Part shown: piece after piece, positions 1 to 57,247 of the stretch
Numbering within the stretch: the first letter of the stretch is position 1
Layout of the letters: the number at the start of each line of letters is the position of its first letter
IMG/VR virus record: IMGVR_UViG_3300010970_000087
Length of the DNA stretch: 57,247 nt
Reading direction: 5' to 3' (one strand)
From: a virus
Position numbers and translations under genes: made by a program
The notes under the pieces: model-generated
The model's database searches: none
Told to the model about the DNA's origin: nothing
The model's input: the letters and a program-made list of their open reading frames with translations, nothing else

Positions 1-304
1 AATGGTGTTGCTTATTTAAACGGCTCTAAAGTTGTTACAAGTGGCTCTGCGCTTACTTTTGATGGGACTAGACTAACTTCTACAACAGGAAAGTTTGGCG
101 GGGGTGTGGCATCAAATAGCGCAAGCCTAATGGTCAACAATGCAACCAATACAGCAACAGGAATTCAGTTATTTCAAGATGGCATTGAATCTTGGATTAT
201 GGGGATGCCAGCAAACAGTGCAGGGCTTGCTTGGTCTGCGTCTGGCTCAGAACAAATGCGCCTAACCTCTACAGGTCTAGGTATTGGTACAAGTTCACCT
301 GCTT
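1..304. repeat. Terminal overlap, exact copy of 56944..57247 (circular closure of the contig)
   Basis: Positions 1-304 (aatggtgttgcttatttaaacgg...agttcacctgctt) read identical to 56944-57247; implies a 56943-nt unit genome. Confidence 0.95.
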
Positions 305-1575
305 TTAAATTGCAAGTAGTTGGCGCTAGTCAAATACAAACCAATGCCGCAGGAACACAGCAAGTTTTACAACTGAACAACAGCGATACAACAGCAGGAA
401 CTCAGGCAGTTAAATTAGGATTTTCTAGCGCAGGAAGCACTAAAGCATCTATCAATGCCGCTGTGTATGGCAACGACTACATGACATTTAATGTTGGTAG
501 TGATACAGAGCGTATGCGTATTGAGGCCTCTGGCAACCTTGGATTAGGAGTTACTCCTAGTGCTTGGGGAACTGCTAAAGCCTTTCAAATAGGTAGTAGT
601 GGTTTTGCGTTGTCATCTAATGGCGCTGGTTCTGGAGATGGTTCTCTAACTTGGAATGGTTACTACAACGGCACAAATTGGATTTACAGTTACACAGGGG
701 GTGTAGCAACTAGATATCGCCAAAATGAATCGGGTCACGCTTGGTTCACAGCCCCATCTGGCACAGCAGGAAACGCCATTACCTTCACCCAAGCCATGAC
801 TCTGGATGCTAGTGGTAATTTGGGTGTGGGGACTACATCGCCATCTGCAAGGGTTCATGTTGTAGGTGGTAGTGCAGGAAATTTAAACGCCCCTGCCGTA
901 TATATCCAAAACAATAGATTCCTTACTTTTCAAAATTCCGCAGGTAGTGCATGGGGAATGGGCATATATGCGGATTCATCTGACAATGGATGGATTGGTG
1001 CTGTTAATAATTTAACATTTAACACAGGTAGCGGTGCAACAGAACGAGCCCGTATAGACACATCTGGTAATTTGCTAGTGGGTAAGACTGCAACTGGTTT
1101 GGCTACTGATGGTATTGAACTAGCGGCAAATAATACAATTAGGGCAACAAAAACATCTTCTGCAAGCGTTGAAATAAATAGACTTGGAACGGATGGAGAC
1201 ACTGTTCTTTTTTGGAAAAGCACTTCGCTTGTTGGTTCAATTTCAGTTACTGGTTCTGCAACCGCTTACAACACTTCATCCGACTACCGCCTAAAAAACA
1301 CCATTGCCCCAATGACAGGCGCTTTGACTAAAGTTGCTCAACTCAAGCCTTGCACTTATAAGTGGAACGCTGATGGCTCTGATGGTGAAGGCTTCATTGC
1401 TCACGAACTTGCTGAAGTTGTGCCTCAATGCGTGACAGGCGAGAAAGATGCTGTGGACGAGGACGGCAATCCTAAGTACCAAGGCATTGACACATCATTC
1501 TTGGTGGCTACATTAACAGCGGCTATTCAAGAACTCAAAGCAGAATTTGATGCCTACAAAGCATCCCACCCCTAA
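1..1575 (+). CDS. Tail fibre/spike protein, C-terminal part (continues 56425..57247 across the junction) with C-terminal intramolecular-chaperone autoproteolysis domain (peptidase S74-like)
   Basis: Frame is open from base 1 (track ORF 106..1575 starts at an internal GTG) and is the same frame as the ORF from ATG 56425 after subtracting 56943. Sequence is Gly/Ser/Thr/Asn-rich and fibre-like. The C-terminus SSDYRLKNTI...GFIAHELAEVVP...YQGIDTSFLVATLTAAIQELKAEFDAYK fits the S-D-x-R-x-K-x-N chaperone-domain signature of tail spikes/endosialidases. Confidence 0.85.
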   Translation, partial: NGVAYLNGSKVVTSGSALTFDGTRLTSTTGKFGGGVASNSASLMVNNATNTATGIQLFQDGIESWIMGMPANSAGLAWSASGSEQMRLTSTGLGIGTSSPAFKLQVVGASQIQTNAAGTQQVLQLNNSDTTAGTQAVKLGFSSAGSTKASINAAVYGNDYMTFNVGSDTERMRIEASGNLGLGVTPSAWGTAKAFQIGSSGFALSSNGAGSGDGSLTWNGYYNGTNWIYSYTGGVATRYRQNESGHAWFTAPSGTAGNAITFTQAMTLDASGNLGVGTTSPSARVHVVGGSAGNLNAPAVYIQNNRFLTFQNSAGSAWGMGIYADSSDNGWIGAVNNLTFNTGSGATERARIDTSGNLLVGKTATGLATDGIELAANNTIRATKTSSASVEINRLGTDGDTVLFWKSTSLVGSISVTGSATAYNTSSDYRLKNTIAPMTGALTKVAQLKPCTYKWNADGSDGEGFIAHELAEVVPQCVTGEKDAVDEDGNPKYQGIDTSFLVATLTAAIQELKAEFDAYKASHP

Positions 1576-1597
1576 TTAACCCCGAAAGGAAAACATC

Positions 1598-1891
1598 ATG
1601 ACTACAACATACACTTGGAAAATCAACACCCTCGAAAGCAACACAGCAGACGGATTCGTTTCTGTTGCTCATTGGTCAGCAACCGCAGTAGACGGAGAAC
1701 ACTCTGCCTCTTGCTACGCAACAGTCTCATGGGCTGAAGGCACTCCTGCTATTCCCTATGCAAACCTCACAGAAGCTACTGTATTAGGTTGGGTATGGGA
1801 GTCGGTCGATAAAGCGGCTACAGAGGCTTCCTTGGCGGCTCAGATTGAGTTGCTGAAGAACCCTGTAAAAAGCACAGGCGTACCTTGGTAA
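1598..1891 (+). CDS. Hypothetical protein (97 aa) downstream of tail fibre
   Basis: ORF 22 nt after the fibre stop with aaaggaaaa SD-like sequence upstream; no enzymatic motif seen. Confidence 0.65.
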   Translation: MTTTYTWKINTLESNTADGFVSVAHWSATAVDGEHSASCYATVSWAEGTPAIPYANLTEATVLGWVWESVDKAATEASLAAQIELLKNPVKSTGVPW

Positions 1892-1899
1892 AACAGGAA

Positions 1900-1921
1900 G
1901 CCACTACCTGAACTTAGTGGC
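1900..1921 (+). other. Perfect 7-bp stem-loop (GCCACTA-N8-TAGTGGC)
   Basis: Inverted repeat read directly, 9 nt after the stop at 1891; no U-tract, so an attenuator/processing role is only a guess. Confidence 0.3.
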
Positions 1922-1937
1922 ACATTAGGAGAAAATC

Positions 1938-2150
1938 ATGGGCGAGAAAAAAACAAACCCTGTGACAATTGACGGAGTTGAGTACATCTTTGAGGATATG
2001 ACACCTGAGCAACAAACCTTGCTCAACCATGTTGTTGACTTAGAGCGTAAACTTAACTCTGCTAAATTCAATGTTGACCAACTTCAAGTAGGCAGAGATG
2101 CTTTCTTTGGTCTGCTTAAAACAGCATTAGAGAAGAAACCAGAGGAATAA
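1938..2150 (+). CDS. Hypothetical protein (70 aa)
   Basis: ORF preceded by taggagaaaa SD; next ORF starts 2 nt after its stop. Confidence 0.65.
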   Translation: MGEKKTNPVTIDGVEYIFEDMTPEQQTLLNHVVDLERKLNSAKFNVDQLQVGRDAFFGLLKTALEKKPEE

Positions 2151-2151
2151 A

Positions 2152-2373
2152 ATGGAACAGCACACCGCAGAAGCAGCATCAGCAGTAGCGACTAAAGCAG
2201 CATCAGTAGCCACTTATGGAGGCGCTAGTAGTGCCGTATTCTTTGGTTTAACAGCTAATGAGTTTGGTACTCTCTGTGGTGTGGTAATTGGTTTGGTTGG
2301 TCTGGTGGCTAATATTTGGTTCAAGCACCAACATCTTAAGTTGGCTCGTAAAGAGGCTGAAAAAGATGATTGA
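2152..2373 (+). CDS. Putative holin (73 aa, two TM segments, charged C-terminus)
   Basis: Hydrophobic stretches ASVATYGGASSAVFFGL and FGTLCGVVIGLVGLVANIWF are followed by KHQHLKLARKEAEKDD. The gene lies in the same block as the spanins and endolysin. Confidence 0.5.
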   Translation: MEQHTAEAASAVATKAASVATYGGASSAVFFGLTANEFGTLCGVVIGLVGLVANIWFKHQHLKLARKEAEKDD

Positions 2374-2860
2374 CCCAATTTCCGCCCTAAATGGCTTACA
2401 AAATGCCATTTCAATGGTCAAGAAGGCTAGTAAGGTAGCCAATGACTTGGGAGGTCTTGCCCCAATGATTGGCAAGATGTTTGATGCAAAGAGCCAAGCA
2501 ACTAAGGCGATGCTTCAAGCAAAGAGGGAGAAGAAAGGCTCTAACATGGGTGCGGCTCTACAGATTGAGATGGCACTAGAGCAAGCTAGAGCCTTTGAAG
2601 AAGAACTGAAGATGTTGTTCATGCAGACAGGTAAGATTGATGTCTGGAACAAGATCAAGACTAGACAAGCTGAGATGGACAGAGATGATGCCAAAGAGAT
2701 GGCAGCATTGAGAGCCGAGGAAAAGAAGGCTAAAGAAAAAGAGGAAGAAATGCAAGAGATCGCCATCATTATTGGTGGTGTTGCTTTTGTTTTACTTCTA
2801 GTCTTTATTGGAATTAACGAGTTGATGAGTTTATGTCCAAAAGGCGGTTGCGGTAGGTGA
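2366..2860 (+). CDS. Coiled-coil protein with C-terminal membrane anchor (164 aa)
   Basis: ATG 2366 overlaps the upstream stop (ATGATTGA). Lys/Glu-rich helical sequence is followed by the TM segment IAIIIGGVAFVLLLVFIGI. The track start at 2288 lies inside the previous gene. Confidence 0.55.
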   Translation: MIDPISALNGLQNAISMVKKASKVANDLGGLAPMIGKMFDAKSQATKAMLQAKREKKGSNMGAALQIEMALEQARAFEEELKMLFMQTGKIDVWNKIKTRQAEMDRDDAKEMAALRAEEKKAKEKEEEMQEIAIIIGGVAFVLLLVFIGINELMSLCPKGGCGR

Positions 2861-3002
2861 ATGAGTACCAAAAGCAATTTGATTTGTTTTGCAAGATCAT
2901 GTGCTATGGGTGGGCGGCACATTGGTTCTTGGGGTTCTTAAAGTTTCTACCTGATGACCTATCAGACAAGATTGTTAACCTTTTATTGGGAAAGATTGGG
3001 TT

Positions 3003-3179
3003 ATGAAAATCACACCTTATCAAGCCAACGCCAACATGTTGAGAGAAGCTCAGCAGGTTATCCATCAGAAAAATCTGAAAGAGTTGCAGAGACTGAACCA
3101 TCAGAAAGAACAAGCATGCAAAGTGCAGCAAATAAAGAGTCAATGGGCTAGACCAAATTCTGTAGATGTAATGGTATGA
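3003..3179 (+). CDS. Small hypothetical protein (58 aa, below the track cutoff)
   Basis: Manual translation MKITPYQANANMLREAQQVIHQKNLKELQRLNHQKEQACKVQQIKSQWARPNSVDVMV. Its stop forms an ATGA overlap with ATG 3176, and it is preferred over the overlapping track ORF 2954..3151. Confidence 0.4.
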   Translation: MKITPYQANANMLREAQQVIHQKNLKELQRLNHQKEQACKVQQIKSQWARPNSVDVMV

Positions 3180-3406
3180 AATATTTATTATTGTTATTGT
3201 TGCTAGTGGGATGTGAGGACAGATACAGATACTTCTGTCAGAACCCAGACAACTTCCATGCTGAGCAATGTCAAAAACCTAGATGTCAATTCACTCAGAC
3301 ATGTCCTGAGTATTTAGTAGCACCTGTCTTGGAGAAACAAATTGAGAGAACTGCTGACAAAAATGCTGACACCCAGCCAGTCACCAAAACCAAACCTAAC
3401 AACTGA
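3176..3406 (+). CDS. Cys-rich lipoprotein (76 aa)
   Basis: Signal peptide MKYLLLLLLLVGC with lipobox L-V-G-C; four further Cys in the mature part. Confidence 0.65.
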   Translation: MKYLLLLLLLVGCEDRYRYFCQNPDNFHAEQCQKPRCQFTQTCPEYLVAPVLEKQIERTADKNADTQPVTKTKPNN

Positions 3407-3866
3407 AGAGATTGAAGTTAGGGTGTGGGGATTTGTGGTGATAGCTATCACCATCATCCTCTTTGGCATTGTGTTTGCCTTACTCTATTCTGTTACCTTT
3501 GTAACACAGCCTATAAAAAGTATGGCTCCAATAGATCAAGCATACACCAAGATGCTTAATGATATTGTATTACTTATTGTTGGTGGTATTGGTGGCATTG
3601 TAGGCAAGAGGGCTGTGAACACAGCAACAAATGCTTTTAAGCCTAACACGCCTACAGTACAGCAGCCTTGTGTTAGTAACACATATGTTCCTACACAGTC
3701 TGCTTATAGTGTTCCTAGCCAGCCATTTGGTGCTATGCCTGTCTGGAACAATCCAGAACTAGATGAGAGCTGGACACCCGGCCCTCCACCAACAACACCT
3801 CCTGAGCATTTAGAGGCTGATGAGGACAGAGAAGAAATTGCTAATGCTAGGAAAGAGGCCGACTAA
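3342..3866 (+). CDS. Membrane protein (two TM) with Pro-rich acidic tail; start uncertain
   Basis: TM segments VWGFVVIAITIILFGIVFALLY and IVLLIVGGIGGIVG. Stop and start are shared with the next gene (TAATG at 3864-3868). Starts at 3342, 3363 or in-frame GTG 3423 are all possible. Confidence 0.55.
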   Translation: MRELLTKMLTPSQSPKPNLTTEEIEVRVWGFVVIAITIILFGIVFALLYSVTFVTQPIKSMAPIDQAYTKMLNDIVLLIVGGIGGIVGKRAVNTATNAFKPNTPTVQQPCVSNTYVPTQSAYSVPSQPFGAMPVWNNPELDESWTPGPPPTTPPEHLEADEDREEIANARKEAD

Positions 3867-4336
3867 TGTTTGGCATTCCTCTTCCTTGGATCTTAGTTGG
3901 TGCAATGGTTGCACTGTTTGGAACATACAGAGGTGGTTATCACTTCGGATGGACAGACCGTGACCAAGAGATGCAGATAGAGATTGCTAAGAAGAATGAA
4001 GAAGCTAGGGCTATAGAACAAGAACTAGCAGCTAAGTTGAATGATAAAGAAGCAGCTTTGAGAAAGGCAACTAATGAAATATCTAAGAAACAGTCTGCTA
4101 TGCGTGACCTTGTTAGGGCTGGTGAGTTGCGCCTCCCCGCCCCCAGTTGTGTACAAGCCTCCACAAATACCACCCCTGCCACAGGAGTTAGCACAGAAGA
4201 TGCAGCCGAACTTGAGCGACAGACTATTAATGCTCTTATCGACATCGTTGCCGAAGGAGACAAAGCCATCGTCAGACTCAACCAATGCATCTCAGCCTAT
4301 GACGAAGTAAGGAATTTAATAAATGGTAACCGCTGA
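3866..4336 (+). CDS. Rz: i-spanin (Rz-like)
   Basis: N-terminal TM segment LPWILVGAMVALFG is followed by a long coiled coil. The gene contains an embedded lipoprotein ORF in another frame and sits directly upstream of the endolysin. Confidence 0.75.
   Translation: MFGIPLPWILVGAMVALFGTYRGGYHFGWTDRDQEMQIEIAKKNEEARAIEQELAAKLNDKEAALRKATNEISKKQSAMRDLVRAGELRLPAPSCVQASTNTTPATGVSTEDAAELERQTINALIDIVAEGDKAIVRLNQCISAYDEVRNLINGNR
4074..4310 (+). CDS. Rz1: o-spanin (Rz1-like), embedded within Rz in another frame
   Basis: MKYLRNSLLCVTLLGLVSC has lipobox L-V-S-C and the mature part is Pro-rich (ASPPPVVYKPPQIPPLPQ). The ORF lies entirely inside 3866..4336. Confidence 0.75.
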   Translation: MKYLRNSLLCVTLLGLVSCASPPPVVYKPPQIPPLPQELAQKMQPNLSDRLLMLLSTSLPKETKPSSDSTNASQPMTK

Positions 4337-4937
4337 ACAATTAAAACAATTGCACATTAACCCCTCATTAGCTGATAGCTTTAATGAGACATTCCAACGC
4401 TTTGATATTTCCTCTCCCATTCAACAAGCTAGTTGGATTGGACAATGTGGACATGAGTGTGGCAACTTCCGCATCATGGAAGAAAACCTAAACTACAGGG
4501 CTGCTACATTGCTTAAGCTATTTCCTAAGACACCTAAGCGTCAATGGGGCTTTACACCTGAGGAAGCAGCAGCTTATGAGAAGCAGCCACAGCGTATTGC
4601 CAATCGCATTTACGGCAATCGTATGGGCAACAGGGATGAAGCTAGTGGGGATGGCTTTCGTTTCCGTGGATCCGGCTTTCTCCAGCTAACTGGCATGAGC
4701 AATTTCTACCATGCAAGCCAAGCCTTGGGTGTTGACTTCATCATGCAGCCTGAGCTTGTTCGCACACCTAAGTATGCTGCAATGACTGCCGGATGGTTCT
4801 GGCAGACACACAACTTAAACAGATATGCCAATAGTAAGGATTTTGTTATGATGACAAAGCGTATTAACGGTGGTACTATTGGACTTGAAGATCGTATTAA
4901 ACACATCAACCACGCTGTGGAAGTGTTGACTAGATGA
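4323..4937 (+). CDS. Endolysin, glycoside hydrolase family 19 (chitinase-like)
   Basis: Motifs QCGHECGNF...NYR, NRIYGNRMGN, GDGFRFRGSGFLQLTG and AGWFWQ...INGG are typical of GH19 phage lysins. Confidence 0.85.
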   Translation: MVTAEQLKQLHINPSLADSFNETFQRFDISSPIQQASWIGQCGHECGNFRIMEENLNYRAATLLKLFPKTPKRQWGFTPEEAAAYEKQPQRIANRIYGNRMGNRDEASGDGFRFRGSGFLQLTGMSNFYHASQALGVDFIMQPELVRTPKYAAMTAGWFWQTHNLNRYANSKDFVMMTKRINGGTIGLEDRIKHINHAVEVLTR

Positions 4938-4966
4938 TTGACTAAGTCTAGTATTTGTGGTATGAC
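4938..4966 (+). promoter_or_regulatory. Sigma70-like promoter candidate (TTGACT-N17-TGgTATGAC)
   Basis: -35 TTGACT at 4938-4943 (a second TTGACT at 4926-4931), 17-nt spacer, TG-extended -10 TATGAC at 4961-4966, upstream of ATG 4987. Confidence 0.3.
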
Positions 4967-4986
4967 AATGAATAAAGACTGTTATA

Positions 4987-5298
4987 ATGATATTACCAAC
5001 TTCTCTAAGTGTTATAGGAAGGGAAGTACCTGTAAAGGTAGTGGAGGAATTGCCTAACCAATTAGGTGAATTTGATTACAATGATTATGTAATTAAAATT
5101 AAGTCTGGTCAGCACCCCTTAGCGGAAGCCGATACATTATTACATGAATGTATACACGCTATAGACGACTGCTTCCAATTGAATATGTCGGAAAGACAGG
5201 TGTATTGTTTAGCTGTAGGAGTGTTGGCACTTCTCAGAGATAACAAAATAATGCTACCATATCTAACCGAAGCTATAGAGAAACCAAGAAACGTATGA
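4987..5298 (+). CDS. Small HExxH protein (103 aa), putative minimal zinc metallopeptidase
   Basis: Single motif TLLHECIHAID (H-E-x-x-H) after a beta-rich N-terminus; ATGA overlap with the next gene. Confidence 0.5.
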   Translation: MILPTSLSVIGREVPVKVVEELPNQLGEFDYNDYVIKIKSGQHPLAEADTLLHECIHAIDDCFQLNMSERQVYCLAVGVLALLRDNKIMLPYLTEAIEKPRNV

Positions 5299-7805
5299 AA
5301 GATTTTACAGCACAACAAAAGGAAGTAGTAGCTAGGAAGCTAGGCTATGATGGTCCTATGCAGGGCTTTGATGAGTTCCTTGCATCCTCGCCTTCTTTAG
5401 AAGCTAAGTATGCTTCCATCAGTGGTAAGTATGCTGAGCGTATGGCTAAGGGTGGGCTTGTTAAATATCAAGCAGGTGGTGCTGTTGGTGCTGTACGTCC
5501 TTCTGTTGGTGATCGTATTATGGATGACACTGGTGCTCCTATTGATAACCAGCCACCGCCTCCTCCTCCTGTTCTATCAGCAAACAATACAATAGATACT
5601 ACCACTGATGAGTTTGGTAAGCCTCTTGCTGGTAAAGCTTCACAGGTAACTGCTGCTCAAATTACCCCAACTGCTGAGCAATCCATTAGCACAGCAGCAA
5701 GAGCTGGAGAGCAAGCTGCACAGGTAGCTGCCCCTGCTATGGCTACAGCAGGACAAGCCACTGTTACTAAGGCAGGAGAAGCAGCAGCATATGAAGCATC
5801 TAAAGCAGCTCCTGCTGTTGGTGCAGCTATGGCTGGTGTTACTGGTGCTACTGGTGAAGTGGCTAAAGAAGCTCAAGTTACAGCAGCACAAGGACAAGTG
5901 TCTAAAGAAGCTGTTGCTGCTGCTCAAAAAGTAGGCGAACAATATAAAGCACCAGTGGAAGCAGCAAAGCGTGAAGTTGTTGCTGGTGAAATGGTTACAC
6001 CAGTTACAGATGCTACGGCTGTTAAAGCTGAAGCTGCTCAAACTGTAGCCCCTACAGCAGTGACAGCAGCACAAGGTGTTGTTCAAGAAAATCAATTGGT
6101 TAAGGCTGCTCAGATTGCTGAGAAAGATATGGCACAAGCCACAGCAATTACATCTGATGGGCTTGCTCCAGACGCTACCGTTGTTGCTGCCCGTCTAGAA
6201 AAATTCACTGTAGATGATGGAACATTAGCTGCTGCTGCTCAAGGTAATGTAAGTGCTCAAGCTACAGTGCAAGGTCAGCTCACTGAGTTGATGAAGAGTT
6301 TTGATGATGGTGCTACTCCTGCATGGGCTGCTGGCGCTATGAGGGCAGCTAATGCTGTTATGGCTTCTCGTGGACTAGGTGGTAGCTCTATGGCTGCTAC
6401 TGCTGTGTTCCAAGCTGCGATGGAATCTGCATTGCCTATTGCTGCTCAGGATGCACAGACATTTGCAACAATGGGTTTGCAAAACCTAAACAACAGACAG
6501 CAAGTGGCTTTGTCAAATGCTGCTGCTCAGCAAGGGTTGTCATTACAGAATCTTAGTAATGAGCAACAAGCTAGACTACAGAATGCTGCTAGTTCTTTCC
6601 AGCTACAAAGCCAAGACTTGTCTAACATGCAACAGACAATGTTGGCTAACACACAAATTAGAGCTACTCTGCAGGGACAGAACTTGTCTAATCAACAACA
6701 GGCTGCTGTGGTGAATGCTGCTAGATATGCTGAACAAGCTAACATCAACTTAAACAACATTCAACAAGCCGCTTTGCACAACAGTGCTATGCAAGTACAG
6801 GTGGATATATCTAACACTTCTAATCGTCAGCAAGCTGCTTTAGCTAATGCACAAATTGAAGCTGCTCTGCAAGGTAAGATATTAGATAATAGACAGCAAG
6901 CTGCTGTGTTAAATGCTGATAAGATTTCTCAAGCCACCAACTTAACATTTACTGCTGAGCAACAAGCAAAGCTTCACAATAGTGAGCTGTTAAAATCGAT
7001 TGGCTTGGCTGAACTATCTGCTTCACAGTCTGCCACCATTGCTAATGCTGCTACATATGCAGCTATGGATACAGCAAACCTTAATGCTAGACAGCAAGCT
7101 GCTGTTGTTAATGCTCAAGCTTTCTTAGCTATGGACATGAAGAACTTGGACAATGAGCAACAAGCTGTATTGTTTAAAGCACAAGTAACAACACAAGCAT
7201 TGTTATCAGACACAGCTTCTGCTAATGCTGCTAAGCAATTTAATGCTGCCAGTGAGAATCAAGTTACTCAGTTTAATGCACAAATGGCTACACAAGTTAG
7301 TCAGTTTAATGCGTCACAAACTACAGCAGTGAGTCAGTTTAACACTGATCAATCCAATTCCATTGCTAAGTTTAATACAGAGTCACAGAATCAAAGAGCT
7401 ACTTTCAATGCTCAACAACGATTGGTTATTGACCAAGCCAATGCTCAGTGGATGAGAGAGATATCTACAGCAAACACAGCAGCTACCAATGCTGCTAACA
7501 TGGCTAATGCACAACTGACGCAGCAGATTACATTGGCAGAATATAATAACAATGTTCAGATGTATCGTGATGATGTTACACACGCATGGCAATCTTCTGA
7601 GAATGATGCTAATAGAGCTACAACACTGGCTGCTGCTGAAATTGGTAAAGCAGGACAACTAGCCATTGCCGAAGCTACAATTGAAGCGGGTAATGCTGCT
7701 GCTATTGGTAATGTTACTTCCAAAGTTGTTGGAAGCAACAGCTCTGTTGGTAAAGCAATTGATAAAGCTTTTGATAAAGTTGTTGGATGGATATTCGGAG
7801 ATTGA
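5295..7805 (+). CDS. Repeat-rich Ala/Gln virion (internal/ejection-type) protein, 836 aa
   Basis: About 12 tandem ~21-aa units N-L-x-N-x-Q-Q-A-A-(L/V)-x-N-A, then six QFN(A/T) units. N-terminal MAKGGLVKYQAGG motif. Lies in the block of very large late genes. Confidence 0.6.
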   Translation: MKDFTAQQKEVVARKLGYDGPMQGFDEFLASSPSLEAKYASISGKYAERMAKGGLVKYQAGGAVGAVRPSVGDRIMDDTGAPIDNQPPPPPPVLSANNTIDTTTDEFGKPLAGKASQVTAAQITPTAEQSISTAARAGEQAAQVAAPAMATAGQATVTKAGEAAAYEASKAAPAVGAAMAGVTGATGEVAKEAQVTAAQGQVSKEAVAAAQKVGEQYKAPVEAAKREVVAGEMVTPVTDATAVKAEAAQTVAPTAVTAAQGVVQENQLVKAAQIAEKDMAQATAITSDGLAPDATVVAARLEKFTVDDGTLAAAAQGNVSAQATVQGQLTELMKSFDDGATPAWAAGAMRAANAVMASRGLGGSSMAATAVFQAAMESALPIAAQDAQTFATMGLQNLNNRQQVALSNAAAQQGLSLQNLSNEQQARLQNAASSFQLQSQDLSNMQQTMLANTQIRATLQGQNLSNQQQAAVVNAARYAEQANINLNNIQQAALHNSAMQVQVDISNTSNRQQAALANAQIEAALQGKILDNRQQAAVLNADKISQATNLTFTAEQQAKLHNSELLKSIGLAELSASQSATIANAATYAAMDTANLNARQQAAVVNAQAFLAMDMKNLDNEQQAVLFKAQVTTQALLSDTASANAAKQFNAASENQVTQFNAQMATQVSQFNASQTTAVSQFNTDQSNSIAKFNTESQNQRATFNAQQRLVIDQANAQWMREISTANTAATNAANMANAQLTQQITLAEYNNNVQMYRDDVTHAWQSSENDANRATTLAAAEIGKAGQLAIAEATIEAGNAAAIGNVTSKVVGSNSSVGKAIDKAFDKVVGWIFGD

Positions 7806-8020
7806 TGATGCAGAATTTTGATAAGTTTTATAGCAAGGTGAGTGCACTAGCTGATGAGCAATTGGTTGTTAAGAAACAAAAGCCATCTAAAGGATTGTTA
7901 GCTAAAAGCGATATGTCTTCTAAAGATGTTCAACAAAATAATGATGTTTATAATCAAGTTGCAAAATATATTGCAGCCATCCGTAGACAGAAGCAGGAGA
8001 TTATGAATGGCAAATCCTAA
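7805..8020 (+). CDS. Hypothetical protein (71 aa)
   Basis: ATG 7805 shares one base with the upstream TGA (TGATG); the track start 7787 lies inside the previous gene. Confidence 0.55.
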   Translation: MMQNFDKFYSKVSALADEQLVVKKQKPSKGLLAKSDMSSKDVQQNNDVYNQVAKYIAAIRRQKQEIMNGKS

Positions 8021-8489
8021 TATGTTTTTATCTGCCCCTATTGCAGGGCAGTCTTTAACTGTTGAGCCGGGTAATGTTCCTTGGGAACAACCCCCTCAAT
8101 ATGTTAAGCTTGAAGATGTTGTAAATTATTACACAGAGAAGATTGATGATCCAGAAATTATTCTGGACATTTTGGAAATTGTCAAAAGAGACATCCCAAT
8201 CTTAACTCTCGTTAACACTCTCACTAAAACTGCAGTGATGAATGGATATCACACTGTTGATGTTGGCTACTTAGTCACTCCCATTCTTGTAGAGATGATT
8301 AAGACTATTGCCGAACTCAATGACATTACTTATGTTGTTTCTGCTGAAGAGAAGCAAAACAAAGGGCGGGCTGATCCTAGAGTTATTATAGAGCTTATTA
8401 AAGACATGAAGAAAGAAACTACCGCTGAACCTATGCCAGAGGCTGAGAAGCCTTCTGCTAAGGGATTGATGGCAAGAGGAGATAAATAA
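8007..8489 (+). CDS. Hypothetical virion-module protein (160 aa)
   Basis: ORF overlapping both neighbours; C-terminal tail SAKGLMARGDK. Confidence 0.6.
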   Translation: MANPNMFLSAPIAGQSLTVEPGNVPWEQPPQYVKLEDVVNYYTEKIDDPEIILDILEIVKRDIPILTLVNTLTKTAVMNGYHTVDVGYLVTPILVEMIKTIAELNDITYVVSAEEKQNKGRADPRVIIELIKDMKKETTAEPMPEAEKPSAKGLMARGDK

Positions 8490-18704: not shown

Positions 18705-19340
18705 TTACTCTTTAAACAAGGATGGGAATAAGTTGGTGAGTACTCTCTTACATTCCTCAGCAATTTCACGATGTTCTTTCTGTGTTGCTTTGTCACAACG
18801 AATGTCAACATAGTGCATCCAACTTCTCAGTGTACCGTTCATGTACATTCTACTGGTTGTCATTCCTTCAGGCAAGACTTTTCTAGCCACTTCCTTAGCT
18901 ATGCCCATGCCCAGTGCAGCCTCATAGGACTTCTTAGACACCTTTAAAACATCTGTCTGTAGCTCTTGCCACACCTTCATCAATTCACGGTCTTGTACAG
19001 GGATAGAGTTCTGTCTATTCTTCTCATCCTGCAGCCTCACTTCACTGGTTTCATAGCGTGATGAGATGGCATAACGCTGTGAGAATTCTTGGAAGCTGAA
19101 GCTTCTGTGCCTCAATATTTGACGGGCAATGTCACGAGTGGTTTCAATTTCCATACAGACATTAACCATTTCAAATGGACTCCAATGTTTGTTGTCCATC
19201 AAATACTTCAACAGCTTAGGAGCTGTCTCAGGATTGTTCTGGTTCTCTGGGTTGCTCACCCTCGCCATGTACGCTATCAGATTCTCCGCATCCGGTGTTG
19301 CCCATATCAGTGTTACCCACATATTTAGTTCCTTCTTCAA
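18705..19340 (-). CDS. thyX: FAD-dependent thymidylate synthase
   Basis: ThyX signature RHRSFSFQEFSQRY; start at 19340 or 19322. Confidence 0.9.
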   Translation of the reverse strand: MKKELNMWVTLIWATPDAENLIAYMARVSNPENQNNPETAPKLLKYLMDNKHWSPFEMVNVCMEIETTRDIARQILRHRSFSFQEFSQRYAISSRYETSEVRLQDEKNRQNSIPVQDRELMKVWQELQTDVLKVSKKSYEAALGMGIAKEVARKVLPEGMTTSRMYMNGTLRSWMHYVDIRCDKATQKEHREIAEECKRVLTNLFPSLFKE

Positions 19341-19461
19341 TGCCCATTTTAATGGCTGTAATTATACCAAGGTTAAGCAAGATGTTGCGCTCTTCCCAAT
19401 TCAAATCGAATGTAAAGGTTGCGCTGCCATCCTCATGTTCGTCTATCATTTCTACATTCAT
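19228..19461 (-). CDS. Hypothetical acidic protein (77 aa), 3' end overlaps thyX
   Basis: ATG 19461 forms an ATGA overlap with the HNH stop; the ORF runs about 95-112 nt into thyX in another frame. Confidence 0.45.
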   Translation of the reverse strand: MNVEMIDEHEDGSATFTFDLNWEERNILLNLGIITAIKMGIEEGTKYVGNTDMGNTGCGESDSVHGEGEQPREPEQS

Positions 19462-19841
19462 TTCTTTTTCCTTTCTGCTTTCTCTTCCTCTGTCTTCACC
19501 TTGTGGCATGGCTTACAAAGCACCTGCAGATTCTCTATCTCACAGAAGATGCGGTCAATGAAGGAGTCCCATCCGACAAAGCCTTCTGATGTAGATACTA
19601 CTGGGAGTATATGATCTACCTGCACATCTGCTGCAACAAAGTGTTTCTTACATTTGGCACACTTGTAATGCATTGCCAGCTTACCCGTCTTCTTGTTTTC
19701 CTTTCTACCTACGAAAGCTTCTTTCAAAGCTTTGTATTTAGGAGGCCAACGCCTAGACGCTGCTCTCAGCGCTGAAGTGACAAAGCTACGAAACCTAGCG
19801 TCTGTCCATTCACCACCATTTCTTTTTTTACTATCTACCAA
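19458..19841 (-). CDS. HNH endonuclease (127 aa)
   Basis: CAKCKK...VQVDHILPV...NLQVLCKPCHKVKT (Cys4 plus H-N-H). Confidence 0.8.
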   Translation of the reverse strand: MVDSKKRNGGEWTDARFRSFVTSALRAASRRWPPKYKALKEAFVGRKENKKTGKLAMHYKCAKCKKHFVAADVQVDHILPVVSTSEGFVGWDSFIDRIFCEIENLQVLCKPCHKVKTEEEKAERKKK

Positions 19842-20031
19842 TTTGTGTATCCACTAGATGCGACATGTCAGCAGCATCGTAGTGCACAAATAAATCCCTA
19901 GCTATTGCTAGAGCTTCGTCAATGTCCAAAGCAACAAACTCAGACAGGTATTTATCATACTCGGACTCAGCCATATGCTCAACAACGTAGCCATTACTAG
20001 CCTCCCTAATTGTTACAGAGTTAACTTTCAT
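19831..20031 (-). CDS. Hypothetical protein (66 aa)
   Basis: ORF with an ATGA overlap to the upstream small ORF. Confidence 0.55.
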   Translation of the reverse strand: MKVNSVTIREASNGYVVEHMAESEYDKYLSEFVALDIDEALAIARDLFVHYDAADMSHLVDTQIGR

Positions 20032-20204
20032 TCTAGTCCTTCAACATCAACATGGCGAAACACAATTTCATGTGAGTCCATGCGTTCTAATGAGGCAGTG
20101 AGGTTCTCAATAATCACCTCGCTCAACACTTCTTCATTCAGATAGACATTAGGTAGGTCTTCTGGTTTAAAGAATACTTTTAAACTAATGTCCACTGTGA
20201 TCAT
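20028..20204 (-). CDS. Small hypothetical protein (58 aa, below the track cutoff)
   Basis: Manual translation MITVDISLKVFFKPEDLPNVYLNEEVLSEVIIENLTASLERMDSHEIVFRHVDVEGLE; ATGA overlaps at both ends fill an otherwise empty gap. Confidence 0.5.
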   Translation of the reverse strand: MITVDISLKVFFKPEDLPNVYLNEEVLSEVIIENLTASLERMDSHEIVFRHVDVEGLE

Positions 20205-20464
20205 AATTTTTCCAGTCTTTCTTCTACCAGTCTAGCGTAGCCAATGATGTCATGCCATGAGTCATGATACCAAGGATCACCATTAACAATGCGAGACATC
20301 TTGTTACAGATGAGATCAAGGCTTTCCTTCATATCATCATCCATCTCTTTCCATACAGCACCAGATCTAATTGTATCCTTCAATGCTTGTGAAACCCTAG
20401 AGACATCCTCTTTATAATTTCCATAGCGAGTGCCTCGCTGTGCCAATGTATCATCTACATTCAT
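20201..20464 (-). CDS. Conserved phage protein (87 aa), DUF6378-like by recollection
   Basis: ERG-x-x-YG...CNKMSRIVNGDPWYHDSWHDIIGYARL pattern; function unknown. Confidence 0.55.
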   Translation of the reverse strand: MNVDDTLAQRGTRYGNYKEDVSRVSQALKDTIRSGAVWKEMDDDMKESLDLICNKMSRIVNGDPWYHDSWHDIIGYARLVEERLEKL

Positions 20465-20799
20465 TGCATACCTCCAACTGTCTTAGTGTCCACAGTGAAG
20501 CTGCCATCACTGAAGCTGTCATGGTCTGGGTTGTAGGCAAAGTCACCTACATCAGCAAACACTTTGCCACAATAACTAACAAGTTTGTCAGCAAGCTTCT
20601 CATCTTCCTGCATATACTGTACTGTTGCAGCCAATATCATAGCCATACCAACAAGATTGTCTGCATCATCTTGGCTAATAGTGAGAGGACCAAAGCCACT
20701 GACCAACACCTGAAAGCTCTTGGTGTATTCTCCATCTACAATGGTAGGACGAAGGATGAGGGCAATGTCATTTGGTTTTAAATTTGTGGAGGAGTCCAT
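20461..20799 (-). CDS. Hypothetical protein (112 aa)
   Basis: ORF with an ATGA overlap downstream and a 22-nt overlap with the exonuclease gene. Confidence 0.6.
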   Translation of the reverse strand: MDSSTNLKPNDIALILRPTIVDGEYTKSFQVLVSGFGPLTISQDDADNLVGMAMILAATVQYMQEDEKLADKLVSYCGKVFADVGDFAYNPDHDSFSDGSFTVDTKTVGGMQ

Positions 20800-21479
20800 G
20801 TTTGTCCTTCATATCTGCGTAGGAAAAGAAGCTGAGCATTCTCTAACACACGCTCAGCATTGCCTTCATAAGCTTCCAACACTTTGTTGTATAGCTCAAG
20901 TTCATCTGTTGTGTCCCCAATTATTTTGGCTGCTTTCACTGGACCAACACGGAACAATCCTTTGATGTTATCAGCAGCATCACCTGTCAGCATCTGTGTA
21001 TACAGCTTAACCAAAGCCTCCTCTGGCTTGATGTAATAACCCAAGTGCTTTACAAAGTTGTAATGCCAACCAACAATCTGATCTAAGTCTTTGTCTAATG
21101 ACACGATGACACATTGGTCACCAAGTCTTGTTGCTTCAATAGCGATGGCATCATCAGCTTCTTGTCCATCAGAGATGGTTGCTCCCCATTCTTTAACAAG
21201 ATAGTTTCTAAGGAAAGCTAGATGCTTTGGCTTAGGCTTGTCAACTCTGTTACCTTTGTAAGGCACAGTGGTTGCTATTTGATAACGGAAGTTGTTCTTA
21301 CCAGTTAAGAACATGTGCCACTCATCTACGAAGCAATCAGGATAGATGCTATCAACACCACACATGAGGACATCAACAATTAAACGATCCAGTGTTCGCT
21401 GTGCCGTTGCCTCGTCTTCGTCCTCACATGCGGATGCTGCCCGATAAGCGAAGATGTCGCTATCGAATAGAGCTTTCAT
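20778..21479 (-). CDS. 5'-3' exonuclease / flap endonuclease (PIN-like, Pol I N-terminal type)
   Basis: Acidic clusters DSD, YKGNR, EADDAIA, SLDKDLDQ and the H3TH-like GDAADNIKGLFRVGPVKAAK. Confidence 0.75.
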   Translation of the reverse strand: MKALFDSDIFAYRAASACEDEDEATAQRTLDRLIVDVLMCGVDSIYPDCFVDEWHMFLTGKNNFRYQIATTVPYKGNRVDKPKPKHLAFLRNYLVKEWGATISDGQEADDAIAIEATRLGDQCVIVSLDKDLDQIVGWHYNFVKHLGYYIKPEEALVKLYTQMLTGDAADNIKGLFRVGPVKAAKIIGDTTDELELYNKVLEAYEGNAERVLENAQLLFLRRYEGQTWTPPQI

Positions 21480-21658
21480 TACTCAGCTACTACTTCTTCA
21501 ACTGAAGATGTCTTAGCTGCCTCAGCCTCTTGAATCTGTTCCATACCTTGTTGTCGGATGACAGCAATGGTGTCTGTAACAGCTTCAAAGGGAAGCTTAG
21601 CAAGTGCTGCCAATACCAAATTTAATTGGTCCAATGTCAATGTAATATTCAAGTTCAT
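21479..21658 (-). CDS. Small hypothetical protein (59 aa, below the track cutoff)
   Basis: Manual translation MNLNITLTLDQLNLVLAALAKLPFEAVTDTIAVIRQQGMEQIQEAEAAKTSSVEEVVAE; ATGA overlap upstream and TAATG overlap downstream. Confidence 0.5.
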   Translation of the reverse strand: MNLNITLTLDQLNLVLAALAKLPFEAVTDTIAVIRQQGMEQIQEAEAAKTSSVEEVVAE

Positions 21659-22074
21659 AATACGTCCTCGTCATCTGCATCAATACCACTAGCTGTGGAG
21701 TACTCAACCAAGTCAGTGATAACCAGCTTCTTTAATGAAGGGCTAACACCTTTCTTGTTCTTATAGGTCCAAGAGTATGTAGACACCAGTGCCTTACCCT
21801 TACTACCATTACCAATAGCCTCAGTAATTTCATCGTTGTCTGTATCGAAGACACGGATAGGCTTCTCTGATTTGCAAGTGATGTACCTGCCCATATCAGC
21901 CTTCTTCTCTTCACCAGTTTGAACACTAATACCCATCTCTTCCAATGCTTCAACAGCAGCATCAGACAAGTTGCACAGATTCAACTGGAACTTTCCAGAC
22001 ATGTCATTCACTTTGTTGTGTTGACACCAGAACACATCAGCCTTAATCTTAATGGCTTTCTTTTCTTCACTCAT
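21655..22074 (-). CDS. Putative ssDNA-binding protein (T7 gp2.5-like), 139 aa
   Basis: Lies between the DNA polymerase and the exonuclease. Acidic C-terminal tail GIDADDEDVL. Start at MSEEKK (ATG 22074) behind a GGAGAAA SD. Confidence 0.5.
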   Translation of the reverse strand: MSEEKKAIKIKADVFWCQHNKVNDMSGKFQLNLCNLSDAAVEALEEMGISVQTGEEKKADMGRYITCKSEKPIRVFDTDNDEITEAIGNGSKGKALVSTYSWTYKNKKGVSPSLKKLVITDLVEYSTASGIDADDEDVL

Positions 22075-22124
22075 AATTTTCTCCAATATGAAAACGGTCT
22101 GAACGGCAGACCCACAACCGCCCA

Positions 22125-23840
22125 TCAATGCGTCTGTTTCCAGTTGTCACCAACCTTACCTTCAGCATTCACAGGACAGCGAAACTTAAGAGCTTCTCCT
22201 GCTTTGGTTGCTGCTTGCTCGATGAGCTTTGCTGCTTCCTCTGCCTGATCTTCTCTCACTTCCCACTGTGTTTCGTCATGAACGAACGCTAATAGTTTAG
22301 CATCTATTCCCTGTTCTTGCAACAACTTTGTTGATTCAACAAGCCATTGTTTAGCAATGATAGCACCTGCACTTTGTAACAAAGTGTTTAGTGCAGCATG
22401 CTCAGATCTAACCCACACTCGCCTACCATCCAAGGCAGGGAGATGTCCCTTCGCCATGAACTTAGATATCTTCTTCTTCAGGGTAGAAAGTCCGGGCGTA
22501 TTATTGATAAAACTATCAATAAGTTTCTTGCCTTTGCTGCTGTTACCACCCACAATGCTACCCGCCTTGGCTGCACCTGCACCATACAACACCCCATATG
22601 TCAGGGTTTTGGTGGTGTTTCTAGCCTTCTTATGCTCAGGATTGTTATCGTCCTTGACAGTACCTTTTTCCACCAAGCCAAAGCTCTGTGCATTAAACCA
22701 ATGGATGTCACCCTTCAGCAACTCATCCATCCATTCTTGGTCATTCAGATAGTGACCTAAGCAGCGAAGCTCAATGCCTGATAGGTCAACACCTACCTGC
22801 TTGTACCCCTTAGGCACACGCCACATCTCCCTGCATTCAGCACCGAAGGGGCTACCCACCGCAGGAACTTGTGCCATGTTAGGACTACTGTGTGTGGCTC
22901 TGCCTGTCACTGCTCCATTAGTAGTAACCCTACCATGCACCCTACCATCATCACCCACTAGATCAAGCCAACTACTTATCTGAGCTACACGCTTTTGTAT
23001 CATTAAGTATTCAGCAATTATTTGTCCCTCTGGGAACACAACACCTTTCAAGGTGTCCTCATCCACAATGGGCTGACCCGTTGGGGTCATCTTAGTTGGC
23101 TTCCATCCTAGCTTCATAAGGCGGTCACCAATTTGCTGCCTACTTCCGGGATTGAAGATGGTAATCTTGTCCTTCAAGCGCTTGCCTGTCTTCTCAGAAA
23201 TGCGTTCCTCTACGATGGGAGGAAACACCTTCTGCATTTCCTCTTCAATGTCAGACATGCGTCCACTCAATGTTGCATTAAGCACCATAGCTTTCTCAAT
23301 GTCTAACATGAATCCATTGTTCTCCATGCCACGGCAGATCAGTGCCACCTCATGTTCAAGCTGAATGCTTTGTAGGGAAAACCCTTCCTTCACCATCACT
23401 GTACTTAGGTGATTATAAACCTTCTCAAGCAGCAACACATCCTGCTCACAATAGGTAGCCATCTCTTGTGACCATCCACTGTCGAAGTCAGTGAAGCCAA
23501 TCTTGTTATCACCTAAACGATAGCCCCATGCCTCTAGGCTATGTGGTGTTGGTGCTTTGCCCGACACAGGTACGACAATATCAATGTCGGGCTTGTACAG
23601 GCGTGACATAACCAATGTATCTACAAGCTTGTTGTCAGGAATGACAACACCCCAAACCTTCTTAAGAACAGGTGCATCAAAGCCAATGATGTTATGGCCC
23701 ACCACTTGCTCACCCTCTAAGTATTGCTGCAAGGTGTCGGCTTCCCGCCAGTGCCTTACCTCACCAGTGGTGTTGTGCTTGGTTACACACAGCCAAATGG
23801 TGTCATGTTTCAGGTTTGTCTCTATGTCTAAGAAGATCAT
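22125..23840 (-). CDS. DNA polymerase, family A (3'-5' exo plus pol domains, no 5' nuclease domain)
   Basis: Exo motifs MIFLDIETN, VGHNIIGFD and YCEQDV. Pol motif A is VDLSGIELR, motif B is RNTTKTLTYGVLYGAG and motif C is FVHDETQ. Start is one of the ATGs at 23840-23879. Confidence 0.9.
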   Translation of the reverse strand: MIFLDIETNLKHDTIWLCVTKHNTTGEVRHWREADTLQQYLEGEQVVGHNIIGFDAPVLKKVWGVVIPDNKLVDTLVMSRLYKPDIDIVVPVSGKAPTPHSLEAWGYRLGDNKIGFTDFDSGWSQEMATYCEQDVLLLEKVYNHLSTVMVKEGFSLQSIQLEHEVALICRGMENNGFMLDIEKAMVLNATLSGRMSDIEEEMQKVFPPIVEERISEKTGKRLKDKITIFNPGSRQQIGDRLMKLGWKPTKMTPTGQPIVDEDTLKGVVFPEGQIIAEYLMIQKRVAQISSWLDLVGDDGRVHGRVTTNGAVTGRATHSSPNMAQVPAVGSPFGAECREMWRVPKGYKQVGVDLSGIELRCLGHYLNDQEWMDELLKGDIHWFNAQSFGLVEKGTVKDDNNPEHKKARNTTKTLTYGVLYGAGAAKAGSIVGGNSSKGKKLIDSFINNTPGLSTLKKKISKFMAKGHLPALDGRRVWVRSEHAALNTLLQSAGAIIAKQWLVESTKLLQEQGIDAKLLAFVHDETQWEVREDQAEEAAKLIEQAATKAGEALKFRCPVNAEGKVGDNWKQTH

Positions 23841-24003
23841 CGTCATTGTCCTTATCATTTTGTCGGAGGTTATCAACATCTACCGACTGTTTGTAATCTT
23901 CTACTGAGTCTTTACCAAAGATGGCATTCCATCTTGATGCCCACTCCTCATCAGCTATTGATTTGGGACGCTGAGTGTGTCCCTTACCACCATCACTCGT
24001 CAT
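23803..24003 (-). CDS. Hypothetical protein (66 aa)
   Basis: ORF overlapping the polymerase start region; acidic C-terminus. Confidence 0.5.
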   Translation of the reverse strand: MTSDGGKGHTQRPKSIADEEWASRWNAIFGKDSVEDYKQSVDVDNLRQNDKDNDDDLLRHRDKPET

Positions 24004-24223
24004 GATATTGCCACACCACTACAGGTGTGTCCTTTCCTATGTAAGCATTCTCAATATTAAAACTGATGTATTCAATAGCATCATCGGCATTCATGCCATC
24101 TCTAATCATCAATTGTTCAACCATCTTTTCACAATCGTAGACAAGTACCTCAACACGCTCATTACCATTCCATACAGAGGCTATGCCTATGATGGCACTA
24201 TCAAATCCATCCCACTTCTTCAT
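23993..24223 (-). CDS. Hypothetical protein (76 aa)
   Basis: ATGA overlap with the stop of the HNH gene. Confidence 0.6.
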   Translation of the reverse strand: MKKWDGFDSAIIGIASVWNGNERVEVLVYDCEKMVEQLMIRDGMNADDAIEYISFNIENAYIGKDTPVVVWQYHDE

Positions 24224-24708
24224 AACTTATCCTTATGTATTTTAATTATGCTGTTAGCAAAGTGCAACAGTTCTTCAATACTTGCGTTGTATTTCATAGC
24301 ATTTGCTTTATGGGATATAAGTTGAACATTCCCTTTAACATATCCCTTCTCAGGAATAATCTTATCAAGAGTAGGTGAAAAATAAGATGGTCCTTTTGCT
24401 CCAAAGTTTTGTTTAAGTTCTATACCTAGATAAGGACAGAACTGTACAACTTCAATGTCATCTACAGTGATATCAAAGGGTAGTCCTTTTTGTTTAGCCC
24501 GGTTCTTAGCTTGTTGAACAAGGTGAGCAAGCCAGTTTTTTCTAAACCATTTTCTAGAATCTTTATCCCAACAAGATTTACAAATTGGTTTAATGTAAGT
24601 GTAATAGGAAATGCTTCCGTCTTTCTTAGTGTACTTACACTGTCTAGCATAGTAGTCTTCTACCACTTTGTTCTCACTGCATTGATTGCAAACTTTATGT
24701 GTTCTCAT
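24220..24708 (-). CDS. HNH homing-type endonuclease (162 aa), paralog group A
   Basis: N-terminal CNQC...C..C and C-terminal LDKIIPEKGYVKGNVQLISHKANAMK. Strong AGGAGG SD before ATG 24708. The same C-terminal motif occurs in the 40344 and 49636 genes. Confidence 0.8.
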   Translation of the reverse strand: MRTHKVCNQCSENKVVEDYYARQCKYTKKDGSISYYTYIKPICKSCWDKDSRKWFRKNWLAHLVQQAKNRAKQKGLPFDITVDDIEVVQFCPYLGIELKQNFGAKGPSYFSPTLDKIIPEKGYVKGNVQLISHKANAMKYNASIEELLHFANSIIKIHKDKL

Positions 24709-24760
24709 AATATACCTCCTAGTATTTGAACATAGTAGGTATATCACATGATCAAAAGTA

Positions 24761-26374
24761 TTACAACATATTATTGTCACTCATATAATTTTCTACCTCA
24801 ACTAGGCGGTTAATGTTCTTATCAAAGTACAGAGCACCTGCGGGTCCTGTCTCTCCCGTAAAGCGTGACTTCAGGAGGCGAAGCTCAGTGGTGTTGCGCC
24901 TCATCTCATCATCATCCTGCTGATCACGCTGTAAGCCAATGACTGCATCTGACAACTGGCTAATGCCTTGAGTACCTCGTAATGAAGAGAGACTAATCTC
25001 AGCCCCATTCTCAAGCCCCTGTCCTTGTTGTCTACGAGTGTGTGAGATACCAAACAAACCTACGCCTGTCTCTTCAACAAAGGTACGCAGCTTAGTCAAT
25101 AACATATCTAAGCCCTTACGCTCATCAGTATCCATACCAGACAAGATCATTTGATAATGATCCAAGATGATCCATTGGCAGTTCTGTCCTTTCACCATGT
25201 AGCGTAGGCGATTAAGGACATTGTCAATATCAAGCGAGCCAAAGTGATTGAACAACACACAGCGACCAGTGCCCATCGTACTGTCATAGCATTTCTTTAG
25301 TTCATCCTCTGTATATTCCACATGAGGAAGATGTAAAGGTTTCCCTGCTTCGATAGACATAATACCTAAGGCTGTACGCTCAGGAGATTCTTCTAAGAAA
25401 GCCATACCAATATTGTCATTGGTTGTCATGAGCAAGTGGTGGATAAGCTGTCTTAAGAATGTAGATTTACCCTGCCCAGTTCCTGCTGCAATGGTAATAA
25501 GCTCACGCTTGCGTAGACCTGCCATCATCTCATTCAGTTTGGCATACGGCCATGAAGCGTCAGGAAGTTGCTTAGGCTTCTTCAATTGTTCCCACAAGTC
25601 AGCACCATTAATAATGCCATCTGGTTTGTAGGGTTCAGCAGCCCACCATCTAGAAACAAAGGCAGCTTCCTTGCCTTCAGCAAGCCACTCGCATGCATCC
25701 TTGTATGCAGGGTCTGGTTTAAATATCTTGCACTTGCTGCCAAACAATTCAGCAACTTCCTTCGCTGCCTTCTGTCCTGCCTCATCACCATCAAAGCACA
25801 GCACAATGTTTTCAAAGCTGTTGATATATTCGTAATGGGCTTTGGCATCCTTCAATGCACTACCTGCACCTGTGCGAATAGACACCACAGGATATTTACT
25901 TCCTGTCAATTGGTATGCAGCCAGTGCATCAAACTCACCTTCAGTGATGGTGAGGTATTTGCCATTGGAGGGGTATAGGTTCTGTCCAAACAGTGTGCCT
26001 TTGCTCCATCCACCTACGGTAGTAAATTTCTTGTCCTTCACTTCCCTACGCTTAGCTGCAACAAGCTGTGAGTTGCTGTCGTAATAAGGAAAGAAATAAT
26101 AACCACCACTACGGACAACACCATAGCGTTCCATTGTGGTTTTGTTAATGCGTCTATCAGCTACAGAAACACTGTAGCCTTCGTTGTATTCCTTCAGGAA
26201 AGAGCTTGTGTCCTTACTGTCTGTATCAATATCAATCACTTCAAGTCTTTCATTGTTCGTTGATGGGATGTATGTATTACATACAAAACATTTGGTGGAC
26301 ATGTCATCATTGATGGACAAGCCATCACTACTTCCACATGTCTCACAAGGTTGATGTGTTTTTAGGAAAGTCAT
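24761..26374 (-). CDS. Bifunctional primase-helicase (T7 gp4-like)
   Basis: Zn finger CETCGS...CFVCNT, TOPRIM motifs ITEGEFDALAA and DGDEAGQKAA, Walker A AAGTGQGKST, and a DnaB-type C-terminal half. Confidence 0.9.
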   Translation of the reverse strand: MTFLKTHQPCETCGSSDGLSINDDMSTKCFVCNTYIPSTNNERLEVIDIDTDSKDTSSFLKEYNEGYSVSVADRRINKTTMERYGVVRSGGYYFFPYYDSNSQLVAAKRREVKDKKFTTVGGWSKGTLFGQNLYPSNGKYLTITEGEFDALAAYQLTGSKYPVVSIRTGAGSALKDAKAHYEYINSFENIVLCFDGDEAGQKAAKEVAELFGSKCKIFKPDPAYKDACEWLAEGKEAAFVSRWWAAEPYKPDGIINGADLWEQLKKPKQLPDASWPYAKLNEMMAGLRKRELITIAAGTGQGKSTFLRQLIHHLLMTTNDNIGMAFLEESPERTALGIMSIEAGKPLHLPHVEYTEDELKKCYDSTMGTGRCVLFNHFGSLDIDNVLNRLRYMVKGQNCQWIILDHYQMILSGMDTDERKGLDMLLTKLRTFVEETGVGLFGISHTRRQQGQGLENGAEISLSSLRGTQGISQLSDAVIGLQRDQQDDDEMRRNTTELRLLKSRFTGETGPAGALYFDKNINRLVEVENYMSDNNML

Positions 26375-26597
26375 AGCCCTTGTATGTTATTTTGTTGGTC
26401 TTTAACACTGTGTCGTATGCTTGAAAAAGCTTTGTCATTCTAGCATCGTGGAGGCTATGCAGTCCAATTAATAAATTGGCAAGCTCGTCTTCATCAGGCT
26501 TCTTCTCTCTGTCCATCAACACCCAAAGGATGGAATCAATGTCCTCCTTAGTTATCCACGCAGCCATGATGAGGTTTTCTAGTTCATGTAGTTTCAT
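26343..26597 (-). CDS. Hypothetical protein (84 aa)
   Basis: ORF in the ATGA-coupled chain. Confidence 0.55.
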   Translation of the reverse strand: MKLHELENLIMAAWITKEDIDSILWVLMDREKKPDEDELANLLIGLHSLHDARMTKLFQAYDTVLKTNKITYKGYDFPKNTSTL

Positions 26598-26809
26598 ACT
26601 ACACCCTTCATTTGTTCAGGTGTTAAACACTTCTGTCCTGTACTTTCCCAATGGTTGTACACACCACGATAGACAATACCCTCATGGCATTTAAAGTGGA
26701 CAGGTTTGTATAGTTCTTGTCTTGCTATGTCATAACCAATGTTATAACAAGCAGCACCACTAATGGTAGCCACTAGCCATAGGGCTAGGTATTGTTGTGG
26801 GTAGCTCAT
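26594..26809 (-). CDS. Hypothetical membrane protein (71 aa)
   Basis: N-terminal TM segment YLALWLVATISGAACY; ATGA overlaps at both ends. Confidence 0.55.
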   Translation of the reverse strand: MSYPQQYLALWLVATISGAACYNIGYDIARQELYKPVHFKCHEGIVYRGVYNHWESTGQKCLTPEQMKGVV

Positions 26810-27126
26810 GTGTTCTCCTTAAGTGGAATTGCTATTGACTCCCCACATCCAACGGTGCTTACATATGCCGTGATACACCAGTCACCTGCTTTTAGAGAGT
26901 GATCAAACTTACGAATAATATCTAAAGGATATTTTTTGTTCCACTCTTTTGTTTGAGGTTCGCTGTCTGCCCAGCATCTAGCAACAACCAGACAAGATGA
27001 TGCAGCATAACCAACAACATATGTTCTTGGGTGTATGTGTCTAGGCTTACTTGTAAGTTTTATCTTTTGTTTCTTGCACCAATGTTGCACGGCAAGTGCA
27101 GATTCTTTTTCTAGCTTTGTCGTCAT
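26806..27126 (-). CDS. Hypothetical protein (106 aa)
   Basis: ORF in the ATGA-coupled chain. Confidence 0.6.
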   Translation of the reverse strand: MTTKLEKESALAVQHWCKKQKIKLTSKPRHIHPRTYVVGYAASSCLVVARCWADSEPQTKEWNKKYPLDIIRKFDHSLKAGDWCITAYVSTVGCGESIAIPLKENT

Positions 27127-27419
27127 GATTTCATATTCCTTACAAATGTTGCGAATGACTCAGCAGTACTGCCAAAGGCTTTCATCTTGTCAAACTCTCT
27201 AGCCACTTCCTCTAGGATTGCGTTTCTTTGAGAAGGTGAGACATAAATGTCAAAGTAGTACGGCTGACCCAAATCCCTCAGTATTTGCTTACCAAGGTTA
27301 GATTGCTTCTCCACCTCGTTAAAGGCTTCGTCTTCCTCTTTAGTCCAATCAGGCTCATAGTTCAAGCCTAACTCTCTAGCGTTTTCTGCTTTCTTTTCTA
27401 GGGCTTCGTCTTTGTTCAT
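27123..27419 (-). CDS. Hypothetical protein (98 aa)
   Basis: ORF in the ATGA-coupled chain. Confidence 0.6.
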   Translation of the reverse strand: MNKDEALEKKAENARELGLNYEPDWTKEEDEAFNEVEKQSNLGKQILRDLGQPYYFDIYVSPSQRNAILEEVAREFDKMKAFGSTAESFATFVRNMKS

Positions 27420-27616
27420 GCTTGTCCCCTTGCTCGGATGGCATCAGAGTGTTCACCTTGCCGAGATTCCCAATAATCAACCAACTTTGCACACGCCTCA
27501 CGCTCGGCAGAAGCGACAAGGTCGGCAAAGCGTTCAAGGTAAACAGTCAATTGCTTGATGTACCACTCATCAAAATCGGCCTCTCGTGCCATGCGAATAA
27601 TGTCTTCTCTGTTCAT
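27416..27616 (-). CDS. Hypothetical protein (66 aa)
   Basis: Start at MNREDIIRMAREADF (ATG 27616, ATGA overlap); the longer track ORF start at 27775 is in the wrong context. Confidence 0.55.
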   Translation of the reverse strand: MNREDIIRMAREADFDEWYIKQLTVYLERFADLVASAEREACAKLVDYWESRQGEHSDAIRARGQA

Positions 27617-27759
27617 TTTGCAGCCTCCATATACAGCCCCACATTGCCCAGTGCATAACCAACAAAGGCAATGCCTAGCCCTGTGTTTCCCTTGAGCAGC
27701 AGATCCACTGCCACCACTGCATACACCACACCAACAATAGCGATAAGCCAAGCACTCAT
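27613..27759 (-). CDS. Small membrane protein (48 aa, below the track cutoff)
   Basis: Manual translation MSAWLIAIVGVVYAVVAVDLLLKGNTGLGIAFVGYALGNVGLYMEAAK; ATGA overlaps at both ends. Confidence 0.45.
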   Translation of the reverse strand: MSAWLIAIVGVVYAVVAVDLLLKGNTGLGIAFVGYALGNVGLYMEAAK

Positions 27760-28031
27760 TTGTTAATCTCCACATTCATTGGTTTAAATTCCTCAATCAC
27801 TCTTACAAGAGAGGTGATGAGGTGTTGATCTTGATCGTGCTTAAGTTCATAACTGAGTAGCCACTCAAGCTGCTCAAGCACCACTGCCTCTTGTTCCATC
27901 TGATTCAACTGCATAGGTTTCTCCTTTATAAGTCTAGCTACCATATCCATCTTAGTGCAATAGCTTTTTATCCAAGCCTTGTCACTGTCTCTATCGTACA
28001 CTTGTCTACATTTAGAACATCTGTATCTCAT
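27756..28031 (-). CDS. Hypothetical protein (91 aa) with N-terminal Cys cluster
   Basis: RCSKCRQ...YC; ATGA overlap with the integrase stop. Confidence 0.55.
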   Translation of the reverse strand: MRYRCSKCRQVYDRDSDKAWIKSYCTKMDMVARLIKEKPMQLNQMEQEAVVLEQLEWLLSYELKHDQDQHLITSLVRVIEEFKPMNVEINK

Positions 28032-29131
28032 ATAAGTTCCCTCATGTCCTGAGCCACTGTCGCACTACGCAAGGTGTTCTTGATGTAGGGCGTTAGGCTT
28101 TGTGGTGTGGCATGTCCTGACACTGACATGATGTTGGTGATAGGTACACCCACCTCAATCATCTCAGTGATTGCTGTCCTTCGCAAGTCTTGCAACACTA
28201 AGTCACTAGGCAAAGCAGCCTCAGTCATAATTTGTTTAGCAACCCTAGACAAATTGAACAGGCTGTAAGGCATCAAGCCACCCTTCCTATCAGGAACATT
28301 AGATGGTGCAATGTATTGTTGCCACCCAAACTCAGCATGTTGTTGTCTCAACATGGTGAGCAAGCCTTGGCTTGTCGGTATAGTCACCCTAGACCTACGC
28401 TTGCTTTGTTCCAAGTGCAACACACCCTTGTCTAGGTCTACTTGATCCCATCTAAGCTTACGCATATCCCCCATACGCTGTCCATATTCATAAGCCATCT
28501 GAACTATCAGCCCTACATTGCGCCATTTGAATGTGCTGTAGGCTGTGTTCATGAAGGCTCTGACATCTTCCCTAGTCCACACTGTTCTTCGTGGCTTGTC
28601 TGCCCTGCGAAGCACCTTGCTGAAGGGATTGTGGGTGATGTAGCCATGACGAATAGCGAAGTTGAATAACAAACGATAGACAGCTAGGGTGTGGTTAGCT
28701 AGGCTAACACTGTGCTCAGCATGTTCCTCATATATCTTCTGACAATGCGGAGTGACTAAGTCTCCTAGCTTGCATTGATACAGAGGCACACCATTAGCTT
28801 TGCTGTCTTGCCATCCTTGCAAGTAATACATGTAGTCACGCTGTGCCTTTATACTAAGTTTGGTATAAGTGATGTTGTTCTTATACGCTTTGATTAGTTC
28901 ATGCACCTTCGTCTTCTCAGAGATATCTTTTAGATATCTAAGTTCTTTACGCCAGTTGTCTAGCATGGCATTAAGTTCTTCAGCTAAGGCAAAGGCTTTG
29001 CTTTTGTCAGTGCCAAGCACACGCCTAGCCACCACCCCTGCATCCACTGCATCCTGTGGTGGGTTGTACCTGTACTTTGTTATGCCTTCGGCAGCCTTCG
29101 CCAAGGTGACATATCTAGGTAGCTTACTCAT
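28028..29131 (-). CDS. int: Tyrosine recombinase / phage integrase
   Basis: C-terminal catalytic pattern MGDMRKLRW..., LQDLRRTAITEM, SGHATPQSLTPYIKN (R...H-x-x-R...H...Y); SAM-like N-terminal half. Confidence 0.85.
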   Translation of the reverse strand: MSKLPRYVTLAKAAEGITKYRYNPPQDAVDAGVVARRVLGTDKSKAFALAEELNAMLDNWRKELRYLKDISEKTKVHELIKAYKNNITYTKLSIKAQRDYMYYLQGWQDSKANGVPLYQCKLGDLVTPHCQKIYEEHAEHSVSLANHTLAVYRLLFNFAIRHGYITHNPFSKVLRRADKPRRTVWTREDVRAFMNTAYSTFKWRNVGLIVQMAYEYGQRMGDMRKLRWDQVDLDKGVLHLEQSKRRSRVTIPTSQGLLTMLRQQHAEFGWQQYIAPSNVPDRKGGLMPYSLFNLSRVAKQIMTEAALPSDLVLQDLRRTAITEMIEVGVPITNIMSVSGHATPQSLTPYIKNTLRSATVAQDMRELI

Positions 29132-29288
29132 TCATATCCTCCACCTTTGTAACAACAAAGAACAACACAAACATAACCACCACACAAAGAAATCTAGCAT
29201 GCTCAGTCCACACGGATGGGTTGTAATGCCATTGAACAAAGGCAGTGGTTAGGTAGCTGAAGAGGAAAGAGAAGAAGAGGTTGTTCAT
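29124..29288 (-). CDS. Small membrane protein (54 aa, below the track cutoff)
   Basis: Manual translation MNNLFFSFLFSYLTTAFVQWHYNPSVWTEHARFLCVVVMFVLFFVVTKVEDMNE; ATGA overlap upstream, and it overlaps the int start by 8 nt. Confidence 0.45.
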   Translation of the reverse strand: MNNLFFSFLFSYLTTAFVQWHYNPSVWTEHARFLCVVVMFVLFFVVTKVEDMNE

Positions 29289-29482
29289 TTGTCTCTCGCC
29301 TCCATCATCATGTCAGCCATCTTGTAAGCCCTTGCAGGAATCTCTTCATCTTTAAGAACCCATCCACTACCAAGCATAGCTTGCATAGTCTTAGCTGCGA
29401 AGTAGTCACGCAAGGTCATGCCATCACTACCTAGTCCTGTATAGGGGAATGCTTGTTGCGGTTCAGTTTGTTCCATCGTCAC
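29285..29482 (-). CDS. Hypothetical protein (65 aa)
   Basis: ORF overlapping the ARH gene end by 20 nt. Confidence 0.55.
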   Translation of the reverse strand: MTMEQTEPQQAFPYTGLGSDGMTLRDYFAAKTMQAMLGSGWVLKDEEIPARAYKMADMMMEARDK

Positions 29483-30305
29483 CTCCTAGTGCATAAAGTT
29501 TTTCTGCCATATTAATCAAGTTGTCTTTGTTTACTAGCTTGTCAAGCCATCTAGTGGGTATACCCTTCAGTCCATACTTACGCCCTGCCAACATACCAGT
29601 GACAGCACCAACAGTGTCAGCGTCATAGCCCTTGTTCACTGCCATCACTAAAGCTTTCTCAAAGCTTGATGTTTCTTCAACACATTCCCATGCTGTGATG
29701 TAAGCGTGGTTGATTGTTCCCCTGCTACCATAGTCACGCTGATGACGGAGGTAGTCAAAGGCATCGTCCTTCTTACCTGACATAAGCTCAGTGACAAAGG
29801 CAGTGATGTAATGCACAGTGTCTGTGTTGCCATGCGTCATCAATGACACAGCAATGCTCTGTGCCAAAGCATGAGGCATGCTGTTGTGATTGGCTAACAC
29901 AATGGGAGCAAGTCGCATGATAGATCCATTACCACTGGAGCTATAGCTACAGCTACCTGCATAGGGATGTGTTGGTGTGATGCGGTCAATAGCTTCACTG
30001 CATGTCCTGCCAATGTCAAAGACATAGTTGCGAGTACCAAAGTGTCCTGTCTTCTTCCACATCTTGAAGTTCATGGCAATGGCTTCAGGATTGAAGCGCT
30101 TGCTAGTAATGTATGCATCAGCAATTGCTACAGCCATAGCGCCATCGTCTGTCCACTCACCAATGGCAGTGTCATGCACACCACCACCTTCCATCTCTGT
30201 CAATGTCTTCGTCATCTCATGTGGTCTAACAAATTCCAAGGGTGCACCCAGTGCATCACCAATGAACAGACCCATGAACATACCAATTGCTTTATCTTGA
30301 TGCAT
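29463..30305 (-). CDS. ADP-ribosylglycohydrolase family protein (DraG/ARH-like)
   Basis: GLFIGDALGAPLEF, GEWTDDGAMAVA and GYDADTVGAVTGMLAG: all metal-binding Asp motifs appear present. Confidence 0.85.
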   Translation of the reverse strand: MHQDKAIGMFMGLFIGDALGAPLEFVRPHEMTKTLTEMEGGGVHDTAIGEWTDDGAMAVAIADAYITSKRFNPEAIAMNFKMWKKTGHFGTRNYVFDIGRTCSEAIDRITPTHPYAGSCSYSSSGNGSIMRLAPIVLANHNSMPHALAQSIAVSLMTHGNTDTVHYITAFVTELMSGKKDDAFDYLRHQRDYGSRGTINHAYITAWECVEETSSFEKALVMAVNKGYDADTVGAVTGMLAGRKYGLKGIPTRWLDKLVNKDNLINMAEKLYALGGDDGTN

Positions 30306-30589
30306 TAAATATCCTGTGCTTCTAATACCATTTTGAAATGGAGTGGATCACCCATCTCATTAAACTGTGCTCTCAATGGTTCTAAGAACGCATCGAGATC
30401 TTTGTCAGTCATTAAACAATTAAGTTCTATCTTGACCATGAATTCGTCACACTCTTTAGTGGTGTAACCCTTGACGATTGCTTTTGTATATAACATACAT
30501 GTTCCTTTGTATAGGTGGGGTACTCGCTGCGTCTGTTGGTACTGCACCTCATGAACTAAATCACTTGGCTGAGTGTCATCCAACAGCAT
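30305..30589 (-). CDS. Hypothetical protein (94 aa)
   Basis: Start at MLLDDTQ (ATG 30589) behind GGGGGAAAG; TAATG junction with the ARH gene. Confidence 0.55.
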   Translation of the reverse strand: MLLDDTQPSDLVHEVQYQQTQRVPHLYKGTCMLYTKAIVKGYTTKECDEFMVKIELNCLMTDKDLDAFLEPLRAQFNEMGDPLHFKMVLEAQDI

Positions 30590-30609
30590 CCGCTTTCCCC
30601 CGTTATCTC

Positions 30610-31452
30610 TTAAGCGAAGGCAATGTCTTCGGCAATGTTCCACAACTCTGAGTTGATGCGGATGTTTTCTTTCACGCTGTTAACAGGACGAGCCTTACGC
30701 ATCACTCCTTCGGGGTGCTTGTTAGACAGGCTCTTAACAAATGCACTGCCACGGATAACACCTTCTTGAATGCGGTTGAACACAGTGAATGCATCCATGT
30801 AGTTGTCTTCGTAACGAGAGACATGCAACACATCAGCAATGGTTTTAGGTGTGGCATACACACCATTGGTCTGCTCTTCGAGCATGTCCCATCGTGTCTC
30901 AACACCACGCTTAGCCATCAGCACAGACTGATGTGGGTCAAGGGTAACACTACGCAACTTCTCAAGACGCTCCATCATGGTGGGCAATGTAGCCACAGTG
31001 TTACGAAGCATCTCTTCAAAGCCACTCAGTGCCTTGCTGTGATAGATGCGAGACTGGAAACCATCACCTGCCACAATGCCATTGGAGCAGATGAAGCGGA
31101 AGCAACCTGCAAACAACTTCACAGAGCCTGAACCATCGTGAGAGTTGTACAAAATAATCTCAGGGCGAATGTCGCCAGTGCCAAAGTCAATGTCCCATGT
31201 CTTAGCGAAGGCTAACATGTGGGCTGAGTGAGCAGGGTTGAGGCTACGGCTACGCTTCTGTGCCGCTTGCACTGGAGCATATCCATAGTCTTGCATTACA
31301 GGGATGATGTCGCTTGTGTTGAGAGACACATAACGATCTGTCAACTTGTCAGACTTGGTTGTGCTGAAAGCAGCAGGGGCAAGCTGTTGAATACGCTCTG
31401 TTGTAAGAGCAGAGTTGTTTGCATTGCGAGAGAAGATTACATGTTTAGCCAT
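30610..31452 (-). CDS. DUF932 family protein (phage/plasmid-like)
   Basis: 280 aa. The N-terminal ...LTDRYVSLNTSDIIPVMQDYGYAPVQAAQKRSR...HMLAF layout is typical of DUF932, recognised from memory of the family. Confidence 0.7.
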   Translation of the reverse strand: MAKHVIFSRNANNSALTTERIQQLAPAAFSTTKSDKLTDRYVSLNTSDIIPVMQDYGYAPVQAAQKRSRSLNPAHSAHMLAFAKTWDIDFGTGDIRPEIILYNSHDGSGSVKLFAGCFRFICSNGIVAGDGFQSRIYHSKALSGFEEMLRNTVATLPTMMERLEKLRSVTLDPHQSVLMAKRGVETRWDMLEEQTNGVYATPKTIADVLHVSRYEDNYMDAFTVFNRIQEGVIRGSAFVKSLSNKHPEGVMRKARPVNSVKENIRINSELWNIAEDIAFA

Positions 31453-31457
31453 GATGT

Positions 31458-31468
31458 TTCCTTAGGAA
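31458..31468 (-). promoter_or_regulatory. Palindromic RBS cassette (TTCCTAAGGAA) 5 nt before ATG 31452
   Basis: Member of the 8-copy motif family (see findings). Confidence 0.6.
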
Positions 31469-31498
31469 GAGTGAATGAGTGTCAGCAACTGACGAATA

Positions 31499-31529
31499 AT
31501 TATAACCACAAAAGAAGGGGCAGTGTCAA
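31499..31529 (-). promoter_or_regulatory. Sigma70-like promoter: TTGACA-N19-TATAAT
   Basis: Minus-strand TTGACA (31529-31524) and perfect TATAAT (31504-31499). The spacer is 19 nt (long). It lies 47 nt upstream of ATG 31452. Confidence 0.5.
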
Positions 31530-31535
31530 GCCCCT
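31509..31535 (-). terminator. Rho-independent terminator candidate
   Basis: Minus strand AGGGGC-ttgacact-GCCCCT followed by TCTTTTGTGG, 5 nt after the stop at 31541. The loop carries the -35 of the next promoter. Confidence 0.6.
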
Positions 31536-31540
31536 ACAGA

Positions 31541-31759
31541 TTAGTCGGTCTTTTTAACCAACGGAATAACATCTACCCAAGCGGCTAGATGAATAGTATC
31601 TCCGAACATATCTAGGCAGTAGCTATACATGCCATCGATGTGATCGAAGTAGAAGACAACGCCAGTGTTTGGCATTTGTATATAGCTCTTAGGCTTGACG
31701 GAAAACAGCGGTGTCACTGGTTGTTTGTCAAAGTCCCTGATGTCTACATCACTTAACAT
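31541..31759 (-). CDS. Hypothetical protein (72 aa)
   Basis: Start at MLSDVDIRDF (ATG 31759), overlapping the upstream ORF end. Confidence 0.55.
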   Translation of the reverse strand: MLSDVDIRDFDKQPVTPLFSVKPKSYIQMPNTGVVFYFDHIDGMYSYCLDMFGDTIHLAAWVDVIPLVKKTD

Positions 31760-31913
31760 ATGGGTAGAACCTTTCGTATTCTTGTTTAATAAACAATCGT
31801 TTTGTTTTCTGTCCTTCGGCATAGCCTAAGACATACATAGCATTTGTCCATTCCTTAGACAAGGGCAGACTACGCAAGCCATGAGCAAAGCCTAAGCTGT
31901 AGCTTACATCCAT
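31749..31913 (-). CDS. Hypothetical protein (54 aa)
   Basis: Start at MDVSYSLGF (ATG 31913), overlapping the micro-ORF stop. Confidence 0.45.
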   Translation of the reverse strand: MDVSYSLGFAHGLRSLPLSKEWTNAMYVLGYAEGQKTKRLFIKQEYERFYPYVK

Positions 31914-31975
31914 ATCAGCACCATGCCTACAGCAAACAGCACAACAAACCAAGTGTACAAGGTTTCATCACTCAT
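31904..31975 (-). CDS. Micro-ORF, 23-aa hydrophobic peptide
   Basis: MSDETLYTWFVVLFAVGMVLIWM; overlaps both neighbours. Confidence 0.25.
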   Translation of the reverse strand: MSDETLYTWFVVLFAVGMVLIWM

Positions 31976-32060
31976 GTCTAGGGATAGGTGGTGTGTTAGC
32001 AGGTAATGGATGAGCAGGGAAAGGCCATGTTGGTGGCGGTGGAGGGGGTGCTTTAAGCAT
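31968..32060 (-). CDS. Micro-ORF, 30-aa Pro-rich peptide
   Basis: MLKAPPPPPPTWPFPAHPLPANTPPIPRHE; overlaps both neighbours. Confidence 0.25.
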   Translation of the reverse strand: MLKAPPPPPPTWPFPAHPLPANTPPIPRHE

Positions 32061-32220
32061 TGGCTGAGTCCTTTCGTTGTACATGTTTAGCTAACAACCA
32101 CTTGTCACCTAAGTGCCTAATGCTTCGCACCCACTGCCGTTGGTTGTGTCGATTGATACGCTGATCAATACCCTGTGTGTTGAACAATTGTCTCACATGC
32201 TTTAGCATCTTTGTATTCAT
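32053..32220 (-). CDS. Small basic protein (55 aa)
   Basis: MNTKMLKHVRQLFNTQGIDQRINRHNQRQWVRSIRHLG...; ATG lies 1 nt after the upstream stop. Confidence 0.5.
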   Translation of the reverse strand: MNTKMLKHVRQLFNTQGIDQRINRHNQRQWVRSIRHLGDKWLLAKHVQRKDSANA

Positions 32221-32221
32221 T

Positions 32222-32419
32222 TCATTCCTTAACAATACGGAAGTTTCCAAAATCCACCTGCTCTTTGTTGGCAAAGAACAACCCATCGAGGTAGCGCTCC
32301 AGTGCCAGTGAAGCATCGTTCAATGTGTGGTAACGCTTAGGTTTGTAGTCACCACTGTCTGTCACATCAAACTCTAGACAGTGCCACTTGTCACGCAGTC
32401 TTGCTTGTATCTTGTACAT
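32222..32419 (-). CDS. Hypothetical protein (65 aa)
   Basis: Start chosen at MYKIQARL (AAGG lies 7 nt upstream); overlaps the upstream ORF by 29 nt. Confidence 0.45.
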   Translation of the reverse strand: MYKIQARLRDKWHCLEFDVTDSGDYKPKRYHTLNDASLALERYLDGLFFANKEQVDFGNFRIVKE

Positions 32420-32687
32420 ATGCATACCTTTCATAAGAACGGATCTTGCTGTCACCATCGGTGTGTTTAGTGACCCACTTGATGGATACATTGTCAGAGT
32501 GTAAGCGTTGCAACAGCAACGACAAGTCACAGTCTTCCTCAAGGTAGACATTGTCTTTGTACTGGTAGCTGTAGCTGCTTACATCAGGGGCAATGCCCAA
32601 GTTCTCCAACACCTTACGCTTCACCTTGCCCCATCCATGTCCTGCATCGGTGTATACAGTGATGGTGAATGTCTTCTGTTCTGTCAT
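32391..32687 (-). CDS. Hypothetical protein (98 aa)
   Basis: ATGA overlap with the upstream small ORF; DAGHGWGKV...YLEEDCD motif of unknown function. Confidence 0.6.
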   Translation of the reverse strand: MTEQKTFTITVYTDAGHGWGKVKRKVLENLGIAPDVSSYSYQYKDNVYLEEDCDLSLLLQRLHSDNVSIKWVTKHTDGDSKIRSYERYAYVQDTSKTA

Positions 32688-32851
32688 GCGGTTTCCTTAA
32701 TAATCTCAACAGCTTCCTTCACTGCCTGTCTGAATTCACGCTTAGTGCATTCACTAAAGTCTAGGAATGTACCCATTACATCTTGAATTTTAATTGCCTG
32801 TGACACAGTGCAACCTAGTTGATCAATGATCCATTGTGTATAGAGGTTCAT
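32684..32851 (-). CDS. Small hypothetical protein (55 aa, below the track cutoff)
   Basis: MNLYTQWIIDQLGCTVSQAIKIQDVMGTFLDFSECTKREFRQAVKEAVEIIKETA; ATGA overlaps at both ends. Confidence 0.5.
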   Translation of the reverse strand: MNLYTQWIIDQLGCTVSQAIKIQDVMGTFLDFSECTKREFRQAVKEAVEIIKETA

Positions 32852-33036
32852 TTCAATTCCTTCACAGGGACGATGTATCTATGCACCTCATCACCTTGTT
32901 TGTTATACACATACAAGTGCAACACTGTGTTCTCCATGACGGAGTCAAGGTAGCACTCAACATATCCATTGTTCTTACCAATGTTAATCACTGTGGATTT
33001 AACAAAGTTATCCAAGGTTTCTACTGTCAGTTTCAT
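32848..33036 (-). CDS. Hypothetical protein (62 aa)
   Basis: ATGA overlaps at both ends. Confidence 0.55.
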   Translation of the reverse strand: MKLTVETLDNFVKSTVINIGKNNGYVECYLDSVMENTVLHLYVYNKQGDEVHRYIVPVKELK

Positions 33037-33485
33037 AGGTTGTTCTCAATAATGTATTCGGCATCGGCAATGTCTTTGTACAGGGTACTAATCCATGTGC
33101 CATCTTCGATGTATCGATTAGACGATTCAGTCAGTCGCTTAAGCACCCATCGAATGTCAGCCTTAGCACCCTTGGCAATGACAGGGAATTGCTCATGCCG
33201 TTCCATGCCTCGGATGAATGCATACCAAACCTTTGACTTGGGAGTGTAGAAGGTTGATGCAATTTCCTTACGCTCATACTTCTTTGTCATGTGGGGATGA
33301 ACATAAGCATAGTGTCTACCGAAGGTGTAGGCTGTCTCTTCCTGCTTGGTGGTTGTCAGTCCTAAGATGACATCCCTTGCTTCATCGAGAGTGACCCATG
33401 TGTTATCACCATTGGCATCACAAGCATAATCACCATTGGACATCTCCACCATGTAACCTTCGGTTGTTTTAATCACTGTGTTCAT
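33033..33485 (-). CDS. Hypothetical protein (150 aa)
   Basis: ORF in the ATGA-coupled chain. Confidence 0.65.
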   Translation of the reverse strand: MNTVIKTTEGYMVEMSNGDYACDANGDNTWVTLDEARDVILGLTTTKQEETAYTFGRHYAYVHPHMTKKYERKEIASTFYTPKSKVWYAFIRGMERHEQFPVIAKGAKADIRWVLKRLTESSNRYIEDGTWISTLYKDIADAEYIIENNL

Positions 33486-33673
33486 GTGTTCACCTGTAAT
33501 ATTGCTTCAACAATTTCCCAATCACCTACAGTTCCCTGCTCCATTGGTATGAACTCACCACCATCCATGTTACTAGCTATCTCAATAGCTTCAGCATTAC
33601 TGGTGGCTTCTACATATTCATAACAATATGTAGACATCTTAGCTATCACTTTATATCGCTTATTCGTAGTCAT
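33482..33673 (-). CDS. Hypothetical protein (63 aa)
   Basis: Start at MTTNKRYKV (ATG 33673), overlapping the upstream stop. Confidence 0.55.
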   Translation of the reverse strand: MTTNKRYKVIAKMSTYCYEYVEATSNAEAIEIASNMDGGEFIPMEQGTVGDWEIVEAILQVNT

Positions 33674-34175
33674 CACATGCTCCTTCCATAACATCATGCA
33701 GTGCAACACCATACATCAGGTCATCAGCACTGTTCTCGAAAGCTTGGCGAGTGTCCTCAATCATTTCAATGATGTTCTCACTAGGATAGTCTTCGATCAC
33801 CTCCCAAAGAATGATGTCGAAATCACCTGAGCAAAAAGAATCAAGCCCTATCACTTGAAGAACAGATGCATAGGACATGGTGTCAGGATAGTCAGACAGC
33901 CATTGCTCCAGTGCAAACCTCTCACTCACCTTCATCTTCACAGGGAAGTCAAGGTCAGCACTCACCATGTAGAAGCATCGTCCATCACGAAGCTTCACAT
34001 AACAGTAGGGGTGAGTGTCAGTATCAACGGGATCACTGCCCTGAGTGGCATCAACAAGGTCATCAGCCGTTAGGTAGATAACATCTACCAAAGTGTCATA
34101 GTTCTCGAAGCTCTTACCTGCAGGGACGGACATGCCTTCCTCTGCTAGGTCTGTTCTCATACGGATTGTTTGCAT
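33660..34175 (-). CDS. Highly acidic early protein (171 aa)
   Basis: Very Asp/Glu-rich throughout (e.g. DDLVDATQGSDPVDTDTH, EVIEDYPSENIIEMIEDT, ACDDYE); preceded by a palindromic RBS cassette. Confidence 0.65.
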   Translation of the reverse strand: MQTIRMRTDLAEEGMSVPAGKSFENYDTLVDVIYLTADDLVDATQGSDPVDTDTHPYCYVKLRDGRCFYMVSADLDFPVKMKVSERFALEQWLSDYPDTMSYASVLQVIGLDSFCSGDFDIILWEVIEDYPSENIIEMIEDTRQAFENSADDLMYGVALHDVMEGACDDYE

Positions 34176-34369
34176 GGTGTGTTTCCTTTCAGGATTAGTT
34201 CTCGCTTAATGAAGGGCAGGTAAACTTTGTTACCAAAGAATTGATGCTCAAACAATTGATCGTCAACGATCTTGTCTGAGTGTGCTCTTGCTGCTTTCAA
34301 TGTCTTGAAAGAAGCAACAGGGCTAGTGCTATTGGGATAGCACACAATGTATTTGAATCTGTATCTCAT
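34157..34369 (-). CDS. Hypothetical protein (70 aa)
   Basis: Start at MRYRFKYIV (ATG 34369); reads through the RBS cassette of the next gene. Confidence 0.5.
   Translation of the reverse strand: MRYRFKYIVCYPNSTSPVASFKTLKAARAHSDKIVDDQLFEHQFFGNKVYLPFIKRELILKGNTPCKQSV
34183..34195 (-). promoter_or_regulatory. Palindromic RBS cassette (aTCCTGAAAGGAA) 7 nt before ATG 34175
   Basis: Member of the 8-copy motif family. Confidence 0.55.
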
Positions 34370-34373
34370 ATGC

Positions 34374-34754
34374 TTACCACCATGAGTCGTAGAACACTGC
34401 CTTGCCATCGGCAATGGCTTGCCTTGATAGCTTGACGAAGTCAGCCACACTCTCTAGGTCTTCCGGATATATACATGATGTATCACCGAAGAAGAACCCA
34501 TTACGAGGCACTAGCTTGTTAGCACCAACATCCATCTCCAGTCTGTCTAGATCTTTTAGATCAAGACGAACAGTGGTGCAATTGAAGCTGTCCTTAGCAC
34601 CACCCTTAAGGCGGTAGAGATCCTCCATCCAACCATGCAGAGCATTGAACTTACGCCAGTAGCTGATCTGCATAGCGTCATCAAGTGCCACATCAACAGT
34701 GGCATCACCTACGCTGTCAGCATTGACAGCAAATGCATACATATCAAGTCCCAT
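34374..34754 (-). CDS. Conserved hypothetical protein (126 aa)
   Basis: Start at MGLDMYAFAV behind AAGGAA; ...ISYWRKFNALHGWM... pattern seen in many phage proteins of unknown function. Confidence 0.6.
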   Translation of the reverse strand: MGLDMYAFAVNADSVGDATVDVALDDAMQISYWRKFNALHGWMEDLYRLKGGAKDSFNCTTVRLDLKDLDRLEMDVGANKLVPRNGFFFGDTSCIYPEDLESVADFVKLSRQAIADGKAVFYDSWW

Positions 34755-34905
34755 AATTATTCCTTGGAAAGTTAATTGTTGAGTAATAAAAGTCGAGGAT
34801 TTCATCCTCTGTCAGCTCGAAGTCTATGTCACTGAGTGCCACAGCAATGCCAATGTCATAGTTGTTACGAGACAAGCCTGTCTCGAATATCAGAGGGGTC
34901 TTCAT
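34744..34905 (-). CDS. Small hypothetical protein (53 aa, below the track cutoff)
   Basis: MKTPLIFETGLSRNNYDIGIAVALSDIDFELTEDEILDFYYSTINFPRNNYGT. Confidence 0.4.
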   Translation of the reverse strand: MKTPLIFETGLSRNNYDIGIAVALSDIDFELTEDEILDFYYSTINFPRNNYGT

Positions 34906-34906
34906 G

Positions 34907-35050
34907 TCACCTACTGCAAACATGCATCACCATCCTGTCCTCATCCACTGTCAGCCACACCTTTTTAGTGACAGTGTCATACACCACAATGTCACCGACA
35001 TTGATAGGTGCTCCGGTCTTACAACAAATACCCTTGTATTTGGCTTTCAT
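34907..35050 (-). CDS. Small hypothetical protein (47 aa, below the track cutoff)
   Basis: MKAKYKGICCKTGAPINVGDIVVYDTVTKKVWLTVDEDRMVMHVCSR; ATGA overlap with the upstream stop. Confidence 0.4.
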   Translation of the reverse strand: MKAKYKGICCKTGAPINVGDIVVYDTVTKKVWLTVDEDRMVMHVCSR

Positions 35051-35241
35051 GATGCGTTCCATGTTGACTCCCATTGTTGTTCTTCAATCCACCAAGTGCC
35101 ATTGGTAACACACTCTTTCAGAGTGTCAGCACAGCCAATATAAGCACCATCCTCCCTGTCGTTAAACAGTTCGTATATCTCAGCTTCGCTGTCCCACTTA
35201 GCCCACACCTCGTAGCCGTGTTTCTCTAAGATCTTTTTCAT
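35047..35241 (-). CDS. Hypothetical protein (64 aa)
   Basis: ATGA overlaps at both ends. Confidence 0.55.
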   Translation of the reverse strand: MKKILEKHGYEVWAKWDSEAEIYELFNDREDGAYIGCADTLKECVTNGTWWIEEQQWESTWNAS

Positions 35242-35648
35242 GGAAAACTCCTCATGTAAATAACACCACGCTTGATGCCATCTGCCATCGGCATCACCTT
35301 CATTGCCACCACATCAGCCTTATCCACAGGTTGTTCAGTGGTTTTGTATACAAAGCTGTCATACTTATAAGGGTTATAAGTAACTTGCCTACCTACAATG
35401 CTGATGAAATCAAATTGATTGTCAGCCCTGTTAGTGCAGTAGTTAATCCAAGTGCCACTAACTCCTGCATGGACATTCTTACGCTTCTCTCGAAGCACTC
35501 GCTGTCGTCCCGCCTCAGACACCAACAGCTTGCATCCATCAAGCACCACAGTGTCACGATGGGCAATCACTCTACCCTTGTCAGCACCTTCCAAGGCTTT
35601 AATGCTGAAGCATTTCTTATGCAGGTTGAAATAGACGAATACTCTCAT
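35238..35648 (-). CDS. Hypothetical protein (136 aa)
   Basis: ATGA overlaps at both ends. Confidence 0.65.
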   Translation of the reverse strand: MRVFVYFNLHKKCFSIKALEGADKGRVIAHRDTVVLDGCKLLVSEAGRQRVLREKRKNVHAGVSGTWINYCTNRADNQFDFISIVGRQVTYNPYKYDSFVYKTTEQPVDKADVVAMKVMPMADGIKRGVIYMRSFP

Positions 35649-35878
35649 GCTGTCACCTCTAATTCGTAAGATAAAATCTTAAACTCACCATTGCCATGAA
35701 GCATCAGTGCCTTCAAATCCTCTTCACCATCTACGAAGTAGAAGATGCGAGAATCAGGGACACCGAAACTATCAGTTTCATTCTCGTAATGCTCACCACC
35801 AAAGCTGAAGTATGCTCCCTCAATGGGAGTGTCTTCATCGTTAAACAGCACAGAAGCTGTAGCACCAATAACTTTCAT
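35645..35878 (-). CDS. Hypothetical protein (77 aa)
   Basis: Start at MKVIGATAS (ATG 35878), 5 nt after an RBS cassette. The track start 35914 would translate the cassette itself. Confidence 0.55.
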   Translation of the reverse strand: MKVIGATASVLFNDEDTPIEGAYFSFGGEHYENETDSFGVPDSRIFYFVDGEEDLKALMLHGNGEFKILSYELEVTA

Positions 35879-35883
35879 TGTGT

Positions 35884-35896
35884 TTCCTTTCAGGAA
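35884..35896 (-). promoter_or_regulatory. Palindromic RBS cassette TTCCTGAAAGGAA 5 nt before ATG 35878
   Basis: The loop TGA is the stop codon of micro-ORF 35890..35967. Confidence 0.6.
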
Positions 35897-35967
35897 AAGA
35901 GGGTTAATAACCAAACCTTCACAGCAACAAATGCTGCAAAGCAGAGCACACCTATTACATATTCCAT
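35890..35967 (-). CDS. Micro-ORF, 25-aa hydrophobic peptide
   Basis: MEYVIGVLCFAAFVAVKVWLLTLFS, bracketed by two RBS cassettes. Confidence 0.35.
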   Translation of the reverse strand: MEYVIGVLCFAAFVAVKVWLLTLFS

Positions 35968-35972
35968 GTTAT

Positions 35973-35984
35973 TTCCTTTAGGAA
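35973..35984 (-). promoter_or_regulatory. Palindromic RBS cassette TTCCTAAAGGAA 5 nt before ATG 35967
   Basis: The loop TAA is the stop codon of 35978..36115. Confidence 0.6.
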
Positions 35985-36115
35985 AGATGTTTAGCCCAAC
36001 GCTTCTCTACCACCTTGTGCACCTCTTCCAGAGGACAAGCAAGCAGATCAGCCACTTCCTGACATGACAACCTTGTATTAGATAATACAAAGTTGATACG
36101 CTCATCAAGTGTCAT
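35978..36115 (-). CDS. Small protein (45 aa), helix-turn-helix-like
   Basis: MTLDERINFVLSNTRLSCQEVADLLACPLEEVHKVVEKRWAKHLS; begins 1 nt after the upstream stop (TGAtATG). Confidence 0.4.
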   Translation of the reverse strand: MTLDERINFVLSNTRLSCQEVADLLACPLEEVHKVVEKRWAKHLS

Positions 36116-36116
36116 A

Positions 36117-36374
36117 TCATTTCCTTTCAGGAAAGAAACTCATGTTAGTTTCTTTGTTGTCACAATCCATCATCTCAAACAGGATTGATTTAGCCCTGTT
36201 CAGATACTGCCTAGCAGTCTCTGTATCACCCAGTGCCATTAGCTCTTGAGCATCTGACATAAGCCCCGCCACTATCATCCCACCACCTGAAAGGCGGTAG
36301 CTGATTGAGTCTCTGACGCTTTCCTTGAAAGCTGTGATGTCACAGCCATACATTGTGATTTCTTTGGTTGTCAT
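36117..36374 (-). CDS. Hypothetical protein (85 aa)
   Basis: Start 5 nt after an RBS cassette; its own 3' end reads through the next cassette. Confidence 0.6.
   Translation of the reverse strand: MTTKEITMYGCDITAFKESVRDSISYRLSGGGMIVAGLMSDAQELMALGDTETARQYLNRAKSILFEMMDCDNKETNMSFFPERK
36121..36133 (-). promoter_or_regulatory. Palindromic RBS cassette TTCCTGAAAGGAA 5 nt before ATG 36115
   Basis: Member of the 8-copy motif family. Confidence 0.6.
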
Positions 36375-36379
36375 GTTGT

Positions 36380-36392
36380 TTCCTTTCAGGAA
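36380..36392 (-). promoter_or_regulatory. Palindromic RBS cassette TTCCTGAAAGGAA 5 nt before ATG 36374
   Basis: The loop TGA is the stop codon of 36386..36601. Confidence 0.6.
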
Positions 36393-36601
36393 GCCATTGC
36401 TTCAGCCAGTGCATTTTCACTGTCGATAGTGACAGCATCAAACACCTGTTGCTTCGTGCCTTTGTAACCCATACTCTTCAAAATTGCATAGCAAGTTTGA
36501 CCCTTGGCGGTAAGTCTCATGCCTCGCATCTCAGCTTTAAGACCTTGTCTTAAGACACGAAGACGATAAGCATTGATTTGTTCCGGTGTAGTTAATACCA
36601 T
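36386..36601 (-). CDS. Hypothetical protein (71 aa)
   Basis: Start 5 nt after an RBS cassette. Confidence 0.6.
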   Translation of the reverse strand: MVLTTPEQINAYRLRVLRQGLKAEMRGMRLTAKGQTCYAILKSMGYKGTKQQVFDAVTIDSENALAEAMAS

Positions 36602-36606
36602 TTTGT

Positions 36607-36618
36607 TTCCTTTAGGAA
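36607..36618 (-). promoter_or_regulatory. Palindromic RBS cassette TTCCTAAAGGAA 5 nt before ATG 36601
   Basis: Member of the 8-copy motif family. Confidence 0.6.
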
Positions 36619-36923
36619 AAGAGAAGCGACCTTGCTTCTGTTAAAGCTAAGCTTTAGCCCTAACAGAAACCCACTGTCTAGCACCGACCCCAGTGCCACA
36701 ATGGAAAATGTCTCTCACACATATTATCAGCATGATATGTAAGCATGCCCTGCACATTCACCTTGTACAGGCTAGGCTAGTCCATAGCAATGATGCTTGC
36801 CTTGCTAATAGCAAGCACCCTCACCGACACTAGTATCAATTTTTAAAGAGCAAGTCGAGATAAGCTTCGCTTCACAGCGGGACAAATCCCTATAAAGAAC
36901 GCTAGATAACATTCTCCAAAGAA

Positions 36924-36938
36924 GGTAGCTATGCTACC
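36924..36938 (-). terminator. Terminator candidate GGTAGC-ata-GCTACC + TTCTTTGG
   Basis: Lies 30 nt downstream of the stop at 36968 on the minus strand. Confidence 0.4.
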
Positions 36939-36967
36939 CCTTTAGGCAAGGCTATCGTAAGCTTTGC

Positions 36968-37660
36968 TTACACAACAAAACCAGTGGTATCAAGCTTCGC
37001 TTTACCTTTGGCATACAAACCGACAATGACTTTGTCATCAAGGTGACGAACATCTGAGTTGTCTCCAGAGACAACAGGAATTCCCATAAATGTCTGAGGA
37101 ATATCTTGTTCCTTACGGAACACTACAGCAATTCTCATTTGCTTTTTCAAAGCCTTGGCAACAAAAGGCTGAAAGCCTTCGACACCGGAATAGCTGAATG
37201 TCAAATCATAGTTGGCAGGTAAATCTTTACGATTTACATCTTTGGTGTAATCGTAGAATTGAACATCGGGAAACATCTGAAAGATGTTCTTTTTGGTGTA
37301 GCTCACCTCGATGGTTTCCCATCGAATGTCACTTGTACCATTCAATCTAACTAACGGAGTTAGACCGAGCTTTTTAGCCTTAGCGACAAGCTTTTTAATA
37401 TCTTCAGCAAGCTGAAGCATGAAGCTTTCAGTGCTGTCAAAAAACCATTCGGTTTTACGAATCCTAGCCAATTGAACGGAGTTCATAGCACCTCGTCCTG
37501 CTGTATACAAACAAGCCTTGTCACACTGAGCAACCTTAGCCATTGAACAAGTGTTCCACTTGGTAGTGGTAGCCGGAGCAAGGTATAAAATACCTGTCAA
37601 AAATCCAAGGCTTTCACCTTTGGTGGTTTTGGCATCGGTGGAGACGGACAACAATTTCAT
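36968..37660 (-). CDS. GP88-family protein (conserved phage protein, function unknown)
   Basis: 230 aa. The pattern KGE-x-LG-x-LTGILYLAP...C...C...AGRG...VRLNGTSDI-x-WE...FYDYTK...NYDLTFS...VVF...GDNSDVRHLD...GLYAKGKAK is as recalled for Pfam GP88. Confidence 0.6.
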   Translation of the reverse strand: MKLLSVSTDAKTTKGESLGFLTGILYLAPATTTKWNTCSMAKVAQCDKACLYTAGRGAMNSVQLARIRKTEWFFDSTESFMLQLAEDIKKLVAKAKKLGLTPLVRLNGTSDIRWETIEVSYTKKNIFQMFPDVQFYDYTKDVNRKDLPANYDLTFSYSGVEGFQPFVAKALKKQMRIAVVFRKEQDIPQTFMGIPVVSGDNSDVRHLDDKVIVGLYAKGKAKLDTTGFVV

Positions 37661-37665
37661 GGTGT

Positions 37666-37678
37666 TTCCTTTCAGGAA
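37666..37678 (-). promoter_or_regulatory. Palindromic RBS cassette TTCCTGAAAGGAA 5 nt before ATG 37660
   Basis: Member of the 8-copy motif family. Confidence 0.6.
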
Positions 37679-37737
37679 GAGTGTGGCAACATTGCCGTTG
37701 AGCTTTCAATTGTAACGATGACGAATAACCCTGTCAA

Positions 37738-37983
37738 TCACAGGGCTTTTCTAGAACCTACAAGGGTTTTACCCTTGAACAACAAGGCTTCATCATAACA
37801 ACCCATCCATTGCAATGCCTCAGCTTTGCTGAGAGTGAAGTGGCTTTTCTTAAAACCAACACCAACAACACGATAGCCGAAGGCTTTGCACAAAGCCAAT
37901 TTAATTTGGTCTTCCCAAAGGAGAACCAAGCCAGTAGTGCTAAGCACTATAGTAGTCAAGCTGAGAATGTCGAGAGTTGTCAT
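37738..37983 (-). CDS. First gene of the minus-strand arm, 81-aa protein with N-terminal TM segment
   Basis: LSLTTIVLSTTGLVLLW; AAGGAAC SD. Confidence 0.6.
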   Translation of the reverse strand: MTTLDILSLTTIVLSTTGLVLLWEDQIKLALCKAFGYRVVGVGFKKSHFTLSKAEALQWMGCYDEALLFKGKTLVGSRKAL

Positions 37984-37993
37984 TTTGTTCCTT

Positions 37994-38080
37994 CATGTCT
38001 TTCATTTAACTTAAGAGAAAAAGTATTTCCCTTTCTCATACTGATGAAAGGGATACTTTTTCTGTTAAATGAAAGACATG
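37994..38080. repeat. 87-nt near-perfect palindrome
   Basis: Outer arms catgtctttcatttaac (37994-38010) and gttaaatgaaagacatg (38064-38080) are perfect. Inner arms agaaaaagtatttccctttc / gaaagggatactttttct differ by one extra T. Confidence 0.9.
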
Positions 38081-38103
38081 GGTTTACGCATACATATGCA
38101 GAT

Positions 38104-38173
38104 CTTTGTATTTTTAAACAAAAGAAGATGCCAACATAGTTGTCATATCTTTTGTGTATATAAAAATACAAAG
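38104..38173. repeat. AT-rich 13-bp inverted repeat pair (ctttgtattttta / taaaaatacaaag)
   Basis: 38104-38116 and 38161-38173 are exact reverse complements and flank an AT-rich segment. Confidence 0.85.
38105..38134 (-). promoter_or_regulatory. Weak sigma70-like promoter candidate (TTGGCA-N18-TACAAA) facing the early arm
   Basis: Minus-strand TTGGCA at 38134-38129 and TACAAA at 38110-38105. Confidence 0.25.
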
Positions 38174-38184
38174 TGACTAGGGAG

Positions 38185-38250
38185 TTATCCACAAGTTGTC
38201 ATTGAGCCATACCGTTATGCTGTGGATATCGTTAGGTTTGCTGTGGATAA
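38185..38250. promoter_or_regulatory. Cluster of three DnaA-box matches
   Basis: TTATCCACA at 38185-38193 (perfect), TGTGGATAT at 38221-38229 (8/9, inverted) and TGTGGATAA at 38242-38250 (perfect, inverted). The last two sit in a direct repeat GCTGTGGATA. Confidence 0.6.
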
Positions 38251-38378
38251 CTTAGCATTGGGATATGGTAATGACGGGGTATATTTGCTTAAAAATTAAG
38301 CAAGATGGGGTAGGGTTTAAAAAGGGTTGATTTATATACCACCTAGGGTATGTCTCGATGTTGCTTAAAAAATAGGCA

Positions 38379-38406
38379 ATTATTTTCAGTTTTTCAACAT
38401 TGTCAA
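38379..38406 (-). promoter_or_regulatory. Sigma70-like promoter candidate (TTGACA-N16-AATAAT) facing the early arm
   Basis: Minus-strand TTGACA at 38406-38401, with AATAAT/ATAATT about 16-17 nt downstream; immediately adjacent to the TTGAAT palindromes. Confidence 0.3.
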
Positions 38407-38412
38407 CCGATT

Positions 38413-38486
38413 TTGAATCAGTATTCAAGATCTTCTAAGTCTTTGAATTCATTGAAGAATCTTTTCTTTGAGTTGAATGCATTCAA
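38413..38486. promoter_or_regulatory. Three phased operator-like palindromes with half-site TTGAAT
   Basis: TTGAATcagtATTCAA at 38413-38428, TTGAATtcATTgAA at 38443-38456 and TTGAATGCATTCAA at 38473-38486; centres are 29 and 30 nt apart. Confidence 0.55.
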
Positions 38487-38500
38487 GATCTTTGATTCAC

Positions 38501-38524
38501 TCGCATGTCGCATCGCATGTCGCA
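38501..38524. repeat. Perfect tandem duplication of a 12-mer (tcgcatgtcgca x2)
   Basis: Read directly; followed by a GC-rich island to about 38590. Confidence 0.9.
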
Positions 38525-38940
38525 GGGCTGCACCGAGGTGAGCGTGGCTGTAGCGAGGGCGGGCGTGGGCACAGGGGGGTATGGCGCTATCTGTATATGG
38601 CCTCGTACAAAAATCAGGAAAAATAGACTTGTTAACCAAGGCTGGTTTACAGCAGCGCCCACACACCTCTAAAACAATTAGGGACAGATCAACTATGACA
38701 ATTTGCACTGTTCTGTGCACATAGATGTGTACACGCTAGTATAGAAACTGTTCAGTATGTTGAACAAATAAGAACAGTTCTCATTGAAGTTTCATGCAAC
38801 TTGATACTTAAAAGTGCTAACTAGATACTTAAACAACAACCTATAGGTATTGCCTATTGTCAGTAGGTTAAGAAGACACCCCCATATGGACCAATCGTCT
38901 AGGGAGGTACAACATATTTGAAGCTTTCTAAAAGAAAAGC

Positions 38941-38968
38941 TTGACATTGTTTTTAATGTGTGTAAAAC
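38941..38968 (+). promoter_or_regulatory. Sigma70-like promoter candidate (TTGACA-N16-TAAAAC)
   Basis: Perfect -35 at 38941-38946 and -10 TAAAAC at 38963-38968; preceded by the hairpin AAGCTTT-N8-AAAGCTT. Confidence 0.35.
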
Positions 38969-39283
38969 TACCAGTACCTGCACCATGTATGCTTTAGACA
39001 TACAGGCGATACGAAGAAAAAGTATAGGCTACCTTCCGGCTACGGGTAAAGAAATGAGCTTGCAATCGGCTGCTGAAGAGAAAAGACTCGGAGAGAATGA
39101 CATAGGGGCCACTGTGTTGTTCTTGCTCTGAATACTGGCAGTGGTAACACCTTACACTGACCAGACTAGACTTGATGTGGGTACTTGTTAAAAGCTGTTG
39201 CTAAAAGGGTGGGCTAACAACAGCCATAGATGAACACATCCCTTATGGGCTTTCTAGGTGTATGTTCTAGATATTAGGTATAG

Positions 39284-39311
39284 TTGGTTGTATTTCACTA
39301 TGTGATATAAA
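39284..39311 (+). promoter_or_regulatory. Sigma70-like promoter candidate (TTGGTT-N16-TGaTATAAA) for the late arm
   Basis: -35 at 39284-39289 and TG-extended -10 TATAAA at 39306-39311, about 105 nt upstream of ATG 39416. Confidence 0.4.
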
Positions 39312-39415
39312 CAGTCAACAACACTTATAGACATACATTGGGATAGGTTGTTATGTGTAGCAATAAATGCTACCATACCACCTTAGCTAGGCTATGTGTG
39401 TTAGCATAAAGCATT

Positions 39416-39703
39416 ATGGCAACAACCCTCTATACAAGACAACAACTAGAAGATGCTGGACTATCTAACACATATCCCTACAGCATGTTCACCCAAGCTT
39501 CATTAGCTCTACATAGGGGCTATGCTGATAAGCTTCATTTGTTCCACAGTGATGTTTATTATGTGAGAGCAGCGATGGAGAAAGATACAGGATATGTATT
39601 TCCTTTAGATGCTGTAGAGGATGCAATGAGAGCTGAGGGTTGGAAAGAACATAGACACTTACCAAAGAAGAAACAACATGGCAACAAAGAAAAGCACAGT
39701 TAA
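39416..39703 (+). CDS. Hypothetical protein (95 aa), first ORF of the plus-strand arm
   Basis: ORF with a basic C-terminus; weak RBS. Confidence 0.5.
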   Translation: MATTLYTRQQLEDAGLSNTYPYSMFTQASLALHRGYADKLHLFHSDVYYVRAAMEKDTGYVFPLDAVEDAMRAEGWKEHRHLPKKKQHGNKEKHS

Positions 39704-39857
39704 TGCTACTGGTAATTACACAAAGCCTACAATGCGTAAGGCGTTAGTTGCTAGTGTGAAGGCTGGTAGTAAGGGGGGTGATGCTGGTGAATGGTCTGCT
39801 AGGAAGGCTCAGCTTGTAGCTAAGCTATATAAAGCTAAGGGTGGTGGATATAAATGA
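39678..39857 (+). CDS. Small Lys-rich protein (59 aa, below the track cutoff)
   Basis: MATKKSTVNATGNYTKPTMRKALVASVKAGSKGGDAGEWSARKAQLVAKLYKAKGGGYK; ATGA overlap with the next gene. Confidence 0.55.
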   Translation: MATKKSTVNATGNYTKPTMRKALVASVKAGSKGGDAGEWSARKAQLVAKLYKAKGGGYK

Positions 39858-40084
39858 AAGCTTCTCAGAAGTCTTTGAAGGAATGGACAGAGCAGAAATG
39901 GACTACCAGTGATGGTAGTGCTTCTAAGGGGAAGAAGCGTTATCTTCCTGAAGCTGCATGGAAGAGTTTGTCTCCTTCTGAGAAGGCTGCTACTAACAAA
40001 GCTAAGGCTGCTGGTGATAAAGCTGGTAAGCAATTTGTTAAACAGCCAAAAGCCATTGCTAAGAAAGTGAGCAAATTTAGATGA
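39854..40084 (+). CDS. Small Lys-rich protein (76 aa)
   Basis: ATGA overlaps at both ends; ...KRYLPEAAWKSLSPSEKAATNKAK... Confidence 0.6.
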   Translation: MKASQKSLKEWTEQKWTTSDGSASKGKKRYLPEAAWKSLSPSEKAATNKAKAAGDKAGKQFVKQPKAIAKKVSKFR

Positions 40085-40350
40085 TTAAAAGAGGCACTGA
40101 AGAGTTTAGCGGGTATAACAAGCCTAAGGCAACTCCTAAGCATCCTACGAAGAGTCATGCTGTGTTAGCCAAGGATGGTGATACAGTGAAGCTTATTAGG
40201 TTTGGACAGCAAGGTGTTAGTGGTGCTGGCTCTAGTCCAGACACAGCTAAGGACAAGGCTAGGCAGAAGAGCTTTAAAGCTCGTCATGCTGAGAATATTA
40301 ACAAGGGTAAGATGTCTGCTGCATATTGGTCGGACCGGGTCAAATGGTAG
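40081..40350 (+). CDS. Small basic protein (89 aa)
   Basis: ATGA overlap upstream; ...KLIRFGQQG...FKARHAENI...AAYWSDRVKW. Confidence 0.6.
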   Translation: MIKRGTEEFSGYNKPKATPKHPTKSHAVLAKDGDTVKLIRFGQQGVSGAGSSPDTAKDKARQKSFKARHAENINKGKMSAAYWSDRVKW

Positions 40351-40820
40351 CACCTAAAGAAAAATATACAAAGCTGTGTAGCTCTTGTGGAGCAGAACAG
40401 TCTTATAGCAGACTAGATCATTATAAGTCTGCTGTAAGAGGTGATTGGAAATGTAAGTCTTGTTCTAACAGTTCTAATAATTTTAAAGGAAAGATAGGTC
40501 CAATGCCTATCACTTGGTTCGAGGTTAAAAGAAAAGGTGGTATATCTAGAGGTCTAACTTGGGATCTAGAACCACAAGATATCTTGGATATGTATGAAGA
40601 GCAAGAAGAAAAATGCGCTCTTACTGGATGGTCTGTTGGTTGGTCTGATAAAGGATTAACTGCTACTGTATCCATCGACAGAATTGATTCGAGTGAGGGA
40701 TATGTTAAAGGCAATGTACAATTGCTACATAAAGATGTGAATATGGCTAAGCAGCAATACTCTCAAGAATATTTTATTGAGATGTGTGAAGCAATAGCTA
40801 AAAATTTAAGTGGTAACTAA
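40344..40820 (+). CDS. HNH homing-type endonuclease (158 aa), paralog group A
   Basis: CSSCGA...CKSC then IDRIDSSEGYVKGNVQLLHKDVNMAK; it splits the cluster of small basic genes. Confidence 0.8.
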   Translation: MVAPKEKYTKLCSSCGAEQSYSRLDHYKSAVRGDWKCKSCSNSSNNFKGKIGPMPITWFEVKRKGGISRGLTWDLEPQDILDMYEEQEEKCALTGWSVGWSDKGLTATVSIDRIDSSEGYVKGNVQLLHKDVNMAKQQYSQEYFIEMCEAIAKNLSGN

Positions 40821-40831
40821 AAGGAGAAACT

Positions 40832-41140
40832 ATGGCTACCGATGCAGAAAAAGTTAAGATGTACCGTGAGAAGGCTAAGGACACTTCCATTCCTCAAGAG
40901 GTGCGTAACACCTATTTGGATAGGGCTAATGAGTTAGAGCGTAAAGCTTTTGAAGAAACAAAGAAGCCTCCTACTGCTCCTGCTAAGTTGGCTAAGGGTG
41001 GTATGCCTGTTAGAGGTAGCCGTACAGCCACTAACAAAACAAAGAAGATGATGGGTGGTGGCTATGCTATGCCAGCTAAAACAACCATGATGGCTAAGGG
41101 TGGTGCTGTTAAAAAAGCTCCAGCTAAGAAAGGTAAATGA
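40832..41140 (+). CDS. Lys/Ala-rich protein (102 aa) with two AKGG motifs
   Basis: AAGGAGAAA SD; AKLAKGGMPVRG and MMAKGGAVKKAPAKKGK C-terminus. Confidence 0.65.
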   Translation: MATDAEKVKMYREKAKDTSIPQEVRNTYLDRANELERKAFEETKKPPTAPAKLAKGGMPVRGSRTATNKTKKMMGGGYAMPAKTTMMAKGGAVKKAPAKKGK

Positions 41141-41313
41141 TGGCTACTAAGAAAGCGTTTAAACCTTGTGAGGAATGTTCTTCTCCTGCTAAGTGTAAAG
41201 CAGCAGGTAAGTGTATGGCTAAAGAGGGTAAGGGTAAAGCTGCCATTGCCATCATGATTGGTATGCCAAAGAAGATGAACAAAGGTGGCATGGCTAAGAA
41301 GGGCAAATGCTAA
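41140..41313 (+). CDS. Small Cys/Lys-rich protein (57 aa, below the track cutoff)
   Basis: MATKKAFKPCEECSSPAKCKAAGKCMAKEGKGKAAIAIMIGMPKKMNKGGMAKKGKC; TGATG and TAATG junctions. Confidence 0.5.
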   Translation: MATKKAFKPCEECSSPAKCKAAGKCMAKEGKGKAAIAIMIGMPKKMNKGGMAKKGKC

Positions 41314-41471
41314 TGGCTACAAAGAAACAAACAGCTAAAATTGCTAAGGTGATGGGTGAGTTTAAAGACAAGGGACTACACAGTGGTAAAGGCGGTAAGG
41401 TTGTTACTTCTCCCAAGCAAGCCATTGCCATTGCTTTGTCTGAAGCTAAAGTGAAGCCTAAGAAGAAATGA
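41313..41471 (+). CDS. Small Lys-rich protein (52 aa), DUF6496-like
   Basis: MATKKQTAKIAKVMGEFKDKGLHSGKGGKVVTSPKQAIAIALSEAKVKPKKK; the KVMxEFKxGxLHSG...KQAIAIALSEA pattern is as recalled for DUF6496. Confidence 0.55.
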   Translation: MATKKQTAKIAKVMGEFKDKGLHSGKGGKVVTSPKQAIAIALSEAKVKPKKK

Positions 41472-41827
41472 TAGATAATACAAGAGCGTCTAGATTTAGA
41501 AGTGTTGGTAAAAACCTGACAGCAGGTGCTGCCAACACTGTCTATACCTGCCCTGATAATTTCACTGCTAAGGTGGAGTTGTTATTTGTATGTAACAATA
41601 CAGGTGGCAATAAGACAGTACAAATTACTTGGCATGATCAATCATCAGGACAGACTTTTGCCATTGTTGCTGGTTATGTCGTATCTTCATATAATTTCTT
41701 AAAGTTTGATCAAGCATATCTTGTTCTTAATGCAAAGGATTACATTACCGTCACTCCTGAGGCTGGCAGCACAATGGATGCAACAGTGTCTGTTGAAGAA
41801 TATTTTGATCCAGCAACTAGGGTATAA
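41468..41827 (+). CDS. Hypothetical protein (119 aa)
   Basis: ATGA overlap upstream; beta-rich sequence. Confidence 0.65.
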   Translation: MIDNTRASRFRSVGKNLTAGAANTVYTCPDNFTAKVELLFVCNNTGGNKTVQITWHDQSSGQTFAIVAGYVVSSYNFLKFDQAYLVLNAKDYITVTPEAGSTMDATVSVEEYFDPATRV

Positions 41828-41835
41828 GGAAACAT

Positions 41836-42204
41836 ATGGCTAAAAGAGAACTAAACGAACAACAGAAGAAATTCATTGAGGTGTTATTTGCTGAGGCTGG
41901 AGGCAATCCTGCTAAGGCAAGGCAGCTTGCTGGCTATAGCGAAGGCTATGCTACTAAGATGATTATGGACACCTTGAAGGAAGAAGTGATTGAGGCTACA
42001 CAGCTTTACATTGCTATGAATGCTCCTCGTGCAGCTATGGCTGTAGTGAGTGGCATTGCCGATCCTACAGAGCTAGGCTTGAAAGAGAAGCTCAATGCTG
42101 CTAAGGATTTGTTAGACAGGGCTGGCTTGGTAAAAACAGATAAGGTTCAGATTGAAGCTCCTTCTGGAATTATGATTTTACCAGCCAAAGATAAGAGTGA
42201 GTGA
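41836..42204 (+). CDS. terS: Terminase small subunit (putative)
   Basis: N-terminal HTH-like LNEQQKKFIEVLFAEAGGNPAKARQLAGYSEG; lies upstream of terL. Confidence 0.65.
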   Translation: MAKRELNEQQKKFIEVLFAEAGGNPAKARQLAGYSEGYATKMIMDTLKEEVIEATQLYIAMNAPRAAMAVVSGIADPTELGLKEKLNAAKDLLDRAGLVKTDKVQIEAPSGIMILPAKDKSE

Positions 42205-42670
42205 GAGAGACTTAGGGGCTTGGATATTGCCACAGCCCAGAGATAAGGAAACATATGTACCCATACCAAAGATTGGTAGAACTATACCTTTTGGCTACCG
42301 ACAAGATGAAACAGATCCTGACCTCTTGCAGCCAATACCTGCAGAGCTTGAAGCGCTAGAAAAAGCTAAGAAGCATTTAAAACAGTATCCTTCTAGGCAG
42401 GTAGCTGCTTGGTTAACTAAGGTGAGTGGCAGAGAGATAAGTCATGTTGGTCTTTTAAAGAGAATTAAGAGTGAGCGAAAACACGGATACAAATCCACTA
42501 CTTACCGCAACCTTGCCCGAAGGCTCCAAAAAGCCCTTGAGCAAGCGCAAAGGTACGAAAAGAGGCTCGGCAAAGAAGACCAAACCGGATACTTCGAGTC
42601 AGAAAGCTACACCAAGCTTACCCAATATATCGATAGCAAGCTCGGAGGAGACACCGCTACCACTAGCTGA
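42197..42670 (+). CDS. Putative DNA-binding protein (157 aa) between terS and terL
   Basis: IPFGYRQDE...LEALEKAKKHL...SRQVAAWL...ISHVGLLKRIK suggests an HTH; its 3' 200 nt are also open in the terL frame. Confidence 0.55.
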   Translation: MSERDLGAWILPQPRDKETYVPIPKIGRTIPFGYRQDETDPDLLQPIPAELEALEKAKKHLKQYPSRQVAAWLTKVSGREISHVGLLKRIKSERKHGYKSTTYRNLARRLQKALEQAQRYEKRLGKEDQTGYFESESYTKLTQYIDSKLGGDTATTS

Positions 42671-42680
42671 TGAGAGAGAA

Positions 42681-44069
42681 GTGTTGTTTAAGCCCAACCC
42701 CGGGCCTCAAACATTCTTCCTAGCTTCGTCAGAGAGGGAGGTATTGTATGGTGGTGCTGCTGGTGGAGGTAAATCCTATGCCATGCTTGCTGATCCACTG
42801 AGATATATGGTGCATCCGCAGTTTTCTGGGTTGCTTCTGCGTCACACGACAGAGGAACTTCGAGAACTCATCTGGAAAAGCCAAGAGCTTTATCCAAAGA
42901 TTTATCCCGGCATCAAGTGGAGTGAGAGAAAGATGCAATGGGAAGCACCATCAGGGGCTAGGCTATGGATGTCCTACCTTGATAGAGACGAAGATGTGTT
43001 GAGATATCAGGGTTTGGCGTTTAGCTGGATTGGTTTTGATGAGTTGACGCAGTGGCATACGCCATTTCCGTGGAACTATATGCGTTCTCGCTTGCGTACA
43101 GCAGCGTCAGACCTACCAATCTTCATGAGAGCTACAACAAATCCGGGTGGTCCGGGTCATGCTTGGGTGAAGAAGATGTTTATTGACCCTTCTCCAGCAG
43201 GTAAAGCCTTTGATGCCACTGATATTGAGAGTGGAACCACCCTAGTGTATCCCAAAGGACACAGCAAAGAGGGCTTACCACTGTTTAAGCGTAGGTTTAT
43301 CCCTGCTATGTTGACGGATAACCCCTACTTGATGCAGACAGGTGACTATGAAACCATGTTGTTGTCACTACCTGAGCATCAAAGGAAGCAATTGTTGGAA
43401 GGCAATTGGGATATTGCTGAAGGTGCAGCCTTCCCTGAGTTTAATAGGCAGATACATGTAGTGGAACCGTTCCACATTCCGAGTAATTGGACTAAATTTA
43501 GGGCTTGTGACTATGGATATGGAAGTTATAGTGCTGTGGTGTGGTTTGCTGTGTCTCCAAGTGAGCAATTGGTTATCTATCGTGAGCTATATGTTAGCAA
43601 GGTGCTTGCCAAAGACCTCGCTCACATGGTGATGAGGGCTGAAGAGAACGATGGCCCTATGAGATATGGTGTGTTGGACAGTAGTTGCTGGCATAAGCGT
43701 GGTGATACTGGTCCATCACTGGCAGAACAGATGATTGCAGAGGGGTGTCGATGGAGGCCAGCGGATAGAAGTGCTGGAAGTAGGGTGTCTGGTAAGAATG
43801 AGTTTCATAGAAGATTACAAATAGACCCATTTACAGAACAGCCTAGAATGGTTATAACAAGCAACTGTGTAAATACCATTGCACAGATTCCTGTACTTCC
43901 TTTGGATAAAAAAAATCCAGAGGATATTGATACAAGAGCAGAAGATCATATTTTTGATGCTATACGATACGGAATTATGAGTAGACCTAGAAGTAGTTTG
44001 TTTGATTACAACCCTCTTTACTCTGGTGGTAGTGGTATGAAAATAGCAGATCCTATTATGGGGTATTAA
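42681..44069 (+). CDS. terL: Terminase large subunit
   Basis: Walker A YGGAAGGGKS, Walker B IGFDELTQW, nuclease motifs CDYGYGSYSAVVWFAV and AEDHIFDAIRYG. The start is uncertain: GTG 42681 (chosen), TTG 42684, or GTG 42471 as in the track. Confidence 0.85.
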   Translation: MLFKPNPGPQTFFLASSEREVLYGGAAGGGKSYAMLADPLRYMVHPQFSGLLLRHTTEELRELIWKSQELYPKIYPGIKWSERKMQWEAPSGARLWMSYLDRDEDVLRYQGLAFSWIGFDELTQWHTPFPWNYMRSRLRTAASDLPIFMRATTNPGGPGHAWVKKMFIDPSPAGKAFDATDIESGTTLVYPKGHSKEGLPLFKRRFIPAMLTDNPYLMQTGDYETMLLSLPEHQRKQLLEGNWDIAEGAAFPEFNRQIHVVEPFHIPSNWTKFRACDYGYGSYSAVVWFAVSPSEQLVIYRELYVSKVLAKDLAHMVMRAEENDGPMRYGVLDSSCWHKRGDTGPSLAEQMIAEGCRWRPADRSAGSRVSGKNEFHRRLQIDPFTEQPRMVITSNCVNTIAQIPVLPLDKKNPEDIDTRAEDHIFDAIRYGIMSRPRSSLFDYNPLYSGGSGMKIADPIMGY

Positions 44070-44585
44070 ATGGAAATAATTAGTAGGAAAGAGGCAAAAG
44101 CATCTCAGTTACTTTTTTACTTTACAGGGCTAGAGTGCCCTCATGGGCATATGTCACAGCGTTACACAACAACAGCTAACTGCGTTATGTGCCATGCTGT
44201 TTATCATTCGAGTGATGCACAAAAAGATAAACAAAAAAAGTATAGAGAACTATCAAAAGATAAAAAAGCAATCTATGACAGGAAGTTCTCTAAAGAAAAT
44301 GCAGCCTATAGAAATTCTTTAAAATCAGCTAACAGGGCAAAAAGAAAACAGCGTATTGTTTCTTGGGATCAAGAACTTACTTCTTTTGTTACAATAGAGG
44401 CTTACAATTTAGCTAAACTTCGAAACAAAGTTACTGGTATTGAGTGGCATATAGATCATGTTATACCTCTATGTGGTACAAATGTGTGCGGCTTTCATGT
44501 GTGGAATAATTTAGCTGTTATTCCTGCTCAGGTAAATCTGAGTAAAGGTAATAAATTTAAATTGGAACAATATGGCAACAAATAA
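44070..44585 (+). CDS. HNH endonuclease (171 aa) between terL and portal
   Basis: CPHGH...CVMC then WHIDHVIPLCGTNVCGFHVWNNLAVIPAQVNLSKGNK; starts 1 nt after the terL stop. Confidence 0.8.
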   Translation: MEIISRKEAKASQLLFYFTGLECPHGHMSQRYTTTANCVMCHAVYHSSDAQKDKQKKYRELSKDKKAIYDRKFSKENAAYRNSLKSANRAKRKQRIVSWDQELTSFVTIEAYNLAKLRNKVTGIEWHIDHVIPLCGTNVCGFHVWNNLAVIPAQVNLSKGNKFKLEQYGNK

Positions 44586-46659
44586 TTTTATGGACGATAA
44601 GTCTATTAGTTTAGGAGACAAGAAAGAAAATGAAGCTGCTCCTTTTATGGGCAGTTCTCTTTTAGTCTATCTAAATGAAAGATATACAAAGTCTGAAGAG
44701 AGCCGTAGACGAGATGAAGAGCGTTGGTTAAGGGCTTATCGTAACTATCGTGGGCTGTATGGTCCTGATGTTAAGTTTACTGAGACAGAGAAGTCTCGTG
44801 TGTTTATTAAGGTGACAAAGACCAAGGTGCTTGCAGCATATGGTCAAATCACTGATGTGTTATTTGCCAATAACAAGTTTCCTCTTAGTGTTGATCCAAC
44901 TGTATTGCCAGAAGGCGTAGTTGATTCTGTACATATCGATCCTAAAGCACCACAAGGTGCTGAGCCTGAAGTAGTTTCTCCTTTTGGTTACAAAGGTGAT
45001 GGTAAAGATCTAGCACCGGGTGCTACACTTTCATCATTGATGGACAAGCTTGGTCCTTTGAAGGATGTTCTCAAAGATACTAAAGATTTAAAAGAAGGTC
45101 CGGGTGTAACTCCTTCATCCATTACATTCCATCCTGCTATGGTGGCAGCTAAGAAGATGGAGAAGAAGATACATGACCAGTTGGATGAGAGTGGTGCTAA
45201 TAAGCATCTACGATCTACAGCTTTTGAGATGTCTCTTTTTGGTACAGGCATCATGAAGGGTCCTTTTGCTAAGACTAAGGAATATCCAAACTGGGATGAG
45301 GATGGTACATATAAGCCTGAGATGAAGACAGTACCAGAAACATCACATGTGTCTATCTGGAACTTCTATCCTGATCCTGATGCTACCAACATGGAAGAAG
45401 CTCAGTATGTTATTGAGCGTCACAAGCTAAGTGCTACACAACTTAGAGCTTTGAAGAACAGACCTTTGTTCAGGGCTAATGTCATTGAAGAAGTTATTGA
45501 AGCTGGTGCTTCTTATGTTAAGAAGTACTGGGAAGATGACTTAAGAGACTATGCTCCCAACTTAGGTACAGATAGATTTGAAGTGTTGGAATATTGGGGT
45601 AATGTTGATGTTGAGATGCTCAACGAGAATGACATTACAATTCCAAAAGAATTGGAAGACTATAAAGAACTTCAAGCTAACGTGTGGTTTTGCAATGGCA
45701 AAATTATGCGCTTAGTGTTGAATCCATTTAAGCCAGCCAACATTCCGTATTATGCGGCTCCTTGCGAACTAAACCCCTACTCTCTATTTGGCATTGGTGT
45801 TGCCGAAAACATGGACGACACCCAGACCCTCATGAATGGTTTTATGCGTATGGCGGTGGATAATGCTGTGTTGTCTGGCAACCTTGTGTTTGAGGTTGAT
45901 GAAACCAACCTTGTTCCCGGACAGGACATGACTGTATATCCGGGTAAAGTGTTTAGGCGACAGGGTGGTGCACCCGGTCAAAGCTTGTTTGGTACTAAGT
46001 TTCCTAACGTAGCTGCTGAGAACTTGCAACTGTTTGATAAGGCAAGACAACTTGCTGACGAATCTACAGGTATGCCATCCTTTTCACACGGACAAACAGG
46101 TGTGAGTGGTGTTGGTAGAACAGCCTCTGGCATTTCTATGTTGATGAATGCTGCTTCTGGCAGTGTTAAAACCATCATCAAGAATGTGGATGATTATTTG
46201 TTAGCTCCATTGGGTAAAGCTTTCTTTAGCTTCAACATGCAATTTGACTTTGATAAATCTATCAAGGGAGACTTGGAAGTTACAGCTAGAGGTACAGAAA
46301 GCTTGATGGCTAATGAGGTGAGAAGCCAACGCTTGATGCAGTTTTTGCAGATTGCTAGTTCTCCTGCATTGATGCCCTTTGCTAAGTTCCCTTACATCAT
46401 TCGTGAGATTGCTAAGAGTATGGACTTAGATCCAGACAAGGTTACTAACAACATGGAAGAAGCAATGCGTCAAGCATTGTTGATGCAGCAAGCTACTGCT
46501 CCTGCTGCTCCAGCAGAGGGTGCTCCTCCTGTTGGTGGTCCACCTCCAGTGGCTGATATGACTGGTGGTGGTGGTGGAAATATTGGCGTTGGTGCTGCAC
46601 CAGTGCCGGGTGAACAAGGATTTGCTGGTAATGTCCAAGCCGTACCTCCCCAAGCTTAA
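44572..46659 (+). CDS. Portal protein
   Basis: 695 aa directly after terL/HNH. N-terminal EERWLRAYRNYRGLY motif is typical of podovirus portals; Pro/Gly/Ala-rich C-terminal tail. Confidence 0.8.
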   Translation: MATNNFMDDKSISLGDKKENEAAPFMGSSLLVYLNERYTKSEESRRRDEERWLRAYRNYRGLYGPDVKFTETEKSRVFIKVTKTKVLAAYGQITDVLFANNKFPLSVDPTVLPEGVVDSVHIDPKAPQGAEPEVVSPFGYKGDGKDLAPGATLSSLMDKLGPLKDVLKDTKDLKEGPGVTPSSITFHPAMVAAKKMEKKIHDQLDESGANKHLRSTAFEMSLFGTGIMKGPFAKTKEYPNWDEDGTYKPEMKTVPETSHVSIWNFYPDPDATNMEEAQYVIERHKLSATQLRALKNRPLFRANVIEEVIEAGASYVKKYWEDDLRDYAPNLGTDRFEVLEYWGNVDVEMLNENDITIPKELEDYKELQANVWFCNGKIMRLVLNPFKPANIPYYAAPCELNPYSLFGIGVAENMDDTQTLMNGFMRMAVDNAVLSGNLVFEVDETNLVPGQDMTVYPGKVFRRQGGAPGQSLFGTKFPNVAAENLQLFDKARQLADESTGMPSFSHGQTGVSGVGRTASGISMLMNAASGSVKTIIKNVDDYLLAPLGKAFFSFNMQFDFDKSIKGDLEVTARGTESLMANEVRSQRLMQFLQIASSPALMPFAKFPYIIREIAKSMDLDPDKVTNNMEEAMRQALLMQQATAPAAPAEGAPPVGGPPPVADMTGGGGGNIGVGAAPVPGEQGFAGNVQAVPPQA

Positions 46660-46843
46660 AGGCTTTGTAAACACTAACGCTACATGGGAAGCGTTCTTAG
46701 AGATGCTAGATGCTGACATTGCTCAGCAGCATAAAAACTTAGAACAAGCTACTGATGTTCGTGAGATTGGAAAGGCTCAAGGAGCCATTGCTGCTTTACG
46801 CAGACTAAGTTATCTTAAGGATGAAGTTAATGTACACAAATGA
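46631..46843 (+). CDS. Hypothetical protein (70 aa)
   Basis: Start at MSKPYLPKL (ATG 46631), overlapping the portal end by 29 nt. Confidence 0.5.
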   Translation: MSKPYLPKLKGFVNTNATWEAFLEMLDADIAQQHKNLEQATDVREIGKAQGAIAALRRLSYLKDEVNVHK

Positions 46844-48548
46844 TACAGAGCGACTGTTTGCTGAAGGCGGCATGAATGATGAAGGCGGCACAGTAGATCC
46901 TGTGTCTGGTAATGAAGTTCCTCCCGGATCTCTACAGAATGAAGTGAGAGATGATATTGATGCTAAGCTTAGCGAGGGAGAGTTTGTTATTCCTGCTGAT
47001 GTTGTTAGATACATTGGTCTTGAAAGATTGATGAAACTTCGTGATGAAGCTAAGCAGGGATTGTCTCGCATGGCAGAGATCGGTCAGATGGGTAATGCTG
47101 ATCAAGTAGAAAACCCAGAAGCTTTACATGAAGGTGATGAAGGCTTTGAATCAGAGATTGATGACATCATGTCTGAGGTTGATGGTGAACAAATGGGTGA
47201 GCCTAAGTTTGCTCGTGGTGGTGTTGTTAAAGTACCAGAGGCAAGCAAAGACATCTTAGCTAAATATAACATTCAAAGAACAGCCATTACAAATCCAGCT
47301 AATGATGTAAGACTTTTGAAGAATGCTGCTGGTGATTCTTTGTACATGACCTATTTCAATGGTAAGCCTTCTGGAAAGATACCTGCAGGATATTCTGTTG
47401 TTGATGCAAACCCCGCAAGTAGAATGGCAGGACCAACTACAACACCCGCAGCACCTGCGACAGGTGTAGCAAACCCAACAAACATTGTTGCAACTGGTGG
47501 AGGTGGAGGCAGACCAATGCCCACATCTATAACTCCCAATACAATTAATGCAGTTAATGTAGTTACACCTGATGTTCCTGCAGAGAAAACTTCAACTACT
47601 GCACCTGCGGAAACAACTCCTCCTTCTGGTCCTGCTGTTAATGCTGCCTTTATGGGAGACAAAGGACAAGGTGTTAATTCCTATGGTGGTTCTATTACCG
47701 CCACTGATACAGGTGCTGTAAGTACAGGAATAGGCGGCTTCACATTAAATCCAGACGGTACTGTCACAGCGAACACTGTTGATAGAACAGTGATGACTGT
47801 TGCTGGTATGGTGAATCCTTTATTGGGTATGGCTGCTAGAGTTAATAATGCTCTAGCTACTAGCTCTGCTAAAGCTTTCTCAGCATCCATTGCTGACACT
47901 GGGGGTACAAATCTAAACGCTACACAACCAGCAGCTACAGCAGGTCCAGAATCTAAGGGAGGCACTGGAGGCACTGCTGCTACGGCTGCTTCCCAAGCTG
48001 CTTCTGAAGCCACTAGTAGTGGTATGAGTGATGCTGCTGTAGGTGCTGCAAGCCAAGCTGCTGCAAACACTATTGTCAAAGGTGGCTCAGCTTCTGAAGC
48101 TGCTCAAGCTGGTAGAGATGCTGCCAATACTGTTGCAAATACAGAAGCTAAAGCAGCAGAGCCAGCTTCTCAACAAACTGCCACTGATATAGCTCTTGGT
48201 GGTCAAGGGGGTAGTGCAGGTGCTGATAGTTTGACTAGTGGTGAGCCTACTGCAGGTCGCCAAGAAACTGGTGGTGGTGAAGCTGCTGCGGGAGGTGGTG
48301 AAGCTGCTGGTGGTGGAGGCGAAGCTGGTGGTGGTGAAGTAGGCGGTGGTGAAGCTGATGCAAGTGGAGAAACACCATATGTAGGTGGAGCAAGTATGAC
48401 TGCTGTCGATGGCTTTGGTAGCTCTTTTGCAGCTAAACCTATGGAACAAGAAGCTCAAGTTCTTGCTGTAGCTAAAGGTGGTCTTATTACTAAGCGTGTT
48501 AAAAAGACAACATCTGCTCAAAAAAGAGGCATTGCTTCTAGGAAATAA
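46821..48548 (+). CDS. Virion/assembly protein (575 aa) with conserved N-terminal LSEGEFVIPADVVRYIG motif and low-complexity Ala/Gly/Thr body
   Basis: DPVSGNEVPPGSLQNEVRDDIDAKLSEGEFVIPADVVRYIG occurs in many marine podovirus post-portal genes (recollection). The GGGEA repeats are followed by a VAKGGLITKRVKK tail. Confidence 0.6.
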   Translation: MKLMYTNDTERLFAEGGMNDEGGTVDPVSGNEVPPGSLQNEVRDDIDAKLSEGEFVIPADVVRYIGLERLMKLRDEAKQGLSRMAEIGQMGNADQVENPEALHEGDEGFESEIDDIMSEVDGEQMGEPKFARGGVVKVPEASKDILAKYNIQRTAITNPANDVRLLKNAAGDSLYMTYFNGKPSGKIPAGYSVVDANPASRMAGPTTTPAAPATGVANPTNIVATGGGGGRPMPTSITPNTINAVNVVTPDVPAEKTSTTAPAETTPPSGPAVNAAFMGDKGQGVNSYGGSITATDTGAVSTGIGGFTLNPDGTVTANTVDRTVMTVAGMVNPLLGMAARVNNALATSSAKAFSASIADTGGTNLNATQPAATAGPESKGGTGGTAATAASQAASEATSSGMSDAAVGAASQAAANTIVKGGSASEAAQAGRDAANTVANTEAKAAEPASQQTATDIALGGQGGSAGADSLTSGEPTAGRQETGGGEAAAGGGEAAGGGGEAGGGEVGGGEADASGETPYVGGASMTAVDGFGSSFAAKPMEQEAQVLAVAKGGLITKRVKKTTSAQKRGIASRK

Positions 48549-48553
48549 TACTA

Positions 48554-48594
48554 TATAATTAGAATACTCAAGCCAGAGGTGGGCTGGCGAGTAT
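48554..48594 (+). promoter_or_regulatory. TATAAT box followed by an 11-bp bulged hairpin upstream of the scaffold gene
   Basis: TATAAT at 48554-48559; ATACTC-aa-GCCAG-aggtggg-CTGGC-GAGTAT at 48564-48594. Confidence 0.35.
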
Positions 48595-48667
48595 CAACAA
48601 TTTCCCACCATATGGCTACCTATCTCCCTGCAATGCAGCTACAGTTAGCCCCAACTTAAAGGTAAAT

Positions 48668-49528
48668 ATGACAGAAGCAGTGATTAACCAGAACCAACAG
48701 GCTCAGGCGTTCTCTCCCTTTGGTAAGCGTAATGCTAACAAAGATCGTATTGAACAAGAGGAAGCAGAGCTTAAGCGCTTGGCTGAAGATAAGAACAATC
48801 CACCAGAAGGAAACGATGGTGATGATAGTAACTTAAGCGCAGAAGAGAAAAGCTTTAAGAAGCGTTACGGAGATCTGCGTAGACATTCTCAGCAACAGCA
48901 AGTGACATTGCAAAAGCAAATTGATGAACTGCGTTCTCAGCTACAGAGCAGTACAGAGAAACAAATTAAACTTCCTAAGAGTGAGGAAGAGTTGAACGAG
49001 TGGGCTAAGACCTATCCTGATGTTGCAAAGATTGTTGAAACCATTGCAATTAAAAAGGCTAAGGAGCAAACTCAAGCATTGGATGAGCGCTTTAAACAGC
49101 TTGATGAACGTGAACATCAAACAGCTAAAGAAAAAGCAGAAGCTGAATTGATGCGTCTGCATCCAGACTTCGACTCCATCCGTGATGATGATGACTTCCA
49201 CAACTGGGTTGAAGATCAACCTAAGTGGGTGCAAGACGCTTTGTATGATAATGACAGTGATGCAAGGGCTGCTGCTCGTGCCATTGATCTTTACAAGGCT
49301 GATAAGAACATTAAGACGAGAAAGACTAACTCAGATAAGGGTGCGGCAGAGAGTGTTAACACCCGTGGTAGTCGTTCTGCGCCTACTGGCGAAAGCAAAG
49401 ATGGTGTCTTTTATGAGTCACAGGTAAATAAAATGTCCATCCTTGAGTATGAAAAGAACCAAGAAGCTATTGCTAAAGCATTACAATCAGGTAAGTTTGT
49501 ATACGATGTTAGTGGTAATGCTCGTTAA
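48668..49528 (+). CDS. Scaffolding protein (putative)
   Basis: 286 aa, highly charged coiled-coil sequence, upstream of the major capsid gene. Confidence 0.55.
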   Translation: MTEAVINQNQQAQAFSPFGKRNANKDRIEQEEAELKRLAEDKNNPPEGNDGDDSNLSAEEKSFKKRYGDLRRHSQQQQVTLQKQIDELRSQLQSSTEKQIKLPKSEEELNEWAKTYPDVAKIVETIAIKKAKEQTQALDERFKQLDEREHQTAKEKAEAELMRLHPDFDSIRDDDDFHNWVEDQPKWVQDALYDNDSDARAAARAIDLYKADKNIKTRKTNSDKGAAESVNTRGSRSAPTGESKDGVFYESQVNKMSILEYEKNQEAIAKALQSGKFVYDVSGNAR

Positions 49529-49531
49529 GTA

Positions 49532-49559
49532 TTGACAAACTTAAAACAACTGGTATAAC
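49532..49559 (+). promoter_or_regulatory. Sigma70-like promoter TTGACA-N16-TGgTATAAC in front of an HNH gene
   Basis: Perfect -35 at 49532-49537 and TG-extended -10 at 49551-49559; followed by the perfect 7-bp hairpin GACTGTG-ccaatc-CACAGTC at 49589-49608. Confidence 0.5.
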
Positions 49560-49635
49560 TTTAACAGAGCGAAGAGGGTAGCTCCCCTGACTGTGCCAAT
49601 CCACAGTCTAGCTCTTTATCTGATTGGGGATAGTT

Positions 49636-50211
49636 ATGGAAAATTGTAAGACTTGTGGTCAATGTAAGATCACTAAAAATATTTCTGAGTTTCATAAAGA
49701 TAAAACAAAGAAGTTTGGTGTTGGTAGCGCATGTAAGACATGTGCCAAAGAAATTTCTTATAAATACTATTTAAAAAATTCTGAAGGTATTCGTAAGAGA
49801 ACTTCTATATATGCTAAGTCATACACACCTAAGTTTAATAGAGAAATAGATTCTAGATTAAGAAATCTGTGTACTAAAGCTAAAGGTAGAACAAAAGAAT
49901 TTAATCTTGTAGATCTTGACTTATTAGATCTATGGGGTAAACAAGATGGTCGATGTGCTTATACTAAATTGCCGCTGCTTGCAACAGCCAACCAATTTAA
50001 TACAGTGAGCCTCGATAGAGTAGATAGTAGTAAAGGCTATGTTGTTGGAAACATTCAACTTGTCTGTGCAGCTATCAATAAGATGAAACAGGAATATTCT
50101 GAAGAGATGTTCATTCTGTTTTGTCTGTTAGTAACGCAAAACAATAAACTGTCAGAATCACCTGAAAGTTTGTTAGCCCGTTATGTTCCATTGGGCACAG
50201 TGGACAAGTAA
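49636..50211 (+). CDS. HNH homing-type endonuclease (191 aa), paralog group A
   Basis: CKTCGQC...CKTC then LDRVDSSKGYVVGNIQLVCAAINKMK; inserted between the scaffold and capsid genes. Confidence 0.8.
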   Translation: MENCKTCGQCKITKNISEFHKDKTKKFGVGSACKTCAKEISYKYYLKNSEGIRKRTSIYAKSYTPKFNREIDSRLRNLCTKAKGRTKEFNLVDLDLLDLWGKQDGRCAYTKLPLLATANQFNTVSLDRVDSSKGYVVGNIQLVCAAINKMKQEYSEEMFILFCLLVTQNNKLSESPESLLARYVPLGTVDK

Positions 50212-50290
50212 TGTACCTAACAAATTCAGCCTCTGTAGTGATGTTGAGCGTATTTAAATATATGCCAATATATCTATAGGAGATTATAAA

Positions 50291-51361
50291 ATGGCTTTTC
50301 CAAGTGCTGCTGGATATGGATCACTTCCAAATGGAGCGTTCAGTCCAGTTATTTATTCAAAGCAAGTACAACTTGCATTCCGCAAAGCTTCTACTGTTGA
50401 AGACATTACAAACAATGACTACTTCGGTGAGATTGCTAATATGGGGGATAGTGTCAAGATCATTAAAGAGCCAGAGGTTAGCGTACAGAGCTATGCTCGT
50501 GGTACACAGATCACTGCTCAAGACTTGAATGATGAAGACTTCACCTTGGTTGTTGACCAAGCTAACTACTACGCTTTCAAGATTGATGACATCGAAGCAG
50601 CTCACTCACATGTGAACTTCATGCAGATGGCTTCTGATCGTGCTGCGTATCGTTTGCGTGATCAGTATGACCAAGATGTGTTGGGTTACTTGTCTGGCTT
50701 CTCACAGTCTGCTAAGCATGTGAATCCTGATACAGCCCGTACTTCTGCTTCTGGCACTAAGGCCGTCTCTGCCGCTGGCGCTGACGAACTCTTGGCTTCT
50801 ATGAAGTTGAAAAAGGGTAGCTTTGGTAACATCACCACAGCTTCTGCTGGTGATCATTCCATTCCTTTGGCTCCTCGCCTTCCCGGTGCAACAGCTTTGC
50901 CTACCGATGTAGCTTCTCCTTTGATGGTGGTTGCTCGTATGGGTCGCTTGTTGGATCAACAGTTTGTTGACTCTGCTGGTCGTTGGTTGGTGGTCGATCC
51001 CGTGTTCATCGAAATGTTGAAAGACGAAGACAGCCGCTTGTTGAACGGTGACTTTGGTGGTTCTGGTTTGCAGAACGGCTTGGTCATTAACAACTTGCAT
51101 GGCTTCCGTATTTATGTTTCTAACAACCTGCCCAAGATTGGCACTGGTCCCGGTACTTCTGGTACTGCTAACCAGAACTCCAACTATGGCGTGATTGTTG
51201 GTGGTCATGATTCTGCTGTTGCTTCTGCTCAGCAAATCACCAAGACTGAGACATATCGTGATCCCGACAGCTTCGCTGACATCGTGCGTGGTATGCATCT
51301 TTATGGTCGCAAAATCTTGCGTCCTGAAGGCATCGTCACTGCTAAATACAACGCTGCTTAA
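50291..51361 (+). CDS. Major capsid protein
   Basis: 356 aa behind a TAGGAGA SD, following the scaffold gene. Codon usage differs visibly from neighbouring genes (many ggt/gct/cgt/ctt codons; impression by eye). The N-terminal ...PVIYSKQVQLAFRKASTVEDITNNDYFGEIANMGDSVKI pattern is typical of podovirus coat proteins. Confidence 0.8.
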   Translation: MAFPSAAGYGSLPNGAFSPVIYSKQVQLAFRKASTVEDITNNDYFGEIANMGDSVKIIKEPEVSVQSYARGTQITAQDLNDEDFTLVVDQANYYAFKIDDIEAAHSHVNFMQMASDRAAYRLRDQYDQDVLGYLSGFSQSAKHVNPDTARTSASGTKAVSAAGADELLASMKLKKGSFGNITTASAGDHSIPLAPRLPGATALPTDVASPLMVVARMGRLLDQQFVDSAGRWLVVDPVFIEMLKDEDSRLLNGDFGGSGLQNGLVINNLHGFRIYVSNNLPKIGTGPGTSGTANQNSNYGVIVGGHDSAVASAQQITKTETYRDPDSFADIVRGMHLYGRKILRPEGIVTAKYNAA

Positions 51362-51372
51362 GGAGAAACATT

Positions 51373-57247: not shown

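Follow-up and report, generated by a model that had tools for sequence, protein, structure and literature searches.

An intact ADP-ribosylglycohydrolase encoded next to the integrase of an HMO-2011-type phage: a candidate orphan counter-defence enzyme

The DNA analysed here, referred to as the window, is the complete stretch of 57,247 nucleotides held as IMG/VR record IMGVR_UViG_3300010970_000087. It is an HMO-2011-type temperate phage whose portal protein shares 72% identity with its counterpart in phage HMO-2011 and whose integrase gene lies upstream of the replication module. Near-identical DNA was not found in isolated phages. No prophage or host emerged when GTDB genomes were scanned with a single protein, and an alignment scan retrieved only relatives of at most 46% identity. 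The locus under study occupies the minus strand and presents, downstream of an intergenic junction, a gene for a DUF932-family protein, a small ORF, a gene for an ADP-ribosylglycohydrolase (ARH), two further small ORFs and an integrase gene (Table 1). A first-pass annotation had described three ORFs (DUF932, a 94-aa ORF and ARH) preceded by a hairpin with a T-tract which overlaps an exact TTGACA-N19-TATAAT promoter and carries the TTGACA in its loop. All three reading frames, on the minus strand, as well as the hairpin and the promoter motif are present where they had been placed.

Table 1. Features of the DUF932-ARH-integrase locus (window coordinates).
Feature	Position	Strand	Evidence or remark
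GC-rich hairpin with T-rich tail, terminator-like	31506..31535	-	terminator scan, RNA fold
Sigma-70-like promoter TTGACA-N19-TATAAT	31499..31529	-	exact match
Conserved palindrome CGTCAGTTGCTGACAC	31479..31494	-	4 nt downstream of the -10 hexamer
DUF932-family protein, 280 aa	30610..31452	-	PF06067; AAGGA Shine-Dalgarno at 31459-31463
Conserved small ORF, 63 aa (MLYTKAIVKG...)	30305..30496	-	frame comparison across relatives
ADP-ribosylglycohydrolase (ARH/DraG/Tri1-like), 280 aa	29463..30305	-	PF03747, complete catalytic site
Small ORF, 65 aa	29285-29482	-	phrog_2201; packed tightly between ARH and integrase
Small ORF, 54 aa	29124-29288	-	packed tightly between ARH and integrase
Tyrosine integrase	28028..29131	-	PF00589 E 5.3e-18; phrog_1; part of the DUF932-ARH unit

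At the 5' end of the locus the stop codon of an upstream 93-aa ORF immediately precedes the hairpin region. The hairpin itself (31516-31535) reads AGGGGC/TTGACACT/GCCCCT and is followed by TCTTTTG, its arms (31530-31535 and 31516-31521) forming a 6-bp stem with five GC pairs which encloses a loop of 8 nt. It is the first entry of a terminator scan of the 27-40 kb region, which lists 18 terminator-like sites compared to 9.0 ± 2.3 in shuffled sequences, and RNA folding of the intergenic region returns the same hairpin. The -35 hexamer within the loop (31524-31529) and the -10 hexamer (31499-31504) are both perfect, but the spacer of 19 nt is non-canonical and, falling outside the 16-18 nt used as criterion by the promoter scan, explains why the promoter is not listed there. 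Since 0.49 matches with at most one mismatch are expected per window by chance, the promoter motif is not significant alone. It gains weight, however, from the conservation of the hairpin and the -10 hexamer, both of which occupy an equivalent position ahead of the DUF932 gene in about 35 distinct relatives. Comparison of the stems, with hairpins detected sequence by sequence, reveals that they differ between relatives (TAAGGG/CCCTTA and GCTGGT/ACCAGC, for instance), in part through compensatory exchanges. The loop carries TTGACA or a near variant; in many relatives the -35 element is shifted to TTGCAC, which leaves a spacer of 18 nt, and TATAAT, TAAAAT or TACAAT, as the conserved -10 element, precedes the DUF932 ATG by about 55-63 nt. 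The T-tract is present in the window and in most relatives, whereas one group of relatives displays a 14-bp hairpin at the junction which lacks it. Most close relatives share the palindrome next to the -10 hexamer without any change; it folds into a hairpin of 5 bp and could be an operator or a 5' stem-loop of the mRNA. Neither the palindrome nor the N19 promoter, repeats of which might have indicated a regulon, recurs elsewhere in the window.

The first-pass annotation had regarded the locus as a promoter-delimited unit. This view holds for the 5' junction, conserved as it is in relatives, but not for the 3' end: the scan lists no terminator-like site on the minus strand from 31516 to 27682, so that the predicted unit runs on through the integrase gene. 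Its "early" timing is judged from position only. The 94-aa ORF proved to be over-called. Its stop codon overlaps the ARH start (TAATG), and it may be read as 94 aa from an ATG (30305-30589) or as 112 aa from a GTG (to 30643). When the frames of the relatives are compared, however, the N-terminal 31 codons of the 94-aa reading are not conserved as coding, being interrupted by an in-frame stop in three relatives and by a frameshift in another, and affected by a deletion in two more. Conservation is thus limited to 63 codons and both longer readings were rejected as over-extensions. The 63-aa ORF is found in only a subset of relatives, and family searches including PADLOC gave no match for it. 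Both small ORFs downstream of ARH are annotated as genes on the public contig, and 54 of 80 relatives retain the 65-aa one.

The ARH is certainly a genuine member of its family. It matches PF03747 (ADP_ribosyl_GH) with 181.4 bits at a cut-off of 26.2 (E 4e-53) as well as phrog_6572, and it contains the motifs GDALG (residues 16-20), TDDG (52-55) and DADTVGA (228-234) which had been pointed out before. The closest sequences in the PDB are Tri1 (6dre, E 1.8e-37), DraG (2woc, E 4.5e-26), the Thermus thermophilus ARH and Listeria Lmo0067. An AlphaFold2 model calculated from an alignment of database proteins (pLDDT 92, pTM 0.92) exhibits the all-alpha ARH fold. Foldseek superimposes it with TM scores of 0.83-0.87 on Tri1, DraG, the T. 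thermophilus ARH and MJ1187 (0.87 for Tri1, at 29% identity, and 0.86 for DraG) and of 0.84 on Lmo0067, compared to about 0.70 for the serine hydrolase ARH3. The active site is intact. In an alignment of 81 unique homologues, which share 49-98% identity and contain no stop codons, residues D17, E24, D53, D54, N126, T157, H158, D228, D230 and T231 are invariant, comprising the metal ligands, the TH motif and the equivalent of DraG-D97; the catalytic Asp residues, whose loss upon proper alignment had been named as a test of the annotation, are thus all kept. Thr52 is present and replaced by Ser in four of the 81. With a dN/dS of 0.16 the gene is under purifying selection. The data support an enzyme of the DraG/Tri1 branch that is intact and under selection, with a predicted hydrolase activity.

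Its two best characterised relatives nevertheless differ from it in defined ways. Tri1 of Serratia proteamaculans, the ADP-ribosylarginine hydrolase which confers immunity to the T6SS effector Tre1 (PDB 6DRE/6DRH), shares the fold and the metal-binding motifs. In contrast to Tri1, the window protein is phage-encoded and its alignment begins only at Tri1 residue 67-70, such that the N-terminal extension of Tri1 (its first ~66 residues) is missing. DraG, the dinitrogenase-reductase-activating glycohydrolase (PDB 2WOC, 3G9D), is aligned over its full length with residues 3-275, dimetal ligands and D97-equivalent Asp included, but its partner DraT is absent from the window, as is any nitrogenase context. 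The ARH remains far below the cut-offs of both equivalog models, scoring 172.4 bits against the Tri1 model NF041672 (cut-off 490) and 130.7 bits against the DraG model TIGR02662 (cut-off 337), and substrate specificity is therefore not transferable from either. DraG is an eraser paired with a protein ADP-ribosyltransferase (ART), and Tri1 and Lmo0067 are, by their PDB titles, members of toxin/immunity pairs; hence three of the four closest solved relatives are erasers partnered by a protein ART.

No such partner is recognisable in the phage. A Pfam search at E values up to 0.01-0.05 revealed no ART domain among the 56 window proteins, DRAT included, although a very divergent ART could escape it, possibly within one of the large virion proteins without annotation (836, 1725 and 575 aa). 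Neither a Tre1-like ART nor T6SS genes are found near the window ARH, and in about 140 related loci no ART adjoins the gene; the cargo of the slot consists there of small ORFs, a GlcNAc transferase, endonuclease VII or glutaredoxin. A PADLOC scan of six proteins gave no hits and linked no named defence system to the ARH. As the phage offers no detectable writer, the modification removed by the enzyme probably originates from the host or from a competitor.

Of 154 related IMG/VR locus records, 141 contain the gene; the two scans behind this count overlap, and the distinct contigs are fewer. Nine of 70 DUF932-bearing relatives (13%) do without it, which makes it accessory. ARH-fold erasers are otherwise rare in phages, as 33 of 50,697 phage records match, mostly jumbo and Streptomyces phages. 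Only 55 plasmids match, 50 of them non-mobilizable. DraG-like ARH genes were noted in 2022 in five HMO-2011-type metagenomic viral genomes, their function being stated as unclear (PMC9038755). These belong to the same phage group and enzyme family as the window ARH; our analysis adds locus context, conservation and allele structure. Within backbones whose integrases are at least 90% identical, the ARH alleles fall bimodally at 80-98% or 64-66% identity, and a hypervariable slot separates DUF932 from integrase among relatives. Both features may be read as the signature of an arms race.

The immediate gene neighbours of 80 cellular ARH relatives include DRAT (9), NUDIX/NrtR (6/4) and phosphatases of the calcineurin-like (5) and rhodanese (2) types; NUDIX, NAPRTase or NAMPT genes sometimes adjoin. 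DRAT is the recurrent ART in this set, in which no DarT was seen and DUF932 is not a recurrent neighbour. The nearest cellular homologue, from a Rhodoferax MAG (46% identity), is flanked by a SNF2 helicase gene and by genes for VRR-NUC, SprT-like and WYL/WCX regulator proteins, an island which is an "ARG-centric" conflict system as described by Iyer et al. 2022 (PMC9503650). A further resemblance to such systems is the recurrence of NUDIX/NrtR and phosphatase neighbours among the 80 relatives. In contrast, the phage ARH stands alone, without genes for a regulator, phosphatase, nuclease or chaperone, and would act on the opposite side of the conflict, since ARG-centric systems are predicted to defend the host against viral ARTs.

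Taken as a whole, these data are best explained by an orphan counter-defence eraser of host-made ADP-ribosylation, a reading which we hold plausible but rate slightly below an even chance. The 280-aa ARH would accordingly belong to the bacterial DraG/Tri1 branch, act as a metal-dependent mono-ADP-ribosylhydrolase and serve the phage as an orphan eraser. It would be transcribed from the phage's own sigma-70-type promoter where the cluster of small early ORFs borders on the integrase/replication genes, within a unit made up of DUF932, the 63-aa ORF, ARH, two small ORFs and the integrase. It would strip ADP-ribose off macromolecules, a preference for which has been argued for ARG domains from phyletic patterns (PMC9503650), with arginine-ADP-ribosylated proteins as the most probable substrate class. 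The modification would be set in the infected cell by an ART which the phage lacks, a host ART toxin or defence effector being the leading candidate. If such a protein is indeed the writer, the ARH would be an antitoxin-like counter-defence enzyme comparable to AdfN (T4 gp30.3), the experimental precedent for a phage eraser in counter-defence (PMC11825919). AdfN is likewise an orphan phage ADP-ribose eraser without cognate toxin for which the same logic applies. It differs in that it removes guanine-bound ADP-ribose from DNA to neutralise DarTG1, in its NADAR fold, which is unrelated to that of the ARH, and in that its role is experimentally proven whereas that of the ARH is predicted. Phage ADP-ribose erasers proven as counter-defence so far are of the NADAR fold only, and the literature searched reports no counter-defence protein of the ARH family in phages. 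An ARH-fold antitoxin, DarG3 of DarHTG, has also been reported (PMC13069673). The finding amounts to a well-supported annotation with a plausible hypothesis attached, predicting a counter-measure of a known rather than a new kind. A bolder version, which we consider improbable, assumes that the lineage keeps an arginine-ADP-ribose eraser against an undescribed protein-ADP-ribosylating anti-phage immunity of the host (DraT-like ARTs or those of ARG-centric islands being candidates), that DUF932, found also in leading regions of thousands of conjugative plasmids, acts alongside as a general establishment or anti-defence factor of mobile elements and that the two ARH allele classes, exchanged within identical backbones, track different host ART specificities.

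The accessory distribution and the position of the gene argue against the counter-defence reading. The gene lies in a variable slot beside the integrase gene, a typical site of lysogenic-conversion cargo, for which reason a role benefiting the host fits equally well. As an enzyme-only orphan immunity gene, the ARH might shield the lysogen or infected cell from ARTs delivered from outside, such as Tre1-like T6SS effectors of competitors or Alt/Mod-like ARTs of superinfecting phages. We regard this as possible, yet rather unlikely. It is consistent with the T6SS immunity protein Tri1 being the best match in sequence, structure and NCBIfam, and with the lack of Tri1's N-terminal extension: Ting et al. 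reportedly found in 2018 that this extension binds the cognate toxin Tre1 while the enzymatic core gives broad protection. The nearest cellular homologue points in the same direction, residing in an island predicted to counter viral ARTs (PMC9503650). Yet the ARH is co-oriented and tightly packed with DUF932, integrase and replication genes, all downstream of a promoter which marks the early/middle boundary, and has neither a promoter of its own nor a flanking terminator. Morons, by comparison, are often insulated by both.

A substrate other than protein appears quite improbable to us. DarT- and CmdT-type ARTs make up the ADP-ribosylating anti-phage systems established by experiment (PMC11825919, PMC11618068), and the ARH might free phage DNA or mRNA of the ADP-ribose they set; the ARH-like fold of DarG3 and the reversal of phosphate-end RNA ADP-ribosylation by ARH-like hydrolases (PMC11833690) are in line with this. 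The same study, however, assigns the reversal of guanosine-base RNA ADP-ribosylation to NADARs only and that of the 2'-OH modification to PARGs only, and both the protein ARTs served by Tri1, DraG and Lmo0067 and the occurrence of DRAT rather than DarT beside the cellular relatives argue for a protein substrate. We are similarly sceptical of a small-molecule hydrolase which destroys ADP-ribose-derived signals or toxic metabolites (cADPR isomers of Thoeris, His-ADPR, O-acetyl-ADPR). O-acetyl-ADP-ribose is hydrolysed by ARH3 (cited in PMC9503650), and genes for NUDIX proteins, NAPRTase or NAMPT accompany some cellular relatives. Phages do degrade ADPR-based signals enzymatically, but via RyR-domain proteins (PMC13232231), and the Thoeris-evasion literature searched makes no mention of a phage ARH. 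Moreover, the phyletic preference of ARG domains for macromolecular conjugates and the much greater proximity of the model to DraG and Tri1 than to ARH3 speak against it.

The first-pass annotation had combined DUF932 and ARH into one candidate module. A two-gene unit in which DUF932 acts as partner, targeting factor or sensor for the eraser we consider very unlikely. A DUF932-family gene does precede ARH in every related locus with a readable upstream flank, even in one group whose DUF932 gene has given way to a highly diverged member of the family (PF06067 E 2.4e-8), and certain jumbo phages of Erwinia, Serratia and Xanthomonas encode members of both families. In the latter, however, the two genes are some 100-240 kb apart, and DUF932 occurs without ARH not only in the relatives mentioned above but also in MW202701, in Curvibacter phage P26059A and, as homologues of about 33% identity, on at least 5000 plasmids, of which 90% are conjugative, compared to the few, mostly non-mobilizable plasmids with ARH. 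Adjacency, as far as the sequences compared indicate, is confined to the window's lineage and the families are distributed independently elsewhere. DUF932 is a neighbour of ARH, presumably co-transcribed, and not a demonstrated partner. Least of all would we expect the ARH to reverse or time ADP-ribosylation by an ART of the phage itself, virion-delivered for example, in the manner of the ART-ARG pairs of some Aeromonas phages: although such toxin-antitoxin pairs exist in phages (PMC9503650) and the unannotated virion proteins offer room for a writer, the lack of an ART match in the window and beside ARH in related loci undercuts the earlier proposal that the enzyme might tune the phage's own modification.

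An environmentally common group of medium-sized temperate podovirus-like phages keeps an ARH without a recognised writer under purifying selection. This lineage offers a compact testable candidate, a single protein of 280 aa whose catalytic mutants are easily specified. Should the enzyme turn out to reverse a host modification, protein-ADP-ribosylating immunity would be indicated in aquatic bacteria; should it instead protect lysogens, the phage would carry an orphan immunity gene directed against ART toxins.

The DUF932 protein itself matches PF06067 above the gathering threshold (E 5.3e-21, 75.9 bits, cut-off 23) and phrog_12094 (E 3.4e-41), and its dN/dS is 0.20. It may be grouped with the DUF932/DUF945/TIGR03299 proteins of conjugative-plasmid leading regions and prophages, yet it scores only 15.5 bits against TIGR03299 (cut-off 110.7), and for no member of these families does the literature give a function. 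Structure prediction, proposed earlier as a check for both proteins, gave a clear fold match for ARH but only a moderate model for DUF932 (pLDDT 71), for which Foldseek returns no match in the PDB (best E 0.11, TM at most 0.16). A profile search against PDB sequences likewise retrieved nothing, and fold matches in BFVD are limited to DUF932/DUF945/TIGR03299 proteins. We also considered DUF932 as a hidden ART and rejected this: no R-S-E or H-Y-E-type motif is seen by eye, the fold matches none of the many solved ARTs, and the family is very widespread on plasmids without ARH. DUF932 is a very common gene in early-entry regions of mobile elements; on the one plasmid inspected it adjoins the oriT/traM region, and an antirestriction gene lies close by.

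Profile matches (table below) bear out both the DUF932 protein and the 280-aa ADP-ribosylglycohydrolase (ARH) named by the first-pass annotation. By sequence, the solved structure closest to the ARH is that of Tri1 (6DRE, E 1.8e-37), further near ones being T. thermophilus ARH (2CWC), DraG (2WOC, full-length alignment) and Listeria Lmo0067, which pairs as immunity protein with an ADP-ribosyltransferase (ART) effector; ARH3 and ARH1 give far weaker matches. The AF2 model calculated from 27 homologues (pLDDT 92, pTM 0.92) yields TM-scores of 0.87 to Tri1, 0.86 to DraG and 0.84 to Lmo0067 versus about 0.70 to ARH3. Since the ARH scores only 172 bits against the Tri1 cut-off of 490 and 131 bits against the DraG cut-off of 337, we do not regard it as an orthologue of either; the N-terminal ~66 residues of Tri1 are missing from it as well. 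In 81 distinct, full-length homologues from IMG/VR (49-98% identity), none of which contains a stop codon, D17, E24, D53, D54, N126, T157, H158, D228, D230 and T231 are strictly invariant, so that the aspartates of the GDALG, TDDG and DADTVGA motifs, noted at first reading, hold up on proper alignment. T52 is replaced by Ser in four of these 81 proteins, and the Asp aligned with D97 of DraG, a residue whose role in that enzyme was reportedly described by Berthold et al. (2009), is invariant too. Median dN/dS relative to the window amounts to 0.16 for the ARH, 0.20 for DUF932 and 0.06 for the integrase. Invariant catalytic residues, absence of stop codons and the low dN/dS of the ARH show that the gene is intact and under purifying selection. 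A database homologue of 64% identity (P0062) is full-length yet altered at seven catalytic residues (D17E, E24N, D54G, N126A, D228H, D230V and T231S); it is a pseudoenzyme or a copy in decay.

The nearest cellular homologues (46% identity) occur in two Rhodoferax MAGs, in one of which an SNF2 helicase and DUF3293 flank the ARH on one side and VRR-NUC, a SprT-like protein and a WYL/WCX regulator on the other. The gene set of this island matches the 'ARG-centric' systems, for which removal of ADP-ribose from macromolecules in conflicts between virus and host has been predicted (Iyer et al., PMC9503650). Counted over 80 cellular relatives of 30-46% identity, the commonest domains in directly adjoining genes are DRAT (9), NUDIX (6) with NrtR (4), calcineurin-like phosphatase (5), His-phosphatase (3) and rhodanese (2); these neighbourhoods represent DraT-DraG-type pairs and 'ARG-centric' systems. 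ARG domains are rare in phages (PMC9503650), and the ARH family is matched in 33 of 50,697 phage records, mainly from jumbo phages and Streptomyces phages.

The best-supported reading of these data is that of an orphan eraser, i.e. a dimetal mono-ADP-ribosylhydrolase which would be made during infection and would remove ADP-ribose, most likely from arginine of proteins, written by an ART that the phage does not encode. If this writer were a host toxin or defence ART, the enzyme could act as counter-defence, by analogy with the T4 NADAR eraser AdfN (PMC11825919), and we favour this because the gene sits in a lytic-orientation operon. The same placement speaks against a writer delivered by competitors, in which case the ARH could provide orphan immunity or lysogenic conversion following the logic of Tri1; the adjacency of its slot to the integrase gene and the location of the nearest homologue within a host conflict island keep this reading a candidate. 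Action on nucleic-acid ADP-ribose is less likely, even though a DarG3 antitoxin with ARH fold exists (PMC13069673), and so is action on small ADPr signals. A phage-encoded writer, implied by the earlier proposal that the enzyme might tune the phage's own modification, is unlikely as none of the 56 window proteins scanned matches an ART family. PADLOC gave no match for the six proteins submitted to it. As an orphan eraser, the ARH is a predicted phage counter-measure of a known sort and readily testable.

Features of the DUF932-ARH region and of related loci (L-numbers)
Feature	Position	Strand	Remarks
Hairpin AGGGGC-TTGACACT-GCCCCT with tail TCTTTTG	31506-31535	-	First site in terminator scan of 27-40 kb
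Putative promoter TTGACA-N19-TATAAT	31499-31529	-	Exact match
Palindrome CGTCAGTTGCTGACAC	31479-31494	-	Perfect; 4 nt downstream of TATAAT
DUF932 protein	30610-31452	-	PF06067, E 5.3e-21
Small ORF, 94-aa/112-aa reading	30305-30589/30643	-	No family match
ADP-ribosylglycohydrolase	29463-30305	-	PF03747, E 4e-53
GlcNAc-type glycosyltransferase	L022 6834-7790, ~9 other loci		ARH-integrase slot; PF11397, E 3.6e-59
Endonuclease VII-type nuclease; glutaredoxin	L042 2216-2728; L137 8000-8233		ARH-integrase slot
Rhodoferax island	L158 4608-11353 (CAMCZF010000003.1)		SNF2 helicase, DUF3293, 226-aa protein without assignment, ARH, VRR-NUC, SprT-like peptidase, WYL/WCX

The portal shares 72% identity with its counterpart in Puniceispirillum phage HMO-2011 and 69% with the one in Roseobacter phage CRP-1, which assigns the window to an HMO-2011-type phage of ~57 kb; its integrase gene lies upstream of the replication module, the layout of HMO-2011-type subgroups I and III (PMC9038755). 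Comparison of the window at DNA level retrieved no closely similar isolated phage. The DUF932 gene, the small ORF, the ARH gene and the promoter/hairpin all lie on the minus strand within a leftward arm (~38.4 kb to 15 kb) which opens with about 20 small ORFs, GP88-like and L5 gp82-like proteins among them, and continues with integrase, T7-type primase-helicase, PolA, ThyX and RNR, while the structural genes occupy the plus strand. An HNH endonuclease ORF between the ThyX and 5'-3' exonuclease genes of the DNA-metabolism arm (19458-19841, minus strand; PF01844, E 3e-6) probably encodes a homing endonuclease.

DraG-like ARH genes have been described in five HMO-2011-type metagenomic genomes, their role being called unclear (PMC9038755). 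To this we add the breadth of ARH retention in the group, the orphan status, the complete catalytic site and purifying selection, together with allele swapping, a conserved transcriptional context and the nearest cellular context. Two IMG/VR scans, anchored on ARH and on DUF932, gave 154 related locus records, which overlap and thus represent fewer distinct contigs; 141 of them contain the ARH. Of the DUF932-anchored loci, 61 contain the ARH, 9 lack it and 4 are truncated, and it is missing from the published relative MW202701 as well. Locally, small early ORFs are followed by the hairpin/promoter, DUF932, none to three variable small ORFs, the ARH, further small ORFs and the integrase; in relatives that gave no DUF932 match in BLAST, the position is taken by a very divergent member of the family (PF06067 E 2.4e-8; hhalign E 7e-5). 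Slot cargo of relatives also includes a GlcNAc-type glycosyltransferase, endonuclease VII, glutaredoxin and many small ORFs. In backbones with an integrase at least 90% identical to that of the window, ARH identity is bimodal: 38 combinations lie in the range of 80-98% and eight in that of 64-66%, with a gap between the two. This bimodality indicates cassette replacement, with two ARH allele classes exchanged by recombination. DUF932 of these backbones, for which the ARH genes of L046, L052, L053, L055, L092, L103, L104, L118 and L135 were noted, is ~88-93% identical to the window protein. As ARH presence, other cargo and ARH alleles all vary among relatives, the region behaves as an accessory slot of hypervariable content in which the ARH predominates. 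A family of small ORFs ending in ...EREACA...(A)IRARG(N/Q)(T/A) has members in the window (27416-27775, minus strand), L134 (6572-7413), L144 (6366-6907) and L148 (2290-2607); it occurs, sometimes in tandem, near the integrase gene of this phage and in the slot of relatives without ARH.

The literature mentioning DUF932 gives no function for the family, and a profile search against PDB sequences returned no match. Its AF2 model is of moderate quality (pLDDT 71); compared by fold, it resembles no PDB entry (best E 0.11) and matches only DUF932/DUF945/TIGR03299 proteins in BFVD. Homologues of ~33% identity reside on at least 5000 PLSDB plasmids, 90% of the best matches (4524/5000) being conjugative, whereas the ARH matches 55 plasmids, mostly non-mobilizable. 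On the one plasmid inspected (L237, NZ_CP100748.1), the homologue (6959-7777) belongs to the leading region, being next to the transglycosylase/oriT/traM junction and having an antirestriction gene upstream. Some jumbo phages possess both genes, 100-240 kb apart. Given this distance and the different plasmid spread, DUF932 and ARH are better described as co-transcribed neighbours in this lineage than as a demonstrated module of the kind that had been envisaged.

The terminator-like hairpin and the TTGACA-N19-TATAAT promoter motif noted at first reading are both present. With 19 nt, the spacer of the latter exceeds the canonical length, for which reason the promoter scan missed it, and the motif alone is not significant, as 0.49 matches with up to one mismatch are expected per window. 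It gains weight because about 35 distinct upstream regions of relatives show a hairpin directly 5' of a -10-like hexamer that precedes the start of DUF932 by 55-63 nt. The stems vary (TAGGGG/CCCCTA, the compensatory TAAGGG/CCCTTA, G-U variants, GCTGGT/ACCAGC) and the loop mostly holds TTGACA or a near variant. In L065, L066, L068, L070, L071 and L079 the hairpin before DUF932 comprises 14-15 bp with TTGACA in the loop and no T-tract; this retention of a hairpin lacking terminator character suggests a role in RNA processing or promoter structure. For the window hairpin, termination, processing and promoter shaping are all candidate roles. Since the terminator scan found no further minus-strand site downstream before 27682, the unit should take in two small ORFs and the integrase gene as well. 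The palindrome CGTCAGTTGCTGACAC is present once in the window and invariant among most close relatives; it may serve as operator for a regulator acting on the DUF932-ARH-integrase unit, or form a stem-loop at the 5' end of the mRNA.

The 94-aa ORF reported between DUF932 and ARH does exist as an open reading, whereas its first 31 codons are not kept as coding across close relatives, being disrupted by in-frame stops (L008, L021, L026), a frameshift (L001) or deletions (L020, L025). The final 63 codons are conserved and preceded by AAGGA, and the ORF is best drawn as 30305-30496. It is found in only a subset of relatives; elsewhere other small ORFs or none separate DUF932 and ARH. Trimming to 63 codons leaves 113 nt (30497-30609, minus strand) devoid of a conserved frame, a stretch which is shortened in L020 and L025.

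Follow-up and report, generated by a model that had tools for sequence, protein, structure and literature searches.

Results

The window, a stretch of 57,247 nucleotides, is the complete genome of a freshwater HMO-2011-type podophage, and the phage encodes an integrase. Its early segment contains eight copies of a short palindromic cassette placed just before start codons, together with a promoter, a promoter-like unit and a structured RNA (Table 1). The GP88-family gene is the first after the sigma70 promoter, the −10 region of which is conserved in relatives, and its 5'UTR of ~42 nt holds a second hairpin, GGCAaugUUGCC, immediately upstream of cassette 1. At the far end, where cassette 8 is the last copy of the early segment, a terminator-like hairpin (31535-31516) carries TTGACA (31529-31524) in its loop and is followed by a T-run; TATAAT (31504-31499) lies 19 nt after this TTGACA, and the promoter-like unit is conserved in relatives. 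The ~340-nt RNA is contiguous with cassette 2 yet separate from the cassette. The cassette-bearing clade has this RNA and the cassette-less relatives L001, L045, L046 and L048 lack it; at 36840-36852 it contains an rrn-boxA-like sequence, TGCTCTTTAAAAA.

Table 1. Cassettes and neighbouring elements in the early segment of the window.
Feature	Position	Strand	Sequence	Context
Sigma70-type early promoter	37709..37737	-	TTGACA-N17-TACAAT (11/12 match)	drives cassette 1
Cassette 1	37666..37678	-	TTCCTGAAAGGAA, then ACACC	ATG 37660; GP88-family gene 36968-37660
Structured non-coding RNA, ~340 nt	36619..36967	-		conserved, covarying; between GP88-family gene and cassette 2
Cassette 2	36607..36618	-	TTCCTAAAGGAA, then ACAAA	ATG 36601; at 3' end of the structured RNA
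Cassette 3	36380..36392	-	TTCCTGAAAGGAA, then ACAAC	ATG 36374; loop TGA 36388-36386 stops ORF 36386-36601
Cassette 4	36121..36133	-	TTCCTGAAAGGAA, then ATGAT	ATG 36115
Cassette 5	35973..35984	-	TTCCTAAAGGAA, then ATAAC	ATG 35967 (25-codon ORF); loop TAA 35980-35978 stops ORF 35978-36115
Cassette 6	35884..35896	-	TTCCTGAAAGGAA, then ACACA	ATG 35878; loop TGA 35892-35890 stops 25-codon ORF from 35967
Cassette 7, imperfect	34183..34195	-	ATCCTGAAAGGAA, then ACACACC (7 nt)	ATG 34175; 5' arm ATCCT
Terminator-like hairpin / promoter-like unit	31499..31535	-		precedes cassette 8
Cassette 8	31458..31468	-	TTCCTAAGGAA, then ACATC	ATG 31452; DUF932 gene 30610-31452

The initial annotation had noticed a repeated cassette at eight starts, and a search for TTCCT-N1-3-AGGAA bears this out, with nine exact matches in the window versus 0.23 expected and none of 100 shuffles reaching nine. 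Seven of the nine are separated from a minus-strand ATG by exactly 5 nt, while the other two (26189-26200 and 28284-28296) lie within genes and are not followed by a start codon, so that the earlier statement limiting the motif to the first ~6 kb of the early arm holds for the copies at ribosome-binding sites (RBSs) and fails for these two. Seven of the eight listed sites are exact palindromes with the 5-nt spacing described, and the eighth, cassette 7, departs from both; the three loop stop codons said to end upstream genes are also correct. The gene upstream of cassette 4 (36117-36374) runs through the entire cassette and stops in the spacer (TGAtATG), and three of the eight sites have no upstream ORF. 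The conserved unit, ~20 nt long, exceeds the palindrome: the 5' arm is preceded by a pyrimidine and the 3' arm is followed by a spacer rich in A and C, kept as ACAAC, ACAAA or ACACA; the loop GAA lengthens the Shine-Dalgarno (SD) sequence to GAAAGGA.

The cassette, yTTCCT(G)AAAGGAAACAmmATG, was found before ~250 distinct gene starts in 122 fetched IMG/VR loci from related contigs, always in gene-sense orientation. It is a real, lineage-wide translation signal, shared by the freshwater phage and more than 100 uncultured relatives and serving many of their first-expressed genes; the clade that carries it consists of uncultured freshwater HMO-2011-type podophages, and it is absent from L001, L045, L046 and L048. 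Restriction to the early arm proved stronger than had been claimed, since in every relative the cassettes are confined to its first ~7 kb, up to the DUF932 gene: 131 sites (127 upstream and four at the DUF932 RBS) compare with none in 234 kb downstream. Spacing of 5 nt to the ATG recurs in 192 of 302 start-associated site contexts of relatives (both strands counted). Among 13,910 candidate ATG starts of ORFs of at least 40 codons, the commonest 5-mer at positions −10 to −6 is AGGAA (425 contexts), and a perfectly complementary 5' arm accompanies 44% of AGGAA contexts versus one of 60 (~2%) for AGGAG. While the flanking coding DNA has diverged to 75-85% identity, the arms, loop and spacer are very highly conserved at the ~250 sites.

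Sequence variation at orthologous sites indicates that the arms are kept complementary, in agreement with the proposal of a stem whose 3' arm is the SD. In an alignment of GP88 5'UTR orthologs the cassette helix is 94.5% paired (29-65% in slid controls) and three of its five pairs are altered on both sides; none of 500 shuffles matched the observed covariation score or fraction paired, and four matched the count of pairs altered on both sides. TTACC-(G/A)AA-GGTAA replaces TTCCT-GAA-AGGAA, with two compensated pairs, in L026, L049, L034 and L037, the last three of which have canonical cassettes at other genes, and the compensated variant GTTCT..AGGAC also occurs at orthologous sites. DUF932 orthologs show UUUCU/AGGAA, with a G.U pair, and UCCU-UUA-AGGA, UCCU-AUA-AGGA and UCCU-AAU-AGGA. 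Where AGGAA is kept, internal 5'-arm variants comprise 25 C>T changes, which give G.U, versus seven others, and T>C is never seen at position 2. The outermost pair is kept only loosely (ATCCT, the broken pair of cassette 7, in 26 contexts and CTCCT in 21), and at orthologous sites with a single mismatch and free register, G.U is little commoner than C.A (18 versus 12). The covariation traces to few independent events, perhaps three to six, and these could have arisen mutationally through template switching inside a quasi-palindrome. The compensated and G.U variants, and the coexistence of variant and canonical cassettes in one genome, favor an mRNA hairpin over a DNA operator.

The predicted fold is weak at 37 °C. 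The cassette 13-mer is assigned −2.4 kcal/mol, and in context the hairpin reaches −3.3 to −3.9 kcal/mol at 37 °C and −5 to −7 kcal/mol at 10-20 °C. It is present in the predicted minimum-free-energy structure at seven of the eight sites, with 5 bp at four and 4 bp at three, and the predicted probability that an SD guanine is paired is ~0.92 for cassette genes versus 0.47-0.60 for other genes, although dinucleotide shuffles of the flanked sites fold about equally well (z −2.6 to +1.5). Initiation at a strong SD is reportedly barely lowered by structures less stable than about −6 kcal/mol (de Smit and van Duin). The earlier suggestion that folding occludes the RBS is sustained as regards pairing of the arms, but with so weak a hairpin the occlusion is probably modest unless the temperature is low.

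The common loop variants GAA, AA, TA, A and GAT nearly all form a stop codon with the T of the arm, and an upstream ORF ends at the loop stop in 73-89 of 251 sites (~29-35%). In an established model of translational coupling, the upstream ribosome unfolds structure at the RBS (PMC12548453). A coupling role, as the initial annotation proposed, fits these sites, but it cannot be the sole role because the loop stop is used at only ~30% of sites, and it cannot account for the 5' arm at the three window sites that lack an upstream ORF.

Cassettes also lie at junctions of gene gain and loss between relatives, and the joins fall inside them. L008, L007 and L003 are without window genes exactly between cassettes, with an overlap of 21-24 nt in L008 and L007; cassette 3 is the junction of gene-content differences with L003, L005 and L007, and cassette 4 that with L008. 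The gp82-like gene has the cassette in L003 and L005 and lacks it in the window. Homology breakpoints per site are about equally frequent at gene starts with a cassette (27) and without one (23), and recombination at cassettes is thus not special.

Discussion

We see about an even chance that the cassette is a portable stop/anti-SD/SD/start unit of early genes, which masks the ribosome site and couples or tunes translation. In its mRNA form, y-UUCCU-(G)AA-AGGAA-ACAmm-AUG, the purine half (G)AAAGGA would be an extended SD pairing with a CCUUUC-type 16S rRNA 3' tail, and the pyrimidine half UUCCU would mimic an anti-SD in cis, folding back onto the SD as a hairpin of 4-5 bp with a 1-3-nt loop. 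Such a hairpin, weak at 37 °C, would be substantial at lake temperatures and would mask the SD in free mRNA. It might be opened by a ribosome terminating at the stop codon of the arm-loop junction (U+GA or U+AA), giving termination-coupled initiation at the ~30% of sites that use the loop stop, or directly by a 30S subunit nucleating on the unpaired A's of the loop. Because the local fold is self-contained and the spacer lacks G, expression would depend little on which gene stands upstream, and many identical copies set close together would supply short homology for the gain, loss and swap of small early genes among relatives.

A cassette acting purely in cis leaves its limitation to the early segment unexplained, unless the early genes form a regulon under trans control. 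The hairpin might serve for recognition as well as for folding in cis: an operator of a phage or host RNA-binding repressor or endoribonuclease comparable to T4 RegA or RegB, or of the neighboring structured RNA, by which the early genes are switched off or on after transcription. We regard this as possible but unlikely. The strict confinement in every relative, the conservation of arms, loop and spacer amid diverged coding DNA and a hairpin too weak by itself for strong regulation all speak for it, as does the T4 precedent, in which a feature common to early-gene RBS regions permits class-wide post-transcriptional control (PMC3014915), although neither RegB, which cleaves GGAG, nor RegA, which binds AU-rich RBS regions, has a palindromic hairpin as its site. 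In the early and regulatory-region ORFs, however, scans with Pfam and PHROG gave no RNA-binding or nuclease family, and no RegA or RegB homologue was detected; the TTACC..GGTAA variants beside canonical cassettes argue against strict sequence-specific recognition; and SD, pairing, stop codon and unstructured spacer suffice for all conserved features. The structured RNA is missing from the same four relatives as the cassette, but this co-occurrence is at the clade level only. It is less likely still that only the SD and spacer function, as a strong consensus RBS, with the 5' arm a passenger spread and homogenized by recombination or gene conversion and the apparent compensation a product of hairpin-templated mutation. 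Distant lineages do have stereotyped, non-palindromic early RBSs of their own, in L120 and L121 (AAAACTGAAAAGGAAAyGACCAAATG) and in L045, L046 and L048 (CGGAGATTTTATTATG), the late gene at window position 1598 has GAAAGGAAAACATCATG without the arm, cassettes sit at recombination junctions, and the outermost pair is loosely kept. Against this, untranslated leaders keep the 5' arm while the bases next to it vary, its internal positions accept almost only G.U-preserving changes, and perfect complementarity goes with AGGAA and hardly ever with AGGAG. Simple copying is also insufficient for diverged DUF932 leaders, which keep a pyrimidine run opposite the SD in a different register and with a different loop.

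The remaining explanations place the palindrome at the DNA level. The initial annotation had suggested a binding site for a dimeric regulator, and an 11-13-bp operator of a phage protein such as a repressor, perhaps forming roadblocks along the early operon like the mycobacteriophage L5 stoperators, would suit the perfect palindrome of operator-like size, the integrase and the restriction of sites to the early operon, two of them just downstream of promoters. We nevertheless consider it very improbable, because the variation is strand-asymmetric, tolerating G.U-type mismatches in the sense strand only, and different self-complementary cassettes occur in one genome. The distance to the ATG is fixed at 5 nt, one half-site is identical with the SD, half-site spacings of 1-3 nt would rotate the half-sites relative to one another, and the ORFs scanned contain no HTH or repressor family. 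Scarcely any probability attaches to DNA hairpin promoters of the N4 type (5-bp stem, 3-nt purine loop) read by an injected virion RNA polymerase, with transcription starting ~11-12 nt from the loop center, at the ATG, to give leaderless mRNAs. In the dimensions of stem and loop and in its constant distance from the ATG, the cassette resembles N4 early promoters. The weaker portal matches belong to organism groups such as Escherichia, Vibrio, Klebsiella, Ruegeria, Sulfitobacter and Dinoroseobacter, in which N4-like phages are common, and the virion module has a 1725-aa ORF without assignable function. Neither this ORF nor the other large ORFs scanned, however, bears an RNA-polymerase signature (Pfam, PHROGs, PDB sequences); cassette 1 follows a near-consensus sigma70 promoter and cassette 8 a promoter-like unit; GAAAGGA is a good SD at the correct spacing; the cassettes lie within compact operons, with stops of upstream genes in their loops; and the T.G mismatches that are tolerated would become A.C in the template strand.

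The closest analogue of the cassette is the Start-Associated Sequences (SAS) of Cluster K mycobacteriophages, described by Pope et al. in 2011 (PMC3203893) and still of unresolved function in 2025 (PMC12699233). Both are conserved motifs with an SD core, the 13-nt SAS lying 3-7 nt before the start codon (PMC3203893). They share a strong ATG bias, a single orientation, ~10-20 copies per genome in the non-structural half only, placement before unrelated gene families with the upstream stop sometimes within the motif, and host genomes essentially without it. SAS, however, has an unrelated sequence, GGGATAGGAGCCC, belongs to siphoviruses of actinobacteria, is explicitly non-palindromic with symmetry only in its outer GGG..CCC, and often occurs together with ESAS elements, 17-bp inverted repeats whose pairing as RNA was judged to lack support. 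The cassette differs in being a true palindrome, in its conserved spacer, and in the compensatory and G.U changes that point to an mRNA hairpin.

Hairpins that sequester the SD are found in RNA thermometers such as fourU and ROSE, as well as in genes coupled by RNA unfolding (PMC12548453). In these, as in the cassette, a pyrimidine stretch pairs in cis with the AGGA of the SD, and the structure yields to temperature or to a ribosome translating or terminating upstream, as we propose here. Known examples each belong to one locus, are usually longer and more stable, and have sequences of their own, whereas the cassette is one minimal hairpin of 11-13 nt used as a standard part at many genes in ~100 genomes. 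PeSL (promoter-early stem-loop) elements of T4-type phages are likewise short repeated regulatory cassettes flanking small non-essential early genes (PMC2839356, PMC4122927), in hyperplastic regions where close relatives differ by insertions, deletions and replacements whose joins fall inside the cassettes. They differ in being longer transcriptional units of a sigma70-like promoter and a terminator stem-loop, with recombination into mini-circles shown experimentally; the present cassette is a translational unit of stop, SD and start, ~20 nt long, and its breakpoints are no commoner than at other starts. The lambda boxB element of nut, GCCCUGAAAAAGGGC, also has a 5-bp stem and a purine loop, and its CCUGAAA..AGG is superficially similar, but each early operon has a single copy, the pentaloop is obligatory, and the element is not an RBS. 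L5 stoperators are 13-bp sites repeated across intergenic regions, yet they are asymmetric DNA sites without a fixed distance to an ATG; unlike either, the cassette occurs in eight copies per genome fused to start codons, with loops of 1-3 nt.

Cassette copies and genome layout

The pattern TTCCT-N1-3-AGGAA, which represents the palindromic cassette TTCCT(G)AAAGGAA with the Shine-Dalgarno (SD) sequence in its 3' arm, occurs nine times in the window against 0.23 expected from shuffled sequences, and the pattern search suggested with the initial annotation thus bears out the enrichment. The seven exact sites that had been placed 5 nt before early-gene starts are each followed by a minus-strand ATG at exactly that distance, and the eighth proved imperfect, its 5' arm being ATCCT and its spacer 7 nt long. 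The two further exact copies lie within long ORFs, with no start codon after either. The three loop stop codons named at the same time are real stops of upstream ORFs, and in a fourth case the upstream gene of cassette 4 runs through the cassette and stops in the spacer (cassettes are numbered 1 to 8 along the minus strand). Three of the eight sites follow a promoter or non-coding RNA: a TTGACA-N17-TACAAT promoter has its predicted start ~25 nt upstream of cassette 1, a ~340-nt non-coding stretch precedes cassette 2, and ahead of cassette 8 stands a TTGACA-N19-TATAAT unit with its -35 element in the loop of a terminator-like hairpin.

Within the minus-strand (early) arm the cassettes occupy the first ~6 kb; this arm extends from ~38.4 kb down to 15 kb and begins with small ORFs, followed by the DUF932 gene, ADP-ribosylglycohydrolase, integrase, primase-helicase, family A DNA polymerase, ThyX and ribonucleotide reductase, while the terminase, portal, capsid and tail genes form the plus-strand arm. 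Because the ends of the window repeat each other in identical contexts, it is a complete, circularly permuted phage genome of ~56.9 kb. Its portal protein shares 76% identity with the one from MW202701, an uncultured podovirus of Manatee Spring, and 58-72% with those of Puniceispirillum phage HMO-2011 and the roseophage CRP group. The integrase and the ADP-ribosylglycohydrolase located just downstream of the DUF932 gene suggest that the phage may be temperate; no prophage or host relative of the GP88-family protein was found among 185,579 species genomes. The 1725-aa ORF that closes the structural module, which had no match in Pfam, PHROGs or PDB sequences, presumably encodes an internal virion or ejection protein. 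Scans of the window returned no Rfam, tRNA or tmRNA family.

Coordinates of features in the window
Feature	Position	Strand	Remark
Repeated ends	12-149 and 56955-57092		
1725-aa ORF	9901-15078	plus	
Exact copies within ORFs	26189 and 28284		
Tyrosine integrase	28028-29131	minus	PF00589
ADP-ribosylglycohydrolase	29463-30305	minus	PF03747
DUF932 gene	30610-31452	minus	behind cassette 8
Cassette 8	31458-31468	minus	A loop; last cassette of the early segment
Terminator-like hairpin	31499-31535	minus	AGGGGC..GCCCCT and T-run
Imperfect cassette	34183-34195	minus	
Structured RNA	36619-36967	minus	between the GP88-family gene and cassette 2
boxA-like block	36840-36852	minus	TGCTCTTTAAAAA
GP88-family gene	36968-37660	minus	behind cassette 1
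Cassette 1	37666-37678	minus	
Mini-ORF	37694-37674	minus	MLPHSS*
Second small hairpin	37679-37700	minus	GGCAaugUUGCC
Inverted repeat, perfect 17-nt arms	37994-38010 / 38064-38080		around 22-nt arms
Inverted repeat, 13-nt arms	38104-38116 / 38161-38173		
DnaA-box-like 9-mers	~38185-38255	plus	TTATCCACA, its complement TGTGGATAt, TGTGGATAA

Distribution of the cassette among relatives

When the region was compared with 50,697 phage records by megablast, no near-identical phage DNA appeared; relatives were found via protein searches instead, and the GP88-family and DUF932 proteins retrieved 122 loci of uncultured viral contigs from IMG/VR. The majority of these loci carry the motif, the cassette-bearing ones having 1-11 copies each compared with 8 in the window, and ~250 distinct RBS-positioned sites were left after the removal of duplicates; judged by this distribution, the motif is a property of a lineage, not of one genome. 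GAA is the most frequent loop, followed by AA and then by TA, GAT or A, and a start codon follows 155 of the 160 GAA-loop sites in gene-sense orientation. The dominant spacing to the ATG is 5 nt (192 of 302 start-associated site contexts, both strands counted), and the spacer is kept as ACAAC, ACAAA or ACACA, so that the full unit, arms and loop included, approximates yTTCCT(G)AAAGGAAACAmmATG. Among the 5-mers at positions -10 to -6 of candidate ATG starts, AGGAA ranks far ahead of all others with 425 contexts, and 44% of the AGGAA contexts have a perfectly complementary 5' arm, against 1/60 for AGGAG. Since AGGAG is almost never accompanied by CTCCT, the pairing belongs to this cassette and not to all RBSs.

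The boundary of the distribution is sharp. Among the relatives, 27 have sequence to either side of the DUF932 gene; their cassettes number 127 within ~8 kb upstream of it, 4 at its RBS and none in 234 kb downstream. Neither the marine type phage HMO-2011 nor Limnohabitans phage DC31 has the cassette, nor do five more distant IMG/VR relatives, and MW202701 lacks the exact motif and has GTTCTATAGGAy twice together with TTAGGAAACAcc-type sites. The five distant relatives have stereotyped but non-palindromic early-gene RBSs of their own, namely AAAACTGAAAAGGAAAyGACCAAATG in L120 and L121 (about 8000-9400) and (C)CGGAGATTTTATTATG in L045, L046 and L048 (about 7980-12700), which suggests that early RBSs of a standard design may be common to this phage group at large. 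A search of 185,579 species genomes of bacteria and archaea for the 21-mer cassette found it only 19 times, as isolated single copies spread over diverse bacteria, and never at a locus with several copies.

Pairing of the arms

Sites for the pairing test were chosen by orthology, not by motif. In the alignment of the 5'UTR of the GP88-family gene (29 distinct sequences), the cassette helix is 94.5% paired, with changes on both sides in 3/5 pairs, whereas slid controls are 29-65% paired; the covariation score of the whole two-helix structure is 0.194 against 0.102 in shuffles, none of which scored as high. The key variant, TTACC-(G/A)AA-GGTAA, is found in L026, L049, L034 and L037, and differs from TTCCT-GAA-AGGAA in pair 3 (C:G to A:U) and pair 5 (U:A to C:G) while keeping the same length and position. 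Because canonical cassettes are still present at other genes of L034, L037 and L049, it is complementarity that is conserved, not a single recognition sequence. L044 has GTTCT-TA-AGGAC. Among the DUF932 leaders, UUUCU-UA-AGGAAA, with a U.G pair, is the most frequent form, and diverged lineages have UCCU-UUA-AGGA, UCCU-AUA-AGGA, UCCU-AAU-AGGA or UUCC-acuaa-GGAA; thus, a complementary pyrimidine run always faces the SD, while loop and register drift.

Single changes in the 5' arm were also counted with AGGAA held fixed. C>T was seen 14 times at position 3, against 6 other changes, and 11 times at position 4, against 1 other, while T>C never occurred at position 2, and the outermost position 1 is loose (ATCCT 26, CTCCT 21). 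On the sense RNA a C>T change leaves a G.U pair, but the opposite strand would have A.C and a dimer binding the DNA would meet a broken half-site; the pattern thus favours an mRNA hairpin over a DNA-level site. A free-register count over orthologous sites, 18 G.U against 12 C.A, is not decisive, and the fixed-register count by arm position is more informative. The independent compensatory events behind the pairing are few, and template switching in quasi-palindromes can create paired changes without selection.

Predicted folding of the hairpin

At 37 C the bare hairpins have predicted energies of -2.4 (13-mer), -1.6 (12-mer) and -0.8 kcal/mol (11-mer). In context, four GAA- or AA-loop contexts and the TTACC variant reach -2.8 to -3.9 kcal/mol at 37 C, a range that shifts to about -4.4 to -7.2 at 10-20 C; less stable are site 8, which has the A loop, and the wobble variant, with -0.6 to -1.7 kcal/mol at 37 C and -2.2 to -3.8 at 10-20 C. 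The hairpin is part of the predicted MFE structure at seven of the eight window sites, as a 5-bp stem at four and a 4-bp stem at three; at site 3, the 5' arm has a competing partner in an alternative GAAGC/GCUUC stem. The predicted probability that the SD guanines are paired is 0.92 in the eight cassette genes, compared with 0.55-0.60 in 27 other minus-strand genes and 0.47-0.52 in 20 late genes. Together with the hairpin energies, these values indicate that the SD is specifically masked, but by a weak structure, and so the occlusion of the RBS by folding, as envisaged in the initial annotation, agrees with the predicted pairing of the SD guanines and is qualified by the weakness of the fold. 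The stem itself, with the SD as its 3' arm, has held up well: the covariation, the compensated TTACC..GGTAA variant, the G.U-biased arm changes, the MFE structures and the pairing probability, all in silico or comparative, agree in pairing the SD with an upstream complementary mRNA segment.

Built-in stop codon and gene shuffling

Nearly all common loops form a stop codon, TGA or TAA, together with the last T of the arm. At 89 of 251 sites an upstream open frame of 40 codons or more ends on this stop, and at 58 more a frame of 20-39 codons does. When the upstream gene is defined as the longest frame that ends nearby and is open for 35 codons or more, its stop lies in the loop at 73 of the 251 sites and within 30 nt upstream at 45, and at the remaining sites it is further off or there is no upstream ORF. 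The proposal that termination, RBS and reinitiation form one unit could therefore apply to the 73-89 of 251 sites where the loop stop is used.

Comparison of the early arm of the window with the relatives by blastn, followed by inspection of the junctions, revealed that L008 lacks the window gene 36115-35978, with 24 nt of the cassette shared at the join, and that L007 lacks 36374-35984, with 21 nt of the cassette common at the join. L003 is without 36371-35648 and has, at its gp82-like gene, a cassette that is absent before this gene in the window, and L005 has additional genes inserted between cassettes. From these junctions, the repeats do act as joints. Internal HSP ends, however, cluster at all gene starts (63% of the ends in 19% of the DNA), and their density of 27 per cassette start is similar to that of 23 per other start, which gives no sign of a special recombinogenic role of the cassette; gene shuffling is treated here as a consequence of the repeats rather than their demonstrated purpose.

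Discussion

The segment (G)AAAGGA is complementary to a 16S rRNA tail of the ...CCUCCUUUCU-3' type, which the host may have. That match would account for the loop GAA or AA and for the invariant 3' arm, and the invariance of the latter means that the 5' arm is fixed by pairing. The spacer is A/C-rich, and because G is almost absent from it, it would not pair with the pyrimidine arm. Translation alone can explain the sequence, the pairing, the stop and the spacer, with no need for a trans factor, but the restriction to early genes is not accounted for by translation-level features. The best-supported reading, to which we would give about an even chance, is that the cassette is a portable stop/anti-SD/SD/spacer/start unit, in which the small hairpin masks the SD and would be opened by a ribosome that terminates on the built-in stop or, alternatively, by a 30S subunit directly. 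The outcome would be that the translation of quickly exchanged early genes is standardised, context-insulated or coupled. An RNA-unfolding model of translational coupling fits this reading (PMC12548453).

The early-only distribution and the weakness of the fold would suit a factor acting in trans for which the hairpin is a tag of the early regulon, and a phage factor recognising UUCCU-GAA-AGGAA would shut off, activate or process all early messages together. No candidate factor came to light, however, and such a mechanism seems unlikely; the part might be played by a small protein that has escaped recognition, or by the adjacent structured RNA of ~340 nt, which contains the boxA-like element. 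If true, this abundant clade of freshwater phages, all uncultured, would have a system like RegA/RegB whose RNA operator is defined and portable. That the palindrome is a passenger strikes us as quite unlikely. A DNA operator is very improbable, and the dimeric regulator at the DNA level that had been put forward initially is disfavoured, because the C>T changes would break its half-site and varied palindromes share a genome. A hairpin promoter resembling those of phage N4 is hardly conceivable and was rejected: sigma70 promoters are present, one of them near consensus, and scanning of the 1725-aa ORF and other large ORFs at the sequence level detected no RNA polymerase family in Pfam, PHROGs or PDB sequences. 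A lambda-type nut site, which CCUGAAA..AGG resembles, was rejected as well, since lambda has a single boxA-boxB per early operon with a GNRA-like pentaloop, while the cassette is present in 8 copies in the window, has loops of 1-3 nt and is fused to the ATG.

The closest described phenomenon is that of the Start-Associated Sequences (SAS) of Cluster K mycobacteriophages, a 13-nt SD-containing repeat found 3-7 nt before the ATG of non-structural genes in 11-19 copies per genome (PMC3203893). They have been known since 2011 in one mycobacteriophage group, are defined by no more than two mismatches to the consensus GGGATAGGAGCCC, and were still unexplained in function in 2025 (PMC3203893, PMC12699233). 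The cassette is unrelated to GGGATAGGAGCCC in sequence and the hosts differ, and therefore it is not in the SAS family, yet it is the same kind of thing, that is, an SD-containing repeat 3-8 nt before the starts of some non-structural genes in one orientation, here confined to the early arm and with a dominant 5-nt spacing. It differs in being a perfect palindrome whose helix shows compensatory changes, whereas SAS are non-palindromic and have no RNA-pairing support. A partial parallel is offered by the promoter-early stem-loop (PeSL) cassettes of T4-type phages, which lie at indel junctions of early accessory genes (PMC2839356): in clear cases here the junction falls in 21-24 nt of shared cassette, although breakpoints are about as dense at other gene starts. 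PeSLs, however, are transcriptional, consisting of an early promoter and a terminator stem-loop, and our cassette has no promoter hexamers.

The cassette represents an independent second example of start-associated repeats, in podophages of Gram-negative type, and unlike SAS it offers a simple, testable 5-bp hairpin pairing with the RBS, comparative evidence of pairing and a sharp early-gene boundary. It might serve as a model of how phages standardise, and possibly co-regulate, the translation of fast-evolving early "accessory" genes, and of how standard parts ease gene shuffling. It also raises the question of whether it could be used in synthetic biology as a compact, natural insulated RBS or coupling part.

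Other features of the early arm

The promoter-in-terminator unit before the DUF932 gene, which is separate from the cassette and conserved in relatives, recalls the PeSL arrangement. In the 5'UTR of the GP88-family gene, the second small hairpin has covarying forms in relatives (GACGGC..GCCGTC, GAGTC..GACTC and GCAGC..GCTGC), and an AUG in its loop opens a 6-codon mini-ORF without an SD that ends on the TGA of cassette 1 and whose frame is kept in many, though not all, relatives.

The non-coding gap of ~340 nt downstream of the same gene, 305-380 nt long in ~35 relatives, is a conserved structured RNA: RNAalifold and pair counting gave 47 pairs that are 95.4% paired, with compensatory changes in 25 against 3-8 in slid controls, and many G.U pairs assign it to the sense strand. 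It matches no Rfam family and is absent from the cassette-less MW202701, L045, L046 and L048, where the gap is ~75 nt. This covarying RNA, which shares an operon with the cassettes, is a candidate for a new family of phage RNAs. An invariant block within it is one base off the E. coli rrn boxA consensus TGCTCTTTAACAA, is the sole match with one mismatch in the genome, and is followed by a long covarying hairpin, a possible sign that the early operon has a site for processive antitermination of the NusB/NusE type.

Upstream of the first early ORF are two pairs of inverted repeats, of which the larger, ~87 nt in total, also occurs in L002, L003 and L008 as a reverse-strand blastn match. The three DnaA-box-like 9-mers lie in the 38.0-39.4 kb non-coding region that separates the divergently oriented early and late arms, close to where the GC skew turns (~38 kb), and this region may be a replication origin or may titrate host DnaA.

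Follow-up and report, generated by a model that had tools for sequence, protein, structure and literature searches.

Conserved DnaA boxes have been described in bacteriophage T5, where they lie among inverted repeats and palindromes within a 1.2-kb untranslated region named Repeat Region 3 (bioRxiv 10.1101/866236). The arrangement is common to 25 T5-like phages, with TTATCAACA as the commonest box variant, and the region is not the origin of replication, the T5 origins being located elsewhere in the genome (10.1101/866236). A role in DNA transfer has been proposed, without experimental test, in which membrane-bound DnaA holds the entering DNA and provides an injection stop signal (10.1101/866236). 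Within the T5 sequence, the boxes are arranged as TGGGGATAA-gtc-TGTTGATAA, followed after 40 nt by TGTTGATAA-gtc-TGTGGATAACTT and then by palindromes and a GC-rich stretch.

Sites of this type also take part in the replication of bacterial elements. In the origins of P1 (oriR), F (oriS), pSC101 and RK2 (oriV), auxiliary DnaA boxes edge an AT-rich segment and assist an element-specific core, and Escherichia coli has its unwinding element 3' of box R1. In herpes simplex virus (oriS and oriL) and in RSF1010 (oriV, with the ssiA and ssiB hairpins), initiator repeats stand beside an AT-rich palindrome or hairpins, which are thought to adopt a non-B form for entry of the replisome or primase. The primary origin of phage T7 consists of phage promoters followed by an AT-rich region, DnaA boxes not being part of it, and the classical starting point of T7-type replisomes is a transcript and not DnaA. 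We know of no account of how replication starts in phages that have a T7-like replisome and no RNA polymerase, a group which includes many abundant aquatic phages related to HMO-2011 and the pelagiphages. A conserved, regularly spaced DnaA array fixed to a structured AT-rich palindrome, as is reported here for one such phage, would be a concrete candidate for the start site or, alternatively, a candidate switch reading the replication state of the host.

The window, i.e., the whole stretch of viral DNA that was analysed (57,247 nucleotides; IMG/VR record IMGVR_UViG_3300010970_000087), begins and ends with the same 304 bases, indicating a circular assembly and a genome of ~56.9 kb. Plus-strand genes, including terminase, portal, major head protein and tail fibres, extend from about 38.7 kb over the junction to 15078. 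Minus-strand genes extend from 37983 down to 15061, a block that encodes an exonuclease, thymidylate synthase and both ribonucleotide reductase subunits together with the following:

24761-26374, minus strand: T7-type primase-helicase.
22125-23879, minus strand: family-A DNA polymerase.
28028-29131, minus strand: tyrosine integrase of 367 aa, 9 kb from the module described below.
37738..37983, minus strand: first gene of the leftward early operon (81 aa), with homologs in relatives, no Pfam or family match for the product, and a start codon 10 nt from palindrome H1.

Scans of 42 smaller ORFs added a gp2.5-like SSB, endonuclease VII and HNH nucleases. Overall, the PHROGs and Pfam scans describe a T7-like replisome (primase-helicase, polymerase, SSB and exonuclease), and they confirmed an earlier impression, formed in a preliminary description of the DNA, that the phage has its own primase-helicase and polymerase with no obvious initiator: no Rep-type initiator, DnaA-like domain or HTH initiator or repressor was found in the 42 small and 20 large ORFs scanned. 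Similarly, no RNA polymerase gene was detected by PHROGs and Pfam scans of about 60 ORFs. The polymerase shares 43% identity with its counterpart in Pelagibacter phage HTVC103P, and there is no near nucleotide match among isolate phages. The early genes include homologs of gp88 and gp82 of mycobacteriophage L5, a pair that also opens the genome map of Puniceispirillum phage HMO-2011. The GP88-family protein (230 aa) is encoded beside the module; its gene is among the first on the deposited maps of HMO-2011, CRP-143 and RHEph21 and stands toward the right-hand end in the maps deposited for matching mycobacteriophages. Searches by sequence and by profile returned no PDB relative for GP88, and its AlphaFold model (pLDDT 46) was too poor for a fold search. 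Among isolates, its best match (64% identity) comes from a phage of Limnohabitans, a betaproteobacterium. Regarding the host, a scan of genome contigs with GP88 gave no match, and a scan with the large terminase (TerL) hit nothing but phage contigs, which had been binned with MAGs from six unrelated phyla and which lack the module. An attP site at the module was rejected, as no tRNA fragment was found anywhere in the window and the integrase is 9 kb distant.

The early and late gene blocks diverge from an untranslated region of 1.4 kb (37984-39415). The part of this region nearest to the early operon contains two long palindromes, H1 and H2, and three DnaA boxes:

37994..38080 (87 nt): H1, a near-perfect palindrome with an invariant base, CATGTCTTTCATTTAA / TTAAATGAAAGACATG, and a covarying inner stem.
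38088..38099 (12 nt): small GC hairpin GCAT-ACAT-ATGC between H1 and H2, with a compensatory change in 1 of 2 pairs.
38101..38104: GATC within the motif CGCAGATC, conserved in the alignment of relatives, at the left edge of H2.
38104..38173 (70 nt): H2, a near-perfect palindrome, 76% AT, with an invariant apex, GATGCCAAC..GTTGTCAT.
38185-38193, plus strand: DnaA box A, TTATCCACA, 9/9 match to the consensus, 11 nt from H2.
38221-38229, minus strand: DnaA box B, TGTGGATAT on the plus strand and ATATCCACA on the minus strand, 8/9 match, 36 nt start-to-start from box A.
38242-38250, minus strand: DnaA box C, TTATCCACA on the minus strand (TGTGGATAA on the plus strand), 9/9 match, with a conserved flank, TGTGGATAACTT.

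The preliminary description had reported three boxes with 9/9, 8/9 and 9/9 matches, the last two within a direct repeat, and checking the sequences in place verified both the boxes and the repeat, TGCTGTGGATA, which occurs at 38218-38228 and 38239-38249, 21 nt apart. Box A is separated from box B by 27 bp and box B from box C by 12 bp, and TTATCCACA is the DnaA-box consensus used for most bacteria (PMC8287927). A count of matches across the genome had been suggested as a check on the cluster; the number of matches with at most one mismatch in the window is unremarkable (22 vs. 16.9 +/- 4.2 expected, i.e., not enriched), whereas the local cluster is rare: among 1000 simulations of the window under a first-order Markov model, only 4 had three matches inside 70 nt. 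Conservation is a stronger argument than these chance statistics for the reality of the array.

An IMG/VR scan with the 230-aa GP88-family protein yielded 54 loci (61-100% protein identity). H2 is present in 45 of the loci, of which about 38 have a DnaA-box cluster at the homologous place. Among 30 distinct sequences of standard geometry, mean column identity was 0.96 for box A, in which only position 3 varies (A/G: TTATCCACA/TTGTCCACA), 0.93 for box B, with mainly TGTGGATAA/TGTTGATAA variation, and 0.99 for box C, compared to 0.61-0.71 for the spacers and flanks. The box variants present, TTGTCCACA and TTATCAACA, are all tolerated ones and are the same as those in the phage T5 boxes. The geometry of the relatives is fixed as H2, 11 nt, A, 27 nt, B, 12-13 nt, C; the A-to-B start spacing is 36 nt in 30 of 36 distinct sequences, and the B-to-C start spacing is 21-22 nt. 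Many relatives have one or two further boxes to the right, in the orientation of B and C. One relative, L027, has a perfect 21-bp unit in three copies, with its array ~200 nt from H2, suggesting that box number rises by tandem duplication. The distance from H2 to the GATTTTGAATCAGT block is constant at about 326 nt with either three or five boxes; extra boxes take the place of a palindrome and do not lengthen the region.

The 9-mers are conserved islands with fixed phasing in variable spacers, and arrays of this kind recur in unrelated viral contigs and in Limnohabitans phage DC31, as expected of true DnaA-binding sites maintained by selection; strict helical phasing of such islands is what a cooperative protein-binding array should look like. 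Since the conserved islands equal the exact DnaA consensus, the protein most obviously expected to bind them is host DnaA, and we consider it very probable that it does so. A host whose DnaA recognises a different box had been named as a refutation; this case is judged unlikely because the consensus suits most bacteria and the Limnohabitans phage with the best GP88 match has perfect TTATCCACA boxes. The element is real and under selection; going by sequence alone, it may serve replication, early-gene control or DNA entry.

The array is not universal in the lineage. Four relatives (L005, L022, L051 and L039) keep H1, H2 and the same gene set and have no boxes; the array is therefore accessory and not the indispensable origin. 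No other initiator gene turned up in the relatives that lack the array, and more distant relatives, identified by TerL (about 70% identity), lack the whole module. These observations, like the displaced array of L027, the start from transcripts that is classical for T7-type replisomes and the T5 region that is not an origin, count against an origin. Such presence/absence variants within one lineage provide ready-made controls.

The preliminary description had noted a perfect 13-bp inverted repeat (38104-38116 / 38161-38173), and its coordinates were verified; H2 ends 11 nt before box A. That description had missed that the 13-bp repeat forms the outer arms of a 70-nt palindrome and that the 87-nt palindrome H1 is adjacent. 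H2 is among the seven most AT-rich 60-mers of the genome, and GATC, which is found at its left edge, is under-represented genome-wide (141 found vs. about 214 expected). Folded as DNA, H1 and H2 together reach -50.3 kcal/mol (z = -11.3). In an alignment of 22 distinct sequences, 98% of the cells of the consensus structure are paired, falling to 43-56% once partners slide by 1-3 columns, and compensatory double changes occur in 33 of 61 pairs, among them pairs in H1 helices 1-3; the observed values were reached in 0 of 500 shuffles. Helices 5 and 6 of H2 are 100% paired with 16 of 26 pairs covarying, and they contain 1 G-U in about 570 cells. An RNA hairpin that switches from A-U to G-C normally leaves G-U intermediates; their near absence from H2 indicates that both strands must stay complementary, pointing to a palindrome maintained at the DNA level. 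With strong covariation and almost only Watson-Crick pairs, H1 and H2 probably act as DNA rather than RNA, and H2 may form a cruciform, separate hairpins on the two strands or a site of symmetric protein binding. The invariant base of H1 and the invariant apex of H2 suggest sequence-specific recognition.

Several other roles for the palindromes were considered. RNA leader hairpins, such as RNase III sites or put-like antiterminators, are disfavoured for H2 by its near lack of G-U pairs; H1 directly precedes the first early gene, whichever gene that is, and may still have an RNA leader role. No Rfam family reached its gathering threshold in the whole window, the only matches on H1 being generic miRNA-type hairpins far below it. 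A reading of H2 as two sigma-70 promoters placed back to back was also rejected: going by the alignments, the apex has a conserved -35-like TTGTCA/TTGGCA, whereas the supposed -10 positions are variable and change together with their stem partners. A protelomerase target (telRL) was rejected as well, as the centres are not dyad-symmetric, a protelomerase gene is absent, and the sole tyrosine recombinase is the distant integrase. The unpaired apex of H1 measures about 11 nt in the consensus fold and 3 nt in the window's own fold, and the centre of H2 is odd, with 3 nt.

The region had been described as an oriC-like module with an AT-rich unwinding element, an interpretation that is partly supported by the present comparison. 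The boxes and the adjoining AT-rich H2 stand, and all three boxes (two exact, one with a single mismatch) are within the two mismatches of TTATCCACA that define a box in the basal unwinding system (BUS) of bacterial oriC. However, the BUS tandem pair of boxes no more than 3 bp apart is missing, the gaps being 27 and 12 bp, and no DnaA-trios, sought as at least three NAN starting 0-16 bp from a box on the 3' side of TTATCCACA (PMC8287927), were found for A, B or C. The 27-nt spacer on the 3' side of box A is 48% GC. H2 is on the 5' side of box A (TTATCCACA) and not on the trio side; with respect to the unwinding element, the proximal box is thus reversed compared to R1 of E. coli. The cumulative GC skew, which had been put forward as a further check, has its minimum at 37916, near the module, and its maximum at 15255. 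Both extremes coincide with the two gene-orientation switches, and the skew therefore carries no independent information and was set aside as origin evidence.

By the standards of iteron-type origins, the boxes border an AT-rich segment (H2, at 11 nt) and no adjacent Rep initiator gene was found among the ORFs scanned. In contig L066 and in the isolate Limnohabitans phage DC31, DnaA-box arrays directly abut AT-rich tandem repeats, which occupy the side of TTATCCACA that H2 has in the window. DC31 has five perfect TTATCCACA boxes, and both carry a GP88 homolog, that of L066 closely matching the one in the window. The array, if it serves replication, would work as the boxes of plasmid origins do and not as a miniature oriC.

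The reading preferred here, to which we assign a probability of roughly 0.4, is that the array is a DnaA-assisted origin in which H2 is opened to load the phage primase-helicase. What is observed comprises the sites, how they are conserved and spaced, and palindromes kept at the level of DNA; from these we infer a series consisting of DnaA occupancy, H2 opening and replisome loading. The three 9-mers would be host DnaA sites forming a phased array on one helix face, laid out as one box, 27 bp, and then two to four boxes in the opposite orientation 21-22 bp apart. DnaA on this array would build a nucleoprotein complex that destabilises or extrudes H2, and on the exposed single strands the T7-like primase-helicase and polymerase of the phage would begin bidirectional replication. 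The array would thus be an auxiliary, host-supplied origin-activating module grafted on a phage-specific core formed by H1 and H2. A broader reading, which is speculative and on balance less likely than not, is that phased arrays are a widespread, essentially undescribed control element of phages and that, in this lineage, sequence-specific recognition of the origin for a T7-type replisome depends on host DnaA alone. DnaA would then act on an AT-rich palindrome able to form a cruciform, a role that T7 gives to its own RNA polymerase and promoters. The start of phage replication or early development would be tied to the initiation status of the host, and array-bearing and array-less relatives would differ in their dependence on DnaA.

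To place the array in a wider context, IMG/VR was surveyed for the pattern TGTGGATAA-N12-13-TGTGGATAA, which was present in at least 120 stretches; by a rough estimate that assumes about 5 x 10^10 bases, a handful would be expected by chance. Among the matches listed, 63 of 120 loci have at least four boxes within 300 nt, many having 5-14, and multi-box arrays are phased at 11 or 21-22 nt. These arrays are almost never inside ORFs and are often located between divergent genes, again among the matches listed. GP88 is the most frequent Pfam family beside them (7 of 100 flanking ORFs), and several terminase families recur, with the same restriction to the matches listed. A general association of the arrays with long hairpins was considered and discarded, the signal being due only to the inverted boxes themselves.

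The remainder of the untranslated region bears on the alternatives to a DnaA-assisted origin. In addition to H1 and H2, its palindromes comprise two of the TTGCTTAAA type and three of the TTGAAT type, and the following elements were identified to the right of the boxes:

38285..38303: operator-like palindrome TTGCTTAAAAATTAAGCAA, whose slot is taken by two extra DnaA boxes in five-box relatives.
38334..38343: conserved motif (G)ATATACC(A/G)(C/A)C, an invariant block in an alignment of 29 relatives.
38361..38379: second palindrome, TTGCTTAAAAAATAGGCAA, at a place where other relatives have TATGCAAAAAAAGCATA.
38406 to 38379, minus strand: sigma-70-like match TTGACA-16-AATAAT, adjoining the second palindrome.
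38405..38497: highly conserved block with three TTGAAT..ATTCAA palindromes (38413-38428, 38443-38451 and 38473-38486), ~326 nt from H2.

The alternative that fares best, although it is still unlikely, is that DnaA acts at this locus as a transcription factor or roadblock, coupling the early operon, and perhaps the choice between lysis and lysogeny in this phage with an integrase, to host DnaA-ATP, with H1 and H2 as separate leader or DNA elements. Control of the divergent promoters had been offered as an option in the preliminary description. DnaA is known in E. coli as a repressor, as an activator and as an orientation-dependent block to transcription, and the array has the promoter/operator part of the region (38255-38500) on one side and the first early gene on the other. 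The neighbouring operator-like palindromes swap specificity among relatives, sigma-70-like matches are nearby, and the array itself comes and goes among relatives in the way that regulatory sites do. The almost exclusively intergenic position of the arrays in other viral contigs, often between divergent genes and in cases such as L116 and L064 upstream of near-consensus promoters, points in the same direction. However, the window offers no confident promoter: 9 promoter-like matches were found vs. 5.6 +/- 2.7 expected, and the best of them is not conserved even in the closest relative, its sigma-70-like -10 element being variable among relatives by reading of the alignments. Additionally, an array of three to five phased boxes of high affinity, always 11 nt away from an AT-rich palindrome, goes beyond what is known from promoters regulated by DnaA.

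A T5-like DNA-entry element, in which the incoming genome would be tethered to or paused on membrane-associated DnaA, appears quite improbable in spite of the shared components. T5-like phages have conserved boxes, TGTTGATAA, TGGGGATAA and TGTGGATAACTT being examples, among inverted repeats and palindromes in their 1.2-kb untranslated region, the window has the same order of hairpins, boxes, several palindromes and a GC-rich segment, and the neighbouring GP88-family gene is near the ends of several deposited phage maps. The T5 model is itself an untested proposal (10.1101/866236), and T5 boxes are paired 3 bp apart in one orientation, which differs from the arrangement here. The window, as a circular assembly, does not define physical ends. 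Contig ends were inspected in this regard: several contigs end at positions equivalent to about 38510-39100 of the window and one beside H1, a Logan contig begins 17 nt before the first early gene, approximately where the window has H1, and the L007 contig ends in poly-G. Physical genome ends near the module were rejected, as the contig ends are poly-G or palindrome-adjacent and have no terminal repeat; the breaks near the module are explained by palindromes and poly-G and were treated as assembly breaks.

There is still less to recommend the view that the repeats are iteron-like sites of a phage protein that merely resemble DnaA boxes, or a functionless relic specific to this lineage. A repeat spacing of 21-22 bp is typical of iterons, and two relatives, L039 and L041, carry other direct repeats in the array slot, e.g., TATACTGGTCAGTCTAGAT. 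The conserved core, however, is exactly the 9-mer DnaA consensus together with the flank of high-affinity E. coli sites, the spacers diverge freely, and the ORF scans found no candidate DNA-binding initiator; the same 9-mer arrays also occur in unrelated phages, in which a host protein is the sole common factor. Least probable of all is a DnaA sink, by which phage genomes would titrate host DnaA as datA does and thereby shut down host initiation and de-repress genes under DnaA control such as ribonucleotide reductase: arrays of up to 14 near-perfect boxes in other viral contigs and the variation of box number by duplication within the lineage would suit it, but this phage has only three boxes and its own ribonucleotide reductase, and titration needs no fixed distance to H2, strict spacing or fixed orientation.

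Comparison with the described systems places the module between several of them. The mycobacteriophage RNA-based origins (PMC7157519) are centrally located and were set aside as not comparable. As in T7, gp4-, gp5- and gp2.5-like proteins accompany an AT-rich element in a promoter-rich region, whereas the phage RNA polymerase and T7-type promoters were not found here. The herpes simplex virus and RSF1010 origins likewise have binding repeats beside an AT-rich palindrome; the replicons and their proteins are unrelated, and the analogy is functional only. Bacterial oriC shares consensus TTATCCACA boxes that adjoin an AT-rich segment, but in the window there are no trios, no tandem boxes within 3 bp and no dnaA/dnaN context, and the AT-rich segment is on the opposite side (PMC8287927). 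In the P1, F, pSC101 and RK2 origins, boxes of the high-affinity type are located at the edge of an AT-rich segment, as they are here; those origins have an adjacent Rep gene and iterons, neither of which was found in the window, where the AT-rich element is a long palindrome.

The closest precedent is the untranslated DnaA-box and palindrome region of T5, with which the ingredients and box variants match and the geometry does not. The two have no sequence homology. T5 carries its pairs, 3 bp apart and in one orientation, in 131-bp inverted repeats with a 52-bp spacer, whereas the present phage has one box and two to four convergent boxes, with spacings of 36 and 21-22 bp, next to a pair of long hairpins; T5 also has defined terminal repeats and a two-step transfer, whereas the window is a circular assembly. 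Shared with T5 are a long untranslated region (more than 1 kb and rich in palindromes, with several boxes conserved among relatives), inverted repeats, a GC-rich segment, the variants TTATCAACA and TTATCCCCA, the flank TGTGGATAACTT, and boxes that occur without an associated initiator gene. Together with the survey, these similarities suggest that the long-known, unexplained DnaA boxes of T5 are one case of a general phage strategy. Overall, the comparisons argue for a real and selected module that would recruit host DnaA, akin to both the T5-type and the plasmid-type use of DnaA boxes.

Comparison of positions 37984-38500 of the window with relatives revealed that the distance between H2, the AT-rich palindrome adjoining the DnaA boxes, and the GATTTTGAATCAGT block is constant at approximately 326 nt, whereas the content between them is exchanged. 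That this distance persists while the intervening content swaps indicates a constraint on spacing, which looping or wrapping, for example, could impose. The features of the window considered here are:

28028-29131, minus strand: tyrosine integrase gene
36968-37660, minus strand: GP88-family gene
37994-38080: H1, a palindrome of 87 nt whose base is invariant and whose inner stem covaries
38285-38303 and 38361-38379: paired palindromes TTGCTTAAAAATTAAGCAA and TTGCTTAAAAAATAGGCAA
38405-38497: nearly invariant non-coding block with three TTGAAT..ATTCAA palindromes (38413-38428, 38443-38451 and 38473-38486)
38494-38600: GC-rich island within AT-rich surroundings, with tandem TCGCATGTCGCA (two copies) and the invariant motif GGGCGTGGGC..GGGGGTATGGCGCTAT.TGTATA
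38941-38968: promoter-like TTGACA-16-TG-TAAAAC, upstream of a segment with a conserved 40-mer

The three palindromes of the nearly invariant block look like operator sites for some regulator. In other relatives, TATGCAAAAAAAGCATA or additional DnaA boxes stand in place of the TTGCTTAAAAATTAAGCAA/TTGCTTAAAAAATAGGCAA pair; this exchange resembles the swapping of immunity specificity, although no repressor gene was found. At the start of the early operon, H1 always lies directly upstream of the first gene, whichever gene that is; the 3' arm of H1 and the likely ribosome-binding site overlap in some relatives. Farther right, within 38941-39131, the segment that follows the promoter-like sequence contains a 40-mer (at about 39029-39068) kept exactly in 40 viral contigs, and could be either a small gene (57 aa, 38958-39131) or a non-coding RNA. 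The candidate 57-aa product is 87.5% identical in the viral locus L002, and an Rfam search of the segment returned no match.

Phased DnaA-box arrays were common among viral contigs (IMG/VR loci L055-L174), nearly always intergenic and with up to 14 boxes. In otherwise unrelated contigs, their commonest annotated neighbor was the GP88 family, which is homologous to gp88 of mycobacteriophage L5 and has members in L097, L122, L066 and L175 as well as in the window. Proteins of this family share three invariant cysteines (C-x7-C-x3-C), and the structure prediction for GP88 (pLDDT 46) was too poor for use. In several deposited phage genome maps, the GP88-family gene is one of the first genes or lies close to an end. 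The isolate Limnohabitans phage DC31 (L175:3025-3142) carries five perfect, convergent DnaA boxes inside a repeat-rich intergenic region of 930 nt, and these boxes are not mentioned in the paper describing that phage. At 3155-3270 of L066, a contig that also encodes a close GP88 homolog, the AT-rich 16-mer ATGCTTATATATGAAT is repeated seven times in tandem, immediately adjoining a six-box DnaA array; this layout looks more origin-like than that of the window itself.

The exact 304-bp terminal overlap (1-304 = 56944-57247), located within a tail-fibre gene, identifies the window as a circularised assembly rather than a genome with mapped ends. The phage has a T7-like replisome, and its integrase gene lies inside the early/replication operon; neither an attP-like tRNA fragment nor a repressor was detectable.

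Several IMG/VR contigs stop at the GC-rich island, in poly-G. In phage T5 (locus L229, T5 9100-10500), GCGTGGGCGTGTATG occurs near locus positions 590-620, within a GC-rich stretch that follows palindromes; it is reminiscent of the GGGCGTGGGC..TGTATA motif of the window, a likeness that may be coincidence.
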